From Octopus sinensis (lineage: Eukaryota), in contig NC_042997.1 of NCBI RefSeq assembly GCF_006345805.1, forward strand, positions 184,822,001 through 184,886,000: a stretch of 64,000 nt of DNA, written 5' to 3'. The notes under the pieces are model-generated. The model saw only the letters and a list, made by a program, of their open reading frames with translations. It was not told where the DNA came from and did not search any database. How positions within the stretch are numbered: position 1 is the first letter of the stretch; each line of letters starts with the position of its first letter. The position numbers were made by a program, and so were the translations under genes. This document shows, piece after piece, positions 1-64,000 of the stretch.

Positions 1-56
<56 letters not shown>
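1..56. repeat. (GT)n microsatellite
   Basis: Perfect GT dinucleotide run at the window start. Confidence 0.98.
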
Positions 57-57
<1 letters not shown>

Positions 58-1433
58 TGCATTCATACTCACACAGTCAAACATACCTACTTACACAGAA
101 ACATCACAAGTCTATGTTTAGTTCGACTTCCGCCGATTATTCAGTTTCAAATCTCTTTTAAAGGCCTTTTCTTCACCTCATATCACTACTAAAATAGAAT
201 ACATGAATATTCATACCTACATACAGACAGGCATCATACGTGCATGACTACATACCTAAACATGTTTGCGTGTCTATTTGCCACAGTGTTAGCGTGTGCT
301 GTTAATATGCGTCTGTAAAGAATACATACGTTGCTCTATGTACGCAAACACCCGTTGTCAGCTTGTCAAATATCAAAACGTTTAAGGTTACTATATTGAA
401 GTCAAAGAATGGTAAATATACAGACATGAAAGCCTCGCTTCTCCATAACATGCTAAACCATCGTAGCGAGTTGGTATGGTTGGATGAAATTAGTGTGGTT
501 GATATTTCGCCCGAATTGTTGGAAGTTAATAATACAGACAACTTTTTGAACAGGATAGGCGTTCCCGAGAGACAAAATTTGGGAGGCGGAATAATTTTGC
601 AAACATTTTAGAGAGAATTTGCGTGTTAAAAAATATAAAAATAAGCGTTGGCAGGATATGAGACAGCAGGTGACTGGCAATGAGGCTTGTATGAACTTAA
701 AGCGTATGAATTGCAAGGGATGTTTTAATTTGGTTGTTAGCATTTTGAGAAAAAACCAATGCCTAGAGACAATTCAGTTCATCCTCGTTTGAGATATCCG
801 TTAAAACTGGGCGAAGTTAGTGTATTTATTAAAATTATTGCAGGTTAATGTATGGAAAAAACATATTTGTTAGAGAATCTTTCCGGAGGCGTTACAGAAC
901 TAAAAAAAATAAAGAGAAGGGATGGGTGAAAATTATTTACTTAAGTTACTTGAGAGAACGATAGGAAAAGATCGGAAGATCTTTTAGTGTGTAATTCGGC
1001 ATAATAAACTATTTCCTCCTATCAAAGCTATGAGGCTGCTATATATAGGGAGCCTCTGTAGAACCAGCAACCAAAAATACATTTGTGAAAAAAAAACAAA
1101 CACATTGACCACATAATAATAGATAAACTATAGCTAAAACATAGCCGGGCGTTTATAACTGAAATGCTACAAATGAAAGATTTGCTGATGGATGAGGATA
1201 ACCTAGGCCAAATAACAAGAAAACCACTAGCAACAAATGTATACAGCCTTATCCAGGTTTCTCATAAAAATTAAATGGCATAATATTTTAATAATAAACT
1301 AAGTTTATTTTTATGTTTTATTTTTTTCCCTAGTCATGGCTGTTAGGGGTTGGAAATCTAAAAGTGATTAAGTAAACGATTACTTTCCTAAGTGTGCTGC
1401 ATATATTTAGACAATTTAGAATCAATAAAATGA

Positions 1434-1490
<57 letters not shown>

Positions 1491-1551
1491 ATATATATAA
1501 TATATATATATAATATATATATAATAATATATATATATATATATATATATA

Positions 1552-1594
<43 letters not shown>

Positions 1595-1605
1595 TATATA
1601 TATAC

Positions 1606-1831
1606 GCGAGAAAGAAGCAACAAGAATGGATAGGTTTTTAGTACAATCGTTTCATACAAGGACATACAATGAAACGATTGTACTAAAAGCCTATCCATTC
1701 TTGTTGCTTCTTTCTCGCTTATAATCACCCCACATTACTGTATTGTTAAAACAGTATAGTTTTTTTTGGTGCATCTAAGTTAGGTACCATATTCAAGTAA
1801 ATTCATTTAAATTAACTTGAATCTTTATTGC

Positions 1832-1835
<4 letters not shown>
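1606..1835. mobile_element. Fold-back element in (TA)n (Penelope-pLTR-like remnant); 50-bp inverted repeat 1606-1655/1669-1718
   Basis: Arms match 49/50 with a 13-nt loop. One arm extends ~115 bp further. (TA)n on both sides. The PLE assignment is inference from architecture. Confidence 0.6.
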
Positions 1836-1868
<33 letters not shown>

Positions 1869-2069
1869 TGTCAACCTTAGGGCTAGCAGAATATATCAAA
1901 CAGGATACATAAAACGAACGCAGAAACAATTTTATTTGCAGTAATTTATGAACGTGAAGTAATAATGTACAGTTTACAAATTAGCACAGACTTAGTGTGC
2001 TTAAATCAGCTGTACCAAGAGGGAATATATATATATATATATATGTATACACTCACGCACACACACACA

Positions 2070-2100
<31 letters not shown>

Positions 2101-3563
2101 CACACACACACACACATATATATAATATATATATATGTATGTATTATTATTTGCGTTTTATTCCATTAGCAATTAGGTTTACTATTAATGTTATTGGTTA
2201 CTATGATAGACATAAAACTATACTTTTGACTCATTTAATTCGTTTTACCCCTTGAGAACAAAAGCCAAAATTCACATTTGTGAACTCATAAAATAAATGA
2301 CGTTACTAGATTATGCAAATGTTTCATCTGACGATTCTGAAGATCAACCACCATAATACATTTATAGCTAGCTATGATTAACACGAATACACTCACATAC
2401 ACAGATACATACACAGAAGCAAACACGCAACACACTTCCTTCGGCAGCGCTGCTACTGAAGTATCCTCATAAAGTCTAAAGGTAACCAATTGTGGCATAC
2501 CAAATATGAAACTCATAATAATGCTGAAGCCAGTAAAATTTATGGTTGACTTATGCACACAAAGGGATAAAAAGTCATGGCCATGTAGCCTAATTTTGAA
2601 ACATTGAGATAGTGATATACGAGTTCAAAGTTTATTCCACCAACCCAAGCGAAAAAGACTTCAGCTAGATACACAAACATACTACTTTCTTCGGAAATAC
2701 TGTGAAGAGTACAGCAACATGACTGAATACATAGTGCAAAATTATCCGTTCACGATCATGAGCAAGCTACATCCTAGTTTCACGTGAAAAACCTAAATAT
2801 CGACCACTCAGCTTGAAGCCATACCGTGAACATAATCTCGAATGCTCTTGAGATTCGTGCACTTTCCTCGTGAGATAAGCAGTGTCCGTGAATTGCTAAG
2901 AGCAGAGGTTCAAGACTGCCACAGAGAACACACATCTCACTTCACACCATAAACCTATTAGGAAATGTTTCTGGTGGCATTTTAAGCAGGACATATGTTG
3001 ACTCCAACCAAGCAAATCAAAGAAAAATCTTCCAGAATTTCGGCATTCTCTCATCTTTCGAATGGCCGAGTAAATACACTTAAGTCGCTCTCTGAAATAT
3101 TACCTATTGAGGATTTGAGAATTTAGCTTTCCCTTAATAAAATATGTTTTTAAATGTTCGCAACTTTGCTTTGTTAATACTATAGGCAGCCAACCTGATC
3201 TCACACCACATTTAATACTGCAGCGACATCAATTCCGACGATGATACAAAACACACTCTACAGAGAAGAGGAAAAACATTAAACTGAATCAAAGACACAA
3301 TAAGTACTTAAATTACGCTCGTAATATTTTAGCAAAACATCCCTGTTTCACAAGTAGAAACAAAAATTCTACCTACCTACATTATCACTTGACTTAATTA
3401 TATGAAGGAGATTGAATTAGATCTATCTGGATGGCTTACGCTATTTGCTGTCGGGTGGATCAAGCAAACTTTACGGAAACAGTTCAAATTGTACATCCAT
3501 CTCAAACACTCTATACACAAGCATATACGCACACACATACATATATATATATACATATATATA

Positions 3564-3711
3564 CGACGGGCTTCTTTCAGTTTCCGTCTACCAAATCCGG
3601 TCGGCCTGAGGCTATAGTAGAAGACACTTGTTCAAGGGGCCACGCATGGGACTGAACTTGGGACCATGTGGTCGGTAAGCAAGCTACCTACCACACAACC
3701 ACTCCTACGCC
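3564..3711 (-). mobile_element. SINE family A, 5' half (tRNA-like head plus CORE-like block)
   Basis: Reverse complement of GGCGTAGGAGTGG..GTGTGGTA..GTTCAGTCCC..CAAGTGTCTTCTACTATAGCCTC..GGAAACTGAAAGAAGCCCGTCG, shared with many copies in the window. Confidence 0.9.
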
Positions 3712-5613
3712 TATATATTTAAGTTTATTTTTATGTATCAATGCAATTGAAGACAGAGAAAAAGCAGATGGTGATATAAAGACATTTCAAGAGTTATTAC
3801 TTTTCCATCAGCACGATATCCAATCCCTCAACTTTCACTGAACACATTGTTTCAATACTGGCTTTTTCAATGGTGTAACACTATGTAACACTATAGGATA
3901 GACTAATTTACATATTAAGCACATTCCTGGAAGCTGATTTCTGTCTGAGTCTACACACACACACACACACTCACGCATACATGTCTGCTTATGCAAATTA
4001 AAATTATAACTACATAACCAAATTTCCCGCCAAGATGCTATCTTTAAAATAGCATGTTAGCGCCAGCACATACATTCATACATATATACAAAAGCACACA
4101 CGTGTGCATACATGTGTGCACATATGCATATGTACGTATATGTGCGTGCGTATGTGTGTGTGTGTTTGTATGTATATAAGTGTTTGTAAGTATGCATAAA
4201 CAAAAGTTTGGGGGCAAAACATATAAATGAAGTGAGGGAGAGGAAGAGAAAGTGAGAAATTTGCTACAAATACATATGTATATGGACTGTAAAGATGTAA
4301 CTATATTCACCTCCCACTCTTCTAAAAGCAAATTGCTTCCACGAACCCAAGCGCATCTTCAGCAATTTTATGTTCAATCAAAATGTGGCCCCAGTTCAAA
4401 TACATAATATTTGTCTTGACAAAATAGTGGTTTGATTTTTACAAACATCATCAACGCACCGGATGACTTACGCAGACCGTACTATAAGTGTTCGACTACA
4501 CCTGTTTGCCTGGATTTTCCTTTTTTTTAAGCAATGAATACGGCTAGAAAAATATTGCAATGAAAACAACACTAAATAATAATGGTGAACTCTGTGAGCT
4601 TGCTACAATCTTAAGTCAACATATGTTATTTTCCTCTCAACTGATTACAAGAGAAAAATGTCCCCCGCTGTATCGAGTGAATTATAGAAATTTTTTTCGA
4701 TGTGATGTTATAACCATAAATTTGATGTGAATTCTATTAGGCGTAGATGTTTCCTTGCAATACTTTCAGTACAGTCTTATTGAGCACTGGTGTGTTTCGG
4801 GAAGAGAGAAAACTTGGGTTTATTATGAGAGAGATATAAATATATGGCTGACCCATTTTGTATATTTTTCTTAACCTGCAGCGCTAAAATTACAATTAAG
4901 TGGCTATACAAAAACTTAAAAGAGTTAAAAGCTAACTGTACTAACATGCAAGATTCCAAATGAAACAAAATTAACAGATGTTCATTAAATTTCACCGGTC
5001 TAGTGACATTTTTGAAAAGCAAAACAAACTAGCTCATAAAATGCAGATGAACCATTGTAAAATGGTTAGATATTATTTCTTTTCGCTATGAAATTGATGT
5101 GGAAATATAATTTTCCTGCAATGATTTTTATCTTAATTATGTAACACAGATTTAAAAGAGAATGATTTTAATTAATTAAACATTTTAAAATCGTGTATGA
5201 TCTTTCCTGATAGCAGCTACGAACTGCTGATATTTTAAAGTAGCATTGAAAACAAAAAAAAGATATATAGCAACAAAGAACAACGTGGCATAATGTTAGT
5301 TTTGATCAAAAGAATTTTTGAAAATTATATTAAATCATTAATTTAAGTACTTTTGATGGGAATCTAGGGAAAATGGCATTATCATGGCTGTATGCATGTA
5401 TGTATGTCTATATCTGCGTGTGTGTGAGTGTGTATGTATACATGTATATATATATATGATTTTTGATTTTTGATTTTTCCAGTTTCAGCTCATGAGCTGT
5501 GGCCATGCTGGGGCACCAATATATATATATATTTATATATATACATAAATATATATATATATATACATAAATATATATATATACACATAAATATATATAT
5601 ATACACATAAATA

Positions 5614-5646
<33 letters not shown>

Positions 5647-6960
5647 CAGATGAGGAGTTTGTGCAGGCCCTTGATGCCAAGCGCGTGAAACTAAACCTAC
5701 CATCGGCTAATGCCAAAGATCAATGGGAGGAGCAAAACAACTTGCCGCAAAACTTGATGCCTTGATAAGGAAAATTACTCTGGAACGCAAACTAGCCACA
5801 TACGGAGACGTTGTGTATGCAACCTGCAGGGACATCCTTGGAGTAAAAAAGCTAACGGAGAAGAAGCCACCTCAGAAATCCAGGCGGCAGCGCATGATGG
5901 GGCACACTAAGATTCAGAAGAATAACCTACGGAAACAACTAAAGATTGCCTCTGATACTGAGCGGCAAGGCTTGCATGAACTCTGGCAAGACTTGGATAC
6001 CAAAGATAGTGCCCATAGCAAAGCGGAAACTGAGTAAAAAAAAGAGAGTAAGCGGAAAAAAAGACGCATGACCGCTTCTTCAAAGGCCCCTTCCAATTCG
6101 TTAGGGCGCTGTTTGAGCAGCCAAAGTCTGGAACACTGACTGTTGATAAAGACGTGCTTGAACACTACCTCGAAGAAGCATGCGCACAAACCCAGAAAGA
6201 TACCCCGCTTAACATCCCTGGCCTAGTAGAACCTGGCAGACTGACAACAGCATTCAACGACAAGCCACCCACGTTGAAGGAGATGAGGAAGGTGGTCGAG
6301 AAAGCCAGAGCCAAGTCCGCGCCGGGTTCTAACGGAATATCGTACCTTCTGTACAAGAAATGCCCCCAAAATCCTGGCATGGCTCCACAGAATGTTATGG
6401 TCAGCCTGGAAGAACAAGAAGGACAGTGCCCAATGGATGATGGCTGACGGTGTCTACATCTCCAAAGAACAGAACTTATCATACACCATCAACCAGTTCA
6501 GATCCATCTTACTCCTGAACGTCGAAGGGAAGATATTGTTCTCTGTCATGGCTGCCAGACTGACCAGCTACCTGCTGGAAAGCAGCTATCTGGATGTGTC
6601 TGTCCAGAAGGGAGGCATACCAGGAATACCCGACTACCTAGAACACGTCACGATGATTTGGGATGCAATCCAGAAGGCCAAGGCAGGAAAGAAAGACCTT
6701 CACGTCATATGGCTTGACCTTACCAACGTGTATGGATCTGTGCCACAAGAGATGAATCAGATGTCTCTCCAAGCGTACAACGTGATGCCCTACATCCCAG
6801 AAATGTTGAAAAGCTACTTTGTCGATGCGGCTCTCTAAAAAGGAGTACACAACCAGCTGGATGTGCCATCTTCCCCACCCTTTTCGTGTTGGCAATGGAA
6901 GTCCTATTGAGGGCAGCTTCTGGTGGTGCAAAACCGGCTGACCTCGGCAATGGCCACCAG
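5647..6960 (+). mobile_element. Degraded HERO-like (RLE-class) non-LTR retrotransposon fragment, pre-RT region and RT N-terminal motifs
   Basis: Frameshifted ORFs give RAKSAPGSNGISYLLYKKCP, QFRSILLLNVEGKILFSV, SVQKGGIPGIPDYLEH, WLDLTNVYGSVP and, in another frame, GCAIFPTLFVLAMEVLLRAA. The QKGGxPG..LEH signature resembles HERO-clade RT. Ends before the YxDD motif. Confidence 0.8.
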
Positions 6961-6967
6961 ACACATC

Positions 6968-7023
6968 GGACCGACCAAAGCCTTGTGAGCGGATTTGCTT
7001 GATGGAAATTGAAAGAAGCTGTC
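6968..7023 (+). mobile_element. SINE family A internal fragment
   Basis: CCGACCAAAGCCTTGTGAG.GGATTTG..GATGGAAA.TGAAAGAAGC matches family A. Confidence 0.75.
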
Positions 7024-7048
7024 CAATTAATACATACGTGTATAGATA

Positions 7049-7103
<55 letters not shown>

Positions 7104-7235
7104 TGTGCGTGTATTTATTTATTCGCATTTTCTTAACCAGAATGCTTCGTGCACGTGGAGGATACCAAATAGATGTAAGTAAATAAATATATATGTGTGT
7201 GTGTGTGTAGATATATATATATATACATATATATA

Positions 7236-7386
7236 AAATTATAATTTAGGGTATCAAAGAGATACCGCCACGCCGGAAATAGCAGCCAAATGCTGACTGT
7301 ATGAACATTTAATGTGGTTTTTGAGTCAGATTTTGGCTGCTATTTCCAGCGTGGCGGTATCTCTTAGATACCCTAAATTATAATTT
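7236..7386. mobile_element. Fold-back element in (TA)n; 63-bp inverted repeat 7236-7298/7324-7386
   Basis: Arms match ~59/63 with a 25-nt spacer. Contains GAAATAGCAGCCAAA, which is shared with the 55.4-kb element (GAAATAGCAGTCAAA). Confidence 0.7.
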
Positions 7387-8003
7387 ATATATATGTGTGT
7401 GTGTGTGTGTTTATGTATTTATTTATGTATGTATGCATGTATGTATTTATGTATGTATGCATGTATGTATTTATGTATGTATGCATGTATGTATTTATGT
7501 ATATAAGTATGTATGTATGTATATATATATTCACTACTCGTTACAGGTATTTTTGCTAGACATCGAGTGGAGACTTGTCTCATAATTTAGAATCAGTACA
7601 ACACCGCTATTGACGGGCACGTGGTATCATTGACACTTCTTCTGTTACCTTTTAACTCCGCAAATCTGAAAGCACAGAAATACATGCATGCGCAAACAAA
7701 ACATTATAGTCCGGGGTATTAGGAAGAACCATTAACGCTGTCACTGCGGTTGTGTTTTATATGTTATCAGCTTTTCCCATCTGACAGCTTTATTATCTCT
7801 TGGTGGTGAAAAGAACTGGCCTTTGCGTTGAGCACTTTTGTGCGCGTAGGTGTTTTCCTGTGTTCAGTGTACAAAACAATCTCATAAACACTGTTACTTA
7901 GATATAAAAATGTTTTAGAATCAGGTAACCAGGACAATGCAGGAATAAAAATACAAAGCAGTATAAAGACGAAACACTAAATATGTGCGTGTGTGGGTAT
8001 ATA

Positions 8004-8174
8004 GGCGTAGGAGTGGCTGTGTGGTAAGTAGCTTGCTTACGAAACACCTGGTTCCAGGTTCAGTCCCACTGCGTGGCACCTTGGGTGAATGTCTTCTACT
8101 ACAGCCTCGGGCTGACCAAAGCCTTGTGAGTGGATTTGATAGACGGAAACTGAAAGAAGCCCGTCGAGTATATG

Positions 8175-8217
<43 letters not shown>

Positions 8218-8440
8218 GTATGTGGGTGTGTATATGTTTGTGTCTCTGTGTTTGTCCCCCGCAACATCGCTTGACAACCGTTGCTGGTGTGTTTATGCCC
8301 CCGTAACTTAGCGGTTAGGCAATATAAACCGATAGAATAAGTAACTAGGCTTACAAAGAATAAGTCCTGGGACCAATTTTCCCGACTAAAGGCGGTGCTC
8401 CAGCATGGTCACACTCACATGACTGAAACAAGTAAAATAG
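8004..8440 (+). mobile_element. SINE family A, full length with internal microsatellite
   Basis: A-box-like TGGCTGTGTGG, B-box-like GGTTCAGTCCC, CCTTGGGTGAATGTCTT block, internal (TA)/(TATG) tract, 3' half ending GGCGGTGCTCCAGCATGG..ATGACTGAAACAAGTAAAA. Confidence 0.92.
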
Positions 8441-8494
8441 AGTGTATGTATGTGTGTGTGCGCGTGTATATATATGTGTGTGCGCGCGCGCGCG

Positions 8495-8527
<33 letters not shown>

Positions 8528-8528
8528 A

Positions 8529-8650
8529 AGGAGTGGCTATGTGGTAAGCAGCTTGCTTATCAACCACATAGTTCCTGATTCAGTCCCACTACATGGCACC
8601 TTGTAGCTTTTGAGTGGATTCGGTAGTCGGAAACTGAAAGAAACTCGTCG
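8529..8650 (+). mobile_element. SINE family A 5' part, internally deleted
   Basis: Head and GGAAACTGAAAGAAA.TCGTCG match the other copies. Confidence 0.85.
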
Positions 8651-8652
8651 TA

Positions 8653-8744
<92 letters not shown>

Positions 8745-9219
8745 TATTCTTCACATCTTACATATAAAGGTTTCCCAAAATTTTTACATAATCTTTACGT
8801 CACTAACCGTAGGTGTAGGCATAAACTTAGAATTAGTTTCAGGTGTGTGTATGTTTGCATGCACGTACATACACACACTCTCTCTCTCACACGCACGCGC
8901 GCACGCATATATGTGTGTTTCGAAACGTGGAGTAGATGAAACAGAGACAACTGAAGAAGGGGAATATTCTTTATGTTGTATGTCTCGTTTCTCTGTTTGT
9001 TTGTTTTTTGTTGTTGTTCGAAAAAAGGTTCGTTTCTATGTTTTTGTTTTTGTGTTTTCTTTTCTCATTTTGTTCAATGTTTTTTTAATGTCCTGTACCT
9101 ATATATGCATGTATATATACATATGTATATATGTACATATATGTATGTATATATTTATATATTATTTATATTATTATATGATCGAACGCCACGCATCTTT
9201 TTCCAAGTATAAAAATATT

Positions 9220-9385
9220 TTTTTATTACCCACAAGGGGCTAAACACAGAGGGGACAAACAAGGACAGACAAAGGGATTAAGTCGATTACATCGACCCCA
9301 GTGCGTAACTGGTACTTAATTTATCGACCCCGAAAGGATGAAAGGCAAAGTCGACCTCTGCGGAATTTGAACTCGGAACGTAACT
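9220..9385 (-). mobile_element. SINE family B (long-tail variant), 5'-truncated
   Basis: Reverse complement of GAGTTCAAATTCCGC.GAGGTCGACTTTGCCTTTCATCCTTTCGGGGTCGATAAATTAAGTACCAG. Tail matches the 37.7-kb copy. Confidence 0.9.
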
Positions 9386-9476
9386 ACAGATTTTCCAAGT
9401 ATATAAAGATGCCTGCATATGTGCGTCTGTGTGTGTGTGTGTGTAAGAGTGTGCATATGTGAGTGTGTGTGCTTGT

Positions 9477-9515
<39 letters not shown>

Positions 9516-10055
9516 TGCGTGTGTGTGTGCTTACGTTCATACATATATGTACATCTTATGGAAAGTGGCCGTTAAATGTTGATGGTGATAATGATAGGTA
9601 GAAATTTATAAGAAGTTAACTAAATAGCGGATGTTAGTCGTTTCTGTTTTGATTGAAAGGGTGCAGCCTAAACTCTTACTCAAGCAACGTGGCTGCTAGC
9701 TTTGATGCGGTAATAAAGTCTGGATGAGCTGTAAGCAGAACCGCCAGACATTGCTAGTGTAAATGAGAAATCTCTGTATTAATGAAATTATACCAGGTAA
9801 TGCCCATTGGACGAGGCGTACCCTCATTAAATGGTTCCTGGCAGCTAGATGCTTCTCTGTAGTCTGAGCCAGCTAGAGTAGTTAATACGTTACCGAAGAG
9901 AGAAACTGAAAATACCGCAGCTTTCGTAAACATTATCACAAAGTAAGAATTAGTTAAATATCTGAAATTGAGAGTAATAGTGTCATTAACAAATGTAAGG
10001 TACGTAATTGGACGTGTTCTGATGTTATATTTATGTGGTAAAATGTTTGTTAGTC

Positions 10056-10217
10056 GGTGCCAGTATGGTTGTGTGGTAAAGCAGCTTAATTCCAAATCAC
10101 GTGGTTTTGGGTTCAGTTCCGCTGCGTAGTAACTTGGAGAGGTGCCTTCTACTATAGCCCAAAAGCTAACCAAAGTCTTGTGAGTGGATTTGTTAGATGG
10201 AAACTGAAAGAAGCCTG
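10056..10217 (+). mobile_element. SINE family A, diverged 5' half
   Basis: GGTTGTGTGGTAAAGCAGCTT..GGGTTCAGTTCC..CTTCTACTATAGCC..GGAAACTGAAAGAAGCC. Confidence 0.85.
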
Positions 10218-10276
10218 GTATATATATATTATATATATATATATATATATACATACATGTGGATATATACACACAA

Positions 10277-10312
<36 letters not shown>

Positions 10313-10421
10313 GTGTATGTGTGTATATCCACATGTATGTATATATATATATATATATACACACATACACATATATGTATATCCACATGTATGTATGTAT
10401 ATGCATATGTATGTATATATA

Positions 10422-10492
10422 GGCGCAGGTGTGACTGTGTGGTAAGAAGCTTGCTTCCTAACTACATGGTTCCGGTTTCAGTCCCACTGCAT
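10422..10492 (+). mobile_element. SINE family A head only
   Basis: GGCGCAGGTGTGACTGTGTGGTAAGAAGCTTGCTT..GTTTCAGTCCCACTGC. Confidence 0.8.
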
Positions 10493-10539
10493 CTTACCTT
10501 AATGTCTCTGCTGAGTATGTCATGTTCATGTCTTTACAT

Positions 10540-11632
10540 GCACCTTCTATGCCTTTTATACTACAGACTACATTTCTAGTTCTACAGTTAATGCCAGGGT
10601 TAATCTTACATGTCATGCAGTTATCATTAGTGCATATGGTATTCTCAAAGGGGTACATCCTACATAGCTGTAATCTGATGGAGTTCCCTGGCTTTTTTCA
10701 ACAATCTTAATGTTGAATATGGTCTCCTTCAGAGCTTTCCTGAACCTACGGTCCAGTTCTCCATGGGCTGTGGTCTCCACAAACACCACTCCTTGATATT
10801 TATTGCTTTTATACCACGTGTTCACCCTGTTTGTTTTGTCACAAGCTCTTTGTATTCTATTCCAGTCTTTGCTTCTATATCTAGAGTAGATACCACTGGT
10901 TTCATTACATACAATGTTATCTAACTTCTTTCTAGCTCCCCTGTATACTCGAACCCTATCTTTCTGATCATATCCAGAGAACTGCATGCGCTCTGCGGTA
11001 TTTTTCTTCAGTGCTGAGGGGATGGCGTGTGGTCTTCCCCTCTGTGACCTGGTGGGGCAGGATCTACTAAGGTCATGGTCGTCTAAATGGTCACTGTCGT
11101 AGCTTAGTCTAAGTTCCTCCGTGTTGACTTCACGGAACTCTACTTCACTCTCACAGATTATTTCAATGCAATTCTCCTCAGCAAAATCTATGTCTATAGA
11201 TAGGTAGAGTGAAATTACATCCCCACTACTCACTACACGACCTATGAGGTCGTTGGAGTGGTTGCAAGTACTAATTTTACTGAGGAGGTCCTCCGTTCTC
11301 ACACAGACATCTGGGGACATTTCTATGGGAGGTCGTAATACCCGTGAGAGGTAGTAGGACAATCGGAGATATTCGCTTCACAAACTGGTCGGTTTGGTGG
11401 CCCCATAACAGGTTTTATGTAGGTTGTATGGTCTTTGCGTAGCCCCTGTATAGTGTAGGAACATCATTGTTGGATGCTTGAAAATTGTGTGCAGCCCATT
11501 TCTTAGGTTGGAATATTTTGCTCCACATTCCCGTGTGTGCATTGAGGAATTTTCTTTATGTTGGAAATCTATATGGTTGGCTGCTTCCGAAGAGAGCAGT
11601 TTACATCATTTTGATGTAATGTTTCCATTGAG

Positions 11633-11635
<3 letters not shown>
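10540..11635 (-). mobile_element. Penelope-like element remnant (RT with internal deletion, thumb/linker, start of Cys-rich linker)
   Basis: Minus-strand frames give GLRKDH..GPPNRPVCEAN, SGDVISLYLSID (RT motif DVxSLY), RMQFSGY..YRSKDW..WYK..VFVETT..KIVEKSQG, and frameshifted PFENTICTNDNCMTC..NCRTRNVV, typical of the linker preceding the PLE GIY-YIG domain. Confidence 0.75.
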
Positions 11636-11707
<72 letters not shown>

Positions 11708-12147
11708 CGTGTGTGTATGTGTGTGTGTATAAATATATATAACTGCATACATACATACATACATATATTAGTGGGGTTAGTAAGTGTGTGTAGATGTGTT
11801 TTTGTATTTATATACATATGTATCATTCTTGTCACGCAAATAAAGTATCTGAAATTGCACATCACAAGTTTGCCCAGGAATCTTGGCAGCACATAATTAT
11901 ATTTTCTCAGGTCAATGCCCCTTAACAAGACCTTCTGTATAGGTGATCAGTATATTTTGTTGTGCTCTGTCTCTTTTATTTTTTCGTTCTTACTGTTTTG
12001 TATTGCGAAGAAAGACTCCACATAGGTACATAGTCACTGCAAGCCGATATATAGATCTGACAAAAAGTAATAGCAGTTCAGTAATCCTTCAACTATCGCC
12101 GATGTTACGTTCCAAAACCGCCTCGCAATAGGTGAAAATCTCTTCTG

Positions 12148-12303
12148 GCTTTACGTTCTGAGTTCAAATGAGGCCGAAGTCGACGTTGCCTTTCATACTT
12201 TCGGGATAGTTGAAATAAGAATCAATTGAGAACTTGGGTCGATGAAATGGATTAGCTACCTCCCCAAACATTTCAAGCCATGTGCATGTTGTAGAAAGAA
12301 TTA
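12148..12303 (+). mobile_element. SINE family B, diverged
   Basis: TTACGTTCTGAGTTCAAAT..GCCGAAGTCGACGTTGCCTTTCATACTTTCGGG..GTAGAAAGAATTATT. Confidence 0.8.
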
Positions 12304-12623
12304 TTAAAAAAAAATATAAACGCCAAGTGTTGGCAGAAACAGTGTTTAGAGATAAAATTGATGATTTTAGCGACGATATTATAAAAGTTCTCCAGTTACT
12401 AATTTATTGGTGTCCGTTTCCCATTTTCTAAGTCATACACAGTGAAAGAAGAGTCAATAAGATAAAACAATATATGCTCGAAAAACCGCATTTCAAAAAG
12501 CTAAACAAGAGGGACACTCTTCACTTGTCTCTGTCTGTCTGGGTGTTTGTCTCTTTATGTGCAGACAAACACACGCACACACATATACACAGAGAGGGAG
12601 AGAGAGATACAAGTAGGCATATA

Positions 12624-12681
<58 letters not shown>

Positions 12682-12980
12682 TATGTATGTATATCCCCTC
12701 GGAAGCACTGTCCTTTGTTTCTTCTCTCATATCGATCTCTCCCACTTATTTACTCCCGCTTCAGTCATTTCCACCTGCTTGCAAAAAGGTCAGACGTCAC
12801 TAAAAGCCCGTTTTTTTTATCTCGTTTTATCTTTTTTTTTTTTTTTGTTTTTTGGGGAATTCTCTATATGTAAAAACACAATTGGGTTCTATGAAAAATA
12901 ATCCTATCCGACTTCTAAAGCAAAGTTATCTACGTTTGTCCACCCTATTTCAGACAAATATCCACTGATGTGTGTGTGTA

Positions 12981-13050
<70 letters not shown>

Positions 13051-13277
13051 TAGATTCATTGCTCACACCTGCATATGTATATATACATACGAACAAACGC
13101 CCTATATATACCAAATACTATGTTATTTGTGTGTGTATATACATGCATACATACAGTCGTAATAACACACACACACACTGACACCAACACGCGCGGGCGC
13201 ATATATTTGTGTGTGTGTATATATATATTATACGTATATATACATATATATGCGTGTATGTACATATATATATACAA

Positions 13278-13333
<56 letters not shown>

Positions 13334-13810
13334 ATACATGTGTGTAGATCGGTGTACGTCAATGTGCGTATGTTGTATATTCCTCTATCTTTGTTCTTAT
13401 TCATGGGGGTGGTGTTAACTCCCTGGGAAACTGAATTGTCGGAGAGATGGCGGCCATAAAATAAAAACAGACGATCGACTGAAAGGACGACAGCCGACAC
13501 ATCACAGTCGAACATTCGAGGCGTATGTCATTTTATACCCACTTTCCTGCTGCTAGACGCATTATATTATTTATTTATTTCTCAACACATTTGCTCTGTT
13601 CTTTTTGTTATAATCTGATAAATATTGACTGACTGCTTTAGTTTCTTTTGTGTGTGTGTGTTCCCTTTAACAGAATAATAGTTTGACACGTTGTGTTTGC
13701 TTTGTAGGAACATTCACCCACTTTTACATGGACAGACACTAACTCAAGCACATGGACACGTACACAAAAGAACCTGAACATCAGCATCAGTGTACATACA
13801 TACATACATA

Positions 13811-14055
13811 TCTATTATATAAAATCCGTTCTGTTTGTCTGTGTGTGTGTGTCTTCTAGGATCTCGGGCATCCTCCATCCGATTGCGCTCAAATTTGATA
13901 TGTAGATACCGACGGTATCTGGGCGTGTATAAGTCTTGAAACAATTACAAAAATCGACTCCATGTGAGAATGTGATCAATAAAGCCGTGGGAACGTGCAT
14001 TTGTACGCGCAAGTACATCAGCACCGTCCATTGGACGGGGGGAGCGTTTTGCTCG
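13811..14055 (+). mobile_element. Non-autonomous Helitron
   Basis: 5' A|TCTATTATATAAAA, (GT) run, subterminal hairpin CCGTCCA-T-TGGACGG, 3' end GCTCG|T (degenerate CTAG). Confidence 0.7.
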
Positions 14056-14111
14056 TCTATATATATACACACACACACACATGCATACACACACACACAC
14101 ATATGTATATA

Positions 14112-14961
14112 CATTTCGCTCATGCGCATAGTCTGTTTTGGATTTTGTCGACAGCAGAGTAGAGTAGGGTCAGTTGGGCTCCGTTTGTGACAAAAACAGC
14201 CCCATGACGCCATTCACTCTGACAGAAAACTGGAAATGACATGCTGTACTGCTTGACATTCGCGCGGGAAGCTCCAATATGAATATTTCAGTGTTTGAGT
14301 GTCAATCTGAGGACAGTGCAATCTGAGGACATGTATCGAGTGTGATAAAAGTCAAACACCCAGTCAGCATCATGGTGTTTGGGGTGATCACTAGTGATGG
14401 CGGTGTTATGATTCCATTCATCTTCTCACACGGCCTCAGACTCAATACGGAGGCCTACAATAAGTGCCTGGAGGAGGTAGTGCTGCCCTGGGTGAAGAGG
14501 ATGGCTGCTCAAAGTCCCTATGTCTGACAACAGGAATCTGCACCATGCCTCACAAGCAGGAGAAGCGAGTTATGGCTGTCAGACAATTTCTGCAGCCACA
14601 TCAACCTCTAAAATCTAGCCACCTAACTCCCCAGATTGTAACACCCTTCATAATCATTTGTGGAGCACAGTTGAGCGAGAGACCAACTAAACTCCTTGCA
14701 ACTCCAAAGATGAACTGAAGGCAAGCATTAAGGCAGCATTCATCAACTTAAACAAGAAGACCGCCCAGAAGAGTTACAGAAGTTTCCGAAGTCGTATGGA
14801 GGCTCAAGTTGAAGCCAATGGTGACTTTATTGAATACGTTTACTCTTTAGTATTTAAAAAAAATCTTCAGGTAATGTTGGTAAATATATCTGTTAAAATG
14901 AGATGTCAGTATTATTTTCCTTTTTGTATAATTTAGACGATAGTTTATTCATCGCATCCTG
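14112..14961 (+). mobile_element. Tc1/mariner-superfamily transposon remnant (maT/DD37D-like), internally deleted
   Basis: KHPVSIMVFGVITSDGGVMIPFIF..LNTEAYNKCLEEVVLPWV..PYV*QQESAPCLTS, followed by a degenerate WPPNSPDxNP region. Right end reverse complement reads TA|CAGGATGCGATGAATAAACTATCGTC (TIR-like). Confidence 0.8.
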
Positions 14962-15534
14962 TATATGCATACATACATACATACATACATACATGTGTGT
15001 GTATGCGCGCGCGTGTATACACACATATCTCAGTTTATTTTCTAATCTATCTCTGTTTATCTTTCTGCACACAGACACACAGACACACACACACACACAC
15101 ACACACATACACACACACACACACACTCTCTCTCTCTCTCCCACACACACACATACACAGACACACAGAGTTACAAATGCGGTTGACTTAACTGTGGAGC
15201 ACGTCCTAACCAACTGGAAGATTCGGAGTTCCGTGTTTAACAACGACAAATATTCAAAATTGCACGTGCATGCGAAAACTTAATCTACGTCATAACTTGA
15301 TCAGGTTGTGGACAAACTATCGAGGGAAGACAAGAATATCTTTAAGACAGAGGACAGCACCGCATAGAGAACAAATCTGTTTACCAAAATATAGACAAAT
15401 AACACTATGCGAACACAGAGAAATGTGCGGGTAATCTACAAACGAAGTTCAAAATTTTCCGTCTACACCAATACAGTGGAACATCGTTCGTATGACAACG
15501 GTTAAATAAAGGGACTACATTTATGGAGAAAATA

Positions 15535-15750
15535 TTCTTTTCTACTATAGGCACAAGGCCCGAAATTTGTTTTGGCGCAGGTGTGGGAGGCAGTCGATTA
15601 GATCGACACCAGTACGCAACTGGTAGTTAATTTATCGACTCCGAAAGGCAAAGTCGACCTCAGCGGAATTTGAAACCAGAACGTAAAGCCAGACGAAATA
15701 TCGCTAACCATTTCACCCGGCGTGCTAACGTTTCTGCCAGCTCGCCGCCT
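15535..15750 (-). mobile_element. SINE family B, full length
   Basis: Head GGCGGCGAGCTGGCAGAAACGTTAGCACGCCGGG, central block and tail. Flanked by imperfect ATTTATGGA.AAAATATT direct repeats (TSD-like). Confidence 0.9.
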
Positions 15751-15825
15751 TATTTATGGAAAAAAATATTAACCGCGTGTTAATTTGAATAATTAACACA
15801 TTTTTGGATATGTAAAATATTCTAT

Positions 15826-15952
<127 letters not shown>

Positions 15953-16048
15953 GTGTGTGTATATTTACCAGCAAATTTCCTGTGCATTTCCTTTCTTTTT
16001 ATATCCAGCGTGTGAAATTTTTTCCCTATATATATATATATATTATAT

Positions 16049-16081
<33 letters not shown>

Positions 16082-16082
<1 letters not shown>

Positions 16083-16200
16083 ATATTAATTAGAGACAAA
16101 ACCACTATTTTGCAAATCATATTTTACTATAAATTTGGATTCAATCCTAAATCTGATTTTTCCCTGTAAATTTGGATTATTCCCTAATATTTATTATTAT
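16082..16200. repeat. Short (TA)n-inserted repeat, related to 37331-37420
   Basis: Both begin ATATTAA.TTAGAGA.AAAACCACTATT..GCAAATCA and end TTAT(T)CCCTAATATT. Confidence 0.7.
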
Positions 16201-16984
16201 ATATATGTATATATATATTTCTGGCCTTAAATATTTGTTTAGTGTAGACTAGATAAATTTTGTGTGATATTAGGAATTCTGCATGAGAAAATACCATGCA
16301 ATCGAGATGTATCAAGTCACAACACAAGCTGTTTATAACTTGAAGAACGTAAAGAGGAGATAGCTCTCGTGTTAAACGAGTTATTTAGAGAAAAGCCGGG
16401 GCAATAGAATCTGTTTACTTTTTGTTCATTTCGTAATAATATTCTCGATCTGTAGACCCCAAATATTCGTTCTTATCAAAGCCACTCCTACTCTATTGTC
16501 ACCACCACTACCTCCATAACAGCATTACAACTATTACAATCTCCATTTTTCTAATTACCGAAAGAAAAAGGCAACAACTGGATGCAGTTTATGTCAAGAT
16601 GAGAGTCTAATGTTCTTGTCAAAATATTGCCATCGATTTTGAATAATTCAATTTTTACTTGCTGCTATTTCATTCCCAGGAAGATCTTTGTTATGTACAA
16701 CCTTAAATATGAATGAAATCTAGCAAAGTATTTTGGAAAGTGAGTCTATATTTTGCCAGGATGTTTATAATTCACAGAAATAAATTGCAAAAAATACTTG
16801 CTTTAAGAAAGAAACAAAGTGAAAGTCGTGCATGCTGAAGTCAAAAGAAGGAAAGATTATGAAATTATTTACTGTACAAAATCTATATACTTCATTTTAT
16901 ATTTGTACAATTATATATACACGTATACACGAAATTCAAAGTATAAGTCCACACAGACACACACACACACACACACACACACAC

Positions 16985-17033
<49 letters not shown>

Positions 17034-17038
<5 letters not shown>

Positions 17039-17247
17039 ATCCAAACATGAAAACACAAAGAGAAAACACAACAACTCGAGGACGTGGAACAAGTATAGTG
17101 TTATTGGACGCTCAGGAAAGGAAAGGAAGGAGGAGGATTTAACGTTTCGAGCGGAGCTCTTCGTCAGAAACATAGAAAAAGGAAAGGTCCAAGGAAGGGA
17201 AGACGGAGAAAGAAAATCGCCAACGATACACACGCGGTCACATATTG
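17034..17247 (-). mobile_element. Short Penelope-pLTR-like element adjoining (TA)n and carrying a hammerhead motif
   Basis: Contains the hammerhead core listed next. A related copy lies at 56130-56296. Confidence 0.65.
17136..17171 (-). ncRNA. Minimal type I hammerhead ribozyme motif
   Basis: Minus strand GUUU-CUGACGA-A-GAGC UCC GCUC-GAAA-CGUU-AAAU: intact core boxes, 4-bp helix II, palindromic AACGUU helix III, short helix I. Confidence 0.7.
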
Positions 17248-19966
17248 AATGTATATGATTAAAAATTACAAATGTGTTTGTCTAGGGCCCAAAAAATAGT
17301 TAACTATTATATGCTTCTGTACGGAGCAAAAATACTAGGTTGATTATTTATGCAGGTTTAACTTTCTATATGTCATTGGGAAGCAGGGGAGATAATGGAT
17401 AAAAGATATAAATTGTGCCATTGAATATGTTTATATAAATCAGAAATGAGTCTCGCAAACTTTTACTAAATTTAACTTTTATCAAGTCCAATATAGCTTC
17501 GTTTAAACTTACCATTTTTTGTGGTATTTATATTACGTTTCACAAATAATAATTAAAATATCTGTTTGAAATTTTGGAAAATTTGATTTTGACATATTCA
17601 GATGAGGAAGGGTTAAATATAATTTAGATACTCAACTGAATATTGAAAGAATTGTTAATCTTTATAGCTTAGCAAAGTTTTTAGAGCAGAAAACTCATAA
17701 TAATTACCCTTTAGAGTGGTGATGTTATTGTCACAATTGCTGCCAAAATGGTGTCAGAGTTAATATAATCATATGCAGCATAATCGATAGTAAAGTGAGC
17801 TGGAACAGAAAGTGATTAAACCTCATTAGACATGCCAATCTGGTATAATCAACCAGACAACAATTTCCTGTATTCAGTTATAGAATAAAGTCTTAATTTA
17901 AAATATTGCTGATCAGTGATTTTTGTTCATATAAAAGTAAATCCAACATAATTTTAAAATCAACATTCATGTAATAAAATATCCGATAATGAAGACATCT
18001 TAATTATTTTCAATCTTGGAATCCATAAATATTTTGATGTTAGTTTTACTCTTAAGCGTCTCGCTTTCTAATATCTTACCAATTTATTTTAACGCGTATA
18101 TCATGTTTTTCATGGTGCTTTACGTAGGTACGTAATCATTTCAAACTGCAACAGGCACACTGCTTTTCATGCAATGGAATGAGAAAGTTGCTTCAGAAGG
18201 CACTTAAAATTTGTCATTGTATATTAATTCAAAGTAAATGCATGTTCGATGTTTAACGATGAAAAATTTCAAATTTGTCCGATTTTCCCTATAATTTGAA
18301 CGAGAATCAGAAATAAAATGGAGTAATTAATAGTAAGCACAGATTTAAAACGAAAATTATAACCTCTCAACTTCTATTTCTCGGAATTCAACTCTCTTTC
18401 AAAGACATGCAACAATACTAAATCTATAATTATTGCTATGAAGTGATTTGTGATGGAAACCATTATTAACAGAGCAAAATCATTATCTTCTGGTCATCGA
18501 TAAAGTAATTATTCTCGTTCTCTCCACGTCCAAAGAATAGCGTTTTTAGCTTTGCATAAACTTTACTACGCTCTACCGCCTCAAGCAAGTAATGTAATAG
18601 CAATTTAAAACTTTCGGTTCTGATCTAATTTAGACGTTGAATATAAAAGTAGCAAACATGCCAATACCCGTATTCGTATTTACATACCTTAATTACAACA
18701 TTTCTACTCTTACACTTTTAACTGCACTATCAAACGTACTCTAATCCTTCGGCATGAAATTACTTCTGCCTGATTGAGTAACTGCCGAAAAGGTGTCTCC
18801 TCACATGATTACTCTTTCCAAACTATTTAATCTGAAGTCTTTTGGGAAACCGCACGCCTCCGGGCACTTAATGACGTCATGGGATTTGATGAAAATTATT
18901 CAATTGTATTCACAACAAATATAATGAGATACAGTAGAGTCACCAAGTTATTTTTAGTTGTTGAGCTACAATAACAGAGCGTATCAAGAACACAGAATCA
19001 ATTGAGTACATTACAACAGAGGCTAATTCATGGCGTTCTTCCTTTCTTAATTAGTTTTGCTTATACAATGATCAAACAGCATTTTCATCTTCTTTCCTTC
19101 CACACTTCTACCTAACGATTTACGCTTCTTAAAGATATTTGAATCAGCATGAATTCAATCTAATTGAGAGAATAGAAACTTTAGTTCTCTTTGCATTAGC
19201 TGGCAACATCGAGAGTAATTGTTTAAATCTTCTCATTTGTCATTTGGTTCACATATAGGAATTCTGGCTTTTATCTGAGGAAGAAAATGCCTTAATTACT
19301 GACCCAATATAACTGACTGCGAGACTTGTCACTTTAAATTTATGACTCGTGGAGTAGAAGTCAAATCGTGAGTGGCGCATACAATATCAAATGTATTTAA
19401 TTCAGCGGCGTAATTTCTTAACAATGTACGCGTATGTAAATTATATTGGATGCCAATGTCTTGACTGAACTAGCTGCTTATAAGATGATACGCTGTCGAT
19501 ACATTCTGCTACATCGTAAAGAAATCGTTGAAGCACGTTTTCACCATCACGATTCTTTCATGACAAAATAGATGAATTCTCAACTATTATTCTTATCAAG
19601 AATTTGCATTCGTGCTGTATCGTTCCATAATGACGATTAACTTTCCAGAATGGAAGAAGCAAAAAGATAATTTGCCGTCAAAAAAGCTTATTTTTGTTCT
19701 TTAATTCTTTAGTTTGTCATAAAAATCGCTCCAGGGCCATCTAGGCGCACTGCCTTTGTATGTTTGAGTTTTAATCATTTATTTGTTTTCTTATGCAGGC
19801 GACTATATAATTGATTCAGAACAAGAAATACTGCTAGTTTCAGTTTCACGCAAGAAGATTGAAAACCTTATAAGAAAACAACCTCATTCTGTTTCCTCAT
19901 TTTGTCTCCAACATTCATGTCAGTGTATAGAGTGAGTACACAGGCCAAACAAAGAAGCATCTACAT

Positions 19967-20313
19967 CAGTTGTTCTTAACAAGGGTCCATATCGCCCCTG
20001 AGGGCACATATAAAATTTTAGGGGGTCCACGCAATAAATTAATAAATTGGGCATCCGCAATAGTATTTTAAGGGTCCCTGAAAAATTTTTGCTTTAGATG
20101 TATGTATTGGCATGTATAGCAAGAAACAACCAGTCTTTTCCTCAAAAATTTTACATTGTTAAACCTTCACAAATTAATGTGTGAAAAAAGAAATATAATT
20201 TTAAAAGAAGTTTTTATAAAACTAGCTTTTGACATCGAATAGCTATGAGGTCTCCCAGAATAAAAGAGTAACCAAAGGAGCCATAAAGAAAAAAAAATGG
20301 TTGAGAATCCCTG
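19967..20313. mobile_element. hAT-type (Charlie-like) MITE
   Basis: TIR-like ends CAGTTGTTCTTAAC...GTTGAGAATCCCTG. Imperfect 8-bp TSD ATCTACAT/CTCGACAT. Internal GGGTCC subterminal motifs. Confidence 0.75.
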
Positions 20314-21505
20314 CTCGACATAGTTGTTAGGTCTGCTAGACATAGCAATAAAGTCTTGGATCGGGTAAGTGAGCTGAAACTAAAAAGTTAATATGAATGG
20401 TGTATGAAATAAGAATCGTTCATTAGTATCGTATTCAGATCCCATCAAAAGGACTTACAATGTTTGATCGCCATATAAACAATTACATTTCAATGTTATA
20501 GCATTGTTTTCACATGGAATGAAGGGTAGACTATTTAAAAAAAAGATCAAGCTGTAATAAAGGATAATGAACTACATAAGCACAAAACCACAGAATTAAG
20601 CAGAATGGTGTAATTTATAAATCGATACCAGTACTCAACTTGTACTAATCTTTTTGTCTCATGGGTGATAAAAGTCTGGTAGCGCCATTATTTTGAAATA
20701 TATATTAGGGACTAGACGCAGTATTAATACAGAGAGGTATTATTTATTCTCGCTTAAACATGGATGTTCAATTAAAACAAACTTTACTGCAATATTTAAC
20801 ATGGCAAAAAACACGCTTGTTTGTATATTTCACCAGCGGGGAGATAACTTCCTACCAACTAGCATGCTTTCGCCACCAAAGGCCTATATAAGAGTTTCTA
20901 TGGTAAATACCGCACTAAAGTTTATTATAACAGAACATTCACGTGTAAGTTGGAATAAATATTACCTCTCGTTATCAATTATGCCTGTGTCACTAATATA
21001 TATTTTGTAACATGCTAACTGGTTAATCGCGATACCAGTGCCTATTCTGGTACTGATTCTCTATATATCGCTAGCGGTGCCATGAGTCATTGCCATCTTT
21101 AGTGGTCGAGCATCAATCATCAATGAGATCAAAGGACGTTGAAATCACGTGAACCGGCGGTCTCGCTGCCGGAGTTGGTGGGGTGTTTTCTCCCCGTTGG
21201 CGATTTAAAAACAAGCAAGTGTGCGTTCTGCATCAAAACCCTATATGAGAGTTTCGATAATGGGAAATACTGGACTAAGATTTCTTGTAACAGAATATCC
21301 ACGCTAAAGTGGGAATATCCACGTTAAAGTGGGAAGAAATATAGTTTTGAAATAGCTTCGTCTTGAATTAGAGAAAGAAATAGAGCTATGGCATAGAAAT
21401 TAATATTATGCACTTTTGGTTGTAAAAAGTATTCTTACGATATTTAGTTCTTTTTGTAAACAATTGTTTCATAATTTAATTAATTACTTATAAAATAATA
21501 ATAAA

Positions 21506-21700
21506 CTTCTCTATTATAGGAACAAGGCCTGAAAATTTGGGGAGGAGGTGGTTAATTACATCGACCCCAGTACTTATTTTATCGACCCTGAAAGGATGAA
21601 AGACAAAGTCTATTTCGGCGGAATTTGAACTAAAAAACACCAAGACGGACAATATGACGCCAAGCATTTTGTCCGGCGTGCTAACGATTCTGTCCGCTCC
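21506..21700 (-). mobile_element. SINE family B
   Basis: TTTATCGACCC.GAAAGGATGAAAG.CAAAGTC..GGAATTTGAACT..CCGGCGTGCTAACG. Confidence 0.85.
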
Positions 21701-23760
21701 TCGGTTTAGCAAGTAGACTAATAAGAAAGCATAAAATACATGATGAACTTTTTCCCTTTGTTAATATGATTATTTAATTATGTAGCTCTGTGTACTAGGT
21801 TTAAAGAGCTACTTAAAAAAAAAAAAACTTCAGGCATATTTATAATAGAACTAAAAACAATCTCTTCATATTAGGCGGAGTATTACATTTTGCCCTGTCG
21901 AGTATCATTCAACATCTGTTCGTCACATGAACGGGGGATAGAATATATGTATATTCCTTAAATCATCGCCCTGAAATATTTAGATTTAAGCCTGTCAAAA
22001 CCAAACACGTGATTTCTCAGAAGCTTTGTTATGACATTACTGTAATACTCTTCATAGCCAACAATAACCCCTAACAATACACAAAACATATAATTCTATT
22101 GTGTAAACAAAACAACCTAGAAACCAATTAGTCCTTATTATATTTTCCTTCTAATATTATCATAAAGCAAGCAAACATACATAAAACGGTTGATGTATCT
22201 CTGTTTTGGGCCTATGGGACTATAAATAGCTTATGGTCTCCATTTCTGCGAAATATTTCGTTGATAGCATCTGTGATGACTTGAAACATAGGATTTCAAG
22301 TTTGATAATAAGATATAACTAATCTTGTTATAGCGTTAACAGTAGTTAGAGTAATAGAGAATAACGATGAAGTTTACCTATCTATTTAATGACGTCCACT
22401 CGGTCGATTGGAGGTTCAGCTTCTGCGAGGAGACAGTTATTTTGTTAGTTTTGTTAATTGTTGATATATAATATAACGAAACACATGGTTGTATATTATC
22501 CAGTGAATATCAAAAGATGCTAAACATAATCAATGATGTTCACTAAATACAGCATCATGTCTAATTTAATCTGGCGGAATATAAAAGAATATAATTAAAA
22601 GCAAGTTGCCGTAATTACGACTTAATTCAACATATTGGCTACCAGATGACCACATAATTTACTAATTATGAAAGAGATTCACTGACAATTTTGTCATCAG
22701 TTATTTTCCTTTGAATATTAATGAAAAAAATTGATAAAATGCTGTATAAGGATTATATTTACAGATAACTAAAAAAACAAACAAACAAGGAGTTTATTTG
22801 CCATCATTCTACTGTATTGGATGGCATATAATTACTGACTGGTTTGTTATGTAACTCTGAGTTGCAGCATTCAAGTAATTGGTGTCCTGCTGCACTAATT
22901 AGTAAATATACAATTTTTTTGTATTATGCGTAGCATGCATATTAGTGCAGATGTGTACAATAGTTTCTGATACTCTCAAATTACTATTACATAGTGAAGG
23001 CTTCGAGACGGCCGAAATCCTAAGGATAACAAATGGTTAAATAAATATATTCACCTCTCGTGCCTCTTCACTTTTTATGGTTTATGTACTCCACATAAAA
23101 TAATTTCATCGAACGCATCTCCTGGATTTCAACTGCATAAATCTCTGTATTACTATGTGATTTACTCAACGGGTCAGCCTTCTATGAACTTAATGTGGAA
23201 CTGAACCACCGTAAATTAAAATATATTAGAAGAAATAAACTTGAAAGTGAGCTTCTAATGCAATAAATAAAGAAGCCTTCCAAAGCAATAACATAAACTT
23301 TGATGTAATTAGATAGAATCCTGACTTCGGCCAGCAACTGATGTGAAGCCGAGGTCAAATACATGAGTGTACAAACAGATCAGATTTCAGATTTAAAACA
23401 ACCTCGCTTCCCCTTGAATCTTAACCAATACACAACTAACTGAATTCAGTTCGCTTCGAGCCTAGATGGTCGAAAGACACAGAAGAAAATATTATACTCG
23501 GTGGTATATGCTACTAACTATACTCCGTGCCGTGGAAATGCGTGTCAGTCGTCGTGATCATAAAAATGCACTGTATAATAAAAGGTAATATAAATGTACT
23601 GTAAAATTAAAGGAAATAAATTTTGAGAATGTACCAGTCTCCATATTCTCTATCGTTAGAATTATTGCTAAGTCACTGGGACGTAAACAAACCTACATCG
23701 AATGACTAGCAATCGTGGTGGTGATGGTAGTGGTGGTGGTGGTGGGGCAAACACAGACAA

Positions 23761-24120
23761 GAGTGGCTGTGTGGTAAGTAGCTTGCTTACCAACCACATG
23801 GTTCCGGGTTCATTCCCACTGCGTGGCACCTTGGGAGAGTGTCTTCTATTATAGCCTCGGGCCGACCAAAGCCTTGTGAGTGGATTTGGTAGACAGAAAC
23901 TGAAAGAAACCTGTCGTATATATGTATATATGTATGTGTATGTATATGTTTGTCCCTCCCACATCACTTGACAACCGATGGCGGTGTGTTTACGTCCCCG
24001 TAACTTAGCAGTTCGGCAAATGGGACCGATAGAATAAATACTAGGCTTACAAAGATTTGCTCGACTAAAGGCGGTGCTCCAGCATGGCCGCAGTCAAATG
24101 ACTGAAACAAGTAAAAGAGA
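23761..24120 (+). mobile_element. SINE family A, near full length (preceded by an inverted piece of its own 3' half at 23668-23760)
   Basis: All family A blocks are present, followed by a (TACA)n tract. Confidence 0.92.
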
Positions 24121-24236
24121 GTATATATATATAATATATATATATATAATACATACATACATACATACATACATACATACATACATACATACATACATAC
24201 ATACATACATGCATACATACATATATATATATATAA

Positions 24237-24269
<33 letters not shown>

Positions 24270-24270
<1 letters not shown>

Positions 24271-24520
24271 TTAAATAATGAGGGAGATAAATTAATATTA
24301 ATTTTAATATCAATTTAAAACCAGTAGTCTAGCATACAAAAAATCTGAGAAATCAGAGAAAATTCTAATATATGTGTATCTTGGCAGGGCAAGACTGCTA
24401 GGTAGTCGGCCGTATGCTAGAAATAGATCATAAACGATCAAACTACAATGAAAGTTCTCTAGAGGAAAAATTCAGCGAACACCAGGTTCGAGATGTCTGT
24501 GCATATGATATATTTGTGAT
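24270..24520. repeat. (TA)n-flanked repeat related to the 55.3-kb element terminus
   Basis: TAATGAGGGAGATAAATTAAT..TATCAATT..CCAGTAGTCT..GCAT..TAGAAATAG parallels 55350-55515. Confidence 0.55.
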
Positions 24521-25673
24521 TGTATATATGTATGTGTGTATATATATATATATATATAAAACCGATCCTGAAGTCAACAAGTGATATTTAATTGGTGGCT
24601 AGCGGAAGGATTGTCTTTAGTGCAGCAACAGCTGTGGAAGTGAATTATCTAGCTGTCGTGTGATCTAACTTAGCAGAAATATTTTATATTTCCTGAAAAC
24701 CCAGAACTGATCAACATTTGGATACATTGTTCGGTGGCCTAAAGTTCTCCAATCGATCTCCTTGCACTGATATTTTTTTTTTGTTATATGCTAAACGGAA
24801 ATCCAATATAATTCCCCGCCGCCCCCGAGATTTAACCTAAAGAGTAAAAAGTATCCGAACATATACCGAAAATTAATCTATCCTGCTCGCTGTCTGTTCA
24901 ATACACAGACACATCCACACATGTATTCATATACATACATGCATGCGTACGTACACATACACACACATACATACACGTACGTGTATATATTTTATGCATG
25001 TGTTTGTCTGTCCATTGATGTGTATAGTAAATTGAATGAAAGACGGACAGAAATGAATGATCTTACACCGAATAAGAAAGGTGTCACTGAAGAGTATCTT
25101 CACAACAAAAAATTTAGAGCCTATGAATAAAAAAGGAAGAAAACGTTAAAAGGAAGGAAAAGGAAAACGTCCATTGGATGAAAAAAATGAGTCAGCATAA
25201 GTGTTACAGTTTTTAACAAGAGGTACCGCATGTGTTTTTTCTCTCATGTATGGAGAATAGATGGATTTTACAGATATTTAAGGGCTGAATTGTGAGTGGA
25301 AGTTAAGTATGCTTGATTATTTCATAAAGTATTACCATTGAATATTTATTGATCACAACAGACAGCGAAGAGCTTGGACTGCTGTCATGTCTTCTGCTGT
25401 GAACTCGACTTAATAATGAAAGAAAAAAAAGTTCATATGACATGAATTATACGTAAATACATATACATATATAAATACTATCTCTATCTCTCCCTATATA
25501 TATATAACGGGTTGAGTATTTAAAAATGCACAAGCCATACCTACTCAATACTATATTAAGTAGATTAAGTATTTACATGCATCAAATAACATTTTGTTTC
25601 TAGAGGTAAATCTGTCAAATATGGATGTATTCACATTCGAGATGTCTGTGAATATGATATATATGTACGTGTA

Positions 25674-25753
<80 letters not shown>

Positions 25754-26216
25754 ACATATATATACACACACACACATATATATATGCATGCATACACACA
25801 GACATATAAATATATATGTACATATATACATACATATATATATATATGTGTGTGTGTGTTTATATATGTGTGTGTATCTATATATACACTTATAAATATA
25901 TAAAGGTTATATGCATATATGAATGAATATTTGTATGTATGTACTTCTTTCTGAAATGAGTGTTGTTGAAGTTACAATGAAGTTATTGATATATAAAATA
26001 TAACGACCGAAAGAGGATTCAAAAAGCGAATTACTTTTATAAATTTTCAAATTACAAAAACTGAATGTTTTAATATGCGAACATTATCGACCCTTTTACA
26101 TCAGTGATATTGCTGCGCTTCGCAAGACAAACGTAGCCAGTAACAGATTTTTAGACATGCAATCTCTGAAGAAGGCGGAATTGGTAGTTGTTTCTTTGTA
26201 TAGTTTGTAACAGACA

Positions 26217-26608
26217 TCTCTCTCTATATAAAGCTGAAATTGTCTGTGTATAGCAGGTTTGTTGCCTTCAACTAACACTATCTCCTCCGAGACCCTGCAG
26301 CGCAAGTTGATCAAAATTGAGAGTATGATAGAAGAAGGCTTGCTTTTCCATCCGTAGAAGAAAAAATTCAAATCAGATCATGTTAACATCAAAAATTATT
26401 TGCATAAAAAAAGGTGCTTTTTTTCTACGAAAATCCCTATTTTGTACGATTTTTTGACTGTTGTGTCGCCATTTTTCGGTGTATTTCAACCAGAAAAATG
26501 TCCACTTAAAGAGAATTGCAAGATACATAATGCAAAAGTTTTACTTTTCAAAAATTCCAATTCTAAAGGGTCGAAACAAACCCGAGCAACGCCGAGCGAT
26601 ACTGCTAG
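26217..26608 (+). mobile_element. Non-autonomous Helitron
   Basis: A|TC 5' end with TATATAAAG, 3' CCCGAGCAACGCCGAGCGATACTGCTAG|T (subterminal hairpin plus CTAG). Inserted between A and T without a TSD. Confidence 0.85.
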
Positions 26609-27680
26609 TTAATGATAAAGTGAAATGATAAGAAGCAGTTAGCCATACCGAAAAAGTGAACTACTTGCATGTTCAGAGAAGCATCGGCGATTATACTGAA
26701 AAGGGACAAAGAACACTACGTCTTCAAAAGAATGTTGTGAGGCATTAGCGAGTGAGTGCATTCATTTTTATAAGCGGGAAGTTTAGTTGCAGGTCCAGAT
26801 GTCTGCATGTGTACTAGACTCACCCTCCTGTATCTCAAACTATCACATTTCCGAAAAATACTAGGCTTTATATTTTCTGTTAGAATTTCCTCTTGATCAA
26901 ACATTCCTCACATTGCAAAACTTGGTTAAAAACAAACGTGTGTTAAAATTTTCAATGTCAGAAAATACGTTAATCCTAAACAGCTGCTAATCCTATATAT
27001 AAAGCGTAAATGTATCCAACATTACTAAAGAACTGATCACATATCTGGGCTGAAGCAAACACACCTCTCATGCACGCATTCATGCAAATATCGTAGACGG
27101 CAACCGGAAAACAAAGAAAGCTCCCTCGCTGGTAAACAAGATATTACACAGTAACATTCATTGATTTACCAACGAGCTGTGTGCTCTCTATGTGATTTCA
27201 GCTGCGTCTACAACTATATAGGATTGTTGACTGAAAACTGTTTCTTCTTAAACCAACAGTTTCTTCGTTTTCTGTCCATTCTCCCGTGGTTCTATTTATC
27301 CAATCTTTGTGAGAGATGCAATTCCCTGTACGTCAAGTTTTTCCATGTTTTCCTTAAAGTTAATAATCTACAAGAGTTGGAATTGCACAGCAGGAACCAT
27401 ATTTAGCTCTCACAACATTCTATGCCAGAACATTTTCAACATTATTATTACTTTGGTAACTAGTACGTGTATGCAATTGTGTGTGGACATTCCGTATATA
27501 TGAAAATGCGGCGTTAATTGTAGATAGTCATTAAAAAATATATAGACCACACTCAAAACAATTGTTCATCATTTAGTATACACATCATTGCATATTTGTC
27601 GCAATAGCCTTACTTGATTTGTTTCATCATATTGATAGTAGTTGGAATCTGAATTATTTGGTTTGCTGCCATTATACAAA

Positions 27681-28819
27681 CTAGCAAATCTACCCATCTA
27701 CGATGGCGGCACAAAATGAGGGAGGGAAGTCATAACAGCAGTATGTATTGAGAAATGTGTACATGGGCTTGATAGGTTACTGGGTGATGTCTTAGAGAAA
27801 TCACATTATTGTTGGTGATAGAGCCTTCTATTGTAGCTATATATGACATGTTTGCGAGTAAGTGACGCGATGACTATTCAATCCCGAACTGAAATAGGCT
27901 CCCAGCCTCTGTATCATGAATGGTTATGTGGACCACTCCTATCGAAAGCCAGCGCTTCCTTCGACCATTACATAAAAAGTATTAAGAAAAAAATGTTATT
28001 TAGATGTACTTTTATTTTAGTTGTTCACACTATTTTACATTTGTTTATACTCTTATACATTCAAAGTTCACAAATTTCCTTATTTAAATTATGAATCATA
28101 TTCCTCTTAGTAATATCAATATGATTACAAAAACTTCTTTGTAGACGATATTTTCTGTTTGGTCGACACTAATTTTCAAATTACTGGAGTCCGTTGCTCT
28201 ATTCATAACGACGTATAACTGGCCGTGTGTAAACATCGGAGTGGGTAAAAATACACCTACATAATCTAAAGCCAGTCTCTGTGCCTTGTTTGCTGTGAAT
28301 ACACGAGCGGAATCTTTAGGGTTGCAAAAAATCAAACTAAGACTTACCTCTCACTGTTCTATACGAATAATGTCTGGATGTTCTGACAGTCTGGTTTATC
28401 TTGATTGACAAAACTGAGATGTAAACAACAGCAGCCGCTTCGATTAGCCGTTTCGAATCCTGCTCGAGACTGATACACTTCAATAATCACGCACACTATA
28501 TACTGACACACACTTTTTTCTATTTTATTTTCGCTATTATCCGTCCTCGTATCTACAATGGGCTCACGAACTATACGGTGAAAATCCAGAGTCACTTGTG
28601 GTCGGTAAATTTTTAATAAAAATGCGAATGTAGTTTATCATTTCAAAAATTGCTATGCATGGAATAATCATACATTATGATTTATCAATGCTAAAAACCT
28701 TCCTAACGACCATCTTTCTAATCCTGAAAAATATCGTAACCAGTGGTCCAGCTGTCTGGCCATGAAGAGGAAAAAGAGAAAGGGACGGACAGATGGATAT
28801 AACGCTCATTACAGTAAGA
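27681..28819 (-). mobile_element. Internally deleted Helitron retaining the C-terminus of the RepHel PIF1-like helicase
   Basis: ORF 28096-28335 gives TANKAQRLALDYVGVFLPTPMFTHGQLYVVMNR..TENIVYKEV (helicase motifs V/VI). Minus-strand 5' A|TCTTACTGTAAT and 3' CCATCGTAGATGG hairpin..GCTAG|T. Confidence 0.85.
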
Positions 28820-29102
28820 TAATATCGCCATATGTGAAATCATCTGCATGTTTTATGTAATTTTATGATATAACAAGGAATTTACTGTTAAACGATTTTT
28901 AACTCCTGATAACGTTTTATCGGTTATAACATTTTCCCTATGATGCATTACTACATACAACACAGTACGTCAACAACATAATACTACCATATCTTCATTC
29001 AGAAAATGAGGCGAAAATGTTTTGAAATATTACGAAGCTTCATTTGAAAACTAACTAAACAGAAAACAACTTAGGAATAACAAAACATACCATATATATG
29101 TA

Positions 29103-29310
29103 GTGAGCTGGCAGAAACGTTAGCACGCCGGGCGAAGTGTTTAACGGTATTTCGTCTGTGTTTACGCTCAGAGTTCAAATTCCGCCGAGGTCAACTTTGC
29201 CTTTCATCCTTTCTGGGTCGATAAATTAAGTACCAGTTGCTTACTGGTGTCGATCTAATCGACCGCCCCCTCCCCAAATTTCGGGCCTTGTGCCTACAGT
29301 AGAAACGGAT
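29103..29310 (+). mobile_element. SINE family B, near full length
   Basis: GAGCTGGCAGAAACGTTAGCACGCCGGGCG..GAGTTCAAATTCC..GCCTTTCATCCTTT..GGGCCTTGTGCCTA. Confidence 0.9.
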
Positions 29311-30489
29311 TAGTACTTAGAAATACGTATCTTGATTTAAACCTCTTACCATCGAAATGAGACAATTGAGCGCAGCTGTTATTGATTTGGCATGGCTGAT
29401 TAGACATTCAACATGTTTGGTGATATTACGCTTTATCACTGGAAGCTAACACACTCACGGATTTACATACATGCGCAAAGCTATATACATATATAAATAA
29501 AGAGAGCGAGACAGAAAATGGAAGAGAGATTCTACACAAACATACAAGCATAGATAGATGCGTGGACACATAAACAGGAAGAGGGAGAGGGAGGGGGAGA
29601 GAGAGACAGAGGCATAAGGGGAGACAACAAGAGAAACTATAAAACGACTGATGACAAATATAACAGCATCGAATCAGTGAGGCCAAGTTGGCTGTGACTA
29701 ATAATCTCTTACTCCTAACAATATATCAAAACTGGGGAAAAAAAATTTCTAAAATTCTCTCTTCTTACGTTTGAACTCCTTTCAAATTAATTATAAACAA
29801 CATATCAACTTCCTGTATATTGATTAATAATGGACGCTGAGGGTGGAACATTTGACGCTGTAAATTCCCTCTCCAAATGATAGGAAAAGAAACAAAATAA
29901 TGCAACAGAACAAAATGGCGAATGCAGCGTGGAAGACCAAGTTAGCGATTCAGAAACAAACAAAGACCCTTATCTTGACTTATACATTTATTTGTAATAT
30001 GGCGTCAAAATTTTCGCCGTTCGAAACTACATGCGTGTCACTGATAAAAAAAAACAAGAACTTCTGCTCCATCTGCGGAACCAAATTGAAGAGAAGAAAA
30101 CTGTGGAGACTATTTTAGACAGAATTAATAAGATTTCACACATTTTCAAAATTATACTGAAATGGTTTATTTGCGGCTCGGGGAGGTGGAGTTTGTTAAT
30201 AAAGAATTTGTTTTGTTTTGAATTGATAACAAGTTCATTTAAATTTAGTGCATTCATATTATTAAATTTTACGTCTCGGAAACTAAATGTATTTGGACAA
30301 ATGAAGTGCCAAGGTTATAGCTATCGCAAATATGTTATGAGTACAATTTTAGTGCGATTGTTACCCAACACTTTCCAGCTTCTGTTCTTTCTTTCCTGCT
30401 CTCTTTTGTCTTTCAGTGTTATTTTTGCTAGCAAAACATGAGTTAAATATCTTTCGTAATTCATTGATGGCGAAGATGTCGATGGTGCA

Positions 30490-30625
30490 CTGTAGTTGCT
30501 GTTGCTGCTGCAACTACTACTACTACTACTACTACTACTACCTCCACCATGACTAATAATAATAATGATAATAATAATAACAACAACAACAGCAACAACA
30601 GCATCATCAATTATGACGACGACTG
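30490..30625. repeat. Compound trinucleotide repeat (GTT/CTA/AAT/AAC)
   Basis: Adjacent trinucleotide runs. Confidence 0.9.
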
Positions 30626-30689
30626 CGGCATAAAAGAGCCGGAAATGAGAGGATTCCAAATCTTCGGTTAAAATATTTAGCAAGGATAT

Positions 30690-32100
30690 AGTTACAAGTT
30701 AAAGCACCCAAACTTCGACAATATCGCAGAAAATGAATAAACATCTGCAAAAACAGAACTAATTTCCCGGAGTGCAGACGGAATGCACCAAAGACTAATA
30801 TGGCTATAAAGATCGGTTACTCATTAAGAATGTCATATTCGAAGGCAGAAGATTCTGTGCACGGAGTCGAATGACATTCAGATTGCTTTTAGCAGTGTTC
30901 CTCGTGGCGTGAATACAGGAAACAGTCACGACGCTTGTTGCACCAATAATATGTAGATTCTTTAAACAAGACATCTATAAAAGGTTAATATTTCTAAAGA
31001 AACAGAAACATCTTTCATTGGAAGAATAATATTCCAGAGAGACTTTCCTCTCGACTGTTTTTTCTCTTTTTTTCATCAGTTTTTCTTTCATGCGCGGCGC
31101 TAACACTTTTATTTGGCAAGCTAAGCAGGGCTGAATTCAGACACAATTCTGAGAGGGCAAAAAAAGAAAAAAAAAAAGAATCATCTTTTTGTATATGGGT
31201 GACCTCAAATTCTTCGTCGCAGATGATAAATAAATAAATAGATAAATATTAAGCTAAAACTATTATTATAGAAACTAGAGAGATTTATTAGAGAAGATGA
31301 TATGAGAATCTGATCAGAAAACTGCGCAAAGGCAACCACGAATATTAAATAAGAACGCTATTATTATACTACATAAAGAAACAGATATAAGAAAACTGCA
31401 GCTTCTTATAAATACATAGAAATGAATGAACTAAATAGTGTACAATACATACAAATAAAAGAAAAGTTTTGGAAAGAATATTATATTTGGATTAAATTAA
31501 TACTTAAAAGAAGGATAAATGCAGAATTGAAAGACAATAAACATCACTTCTTTAGCTACTTACTAATAAATTATTGTCATAATATTTTCAATTGAACGTT
31601 AAAGAAACTAGTAAGACTAGAGAGAAAAACAAGAATAATAACTGCAGTTAGAATATATCAAACAAAATAAAACAGAAGATTGCATGTACGCTGAATAAAG
31701 ATGGAAGACTGGCGGAATTTTGAAACTTTTATAAAATATCCACTATAGGATTACAAGAATTTTAAAAAAATGCACATGTAACTCTCTGTTTCTTTTAAAA
31801 TCCTTTCCATGGGTTGAGCTACAAACTAGCAATCATTTCTAATGAAAAGCATTTGGAATTATTATTTCTTAACTGACCTAGTCGTTGTAGACAGTACAAA
31901 GATTTGGATGTTGAAATGAAGTAAAAATTTGAAACAGCAACAACAGATAATAAAATAACAGCAAAAACAGTTTCTGAATTGGTAGTGATATTTTTTTGGA
32001 ATAGTCAAAAACCCCTATAGATACAAAATTAGCAAAGGCGAGAACCATCTGCTGATGGTCTCTGAGCCGGTATTTTGATGTAATTGACCATCTGCTCATA
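30690..32100 (+). mobile_element. Highly degraded R4/Dong-like LINE RT remnant
   Basis: Fragments read IFQRD (~31030), HL.YMGDLKF (~31180), DDMRI..NCAKAT (~31300) and IDHLL (~32085), colinear with the intact element at 48.7-50.8 kb. Confidence 0.6.
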
Positions 32101-33171
32101 GCTTCATCCTAGTTCCTATGAAACTCGTACGAACGAAAATGTAAGTATTTAAAAAGATCGTAGGTATTGTACACCTAAGAAGCCAGATGGTCTAATTTGG
32201 TCCCTTCATAAGAAGATATATTAGCCGATGGATTTCTCGAGGCTATTTAGTGCTCCTGTTAGTGCCTAATATTCATTCAGTTGTATCTGACATTGCCACA
32301 GTTACAACACTTCACCCTGCGAAGATGGTTTGCCGTGAACAAGCTCCTCAAGTGATATGCATTCTAAAACCTCTGGCTTTGCGACAATGAGCCAAGAGCG
32401 AAAGGTCGAGGATCAGTAAGAGAGAACACTCTTGAATCTAGCGTTGAAATCGAATGTTAGAACCGTTCAGAAAAATAGTCTGAGCAGTGAGCGAAAAATA
32501 CTATAGACTGAAGTAACCCAGCTTCTGAAAACAGGACGGACGAAACTATTTTGAGGTCAGTCGCCATGCCGAAATAATAAAAACTTTTGATTCGTATTAA
32601 TTACAGACCGCAAGGAATTCAGATTTCGCACCTGCCCTCTTTACGCATGAAAGGATTGTCGCATAAAGATTTGACTATGATCGCGCAGATCCGTACGGAA
32701 TAAGAATTCCATCTCTGTCCCTAGAAATTTTCCTATTTCTCATATCATCCTTGTTTCACTCCCACCAACCTGCTGCCACGAGTCATTAAATATTTATCTT
32801 TGGTGACACATATATACCACCTGCACATTTACGTCTCATCTGCCTATAAGAAATGAAATGAGAATGAATTCCTCACTACCCCAAACCTACTTTTCAGTGT
32901 AATTTACTGAGCTTTGCAAAAACTGTGACACAATCAAAGCGACCTTTTCTCTTTCGTTCATATTAGTCCGTTAATTTTGGCAGATATATTGGCATGTTCA
33001 TTAATATCTAGAATGTGTTATTATTGTCCGTAAGGGAGGAATGACCATAACAACAATGAATGCAATAATATCCCCGAAACAGGTTGTAGATTATAAATTA
33101 AGTGACGGAAAATTATAACGATGCTATTATAATTCAATTCAAAACTAAACATTACATTCTATTTTTCATAT

Positions 33172-33330
33172 TGGTTTCAAACTTTGGCACTAGATTAGCA
33201 ATTACGGGGGAGAGGTAAGTCGATTACATCGTTCCCATTGCTCAACCGGTGCTTATTTTATTATTTTTTTTTATCCTGAAAAGATGAAAGGCACATCGAC
33301 TTCGGCGACATTTGAACTCAGAACATAGAG
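33172..33330 (-). mobile_element. SINE family B, diverged
   Basis: GTCGATTACATCG..GATGAAAGGCA..TCGACTTCGGCG..TTTGAACTCAGAAC. Confidence 0.75.
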
Positions 33331-33339
33331 ACGTTGATA

Positions 33340-34290
33340 ATTCACTTAATTTTCACATGTGTTTAGATTCAAATAATTAGAAATAATAAAGAGAGCCAGA
33401 CTAATCTTTTAACAAAGGAAATTTTAACTTAAGGTGCAACTGGAATTTTGAAAACGAAGAAGAAGTGCAAAGGCAGTATAGGAGTGAGTTCCAAACAAAA
33501 CCACCAATGCTGATTATCATCACTGAAATCAGGGATAAGTTTGACGAAGATGGAATTATGCAGAATACACACAAGAAACCTTCCGGAAGATCTCGGACAC
33601 CAATGGGTTCCCCAAAGCAAGAAAAGTTACTAGAAAATCTGTGCTGCCGGCAAATCGTGCGACAGGAACTTCAAACTCAACTGTTGTTTACATTTTGAAG
33701 CGCTATCATTAGAAAAGTTACATTCTAAAAATAACACTTACGCTCAGTTAAGACAATGGTGATTGAAGAGAGATTTTACGAGTGGTACGTGGTGAAATTC
33801 TTGAAGGTGCACAATTTCCAGCAAAAAATATTTAGAGGGATGGGCAACATTTTATTTACATCGCTGTATTAATCGCCATATTTACACCTACTGCGGATCT
33901 GAGAATCCGTATATTGCAGAAAGACATCATGTTCATTTATCAGAAGTAGTAGCATGGTGCAGTATATCACCAAAAGGATTCATTGAACCATTCTTTTATG
34001 ATGGTATTGCGACCTGTCTTACTCGAACTTGCGGCGACAGTCTATCAGGAAAAAGCATTCAAGAGGACTTTAAATATGTGGTGTAGTATTTCCAAAAGGA
34101 CGGGACACTCCCACACTACATGGTAATGTAAGGGCTGACTTTGGTGAGATTTTGTCAAGCAGGTAGATTAGATTAAGAGGTTCAGTAGAGTACACTCCCT
34201 CCGTTCACGAGTAATTTTTATGGCGATACTTAAACGATAAAGCTTAGCAGTATTTTAATGACGCAGACGAGAATTTTTTGTTGTGAAACA
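33340..34290 (+). mobile_element. Degraded Tc1/mariner-superfamily transposase (DUF4817-type HTH, DD41D/rosa-like)
   Basis: QRQYRSEFQTKPP..IRDKFDEDG..KKPSGRSRT N-terminus. Downstream frameshifted FQKDG..PHY and RGSVEY. Confidence 0.65.
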
Positions 34291-34429
34291 ATGCAGCAGG
34301 TACTTGAAATAGGACCTTATTGGCGGTTGTGATAAACCCACAAGTGTTTGTTGTAATGACATAGATAAATTGTGGTTGCAATGAAACATTTAATATATAT
34401 TACCATATTGCTCTATTTATAACATGCAT

Positions 34430-35010
34430 TACTTGTTAACGATAACAAGGAGACTATGTCTAGCACCCAGTAATTGTGATGAAACTAAGTCTAGCCTTCT
34501 AGTACTGGATTCTTTTTAATAATAAAGTGAAGAATGCATTTTTAACAACCAACACTTGCTATCAATTAACAGAGGTCGCTCATACACTTAGTTGTGAAAA
34601 TTAACATGAAGACTATATTTTGAACACCAAAGTCATAGAAATTATAATTTCAACAAGCAACTCTAGTTAGCAGCTGTATAGAGAAAGTGTCTGACACCTG
34701 AAAGTTGTTAACAATAATGCAGAGACTAATTTATAATGTCCTTGACTTGTTAATAATAACAACATACAATCTTTTAGCACCCAGCTCTTATTTACGATAA
34801 TCAGGAGCCTGCAATCCTGACAAGTAACTCTTGTTAACAATCCCATGAAGATTACTTCTAATAGAGAGCACGTGTTAACAATATTACAGTGAATAGATTT
34901 CTTAAGATTCAGCTCCTGTTAGTAATAGACACTGAGAATTTCTTAAGAATAACATGGTGACTATAATTTTAACACTAATATATTGTTAATGATAACGCGA
35001 GATTATGATT
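34430..35010. repeat. Degenerate ~41-44 bp minisatellite
   Basis: Recurring TTGTTAACAATAA..GAGACTA..TTTAACAC units, with anchors at ~34707, 34748, 34789, 34833 and 34873. Confidence 0.6.
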
Positions 35011-35317
35011 ATACTAAACATATTTAAGGCGGCGAGCTGGCAGAAACATTTGCAAACAAAAGCATGGAAACTACATCTGAGACCCTGTCGTTCTTAGAAA
35101 TGATATAGCGTTAGTACGCTAATGTACAAATATCGAGAAATATTAAAGTCTTTATTAACGATGTGTCTGAAAGTGAATTTTTCTTTAAATAATGACTTAC
35201 AATGCATTGCGTTAAAAAATGGATGGAAACGGGGTTATGTAACCCAATGTATTAAAAGCTAAGATTTATAGCTGAATTCGCTCCGAGACATCGTTAATAA
35301 GGACCTAATTAAATAAT

Positions 35318-35529
35318 GCTTTTTACAATAAGCACAAAACCTGGAAATTGTGGGGAGGGGTTTGTCGATCACATCGACTGCAGTACTTGACTGGTACTTA
35401 TTTTGTCTACCCGAAAGGATAAAAGGCAAAGTCGATCTTGACGCAATTTGAATTCAGAAAGTGAAAACGGACGAAACGTCGCTAATCATGTTGACCGGCG
35501 TGTTAATGATTCTGCCAGCTCGCTGCCTT
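35318..35529 (-). mobile_element. SINE family B, full length
   Basis: All family B blocks on the minus strand. Confidence 0.85.
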
Positions 35530-35796
35530 GACCTATTTAATTAATAACAGCATATTTCTAACACCAGGCACCTGTTAGAAATAACATGTAAACTACTTGT
35601 AACATACAGCCCTTGCATCGAGACTTCATGTCTAACTACGAACACATATTAAAACTAACATCAGTTTTGTATCACATACAGAATTCTTGATAACAACAAC
35701 TTCTTCTTAATTATATGCATATTGTTTATTATAATTGTGTGCTGAAGATAGCAAAGAGACTATTTAACACACGAAATCCATTGTTCTTAAAACTCT

Positions 35797-36183
35797 TTTT
35801 ACATGTTTCAGTCATGTGACTGTGGCCATGCTGGAGCACCGCCTTCAGTCGAGCAAATCGACCCCAGGACTCCTTCTTTGTAAGCCTAGTACTTATACTA
35901 TCGGTCTATTTTGTCGAACCGCTAGTTACGGGGACGTAACCTAGCGGTTGTCAAGCGATGTTGAGGGAACAAACACAGACACACAAATATATACACACAC
36001 ATACATACGCACATACATATATACGGCGGGCTTCCTTCAGTTTCCGTCTACCAAATCCACTCACAAGGCTTTGGTCGGCTCGAGGGTATAGTAGAAGATA
36101 CTTGCCCAAAGTGTCACGCAGTGGGAATGAACCCGGAACCATGTGGTTCGTAAAGAAGCTACTTACCACACAGCCACTCCTGC
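35797..36183 (-). mobile_element. SINE family A, near full length
   Basis: Reverse complement of head, body, internal (CA/TA) tract and tail. Confidence 0.9.
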
Positions 36184-36929
36184 CACTTCATTGTTAACAT
36201 TGACATCAATTCTATTTCTCAAATCTAAGTCCTGCAAAAAAATTATTTATTTTATAATTACAGATCCCATCTTTTGCAAAAAACATAAATAAAAATATAT
36301 ATATATATAAATAAATAAAAGTATTAAAGAAAAAGAAAGAACAGAGAATATTGAGAAACAAATAATCCCTGCCATAAATAACTTGAATATGTATTCATCA
36401 AATGGAAATATTGCGTACTTAATATGGTGGCTTTTCATAACATCTAACATACACTTAAGATTACGTTCACAGTATCTACGAGAACTTGCGTTTTATAAAT
36501 CATAATTAAGTTGTAATATCGGACTCTTGCAGAAATTATAATAGCTATAATACCAGTTAGTTACAGTTATCATTTAAAAAAAGGCTGTTTATATTATAAC
36601 TATTGTAGTTAGTTACTTATGTCAAGAATGAGGTAGGGTCTGTAACATTCAGCTCGCCACAATGGGAATGCTATCTATAGCTATATCATATAGTAATGCA
36701 TAACATTGAAGCAAAACACTATTAAAAGATAAACAATTTATTAATTGAAACCAACTGCCAAGAATGAATGAGAGCTGCAAAAGTAGGTATACAATAAGGA
36801 TTATGCCAGTATTATTAGAGGGGTGTTAGGATTCATTTACTACTCGAATTCATTTAATTAATTAAAACCATTGCTACTATTTTAAATATTTCTACACAAC
36901 CTTCTTTCTGTAATACATCTGTTATTTGC

Positions 36930-37135
36930 AGGTAAAGTGGAAATTCAAGAACAACTAGTAATTTAACAAAGGAGGGCGCATGGATGTCCACACTAGACTA
37001 GTGGAGTGTGTGAATGCTGGAGGCAAAATGTTTGAACATTTGTGAGTATATTTTTGATATATTTATATAATCAATTAAGTACATTGTGTGTGCACGCTTT
37101 GATTTTCATTATTTTTGCAGCCCTTTGAAAATGCA
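36930..37135 (+). mobile_element. Tc1/mariner transposase C-terminal remnant
   Basis: ..RLVECVNAGGKMFEHL* resembles the conserved transposase C-terminus. TIR-like TTTTCATTATTTTTGCAGCCCTTT follows. Confidence 0.45.
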
Positions 37136-37298
37136 AATAGGCTTATCCAATTCAATTAAGCTTTTTGTTGTGGTGGGTTTATAAGTGGTGTCTCAGTAGG
37201 GAATTGATGATGAAATACCTACCCAAGATTGAAATTATCACGGCTGAGTCCTCTATATCAGTCTATTGTATTTAAAAAGGAGAGAGAGAGAGTGTATG

Positions 37299-37329
<31 letters not shown>

Positions 37330-37662
37330 TATATTAAATTAGAGATAAAACCACTATTAGGCAAATCAAACAGTGAAAATCATAAGCCAATACATAGAAA
37401 TAAAATTATCCCTAATATTATATATATATATATATACACACCAATCACAATGGTGGTTTGAGTAGGTATGGTAATGCAAATAGGAAAAACTAAAACTCAA
37501 AATATGAGTATATGTATATTTTTCGAAACGACACACGAAAACACTCGGACCTTGAGTTACTCTGTTGCCTCTGTTAAATGTTCATATATATATGTTTATG
37601 TACACGCACACACACATATATATTCAGCAGAATTCTGTGGAGAATATAGGGTTGAGATTATA

Positions 37663-37895
37663 TATTTCTTTACTACCCACAAGGGGCTAAACACAGAGAG
37701 GACAAACAAGGACAGACAAACGAATTATGTCGATTACGTCGACTCCAGTGCGTAACTGGTACTTAATTTATCGACCCCGAAAGGATGAAAGGCAAAGTCG
37801 ACCTCGGCCGAGTTTGAACTCAGAATTGTAACGGCAGACGAAATACGGCTACGCATTTCGCCCGGCGTGCTAACGTTTCTGCTAGCTCTCCGCCC
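37663..37895 (-). mobile_element. SINE family B (long-tail variant) with 18-bp TSD
   Basis: TATAGGGTTGAGATTATA duplicated at 37645-37662 and 37896-37913. Confidence 0.93.
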
Positions 37896-39204
37896 TATAG
37901 GGTTGAGATTATAATCATCAGAAGGTTTGGAAATTGCAAGGGAAATGTAGCCCGTGATCATAAGGACAGTGTAAAGTCATGTACCATTAATCGGGTGAAG
38001 AAAAGAACATAGTGGAGACAATAACGTATAGGAGTCCAAGAACCTTATTCAGCTATTTGCTGAAGCTCTTTAGCATTTGATTCAAGTTATACTCGCAGTG
38101 TGTTTGTGAGTTCCAATGCTACAGTCGATGTTACTTGCCCAAGGTAGCTACGATGTCGGATCGAACCCGAAAGCACATAGTTTCGGAGCAAACTTTTAAA
38201 CCTGGAAGCTATGTCTGAATGTTGAAGTTTGTAAAACTGAAATACATAATTAGATAAAGAATTACAGACAGCGAAGAAATAAACATAGAGACAAGTAGAA
38301 CATTTTCTTTCAAATATGTACAGTTTGTTTTTATTATTACTTTTTTTTATAGGGTTTCTCCTTTTTTATTGTTAGTAAGATGCAAAATTTAATTAGCAGT
38401 ACATAGAGACGAACTTCTACACACGCAGAAAAGAGAAAAATACTCATAAAATTTCTGATATTTAAATATACAAACATGTTCTACTGTCAAAATTCAAAAA
38501 TATAAAATAACATGTGTTAACGAAACAAAATAAAAGAAATGGAGACAGCTCTTTCGAAAATGTTATGTTTGAATAGAATAATAAAAAAATGTAAAAAAAA
38601 AACCTCTTGCTATCAACCACGAATAGATTTCTACACCACATGGCACAAATATGTTGCAGGGTGAAATACCAGCAGAGACAATTTTTGGCCTCATCGGTGA
38701 ACTGTTTTAAAGATGTTGGTTTTCATAGCTTCGTTCTAGCCAATGTATTCTTCAGTTTTTAACTTTGGAATTTGTTATATGTTGATTTCTTCTTTTGCGA
38801 AATGAGATGGTTCTGCCATCCTTTTATCATGGGAGTTGCAAAGGTATTATATTTTATTAGACAAGCTGGAGGTAAATGAATATGAAAGATAGGCATTTGT
38901 TCGTTGGTAATTGAGTGCATAGCTCTGTAGGCTTAAAGGAAAGTAAGCCTTCGTTCTCATAGCATTAAACCTATTTAATGTTTTCTTGAAATCTGCTCAG
39001 GTTTCCCAATGTAATGCACACAGCTTGAATATGTTTGTCTACATGTATGTATTTATGTATGTATGTTGATATAATTACACGCTCGCACACACACACACCA
39101 TATACCCACACATATAATCCTTCTCCATATATATATATATATATATAAACAAGTATACTCATTTACTTGTTTATATATATATACACACACACATATACAT
39201 ATAC

Positions 39205-39255
<51 letters not shown>

Positions 39256-39270
39256 TATACTCATTTACTT

Positions 39271-39318
<48 letters not shown>

Positions 39319-39437
39319 GACGGCACATGTGTATATATATATAAGTGTGTGCGTGTGTGCTTGTGTGTGTATGAGTCTGTATGTGTGTCTGTATGTATGC
39401 ATCTGTGTCTATCTATCTATCCATCTATATATATATT

Positions 39438-39793
39438 AGGGCAGCGGGCTCGTGGCCGTAGGATCGCAGTTTCGATTCCCAGACCAGGTGTTGTGAGTGT
39501 TTATTAAGCAAAAACATCTAAAGTTCCATGAGACTCCGTCAGGAGTAGGTGGCGAACCCTGCTGTACTATTTCACCAAAACGTTCTCTCATTCTTTCTTC
39601 CTGCTTCTGTTGTACCAGTATTTCAAAGGGCCACCCTTGTCACACTTTGTGTCACGCTGAATCTCCCCGAGAACTACGTTCGGGGTGCACGTGTCTGTGG
39701 AGTGCTCAGCCACTTGCATGTTAATTTTACGAGCAGGCCGTTCCGTTGATCGGATCTACTGGAACCCTCGTCGTCGTAACCGACGGAGTACCA
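39438..39793 (+). mobile_element. SINE family C (tRNA-like head, long body)
   Basis: B-box-like GTTTCGATTCC. Body GGCGAAC.C.TGCTG.ACT.TTTCAC.A.AAC.TTCTCTCA.TCTTTC shared with 61276-61488. Confidence 0.8.
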
Positions 39794-40084
39794 CGGTATA
39801 TATACATATACGAGAAGAATGAAAAATATTGTATGTAGATGTATGTCGAGCTTGTTAGAGATAGTCGAACGATCCAATTGGTACTGGTTATTATTTAGTA
39901 AATACACGCATACTCTCTCTCTCACTCACACATTCACACACCATATACCCACACAGAGAATCCCACTCCTACACACATACACACACAGACAGACACACAC
40001 ATATATATACTTGAGCGCTCGTGTGTATTTATATATATGTGTGAATGTAACACATAGGCAAGGGATTTTGCCCTTAGTTTCAAT

Positions 40085-40412
40085 GGTTGCTTTACGTGAG
40101 TGTTCCTTGGGACTGGTTGACCACACTCCCTATTTTTCCTGATTTGATTTTCATCTATTTATCATCTGTTTTCCAACATAACACGATACATGGCTGGGAA
40201 GCAGTATCGCAGCGATGATGTCATATCTGTAGTTCATGACTTTGTTTGAAGAACAGGATGAAAGCTGTTCATCAACGATATCCAATCATTGCAACACCAA
40301 TGGAAGAAGTGTGTGGACCGTAAGGTGAGGCGGATATTTTGAAGAATTAAACCTTATTTGGTCATATTCCATGAGAGTATGTTGGTCAGCGTATGAACAT
40401 TTTCGCCGCCTC
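40085..40412 (+). mobile_element. Mariner (DD34D-like) transposase C-terminal remnant with right TIR
   Basis: LVDHTPYF.PDL..MAGKQYRSDD..EQDESC..IQSLQHQWKKCVDRK. Confidence 0.7.
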
Positions 40413-40426
40413 TCTCTCTCTCGCGC

Positions 40427-40466
<40 letters not shown>

Positions 40467-40469
40467 ACT

Positions 40470-40882
40470 CATTTGCTTGTTTCAGTCATTTGACTGTGGC
40501 CATGCTGGAGTCCCGCATTTAGTCGAGCAAATCGCCCCCAGGACTTATTCTTTGTAAGCCTAGTACTTATTCTATCGGTCTCTTTTGCGAACCGCTAAGT
40601 TACGGGGACGTAAACACACCAGCATCGGTTGTCAAGCGATGTTGGGGGGGGGGCAAACACAGACACACAAACATATACACATATACATACATATATATAT
40701 ATAATATAATATATATATACGACGGACTTCTTTCAGTTTCCGTCTACCAAATCCACTCACAAGGCTTTGGTCAGCCCGAGGCTATAGTAGAAGACACTTG
40801 CCCAAGGTGCCACACAGTGGGACTGAACCCGGTACCATGTGGTTCGGTAGCAAGCTATTTACCACACGGCCACTCCTACGCC
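40470..40882 (-). mobile_element. SINE family A, full length
   Basis: Reverse complement of all family A blocks. Confidence 0.93.
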
Positions 40883-43263
40883 TAACATATACATAAGTAT
40901 ATACACACGTGTATATATGTATGTATATATGTGTGTATGTATGTATGTATGTATGTATGTATGTATGTATGAATGGATGGATGGATGGATGGATGTATGT
41001 ATGTATGTTTGTATGTATGTATGTATGTATGTATGTATAGACACTCACATGTATCATATGTTGGCATGTGCGCCCAAGCGAGTGTAATTATATCCGTGTG
41101 TACATTTGTGTAATATTGTGTATTAGTGATTAATATGACTGCTTCATTAGAAAAGTTTGTGTCTATTGTTATAACGAAAGTGGCTTTATCTGGTATTTAG
41201 TCATTTAGTGGAAGATTAATCCTCAGTTAGACTTCAAAATAAAGTAGATGTCTGAAAATGTCGCCTACGTTTCAAGGATTAAATTGTGTCCACCTTCAGA
41301 CAAATTAAAGCCTATTAGTTTAGGTAGAAGAGAAATATATATCATGAAGAAAATTAGTTTATCATGAATACATTGTAATAGTGTATATAGAGAAATGAGA
41401 TCTTGAATAAATACTATTTGTTGCAAATTTCTATCAAAACTTAAAGAGGCAACGTTTATTGTCAGCGTAAACTTAATTGCGCATTAAATTTGAGATCGTG
41501 ACATCCCCTCTTTCTGACTAGAAGTCTCTCTCTGTCAAAATATTTGATTATAAACTATCGCATCTACGTTTACTTTTGTTATGTATGAATACATATTAAT
41601 ATATTTAATGTGATTATTCAACAAAATATTCAATATTCACTTTATAGGCCGTTTTCTTTTATATATAGAAGTATTTTTTCTCATGATTATATCCTTCTGA
41701 ACAAATTGTGTTTTATCTAGCCATTCTTTGACGACCATTTAAATAATAACTCCGCTCAAATCACCATCTTCGCATTTTAAAGAAAACAAATGACTAAATT
41801 TTATTAGATTTCGTGAATTAATATACTTCTTATTGTATATGATAGCATCACTTACAGTAAGTCAGACACTAAGAATTTAAAAATTGTCTTAAGTCAGCCT
41901 GATGCCTTGCTATTTTGTCTTTTACTAATACGCATGTTAGATGTTTCGGTTTCCACAAATTATATGAAGTAGATGCATATACAATTTGTTGTCGGAAAAT
42001 TTATATATAAATGCAAAATATTGTCTCACAGTAAAGTTCACCTTAAAAACTATTTATTCGAATTTTCTCTTATTTTAAGCGTAAAAGTGGCTTATTATTT
42101 TTTTCATAGACATTATATTTATTTCTTTTAACAGAACAGGACGTCAATATTTCTGTAACATTTATATCAATTTATTAAGAATTTTCTCAAAACGAATTCC
42201 AATGTGATACAGTTTAATCGATTACTCCTCCAAAATCAGAATAAAGAACTGGTTTTAAGCTGAACATAATAAATCAATGAGATTACAATGAAGCCATTAG
42301 CAGCACGCTAAAAGTGTCATTTCATAAATCCGCTTACTTTATATCCTTTCCTGGATTAACAATTTGTAATTAAAGTCATAATTAGTTTGACTTGGCTCAG
42401 TGCCGTTGTTTGTAGTGTCGTGAGAGAGGCTATTTAATTAGTTCTAGTATATATTTTATTTCTAATTATTATTATCGTCGTATCATTAAAGACTGTATTT
42501 AGAATTGCCTGAGCTATATTCTTGGTGATATCACGTTAAATATCGACTGACTCCAATTTATAGCAAAAGAGTGGAAATTATTATATCATATATAACATAT
42601 CAGGAATAGAATATGTGATCTACTTTAACCCAAAGATGGATTTATATATTTGCCGGTTATTTTATTGGCCTTCGAAATATGAAAATTAAAAAAGTATTGC
42701 TGAACCATGTAGATAAACTAATTTCATCAAATGAAGCATCTATTCCAGTTCTCTAATATATCAGCGGCTTCTACAAGTACCACTTGAATACCATAATGGT
42801 AGGAAGGAATACTATTTTCTATGTAACATGTTGTAGATTTTATGGAATATTAAGTCTAGTCATATTTCTGATAAACGTAATTTCGGTATTTCAAGCTCAG
42901 ATTCATAATAATATGCGCGTTACGACAAAAGTTAGAACTGAAGTTTTAGCTTGCACAACTTTCAGCACTTTGAAAATAATCGTACAAAAGATACACGAGA
43001 TTCATATACCTTAGCAAATTATGTCTTACATAATTTGCAATCAACAACAGCTCACATAACGGCTATTTCGGTATATATTGTGACAATGTACCATATTCTC
43101 ATTCGCAAGATTTTAAGTTGGTGATCCTCAAATTTGTTTCACCGAACGCTAAATTGTCTAAATTTTCATCCGATTCGAGTTTTCAATAGTTGCTGTCATT
43201 GAAGGAAAGCTTGGCACCAGCAGGTAGGAATTACATATACATACATACATACATACATACATA

Positions 43264-43320
<57 letters not shown>

Positions 43321-43403
43321 TATATTATTTAGAGATAGTAGTCCCTTTCATCCCACCATATAAAGAAATTTTAATTTAATTTAATACTTACTACTCATTT
43401 CTC

Positions 43404-43497
43404 GGCTACACGTGTTTCTCGAGGTTCTTTTACGGTTCCTTAAGCAGGCAGTGTTTTACAGGAACCTTTCTTAAGATGTAACCCCAATCATCAGGCC
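43404..43497 (-). ncRNA. Type I hammerhead ribozyme motif with extended helix II (left arm copy)
   Basis: Minus strand GGC-CUGAUGA-[69 nt closed by UUGGGGUU/AACCUCGA, inner GGUUCCU/AGGAACC]-GAAA-CACGUG-UA-GCC. Confidence 0.75.
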
Positions 43498-44057
43498 TCT
43501 AAGTAATTTTATAATAGTTCGATACCAAATACTATATTTGGTAGTTGTTTCGCCGAATCTTGCGACGTCAAGCCGAAACTAATACGTAGTAGGACAATGG
43601 TAGTCAACGGTAGTTTGTACATATTTTGTACCCTTAAGTTATTTTTACTTAGTAAATTTTTTAAATTTTTTATCATTCGTATCATTTGTAAATTTTCTTT
43701 TTGCATTTTGTCATTTGTTTTTATTCGAAAATATTTATTTGTCATTGCTTTCATTTTTATTCGAATATATTTATTTGTCATATCATTGCAAGTATATAAT
43801 TTATTTTTATCCCTATATATTATTAATTTTATATGAATGTTTACAGACATAAGTTACGCGAGAATTTGGTTTTTGTAAACTTTTACTTTTTATTTTTTAT
43901 TCGTATTTTTTATTTGTTTATTTTATTTGTTATTTTTATTTGAATTAAATTATGGCTTGCACAGTAATGTCCGGCGAACCTATTTACACATACACATACT
44001 TATTTGTTAAAATTAAAATATGGTATTTGGTATCGGACTATGATAAAGTTATTTAGA

Positions 44058-44151
44058 GGCCTGATGATTGGGGTTACATTTTAAGAAAGGTTCCTGTAAA
44101 ACACTGCGTGCTTAAGGAACCGTAAAAGAACCTCGAGAAACACGTGTAGCC
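44058..44151 (+). ncRNA. Type I hammerhead ribozyme motif with extended helix II (right arm copy)
   Basis: GGC(44058-60) CUGAUGA(44061-67), helix II 44068-44136, GAAA(44137-40), palindromic ACACGUGU helix III, GUA cleavage triplet (after 44148), GCC closing helix I. Confidence 0.75.
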
Positions 44152-44341
44152 GAGAAATGAGTAGTAAGTTTAAATTAAATTAAAATTCTTTTATATGGTA
44201 GGATGAAGGGGGCTACTATCTCTAAATAATATATATATATATTTCCTCATTGAGAATAATTTGAACCCCTGTGATGCCAGAATTTTTATTCCCTAATAAA
44301 TAAAATAAAATTTAAAAAATATATATATACACACACATTCA

Positions 44342-44401
<60 letters not shown>

Positions 44402-44449
44402 CATATATATACATATTCATATGGATATATATATATATATATGTATGTA

Positions 44450-44487
<38 letters not shown>

Positions 44488-44583
44488 GTACAAACACATA
44501 TATGTTTGTGAGTGTGTAAATATATGAGTACGTGTGTATAGATGGCTTGATAGAAAGACTGAGAAAGAGACAGATACTAATTT

Positions 44584-44654
<71 letters not shown>

Positions 44655-45482
44655 GCAAACAGACAGATACAGAAACACAGATAAAAAGAGAGGGAATGAA
44701 AGAAACTGATCGAAGGAGAAATGCAGGATTATGAAAATATGAGGAATGTACGTAAGTTTACAGAATGTGAAACAACAATTTTACACTTTCAAAACCAGGC
44801 TGAAATTCTCTATAGAATGATGCAGCAGTTTTTTTCAAAATGGATCCCCCTTCTCCGTAAGTTAAATAATGGCCTCAAACATTGCTTTGAATAGAGTCTA
44901 GGAAATTTAATTTCACGGTTGATCAAGGCAGAGTTTTAGATCAACTTTCAAGTGTTGGTGGTAGTTACGGGGCGCTTTATATAATCATGCTTCCAAGTAC
45001 TTCATAGACGCCCTATGTCAACTGACCGAAGATAACTTGGAAAGCACTGACTCATCTGAGCTAATGAGCCTATGCACTTTTAAAATGTAATCTGCATTTG
45101 CTTATATTCTGTTCGTATTTCTCTTGTCGATATGGCAGAGTAAATATGATAGAATGAAAGACAGCAAAATTTGGAGAGAAGGGTAAGGCGTAAAATAGCG
45201 GAAGTATACGTTGAGAAAGATAGAAAGAGGGTGCCATAGAATACGAGTAGTGATGGAAGAAATATTTACAATGAGTAACGGAAAGAGACATGAGACTATG
45301 AAACCTATGCGTACGAGTAAAAGAAGAGTTATTAAAAGAGACAGAGAAAAAGAATGAGGTTTGAAGGAAGACAGAAGAATGCAGCAATGCAAATGTGCAT
45401 ACAACAATATACACGCAGAAATACGCACACATACGTGTATGCATATGATTATACATACATGCATATAACAATAATAATAATG

Positions 45483-45529
<47 letters not shown>

Positions 45530-45865
45530 CTTCACTTAAATACAAAGACCAAAATCTTCACTTAAATACAAAGGCGAAATCGGGGGAAATGGGCAAAAAT
45601 TACCTTAAGATCCCATACAAATCACGAAAAAAATTGGAAATTAAAAAGCCAGAGATATCCGTAACGCAGCGATTACGAAGTTTGTGAAAATATCATTTAG
45701 TTATCCTCAGCGAGTCTTACTGACCTAGGGTCATGGACCTTGCCCATCTCAACCAATGTGTGCGATGAGAGTTTTTAACGTCTCGGCAAATTTAAAAAGG
45801 TGATCGAAGTGAATAAAAATTATAAAAAATATAAGGTTATTGCTTAGTGAAGATTTGTGGTCTGA
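45530..45865 (+). mobile_element. Probable 3' remnant of a Dong-like LINE between (TAA)n tracts
   Basis: (TAA)n on both sides. CTGACCTAGGGTCATGGACCTTGCCC resembles the 3'UTR motif of the two Dong copies at 51.3 and 51.7 kb. Confidence 0.45.
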
Positions 45866-45996
45866 ATAATAATAATAATAATAAGAAGAAGAAGAAGAAC
45901 GGGGAAAAATAACTCTCAAAGGAACGGGGAAAATAACTCTCAAAGACTGGAACATTTACAATACCTCGTGAGTATTTGAAATTCTCTTCAAAGTGG

Positions 45997-46897
45997 GTTA
46001 AGAAATTTACAAATTTACATATCTGCAGCTTTCAAACATACATCCGATCGGCTTTAAAAACTTTAATACCCACAACTGCCTCTGTAAGCACCCCCTTTTT
46101 TTTTTTTTTTTTTTTCCCTTCTCTCTAAAAACATCACGCTTTTCTTTTTGTGGACTTGCAAAACCCTAAAACTTTCTATGAAAATCTGACTTTTCTTTGC
46201 TTCCTCCCAGAATATTCAAATATAATGTAAACATATACTTTTTATTGCAAAAACACACCTGTTCTTCTAACTGGACATACAAACATCTCTAGAGGGGTCA
46301 ACTTCAACCTCCACAATATTACCTTGCACGAAATATACAAACACTTTTTATTGCAATAACACAAACGCACATGGAAAAAATAATGATGCTAAGATTCTCT
46401 CTGGTCGAACACAGCTTCTCTATTCACAAATAATACAGAACAGCCCTTCAAAATAAGTTAAGAAAATTTACAAATTTACATATCTACAGTTTTCAATCAT
46501 ACATTCGACCAGCTTTAAAAATTTGATACCCACAATTGCCTCTGTAAACATCCTTTTTTTTCTTCTCTCTAAAAACATCACGCTTTTCTTTTTGTGGACT
46601 TACAAAACCCTAAAACTTTCTATGAAAATCTGACTTTTCTTTGCTTCCTCCCTGAATATTCAAATATAAATGTAAACATATACTTTTTATTGCAAAAACA
46701 CACCTGTTCTTCTAACTGGACATACAAACATCTCTAGAAAAGTCAACTTCAACCTCCACAATATTACCTTACACGAAATATACAAACACTTTTTATTGCA
46801 ATAACACAAACGCACATGGAAAAAAAAATGATGATGCTAAGATTCTCTCTGGTCGAACACAACTTCTCTATTCACAAACAATACAGAACAGCCCTTC
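45997..46897. repeat. Tandem direct duplication, period ~460 bp (45997-46449/46457-46897)
   Basis: Two highly similar copies from GTTAAGAAATTTACAAATTTACATATC to AATACAGAACAGCCCTTC. Confidence 0.95.
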
Positions 46898-47497
46898 CTT
46901 GATTTTTCTTAAGGCTAATAGTAGTAAACATCTGAACTTTTTTTGACCCCATCTAAAAAAAAAAAAAAAAAAATATCACTGGTGGTGATGGTGATGATGG
47001 TGATGATGATAATAATAATAGTAATAGTGCTGATAATCTATCTATCTATCTACACACACACACACACACACTCAAAGAGTTCAACCAACACAAACCTCAC
47101 CTCTATTGTTAACCAAATATGAACGTATTATTTGACAGGCAAGAACTCTGGCATTGAAGACAGTCAGCCAGCCAACCACCAAGCCAGCCAACGAGACAGA
47201 CAGACACTACTGTGATGGTGATAAGGATAAAAAAACAAAAATAACAATAAGATACTGCTGTGACTACACATAAAACAATATCATTGATGATGATGGTGGT
47301 GATGGTGATGGTGATGATGATAATGATGATGGTAATGGTGGTGATAATGATGATAGTGATAATAATGGTGATGATAATAACAATAATAAGCCGACTACGG
47401 CTGCTATAATGGTACGATTATAATTGTAACAGCAATGATGGCCGTCTCCCACGAGCCAACCAAAGCTAAAAAATGATAACATTATCGTAGCACCAAA

Positions 47498-48379
47498 ATG
47501 TTTTTGGAAACTAAAAGGAAAAAATCAGTATACCAAATCGCTTGTCCTATGGTTAATCTGGAAGCGCGTCCCCCAGGGAAGAGCCAGCCTGGGACCGAAA
47601 AGTCATCAACTGGCACAAACTCTTCTCCGAATACGGACATGGATGGTCACTTGAACGGGAAATCCCCCAACTCGAGCCCTCCAAGTTCACCACCACAACC
47701 ACCACAGAAAGAAAAATGTAAGCGGAACAAATGGACCCGAGAAGAGTATGAAGAAGTAATATACGCTTATTACTATGCATTAGGTAGGCCATATCAAGAG
47801 AGACACACCGCAAACTCTTACAGTATATGGAGAACACGGAATCAAGACAGTAGGCCCTATTTGGACGAGAACAAATTAGCAAATTTGAGGAGGGATATCC
47901 TTAGAAATAACAGACTCACAGGCAGTGAAATAAGCGCGATCAAGCACGCAACGGAAAATGACATAAATATAAGACACAAAGGAAATGAAGAATCAGATGA
48001 ACAGTATAGCCCGCCACGAGGCTTAATTGAAAGACTGCCATCTGACCAAAGTACGCAAAGGCCTGAAGATACAAGAAATTCTATTGTACCTGTTAAAGAT
48101 AGCCAGGAAAACGAAAAAACAACAGTAACTGAAGATCTCGCATCTGCTGAAGAACACAGAGAGTCTATGGCAGAAATGAGGCAGAAAATCCTGAATACAC
48201 TTGAAGTTGTAAGACATACAAGTATGAATGATAGAGAACCACTTCATAAACTCTCAAATACAAACCAAAATAAAAAACAAATCCAAATTGGCAACTATGT
48301 AACAAATGAAATAATACGAGAATTAAAACCTGATTTTACTGAGTTAAATGAAATTATTTACGCTTCTGCTAGGAATTGA
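47498..48379 (+). pseudogene. Dong/R4 ORF N-terminal segment
   Basis: KWTREEYEEVIYAYYYA..YSIWRTRN..LDENKLANLRRDILRNNRL, as in R4/Dong N-termini. Continues after frameshifts into WRSKIEKEI and KRIRRFEKRNKFYKQNKLF. Confidence 0.75.
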
Positions 48380-48750
48380 AACCAGCTGTATGCCCCCGAA
48401 AAAACAAAGAAAACCAAACCTGGGAAGAAATCAAACCTGGAGAAGTAAAATTGAAAAAGAGATTGAATTTATGAGAGGGGAAATATCAATATTAAATGAA
48501 CTAATATGTGGAAATGATGTAAGATCCAGAACAGGAAGAAAGATGAAGAGAAAATTTGGATCCTCACCAAGAGAAGAACTGATATCAATAAAAGAAACGC
48601 TGAAACAAAAGTCCAAGCAAAAGCCAAAGAATACGAAGATTTGAGAAGAGAAACAAGTTTTACAAGCAAAATAAACTGTTCACATCCAATGCCAAAAAAT
48701 TCTACAGAGAAATAGAGAAGGAGAAAGTAACCGTTAAAGACCCCCCTCCC

Positions 48751-50805
48751 ATGGAAGAAATTCAAAACTTTTGGAAAAGTATTTGGAGTGACAAGAAGAC
48801 GTACAACATAAATGCAGACTGGATTATACAAACTGAAGGATCCTACCAAAATTTACAACAACAAGCATGGGAAGACATCACAATAACAGACCTAAGAAAG
48901 GCACTCACGAAGGCCCATAATTGGAAATCCCCCGGCAAAGATAGGGTGCCGAATTTCTGGCTCGCATCGCTCCCATGCGCACACGGTAAGCTAGTTCAGC
49001 TGCTCAATGGAATTATGAGAGACCCAAAGAAAACACCTGAATGGTTAGCAAGTGGCATTACTTACCTACTCCCAAAGAATAACGAAACCAACCTTCCAAA
49101 AAACTATCGGCCTATAACCTGTCTATCCACCACGTATAAAATCCTAACATCTATCCTGGCGGAGAAAACATATGCATTCAGGGAGAAGAACGATATTTTC
49201 CCCATTGAACAAAAAGAGTGCCGCCGAGGCTCTTACGGATGCAAAGATCAACTGCTAATCAATCGTATGATCCTTGAGAACTGTCACAACAAGCGCAGAA
49301 ATCTCAGCACCGCATGGATTGACTATAAAAAGGCCTTCGACAGTATACCGCATCCATGGATCTTGAGATCGCTGGACATCTTCAAAATTTCCCCTGTGAT
49401 TTCAAACTTCCTGAAGCACAATATGTCGTTGTGGAATACGAATCTCCAATTATACCACTCTAATGGAGTACTTGCCTCAGAAAATATAAACATCAACTGT
49501 GGAATTTTTCAAGGTGACTCACTTTCACCTTTAATATTCTGCATAGCCCTAATACCCCTTACAAGTGAATTAAACAGAACAGGGTATGGGTATAAAATTG
49601 CCAATAAAAAAATAAGCCATCTATTTTATATGGATGACTTAAAACTTTATGGTAAAGACAATAATGAACTTGAAGGCCTATTGTGCACTGTGAAAGCATT
49701 CAGCGATGACATCGGGATGGAGTTTGGACTTGAGAAGTGTGCCAAGGCCACTTTCCAGAAAGGGAAAGTGAAGACCACAAATTCAGTCGTGTTAGATGTT
49801 GACACATTCATAAGAGAGCTTGAGAAAGAACAAACATACAAATATTTAGGGATAAATGAAGGCTCTGGTATTCAGCATGCAAGCATGAAAGAGAAGATCA
49901 GGAAGGAATGTTATAGGAGAGTTCGTGCAGTCCTGAAATCTGAACTAAATGCACGTAACAAGGTGTTAGCTATAAATTCCTTAGCAGTTCCAGTTGTTAC
50001 TTATAGCTACAATGTGTTGAACTGGAATATGAGTGAAGTAAAGAATATAGATAGGAAAATACGCAAGCTGCTGAGTTGTAATAGGATGCACCACCCAAAA
50101 GCAGACGTAGATCGCCTTTACCTTCCCAGAGCCCAAGGAGGTCGAGGCCTGATCCAATTTGAACTAGCTTACAAAACAACCACAATTGGACTGGCCAAAT
50201 ATCTCGAAATATCGAATGACTGGATGCTAAAGCTCGTGGAAAATCACGAGAGACGAAAGAAGCTTCATTCTATTATAAAGGAAAGCAAAAAATTTGCTAT
50301 TGATCTCGTGCAGGATACCCAAACAGAACAACCCGAGGGAAGTTCGGCAATTATTGTTGCAAAGGTGAAAATAATGGCAACGAAAAAAGCGCACGAGCAA
50401 TTGGCTGATAGGTGGGAGGAGAAACCTCTGCACGGCAAATATGTGACCCGCAGCAAACAAGCTGATGTTGACCAGAAGCAAACCCATCAGTGGCTACGGA
50501 GCTCAGGGCTAAAAGCAGAGAGCGAAGGTTTCATCCTGGCTGCTCAAGATCAAAGCCTATTAACCCGGAACTACCAGGCCAATGTGATGAAAAATGGAGC
50601 AGACCCAAAATGCCGATTCTGCAACGACATGATTGAAACAGTGGACCACCTAATCTCTGGATGTAAAGTCTTAGCTCCAGTGGAGTATAAATTAAGACAT
50701 GACAGAGTTGGCAAATATCTACACTGGCTAATAAGTCGGCATTACAATATCAAAACTGCCGACAAGTGGTATAATCACCACCCTGAGGCTGTAACTGAAA
50801 GATAA
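48751..50805 (+). CDS. Reverse transcriptase and CCHC zinc knuckle of the Dong/R4 element (interrupted ORF)
   Basis: NWKSPGKD, NYRPITCL, WIDYKKAFDSIPH, GIFQGDSLSPL, HLFYMDDLKL, YKYLG, CRFC..ETVDHLISGC, RHD. Confidence 0.93.
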   Translation: MEEIQNFWKSIWSDKKTYNINADWIIQTEGSYQNLQQQAWEDITITDLRKALTKAHNWKSPGKDRVPNFWLASLPCAHGKLVQLLNGIMRDPKKTPEWLASGITYLLPKNNETNLPKNYRPITCLSTTYKILTSILAEKTYAFREKNDIFPIEQKECRRGSYGCKDQLLINRMILENCHNKRRNLSTAWIDYKKAFDSIPHPWILRSLDIFKISPVISNFLKHNMSLWNTNLQLYHSNGVLASENININCGIFQGDSLSPLIFCIALIPLTSELNRTGYGYKIANKKISHLFYMDDLKLYGKDNNELEGLLCTVKAFSDDIGMEFGLEKCAKATFQKGKVKTTNSVVLDVDTFIRELEKEQTYKYLGINEGSGIQHASMKEKIRKECYRRVRAVLKSELNARNKVLAINSLAVPVVTYSYNVLNWNMSEVKNIDRKIRKLLSCNRMHHPKADVDRLYLPRAQGGRGLIQFELAYKTTTIGLAKYLEISNDWMLKLVENHERRKKLHSIIKESKKFAIDLVQDTQTEQPEGSSAIIVAKVKIMATKKAHEQLADRWEEKPLHGKYVTRSKQADVDQKQTHQWLRSSGLKAESEGFILAAQDQSLLTRNYQANVMKNGADPKCRFCNDMIETVDHLISGCKVLAPVEYKLRHDRVGKYLHWLISRHYNIKTADKWYNHHPEAVTER

Positions 50806-51177
50806 AATGTAACCATTCTGTGGGACTTTCCAGTACATACAGACCGAACCATCAAGGCCAATAAACCAGATATTGTTGTGAAAGACCAAAACAATAAAGT
50901 TTGCTTATTGATCGACATGAGCATCCCCTGTGATCATAATATCTCAGCGAAAGAGTTTGACAAGCTCAGAAAATATAAAGACCTACTCATTGAAATTGAG
51001 AAAATGTGGCATCTCAAGGCGGTTACAATACCAGTGATCGTAGGGGCACTAGGAATGATCAAGAAGGGAACCGAAAATTATATGAGAATGATCCCTGGCT
51101 TACCATCCCTGCAAGAAGTGCAAAAGATTGTCTTAACTGGTACATCACACGTATTGAGAAGAGCATTGTCGACGTGA
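50806..51177 (+). pseudogene. Restriction-like endonuclease domain, in frame beyond the premature stop
   Basis: ILWDFPVHTDRTIKANKPDIVV..LIDMSIPCD.NI..KEFDKLRKYKDL..IPVIVGALG (PD..D..K motif). Confidence 0.88.
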
Positions 51178-51373
51178 GAACTGTTGCTGCTCATGTATTT
51201 TAATTTGACTTAAAAAAAAAAAAAAAAATGAACGAACTATTGAGTTTGGTTTAATGGCCTACCAATGTATACTATGAGTTTCTTTGCCCTAGGAGTCGGG
51301 AAGACACTCGGCAAGAAATGGAAGCAAATTTGAAAGAAGAAACAAAAAAATAATAATAATGATAATAATAATA

Positions 51374-51740
51374 ATGTGGAACCTGAAGACTAAAACAATA
51401 CCTGTTGTCATAGGTGCCCTGGGAATGATTGCGAAAGGGGCTGATTACTACCTAACTCAGATACCAGGAAACCCCAAAATGGCAGAAATTCAAAAAGATA
51501 GTGCTCGTGGGAACTGCTCATATCCTACGCAAAATACTCTCTATGTAATCCCAAGGTTTAAAACAAACTTCTTTTTTTAAATTTATGTATTAGACATTCA
51601 CTAGTACAACACAATAAACCAAATATATAGCACACTAGGCATAACAACAACGTGAACTTCCAACCTGTTGTCTCTTGAGGTCTCTGGGTGAGACTTGGAG
51701 CCAACTTGTACAGACATAAAGCAAAAGTCAAACATAGAAT
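51374..51740 (+). mobile_element. 5'-truncated second Dong-family 3' end, flanked by (TAA)n
   Basis: MWNLKTKTIPVVIGALGMI..IPGNPKMAEIQK, homologous to but divergent from the adjacent element's C-terminus. Has its own 3'UTR. Confidence 0.85.
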
Positions 51741-51750
51741 AATAATAATA

Positions 51751-51786
<36 letters not shown>

Positions 51787-52736
51787 GTAATAATAAAAAT
51801 ACTAATAGAGAATCGGTCAGAATGCATTATGGTATTTGTTTTCCTTGCGGGCGGTGTTCAAATACCTGCGCGGTCATGTTTTACCCTTCATTCTTTTGGG
51901 ATCGATATACAGGTACTAATCAAGGGTGGTAGACAGGTGCAACTAAAAGCGTGTGAGATGGTTGTCTAACGCTATTTCTTTCGGTGCCCTGAGTTCTTTG
52001 TTGTAATTCGACAATGACTTACTTAGCTGGGAGACTTAATTTGTCACCCGGTTTAACATCACCGCCTACCAACTTGCGTACTTTCAGTTAAGTTCCCTCA
52101 TTTGGAAACATTCTGTCCAGCTCTTTTATCTGAAATTTCCTTTCGAACGTCTCCTCCATGAATCTAGGATGACTGGAAAGAATCTTGAGCAATACATCCC
52201 CTCCTTACTTAAGGATAAAAAACATACCCATAAACACATACACACACATTGAAATCATAATATTTGCCTCTACAGATATTAAATTTCTGAACAGATTATT
52301 GCACTCGTTGATTTAAAGGTTACATTTTCGTAGTTTAGAATGGCAGACCTGCTCACATTTTGCTGAAATTTAATAAATATTGGTTAAACGCTGTGCTGTT
52401 GTTATTTTCTGTCGTAATAGAAGAAATTCTTTGGCTTAAACAATAGGGGTAATTTACAAATTATCTTACTGTCAGTACTTATGCCCCTTTACATCTTGTG
52501 TTCAAATCTAACCGATGTCCGCTTTCGATTGTACTCTAACTTGAATCGGTGAAATAAAAACTGTTATGCAAATAAGTATGATAGAAGTAAGGTATAACTT
52601 TTCCCTAAAATACTCGGTAAAGATTTCGAAGTAGAAAAGAATGCCGTGTCTGTCTAACTCTTCTAAAACATCTGCCACTTATCTTTTATTACAGATGTGA
52701 ATTAAAGTGTATATGCTCATGTATATGTATACATAC

Positions 52737-52769
<33 letters not shown>

Positions 52770-52801
52770 TGTATATAAGTTTGTATACGTTATATGCATA
52801 C

Positions 52802-52834
<33 letters not shown>

Positions 52835-53050
52835 TGTATGTATGTATGTATGTATGTATGCATGCATATTATATATATATATATATGCGTGTGTGTGTTC
52901 CTGCGTGTATTACTCTGAAGATTCCTAAGTTTCAAGCATTGCACATCCCAATTTACGAATAAAATTTTATATTAGGCTCATGTATTGAGTCCTCTTTCTC
53001 TTCCTATGAATGTATGTATGCATGTATGTACGCATGTGTGTATATGTATG

Positions 53051-53099
<49 letters not shown>

Positions 53100-53409
53100 G
53101 TATACATACGTACATACATACATACATACATACATATACATACATACATATACGTGTGTACATGCTTATGTGTGCATGCACATAACTAGATCAAAAAGTT
53201 TGCAAAACGTGAAGAACTCTAGTAATTGCTTCGACAGAGATTCTGTTTGACAAATTAGTGCACCAATGTCTGTTGGATTGTTCTATCGACAGATAAGACT
53301 GCTGCAATGGCATCCGAAGAACTTAAAATGCTTCTACAGAGCCAGAAGGAGAGAAATATACTGATGAGAGAGAAAGACAGAGTGAGTTGTGCATAAGTGA
53401 CAGGGAGTC

Positions 53410-53440
<31 letters not shown>

Positions 53441-53964
53441 GAGAAAGAGAGAGAGATGGGAAGAATATAAAATAGGAAGTTTCTGGGTGAGAAAGCAAAT
53501 AAGCGTTTACTCACAAACGCAAATGTATGTGTAAATATATATCAGCCCCATTCAGAGTACAGCACAATAATATCATGAACATCATCACTAGGTTTTTCGT
53601 CTTCAGTAATATTTCGAACGGTACAATTTTATATCTACGAACCATCATGAAGTACAGGAAAAGCGACATTTGAAATATACGTCTATTCATACGCACACAT
53701 ATATATGCACTTGCGTGTGTGAAAGTGTGTATGTGTTAATGTTTACATGTGTGCGCATATTTATGTATGTATGTTAAAATTCATCTGTTAGATGTAGGAA
53801 GAGAGCAAAAGTGTCCTATTAGAAATAAAAAAAGTTTCAAACACACTCAGACACATGCACGCAGGCATGCACACATACACATACACATGTATGTCCGTAA
53901 ATATATGTGTATGTATATAAATGTATATATTTATGTGTTTTGTAAAAAGTTTTCTTTCATCGAC

Positions 53965-54130
53965 ATGTCCCCACTTTATGGCACCTTAGACGATTGTCTT
54001 CAATTGCTCCGAGCCGAAAATGCCTTTTGAGTAGATTTGCTGGACACGGAGTCTGAAAGAAGCCCGTCGCATATATACATATGTTGCATGTATGTATGTA
54101 ACTATGTATGTATGTATGTATGCATGTATG

Positions 54131-54164
<34 letters not shown>

Positions 54165-54445
54165 TGTATGTATGTATGTATGTATGTATGTATTTATGTG
54201 TGTATATATATATGTATATAAATGCGCTCTTTTTAAAGCCTTGTTAGGCTCATGGGCCCGGTTTCCTGGGCAACCGGTGTTGGTGCATTTATGTCCCCAT
54301 AACTTGGAATTTCGGCAAAAAAATCCCATGGAATAAGTACCATGTTTTAAAACAAAGAGTACTGGGGTCGTTTCGTTCGACTAAAATTCTTCAAGGCGGC
54401 GCTTCACCATGATTGCATTCCAATGACCGATACAAGTTTAAGGTA
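53965..54445 (+). mobile_element. SINE family A, old diverged copy with expanded (TATG)n
   Basis: TCCCCACT..GGCACCTT..CTGAAAGAAGCCCGTCG, then GAATAAGTACC..CTGGGGTCG..TTCGACTAAA..GGCGG. Confidence 0.75.
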
Positions 54446-54491
54446 ATACATATATATATGTGTGTGTGTTGTGTGTGTGTGTGTGTGTGTT

Positions 54492-54712
54492 TGGACGTGT
54501 GGCTTAGTGGCTAGAGTGTTGGGCTCATGATCGTAGGATTGTGGTTTCGATTCCTAGACTGGGCGACGAGTTGTGTTCTTGAGCAAAACACTTCATTTCA
54601 CGTTGCTGTAGTCCACTCACTAGGCCAAAATAAGTAATCGTGTGACGAACGGTGCCCCGTCAATGTGGGGAATATATACGCCATTGAAACCGGGAAACCG
54701 GTGTGGCTCGAG
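54492..54712 (+). mobile_element. tRNA-derived SINE (family C-related)
   Basis: A box TGGCTTAGTGG, B box GTTTCGATTCC, TTGTGTTCTTGAGCAAAACACTT block. Confidence 0.8.
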
Positions 54713-55205
54713 AAAAAATATTATATATATATATGTACTCACACTTCGAGCACTTGTCATGTAACCTATTACCGTAAATTGAATAAAGTATATTAAACTA
54801 TTTTTCGCTCTGGGCCCAATGATACGCCTTAGATTTTAAGCGCGATTTATTCACTCTTCTTTTTACTAGTTGATTGTCTCTTTGTTGACTGTTTTTAATA
54901 TCCGGATTCAAAAATATTTTGCATCTTTACTACCTTCATGAATATTTCCCCGTAATCTACTGACTACATTTTAATTTCCGGATCCTAAAAAATCCCTGCA
55001 CTTTTCGGTATTAAAGATTTTTTGTAATGCATTGTCAGTAACCCGGCTACAAAATTTTACCGAAAATGTTACCGATTTTTCTTTCACATTATTTCATTTT
55101 TTTTTTAGTTTAAAGAAAATTTAAGATATTTCATATATTCTAATACTTTTTAAAATTCTGTTATATAAGTTATATACGCTCGAGTGTACATGTACACATG
55201 TATGT

Positions 55206-55248
<43 letters not shown>

Positions 55249-55309
55249 AATATAAATGATATATAAATATATGCATATATACATCTATACAGGACATCAA
55301 AAAACGATA

Positions 55310-55342
<33 letters not shown>

Positions 55343-56057
55343 GGTTATCCGTAATAATGAAGGGTGAAATTAATTAATTTGGAATAATTATCAATTACAC
55401 CAAGTAGTCTTCGGCATGTAAAAGCCTCATTCGAGGAAAATTTAAGTAATACTAAGCAATAAAGGGTTTAGCAACGAATTGCCTTACCACATACCGAATT
55501 TAGAAATAGCAGTCAAAGAGTTATAGCTATTTCTTCTACTAAAAAGGGAGATCTCAGTAAAAACAGCAATTGGAAGGCAGACACAAAAAGGTAAGAGAGA
55601 ATGAATTGACGGCAATCTATCATACATTTTTAAGTTATCTACGGACGTACGTTTCGAAATCAAGTTTTTAGGAAAGCATAAGAATTAAATATTAAATATT
55701 AAATAATTCTATCTTACCGAAACTTCTTTTCTCTTCAGCGTAGAATACTATAATCATAAATGATTATATATTGAATTTTGAGATACTAGAAGGCACCAAC
55801 ACAACTCAGTATCAGAGCGAGCTAGAATCCGCAACTAGTATCACCGAATTCAATGTGTGAATGAAACGATTGTGTCACCAGCCCCTTCCCACCCGCGTGT
55901 AGCCAAAACAAGATGCTGTGGTCATCTTCCAATTGCTGTTTTTACTGAGATCTCCCTTTTTAGTAGAAGAAATAGCTATAACTCTTTGACTGCTATTTCT
56001 AAATTCGGTATGTGGTAAGGCAATTCGTTGCTAAACCCTTTATTACTTAGTATTACT

Positions 56058-56058
<1 letters not shown>
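55343..56058 (-). mobile_element. Non-coding fold-back element with 133-bp inverted arms (55444-55576/55926-56058) enclosing a hammerhead; in (TA)n
   Basis: Arms match 132/133. One arm extends ~100 bp further. (TA)n on both sides. Confidence 0.85.
55638..55744 (-). ncRNA. Type I hammerhead ribozyme motif with 76-nt helix II
   Basis: Minus strand UCUACG-CUGAAGA-[GAAA..AAGUUU..AGAAUUA / UAAUUCU..AAACUU..UUUC]-GAAA-CGUACG-UC-CGUAGA: 6-bp helix I, G-C closing pair of helix II, palindromic helix III, GUC triplet. Confidence 0.85.
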
Positions 56059-56091
<33 letters not shown>

Positions 56092-56129
56092 ATATATATA
56101 TAATATATATATAATATATATATGCATAT

Positions 56130-56296
56130 ATGTAGGGAGAATTCACAAAAAACAAACGTCAAAGACAGGTGGTGTAGATAACAATCAGATGTATTAGGAT
56201 AACGCTCGGTAAGCGAAAAGTCGTTAACGTTTCCACAGAAAGGAACACCGAAAGAAACAAGGAGAGAAAAGAAATAATGTGTAGTGGCTAGCAACA
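56130..56296 (-). mobile_element. Relative of the 17.0-17.2 kb element with the hammerhead core deleted
   Basis: ACGCTC.G.AA..TTAACGTTTC..CAGAAA order conserved, but the helix II/CUGANGA segment is missing. Confidence 0.55.
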
Positions 56297-57119
56297 TATA
56301 TATATATATTATATATATATATATATATATAATATATATATATATATAAGAAGACAATGCACAAGAGATAATTTCGTAGCCTTATTAAGTATAATCGAAA
56401 TTCAACTACTCAATATGATTCGTAACAAAATTACATAACAAAAATTCAATTGTTCATGAGGTTTTCCAGTAAAAAAAAAAAGATGATGAAACTTCAAATG
56501 TCCGATTAATACCATATCAACAATGCGTGATAGACATTTGCAATTTCAATGATATTCATAGCAATAAAGTACGTTAGTATTGGTTTTGAAGATTTTAATG
56601 TATATACTTTATCACATGAGTGATAAAAGGAAAGAATATGATATCATCAAGCTTTTAGCCGACCGGGACATCAGAAAATAAAGTGGCGCTCGGATTTTCC
56701 ATGCTTTTTTTTTTAAATCGCACATAATTAGCCTACTCCTTCCTCTCATGTTTTTTCATATTTCTCGATTGTTATATACTTCCAACTAATCCAATCCATC
56801 TCTGCTGTACTGACTCCCTTTTCTGCCTCCTTCCTTGTCCTCCTTTATTTTCTCCGAGAGAAAGGTTGATTGTTTGTTTATATATTTGACATATTCAGCT
56901 ATTTCAGTAAAGCTCCTGTGAATCAAGAAAAATTCTTATCGTGTCTTGTTTCTGCTTTATATTTTCCAATGGATTCTCGATATCAATCTTTTTGTTTATG
57001 CGTGTTTTGAATATATTCCCAAAAACCTTCACAATCATCCGATGATCGGAAAGGAAACTCTCAGTACAATCTATGTTCAAACTAAATCTTCTTTTTCTTC
57101 TTTGTTCTTACTAATATAA

Positions 57120-57475
57120 CTACATACATACATAGACACACACGCATACATACATACATACATACATACATACATACATACATACATACATACATACATA
57201 CATACATACACACGCATACACACGCATACACACATACATACATACACACATACATACATACACACATACACACATACACACATACATACACACACACACA
57301 TACATACATACATACACACACATACATACATACACACACATACATACATACATACATTCATACATACATACATATATACATATATACATACATACATACA
57401 TACATACGTACGTACATCCATCCATCCATACGTACGTACATACATACATACATACATACATACATACATGCATAC
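57120..57475. repeat. (CATA)n/(CA)n compound microsatellite
   Basis: Direct inspection. Confidence 0.95.
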
Positions 57476-58060
57476 AGAATAAAGAAATACAGATGTGATC
57501 AAATGCATTCTAGACATGACCATCCTGACTTATCAGACATATTTTATCTCGTAGTACATTATAATAATATTTTCTCTTTTTGTCTCCCGAAAGACTTCTG
57601 CCTGTAGTTTGTAGGGAATGTTGCATTTATCAGATCAAGTGACTGTGTACATACTGCATCATTGGCTCTTAACTCAAAGGATATAATTTATGAAACACAA
57701 GAAGATATTCGGTTGGAAATCATCTTTTAACTGTTCACAGGCTTCTGAAAATAGCCGTATTGTTGACAATAAAAAAAAATGCGGTTAAAGAAAACGAGTT
57801 CTAAACGTGAAAAAAACACAAAACATAACCGGACTCAAATACACCCAAGGCAGTAATATATGAAACAGAAACATCGAGATTAAAATAAAGAATTTGGGTT
57901 TCAGTTACATCTGATGCTGCTTTTAGCTCCTCCTTTGCAATATCTTTTGGTGTATATATTTTTATATTTACAACTCGTATATACATACATATATGCGTGT
58001 GTGTGTATATGTATTTTATGTATGTATGTTTTTATATATGTATGTATGTATATATATAGG

Positions 58061-58100
<40 letters not shown>

Positions 58101-58949
58101 CAATATATGTATGTATGTGTCTATTTGGAGGCTGCTAGACTAACAATATTGTGTCTGGGCATTAAAGGAAAAAAAAAATGGTGTGGAAACCGGGACAACC
58201 TCAGTTAAATAGACAAATAAAGCAGAGAAATAAATATTTACTTATCATAAAAAGAATCTATATCTGGAACAATTACAGCACCATTAATAGAGTCATTCCG
58301 CAGACGATGTTTTCGCTTGACAATTAAAACCTCTATTTTATAACACCGCGATACTTGCTTTCAATGTCCTATGTTGTACCTTGTTGTATGTAGTTCTTTC
58401 TCCGTTCTATTTTTGGTAGGACGCTGTACAGCAAAATATACATATAAATAATAAAAAAAAGAAAAGCAACAATGAAACCATAAAACGTGTTGTCCAAGTA
58501 AAAGAAGACTATTTTAATAGGTGCTAAAATGGCAAGTTTAATGTTCTCCTTCAGATAGTGTTTATGTTGTTTTATATTTTCATTTAGCTGATATTGCTTT
58601 TAAGGTTGTTGTGTATGTTGTGTAGGCGTGATTTTGGAAACCTATCATGAAATATATTCCAGAAATGACCATCTCGCCTTTCTATATATATTAAGGACTA
58701 TGTTATTCAATGCCTACTGGATTTTTTAAGACATGATGAGATTTGGTGGAAATGAGTTTACTATTTCCAGCAGTTTCACAAAACGCATAGAGGTACAGAT
58801 AAATGTATCTGACACCTTTCTACAGCTTATATTTACTCATTTCACTTTTTCATATGGAAGGCTAGAGTCAGCTCGAGACAATAGCGAAAGACATTTGGCC
58901 AAAATTCTTCAGAGTAGGATCGAAAACAGGACTTCAAGATAGAAACACG

Positions 58950-59800
58950 AACGTCATAACACTTCATATATTAAGTTTCAAAAATAGTTGATCATTGGGA
59001 TGGTCCATATTGATCTATCCACAAAACGAATTTCCATAACATAGACAAACATTTAAAAAATATTTTAGAAATATTAAAAACATTTTTCAAATATTTGATT
59101 TAAAAGAACACGACAGAGACTCGAAAATATAAAATTCCCTAGGTACAACACTTGCCTAGGTACAACATTGGAGAACTTCTACATATTTTACCAACCAACA
59201 AATATATAACATATATGAATAGGAACTCCAACCATCCGGTCACAATAATACAATACATTATAGGCAATTTTCTCATACGCATATCTAATCTATTATCTAA
59301 CAGAAAAATATATGCTAGCGTCATCCTATACTCTAGTGAATGTAGATGATATCAATCTAGAAATACATAAAACCAACATCAAATGATACCTAACATTGTC
59401 ACAAAAATGTTATGTGGTATTATAGTTAACCTCATAGTTTAAATGTATGCATAAATGTTGGTAGGACTTTTCGTATACAAATATATACATACTTCTTCAT
59501 TCCATATCTATGACAGAAAATCTTCCACAAAACCAACCGTTTCAAGGTCAACATATCATCTAGCCAAAGACTAAAATATCTATAAATACGACATATACAA
59601 AAACAAAAACACGTGTAGGGGGCTAAACTAGGCACTCATTGGATAGAAAATGGTTGTAAAAAAATGATATCTTGAGGAAATGCAGATTCATCAATAGACT
59701 GCAATGTTGAAGCGTACATCGCGTTAACCAGGAATACTCCTAATGATATACACACATACAGCACATCGAATCTTTATGATCCAGTTTCAAGTACAATGAT
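58950..59800 (+). mobile_element. Degraded Penelope-like element (RT thumb to Cys linker)
   Basis: YMNRNSNHPVTIIQYI..RISNLLS (SNHP..RIS motif), then frameshifted KNVMWY..NVGRTF and KIFHK..FKV. Confidence 0.65.
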
Positions 59801-60156
59801 ACATACGTTTTGAAATTACTTTGTCGTTTATCTTTTTTTTTTTAGATAAATAGAAAAAAGTAACAAGCATTCAATTAAATGTAGCTTTGATGTAAAAGCA
59901 AAAGCATTCAACGCCGGTTAGCCACTGTTAACTATGTGCCAGAGCAAACAAACACAACATCTAAAGATTCAGAACTAGAACTTACCTGGCTATATTTTGC
60001 ATATATGGTAGAAAAAAAAAAAACCTTTCTCGTCACGCCTCAATTTAATTCAATACAAGCATCAAGCTTAAGATATTTTTAAGATGACTGGAATTTTGAA
60101 TGGCACACTGTTTGAACGTACGTCTGACATAAGTTGTATCAAGTAGTAGTTCTATG

Positions 60157-60680
60157 CAGCGCTTCTTAAACGAAATGCTGGGTCGCAAAAATTAAATTCA
60201 AACACTTGAATTTCAGTTTAAATGTTATTTCACAAACGCACGATATTTAACGTTATGTACCACATTCCTATGTGAAACGACATTTTTTTTTTTAGCTTTA
60301 ACCCTTATTAAAACCAAATATCGTTGAACGCTGAAAAACGTAGATGTTTTACATTCAGCAGTATCAAATACTACACCAAGGTTTAATTTGTTAAGCAACA
60401 AAAAAAACAAAATATCCCCCCACATTCATTTTAACTTTGGTTTATTCTTGTACTCGAAACATTTACTTTAGTTTATTTACGCACTTAAAACAAATGCTAA
60501 AATTACTTTTATTTTTAATGGTATATTGTTCAGCCCCCCCCCCCCCCCCCCCCCCAAAAAAAACAAATTATTATTTACGCATTTCTTTGTATGTTTTATT
60601 TCATATTTAATACCCGGGGTCGCGAAAAATCACGTGATGAAAAAATAGGGTCATGAATGAAATAAGTGTAAGAAACGCTG
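60157..60680. mobile_element. hAT-type MITE
   Basis: TIRs CAGCGCTTCTTAAAC / GTGTAAGAAACGCTG (13/15), internal GGGTCGC motifs. TSD not recognisable. Confidence 0.7.
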
Positions 60681-60696
60681 GGCGGAGAGAAAGTAT

Positions 60697-60748
60697 GGAA
60701 CCATGTGGCTGGGAAGTAATCTTCTTACCACACAGCCACGGCTGCGCC
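60697..60748 (-). mobile_element. SINE family A head fragment
   Basis: GGAACCATGTGG..CTTACCACACAGCCAC..GCGCC. Confidence 0.75.
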
Positions 60749-61191
60749 TATATATCTCTATAATGTAGATAGGATTAAAATCCAAACTGTCCCCTCTTGA
60801 AACACATCTGCGTTTTCCAGTATTCCAAATCTGTTTCTAGATGTTATATTTGCGTGAGGTATGCATAACAGTTGAAAATTTGGAAAATATTTTCCTATGA
60901 AGTAATTATATATTAAAACAGGAGAGTGAAAAAAATGTTATGGTATTATTCATTCACCAATACAGATGTTCCATTTGCTAAACAAATCTGTAACTGTTTC
61001 TGTTCGAAAAAAAACATGTTGGATATCTCCTACAAGTTCAATTTTGTAACTCCTATTAGCAAATGAACAATGTGTAATAGTGAATAAATAATATCTAGAA
61101 TTCATTCAATCTCCTGGTCTGACACACACACACACACACACACAGACACACACACACACACATACACACACACACACGCACACGCACAAGC

Positions 61192-61229
<38 letters not shown>

Positions 61230-61275
61230 GCAAACACACACACAGATTATATATAATACAGTATGTATGTATGTG

Positions 61276-61488
61276 TGGAGGCACATGGCCTAGGGGTTAG
61301 AGCAGCGAACTCGCGGTCGAGGGTTCGAATCTCGGACCGGGCGATGTGTGTGTTTATGAGCGAAACACCTTAGCTCCATGCGGCTCCAGCAGATGGTAAT
61401 GGCGAACTTCTGCTGACTCTTTCACTACAACTTTCTCTCACTCTTTCCTCCTGCATCTTGCAGCTCACCTGCGACGGACCAGCGTCCC
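61276..61488 (+). mobile_element. SINE family C
   Basis: A box TGGCCTAGGGG, B box GGTTCGAATC, body shared with the 39.4-kb copy, ends CCTGCGACGGACCAGCGTCCC. Confidence 0.8.
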
Positions 61489-62377
61489 TTATGCTTGAGA
61501 AGGAACAAACAATGTATGTATGTGACTGTCCGTCACTCTTTCTTCGTCTCTAAACAGAAGTGAAAGACGGAGTGAGTTAGATTGTCAGAGATAGTAAAAA
61601 CGACTTAAATCTGCATACAAATACAAGTAGAATCATCCACATTAATGTGTGTATGAGGATTTAAGTGTACATATGTGACTATATACTAACAAGCAACAGT
61701 GTCACGTGCTTAACATGTATCCTTATGTCACTATTGTAGCAATAAACTATTAGTTCAGCTTATGTCTTGAACTACGAAGCCTCTTACCAAAATCTGAGGA
61801 TTGTGATTTGTTTCCTGACCTTTGTCTTTATGTTTGTTCAGATGTTGGCATGTCTTTGACCTCCTCGTCAACTAAACATAACAAAAACCGTTTGAAATCA
61901 CGTTACTACCACCTATAGGTAATTACGTTCTTTTGAACACTTACGAACACACACAGACACTTACACACACACACAGACACGCGCTTCTACTCACACATAT
62001 GTATTTATACTTATATATACATACAATCAGAAAGAAGTTTTTATGGGAAGTAATACGAAAGTGGTTATACATTAAACCATCAATACGTCATACATGTATA
62101 TACACAAACACACACACACATACACACACACAGTCACACCCATACAGGCATTCCCACACACAAACAAGCACAAAGACAGACCAAACATTGAAATATATCC
62201 ACATAGTCGCATATACACACATTAAGCTAACAGACATTTAAAAGACATCAAACCGAAGAACAAGTGAAGTAGTTTTGGACAGTAACTTATTAACATTGAA
62301 TGACAATACGTTTTCTGAGTATTTCTCCTTTATGCAATGTTTAATTGTATGTATGTATATATGTATATATGTGTATA

Positions 62378-62767
62378 TCTTTATATATAAAAGTGAAGTT
62401 GTGTGTCTGTCTCCTACGATTTAGATTCCTAACTACTCCCACATTTTGCGGTGCAGTTTAACCAAAAGTTATAGTCGTGATTCATATCGAGCCCTTCTGG
62501 GTATTAGCGCGCGTCTACGATGAGTCTACGATTTAAAAAATAATTTACGATCATTTTTTTCCATTCTAATGCATTTTTTCGCTATTATATAAGGGAAGTA
62601 ACTCTCTAAAAATGTCTACGATAAGTCAATGATTAAAAAAAAAATTTACCATAATTTTTTTTCTATTTTTAATGCATTTTTTTGCTATTTTTTGGCTATA
62701 ACTCTCTTAAAGTGCTTATATAGTTATTTCCCTTACAAACCCGAGCAACGCCGGGCGATACTGCTAG
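62378..62767 (+). mobile_element. Non-autonomous Helitron
   Basis: A|TCTTTATATATAAAAG 5' end, internal ~100-bp direct repeat, 3' CCCGAGCAACGCCGGGCGATACTGCTAG|T. Confidence 0.88.
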
Positions 62768-62799
62768 TGTTTGTATATATGTATCTTTGTATGTATATA

Positions 62800-63205
62800 G
62801 GTGTAGGAGAGGCTGTGTGCTAAGTAGCTTGTTTACCAGCCACATGGTTCCGGGTTCAGTCCCACTGCGTGGCTCCTTGGGCAAGTATCTTCTACTATAG
62901 CCCCGGGCCGACCAAAGCCTTGTGACTGGATTTGGAAGACAGAAACTGAAAGAAACCTGTCGTATATATGTATATATATATATGTGTGTGTGTATGCTTG
63001 TGTGTCTGTGTTTGTCCCTCTAACATAGCTTGACAACCGATGCTGGTGTATTTACGTCGCCGTAACATAGCGGTTCGGCAAAGAAGCCAATAGAATACGT
63101 ACTAGGCTTACAAAGAATAAGTCCTGGGGTGGATTTGCTCGACTAAAGGCAGTGCTCCAGCACGGCTACAGTCGAATGACTGAAACAAATAAAAGAGTAA
63201 AAGAG
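62800..63205 (+). mobile_element. SINE family A, full length, followed by long (TATG)n to ~63540
   Basis: All family A blocks are present. Confidence 0.92.
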
Positions 63206-63303
63206 TAAAAGTATGCATGTATGTATGTATGTATGTATGTATGTATGTATGTATGTATGTTTGTATATATGTATGTATGTATGCATGTACGTACGTATGT
63301 ATG

Positions 63304-63351
<48 letters not shown>

Positions 63352-63812
63352 TGTATGCATGAATGTATGTATGTACATGTATGTATGTATGTATGTATGT
63401 ATGTATGTATGTATTATGTATGTATTATGTATGTATGTATGTATGTATGTATTATGTATGTATGTATGTATGCATGTGTGTATGCATTTGTGTATGCAGT
63501 GTGTATGCAGGTGTGTATACATGTGTGTATGCATGTAGTTATGTGTTCATGTGCGTCCGCTTGCCTTTATACGTTTATGTTCGCGTGTAAATGTGCATCC
63601 TTGCTTTTATTTATTTTTTCTGTAAATTTCGTTGCTAAAAGTTAGAAATGGCTTTGCAATTGATAAATGACTTTCTTCTTATATCAGTGGAATATCACAA
63701 GGGTAAAGAACCCCTTCGGTCATGAATGACCACAGGATTGTATCTAGAAAGTTCCCCCTAAGAAGAACAAATCCGGGGAAGGTTGTTTATGAAATATCAG
63801 TAATATCAGTAA

Positions 63813-63974
63813 GCGTAGGAGTGGCTGTGTGGTAAGTAGCTTGCTTACGGACCACACGGTTCCGGATTCAGTCCCACTACGTGGCACCTTGGACAAGTGT
63901 CTTCTACTATAGCCTCAGGCCGACCAAAGCCTTGTGAGTGGATTTGGTAGACGGAAACTGAAAGAGGCCCGTCG
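63813..63974 (+). mobile_element. SINE family A 5' half (runs into (TA)n at the window end)
   Basis: Head and body match the other copies. Confidence 0.9.
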
Positions 63975-64000
63975 TATTTATATATATATATATATTATAT

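Follow-up and report, generated by a model that had tools for sequence, protein, structure and literature searches.

The locus examined here raised the question of how a hammerhead-like ribozyme motif came to lie between long, near-perfect inverted arms, and whether the motif belongs to a mobile element that could use it. The motif sits near 55.7 kb of the window, by which we mean the whole 64,000-nt stretch of Octopus sinensis DNA that was analysed. The window is 28–42% GC and is rich in (TA)n, (CA)n, and dispersed repeats.

A type I hammerhead motif with a complete core was found on the minus strand at 55744–55638 by a descriptor scan combined with pair probabilities. Helix I has 6 bp, UCUACG/CGUAGA, with 55744–55739 paired to 55643–55638. 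The scan placed the CUGAAGA core box at 55738–55732, and folding assigned 55731–55656 to a G-C closed helix II of 76 nt. The segment at 55655–55644, located by both methods, holds the GAAA box, the 8-nt palindrome ACGUACGU of helix III (55652–55645), and the GUC triplet, and the cut is predicted after GUC, between 55644 and 55643. The core contains CUGANGA, GAAA, an NUH triplet, and the A15.1-U16.1 and G10.1-C11.1 pairs. All the parts of the canonical-core hammerhead proposed by the sequence-only reading, including the 6-bp helix I and the 76-nt helix II, were located as claimed. When folded, helix II starts with 4 bp and a 2x2 internal loop and continues as a long, imperfect, AU-rich stem, and its apical part carries a 7-nt repeat three times (55684–55705).

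On both strands of the window, this was the sole match of the descriptor scan with a helix I of at least 4 bp. A stricter descriptor (helix I of at least 3 bp, helix II of at least 4 bp, palindromic helix III) gave three matches in the window, which were the 55.7-kb motif and the two arms of an insert near 44 kb, and gave none in 150 order-2 Markov copies of the window. Rfam release 15 returned no match at the gathering score over the whole window, and hammerhead families were absent among the 11 matches at E≤10 on 55300–56100, in agreement with the earlier expectation that standard models would miss the motif. The core with a helix II of 52–82 nt and the palindrome ACGUACGU was not found in a viral contig collection. 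The same pattern had 15 matches in a metagenome contig collection, which were rejected as chance since none had both helix I and the helix II base at 4 bp or more (the best were 5/1, 0/4, and 3/3). The single BLAST match of the unit to these metagenome contigs was 17 bp at the pattern. Neither collection consists of animal genomes, and the negative outcome carries little weight.

Predicted folding indicates how such a ribozyme might work. Folding of the 589-nt copy at 37 °C gave pair probabilities of 0.85–0.97 for helix I and for the base of helix II. The palindrome that had been described earlier as helix III is present, but it does not form a stable helix in one molecule, as its pair probabilities were at most 0.04. 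In a dimer model, the palindromes pair as an 8-bp duplex, with −54.6 kcal/mol compared to −42.2 kcal/mol for two monomers, and the helix I strands are also swapped between copies. Helix III is predicted to form only between the palindromes of two copies, and self-cleavage of the unit as a dimer is likely under this model. The monomer transcript, which was the first construct suggested by the sequence-only reading, is predicted to cut poorly. Dimeric Penelope hammerheads were reportedly described by Lunse et al. in 2017.

Helix II alone folded better than shuffled sequences (z −2.5, with 10 of 500 as good). The whole 107-nt motif was no better than its shuffles (z −1.1, 76 of 500 as good), and the 136-nt stretch around the motif gave z −0.8. 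The 589-nt copy folded far better than its shuffles (z −4.0, a level reached by 0 of 60), and the unit is predicted to form a highly self-paired rod that carries the ribozyme at its tip. Folding placed 2x2 internal loops after the 6 bp of helix I and after the 4 bp of helix II, and at the position of loop 2 it gave a 2x2 internal loop and the long stem instead. In this model, a loop contact between helix I and helix II could be kept in a new form.

The element around the motif was then delimited with public sequencing runs. Contigs of 4 of the 24 listed runs (X1, X2, X3, and X15) were aligned to 55335–55935. In all four, the end of the element joins back to its start and the total is always 600 nt. 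The joint runs from 55927 to 55339 with 11 letters between in X2, X3, and X15, and from 55929 to 55339 with 9 letters between in X1. X15 contains the whole unit in a single contig of 631 nt, the two ends of which share 30 nt, and a cyclic contig of this kind is the mark of a tandem array or a circle. By these end-to-start joints, the direct copy in the window (55339–55927, minus strand) is 589 nt of a 600-nt non-coding unit, read through an uncut ribozyme site. Four listed groups of loose ends at 55925/55927 (7 and 11 records in X1, 6 and 8 in X2) all enter the unit start, and among the loose ends listed no new sequence appeared beyond the unit 5′ end. In X3, the joint had a depth of 133 and a contig ran across the cut site; a circle and a multimer look alike in such data. 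Two complete hammerheads in a row were not recorded among the contigs of the four runs.

Contigs matching the unit numbered 6549 in X1 and 2641 in X2. Since these numbers are so high, and three quarters of the X1 contigs (4895 of 6549) have at least 95% identity, the unit family is abundant and young. The depth at the joint in X1 and X2 was only 40–83, whereas over most of the unit the depths sum to about 10^5–10^6, and summed contig depth is not equivalent to copy number. This also applies to a depth step near 55440 in X2, which is compatible with a preferred 3′ end. At least half of the element's words are carried by 20 of the 24 listed runs, which come from 11 studies and six organism codes, and the best holder is perhaps the window's own source. 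None of the 24 listed runs is recorded as RNA, and this survey bears nothing on expression. X15 has another organism code, and the unit had a depth of 5 in it compared to 28–34 for its other listed contigs. The unit copies in X15 may be carry-over and X15 was not counted as a host.

The 589 nt have a GC content of 0.34, and the longest frames are 66 and 40 codons. The direct copy held no tRNA, the unit held no reverse transcriptase (RT) or GIY-YIG coding frame or coding remnant, and self-comparison revealed no direct terminal repeats. No autonomous partner element was identified. Some records among the loose ends listed match only 55499–55540 and then run into other sequence, and a longer relative of the unit may exist.

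The arms are explained by the layout of the insertion. On the minus strand, the order is (TA)n, an inverted piece of 134 nt, 589 of the unit's 600 nt, and (TA)n. The left (TA)n target tract (55201–55342) overlaps the unit end by 4 nt, and the right tract (56058–56131) overlaps the end of the inverted copy by 2 nt. The inverted piece, or right arm (55926–56059, plus strand), is a 5′-truncated second copy, and the part of the direct copy that it mirrors is the left arm (55443–55576, minus strand). The two copies adjoin head to head, with 2 bases (55926–55927) in common. The 3′ end of the inverted copy is 104 nt upstream of the 3′ end of the direct copy, and the stretch between the two 3′ ends is a one-sided tail (55339–55442, minus strand). 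A second hammerhead-like string in the tail (about 55436–55404, minus strand) was examined and rejected, as its core is broken and it folds with 55497–55474.

The arms had been given as 132 of 133 identical and as enclosing the element. Delimited as above, they are 133 of 134 identical; near-perfect inverted arms are indeed present, but the element is not bounded by them since 104 nt lie outside the left arm. At the lone difference, 55457, the arms differ by an allele that 26–28% of the family carries in X1 and X2, a hint that two template molecules were used. Because this difference is a common family allele, the arms have no clearly private change, which fits a recent insertion, and with the young age of the family this supports the recent insertion proposed earlier. 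Because the inverted piece is a 5′-truncated second copy and the left arm is internal to the unit, the arms are not terminal repeats. They are likely a by-product of Penelope-type integration.

Penelope-like elements leave a footprint with an inverted 5′-truncated copy at the 5′ end, a one-sided tail of 30–40 bp, and microsatellite targets (Craig et al., extracts of PMC8557442), and the tail has been shown to be the stretch between two internal priming sites (Frangieh et al., extracts of PMC11167929). In the insertion studied here, an inverted 5′-truncated copy adjoins the 5′ end and the target is a microsatellite. The tail is 104 nt compared to the 30–40 nt described for Penelope-like elements and, by analogy, is likely the distance between two reverse-transcription starts. 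The direct copy crosses the ribozyme site and lacks only 11 nt of a full unit, which means that it was copied from an uncut or religated template, either circular or multimeric. A strand change between 55389 and 55646, the latter 3 nt from the predicted cut, was seen in one X1 contig. Two of the three intervening letters at this joint fit either side, and it is one contig whose polarity is not given. A joint of this appearance would result if a cDNA ran off a self-cleaved 5′ end.

Next, variation within the family was compared between parts of the unit. The variants listed were 40 of 83 rows, covering 22 of the 25 X1 sites and 27 of the 36 X2 sites. Two sites private to the window copy were removed, giving 26 family sites, and changes in X3 were not counted. 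Among the variants listed, 19 sites fell in the 299 nt on the 3′ side of the ribozyme, 3 in the ribozyme itself (107 nt), and 4 in the 5′ flank (183 nt). Helix II had none in 76 nt (p = 0.025 compared to the rest, a signal that two unlisted sites in helix II would erase, with p = 0.14), and it was no quieter than the 5′ flank (0/76 compared to 4/183, p = 0.25). Within the ribozyme, one variant turns a U-A pair of helix I into U-G, another lies at the partner position (jointly C-G, unphased), and the third is at the palindrome centre. Three small indel variants affected helix II, one of which removes one of the 7-nt repeats. CUGAAGA, GAAA, and GUC were free of listed DNA variants at 3% or more. 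Frequent variants are thus sparser in the ribozyme than on its 3′ side, and the low variation is not peculiar to helix II.

Run X3, which we presume to be RNA, showed a different spectrum. Of its differences, 50 of 72 were A>G or T>C, compared to 26 of 61 in X1 and X2 together (p = 0.003); compared to C>T/G>A only, the excess had p = 0.08. Nine sites listed in X3 were below 0.1% in both DNA pools, and six of these were A>G and one was T>C. The pattern looks like A-to-I editing of transcripts from both strands, mostly antisense, which inverted copies would invite. Another possible explanation is that X3 is another sample, in which case the differences may be allelic instead of due to editing. 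Some low-depth X3 contigs over 55339–55927 had 18–25 differences in 130–215 nt and are possible hyper-edited transcripts.

The reading that best accounts for the locus, to which we give a probability of about 0.72, is that it is one dispersed member of an abundant non-coding repeat with 600-nt head-to-tail units, likely a non-LTR retrozyme, and that it was likely inserted by a Penelope-type RT and endonuclease. The unit length, the head-to-tail junction, the intact core, the non-coding nature, and the insertion layout are direct observations. The proposed course of events begins with tandem copies of the unit, which would be transcribed. Neighbouring hammerheads would pair and cut after GUC, releasing 600-nt monomers. 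A host ligase might then close the monomers into circles, by analogy with the retrozymes of coral, mussel, and axolotl (Cervera and de la Pena 2020; extracts of PMC7229834). A Penelope-type enzyme would nick both strands of a (TA)n tract and prime two cDNAs internally, 104 nt apart. The first cDNA would extend for 589 nt, passing a ribozyme site that was uncut or had been religated, and the second would end at 134 nt; the two would then be joined head to head over the 2 shared bases. Only one of nine Xenopus retrozyme dimers cut in vitro, and the hammerhead of an anole element cut only with its protein (extracts of PMC11167929). Circles of this unit, if real, would rank with the largest known from animal retrozymes. 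If the hammerhead does not cut, the element would be an ordinary non-autonomous repeat.

As mobilisers of animal retrozymes, Penelope-like elements have been named as candidates on the basis of co-occurrence and sequence kinship. The locus offers a retrozyme-type unit that carries a Penelope integration footprint and two defined priming sites, which are usable in the existing in vitro assay. Extracts of the PMC8557442 supplement tabulate an octopus Hydra-clade element with a (TA)n preference and a short-helix hammerhead, and this element is a candidate for the enzyme donor. In Octopus vulgaris, 31 recently active Penelope-like families have been reported (extracts of PMC13282606), which are likewise candidates rather than matched partners.

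Among the rival explanations, the one that survives best, which we consider unlikely, is that the element derives from an autonomous Penelope-like element, either as a pLTR or through internal deletion, and was copied from linear read-through RNA of tandem copies, with an inherited hammerhead and no circle stage. The insertion footprint is purely Penelope, and a multimeric linear template would also account for read-through of the cut site. Retrozymes have been proposed to descend from pLTRs, and the records that share only 55499–55540 and then diverge, among the loose ends listed, also favor such a derivative. However, all the listed loose ends at the unit 5′ end return to its 3′ end and the unit has no coding remnant. 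Minimal pLTR hammerheads have a helix I of 4–5 bp, a helix II of 7–8 bp, and an extra base before position 10.1. Here, helix I has 6 bp, helix II has 4 bp plus the extension, and no extra base precedes G10.1, so that the geometry is canonical rather than minimal. Also, four short motifs, three from the unit and one from the 44-kb element, were absent from the extracts of the PMC8557442 supplement, which includes three octopus families. How this explanation differs from the retrozyme reading is in part a matter of naming.

A satellite-like repeat with a dead hammerhead relic is somewhat less probable again. Here, growth of helix II by slippage would have disabled the loop contacts, and the repeat would have spread passively through Penelope activity or recombination. 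This could explain the three 7-nt repeats and the 7-nt deletion allele in the apical helix, and it would agree with a 107-nt motif that folds no better than shuffles and with the finding that most of the tested retrozyme dimers were uncut. Homogenised arrays could also mimic conservation. It does not account as well for the core positions, which are all intact in the window copy, or for the lack of listed DNA variants of at least 3% in CUGAAGA, GAAA, and GUC. Furthermore, the changes that were observed keep pairing, or the wobble pairing of the palindrome, and an inversion joint was observed 3 nt away from the cut. Finally, a MITE or DNA transposon with 134-bp terminal inverted repeats and the ribozyme as cargo would fit the near-perfect inverted arms and TA flanks, but it is highly improbable given that the arms are asymmetric with 104 nt of family sequence outside the left one, that the left arm falls inside the 600-nt unit, that the right arm starts abruptly at a 2-nt overlap absent from the listed family junction records, and that another copy inverts at different positions.

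Returning to the retrozyme reading, a bolder version of it can be proposed tentatively. In this version, the unit would be an abundant cephalopod retrozyme with a 600-nt circle and a working 76-nt helix II, acting either through a contact with the helix I internal loop or as a protein-binding arm. It would be the founding member of a long-helix-II class of animal hammerheads unseen by Rfam and published descriptors, to which the unrelated 44-kb motif would also belong, and the Penelope-type enzyme would prime twice on the circle and stop 11 nt short of a full turn. If this reading of priming on the circle is true, the locus would provide direct genomic evidence for the mobiliser of animal retrozymes.

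The 44-kb motif lies in a fold-back insert in (TA)n at 43324–44230, with arms of about 215 nt that are 94% alike and 476 AT-rich nt between them. Each arm carries a hammerhead about 80 nt from its outer end, in which helix II is 69 nt long and closed by U-A, helix I has 3 bp, and the triplet is GUA. The insert resembles a Penelope-type pair that has been truncated and belongs to a different family. A non-repeat stretch of 74 nt at about 44240–44320 may be its tail. The unit and the 44-kb element had no BLAST match and their local scores were within those of shuffles; for helix II, the score was reached by 551 of 2000 shuffles, which upholds the claim that the two motifs are unrelated in sequence. 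The further claim of a shared structural subclass was borne out only for the long helix II, which is 69–76 nt in both. A common conserved subclass was not shown, as length is all that is shared: helix I is 6 bp in the 55.7-kb motif and 3 bp in the 44-kb motif, the closing pairs are G-C and U-A, and the cleavage triplets are GUC and GUA, respectively. Two unrelated long helices II in one window suggest that there are more in this genome.

Several other features were observed in the window. At 7236–7386, a 150-bp head-to-head fold-back with 63-nt arms (94% alike) lies in (TA)n. Its arms match 14 of 15 bases of the unit at 55503–55517 in the same orientation, 40 nt from (TA)n compared to 60 nt in the 55.7-kb arm. 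The score of this 15-mer match was reached by 14 of 3000 shuffles and by 9 of 3318 window tiles, three of which are the element itself. It is possible that this fold-back and the unit share a 3′ module. The listed loose ends also cluster at 55499–55540, and the match by itself is only modestly above chance. A near-intact LINE-type coding region in three stop-to-stop frames is found at 47480–51177 on the plus strand (Pfam RVT_1, E = 1.6e-28), and by eye its C-terminal part resembles a restriction-like endonuclease. Upstream of it are a 460-bp tandem duplication at 45986–46897 and (TAA)n tracts. An open frame of 254 codons at 10613–11377 on the minus strand had no Pfam match and Atlas matches of 0.75–0.76; judged by eye, it resembles a decayed piece of a Penelope-type RT. 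A decayed reverse-transcriptase fragment at 6052–6838 on the plus strand matched Pfam RVT_1 below the cut-off (E = 0.0009). An old 310-bp palindromic insert at 20696–21005 is 67% self-complementary and has AT-rich ends. There are also two dispersed SINE-like families with copies that are 75–91% alike, several of them split by internal (TA)n or (CA)n. The first set is at 8002–8440, 23758–24121, 35793–36182, 40466–40884, 62774–63199, and 63810–63974, and the second set is at 9227–9390, 15539–15753, 29102–29305, and 37674–37898.

The 76-nt helix II exceeds those of all 31 tabulated Penelope-type hammerhead elements, the longest of which is about 53 nt by our own count over 34 rows in the extracts of File S2 of PMC8557442. 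The helix II domains in those extracts are mostly 9–24 nt, and the longest, about 48 and 53 nt, belong to two spike-moss elements. Elsewhere in the hammerhead literature, a "long" helix or stem II means 6–8 bp (extracts of PMC13725137 and PMC3088659). The most likely interpretation of the long helix II is a tolerated, partly constrained extension grafted at the usual loop 2 site, and a putative function of its own is possible. The family was undescribed in the literature searched on octopus hammerheads and retrozymes and on long helix II; Repbase, Dfam, or the supplements of the retrozyme papers may contain it or longer helices II. The word "ribozyme" was absent from the extracts of the 2026 Octopus vulgaris repeat annotation, and the giant squid paper, in extracts, gives 235 Rfam hammerhead matches. 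The catalytic boxes and three-helix order of the Rfam hammerhead models are the same as in the unit, which was nonetheless unmatched at the gathering score and at E≤10. An abundant hammerhead family can therefore escape Rfam due to a long helix II, and counts of animal hammerheads may be low.

Lastly, the unit was compared to known systems. Like the non-LTR retrozymes described in extracts of PMC7229834 and of the 2026 preprint by Li, Clavereau and Pollet (10.64898/2026.07.22.740005), it is a non-coding head-to-tail unit with one type I hammerhead and a GC content below 50%, a strongly self-paired fold that leaves the ribozyme free, and many dispersed monomers. The axolotl motifs that cut as dimers have a weak palindromic helix III, as in the unit. 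The unit size of 600 nt is outside the 150–450 nt given in 2020 and inside the range of 51–972 nt for retrozyme units in the 2026 preprint, and the retrozyme circles that were tested have 170–400 nt compared to the 600-nt unit here. No cephalopods were covered in the extracts of these two papers. The copy described here has a Penelope-type inversion and tail, in contrast to the main text of PMC7229834, where the words "inverted" and "microsatellite" are absent. The canonical metazoan hammerhead has a helix I of 6 bp, a helix II of 4 bp, and a short palindromic helix III (extracts of PMC4209133), and the helix II of retrozymes is 4 bp with a short loop compared to 76 nt here. Penelope-like elements that bear an endonuclease share the inverted 5′-truncated copy, the one-sided tail, and the (TA)n targets, and they also have a sense hammerhead upstream of the 3′ end with a palindromic helix III, as in the unit (extracts of the Penelope papers above). 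They differ in having an RT/GIY-YIG frame, whereas the unit is a closed 600 nt with a 104-nt tail and canonical geometry. What is unusual here is the length of helix II, and the parts of the element are otherwise of known kinds.
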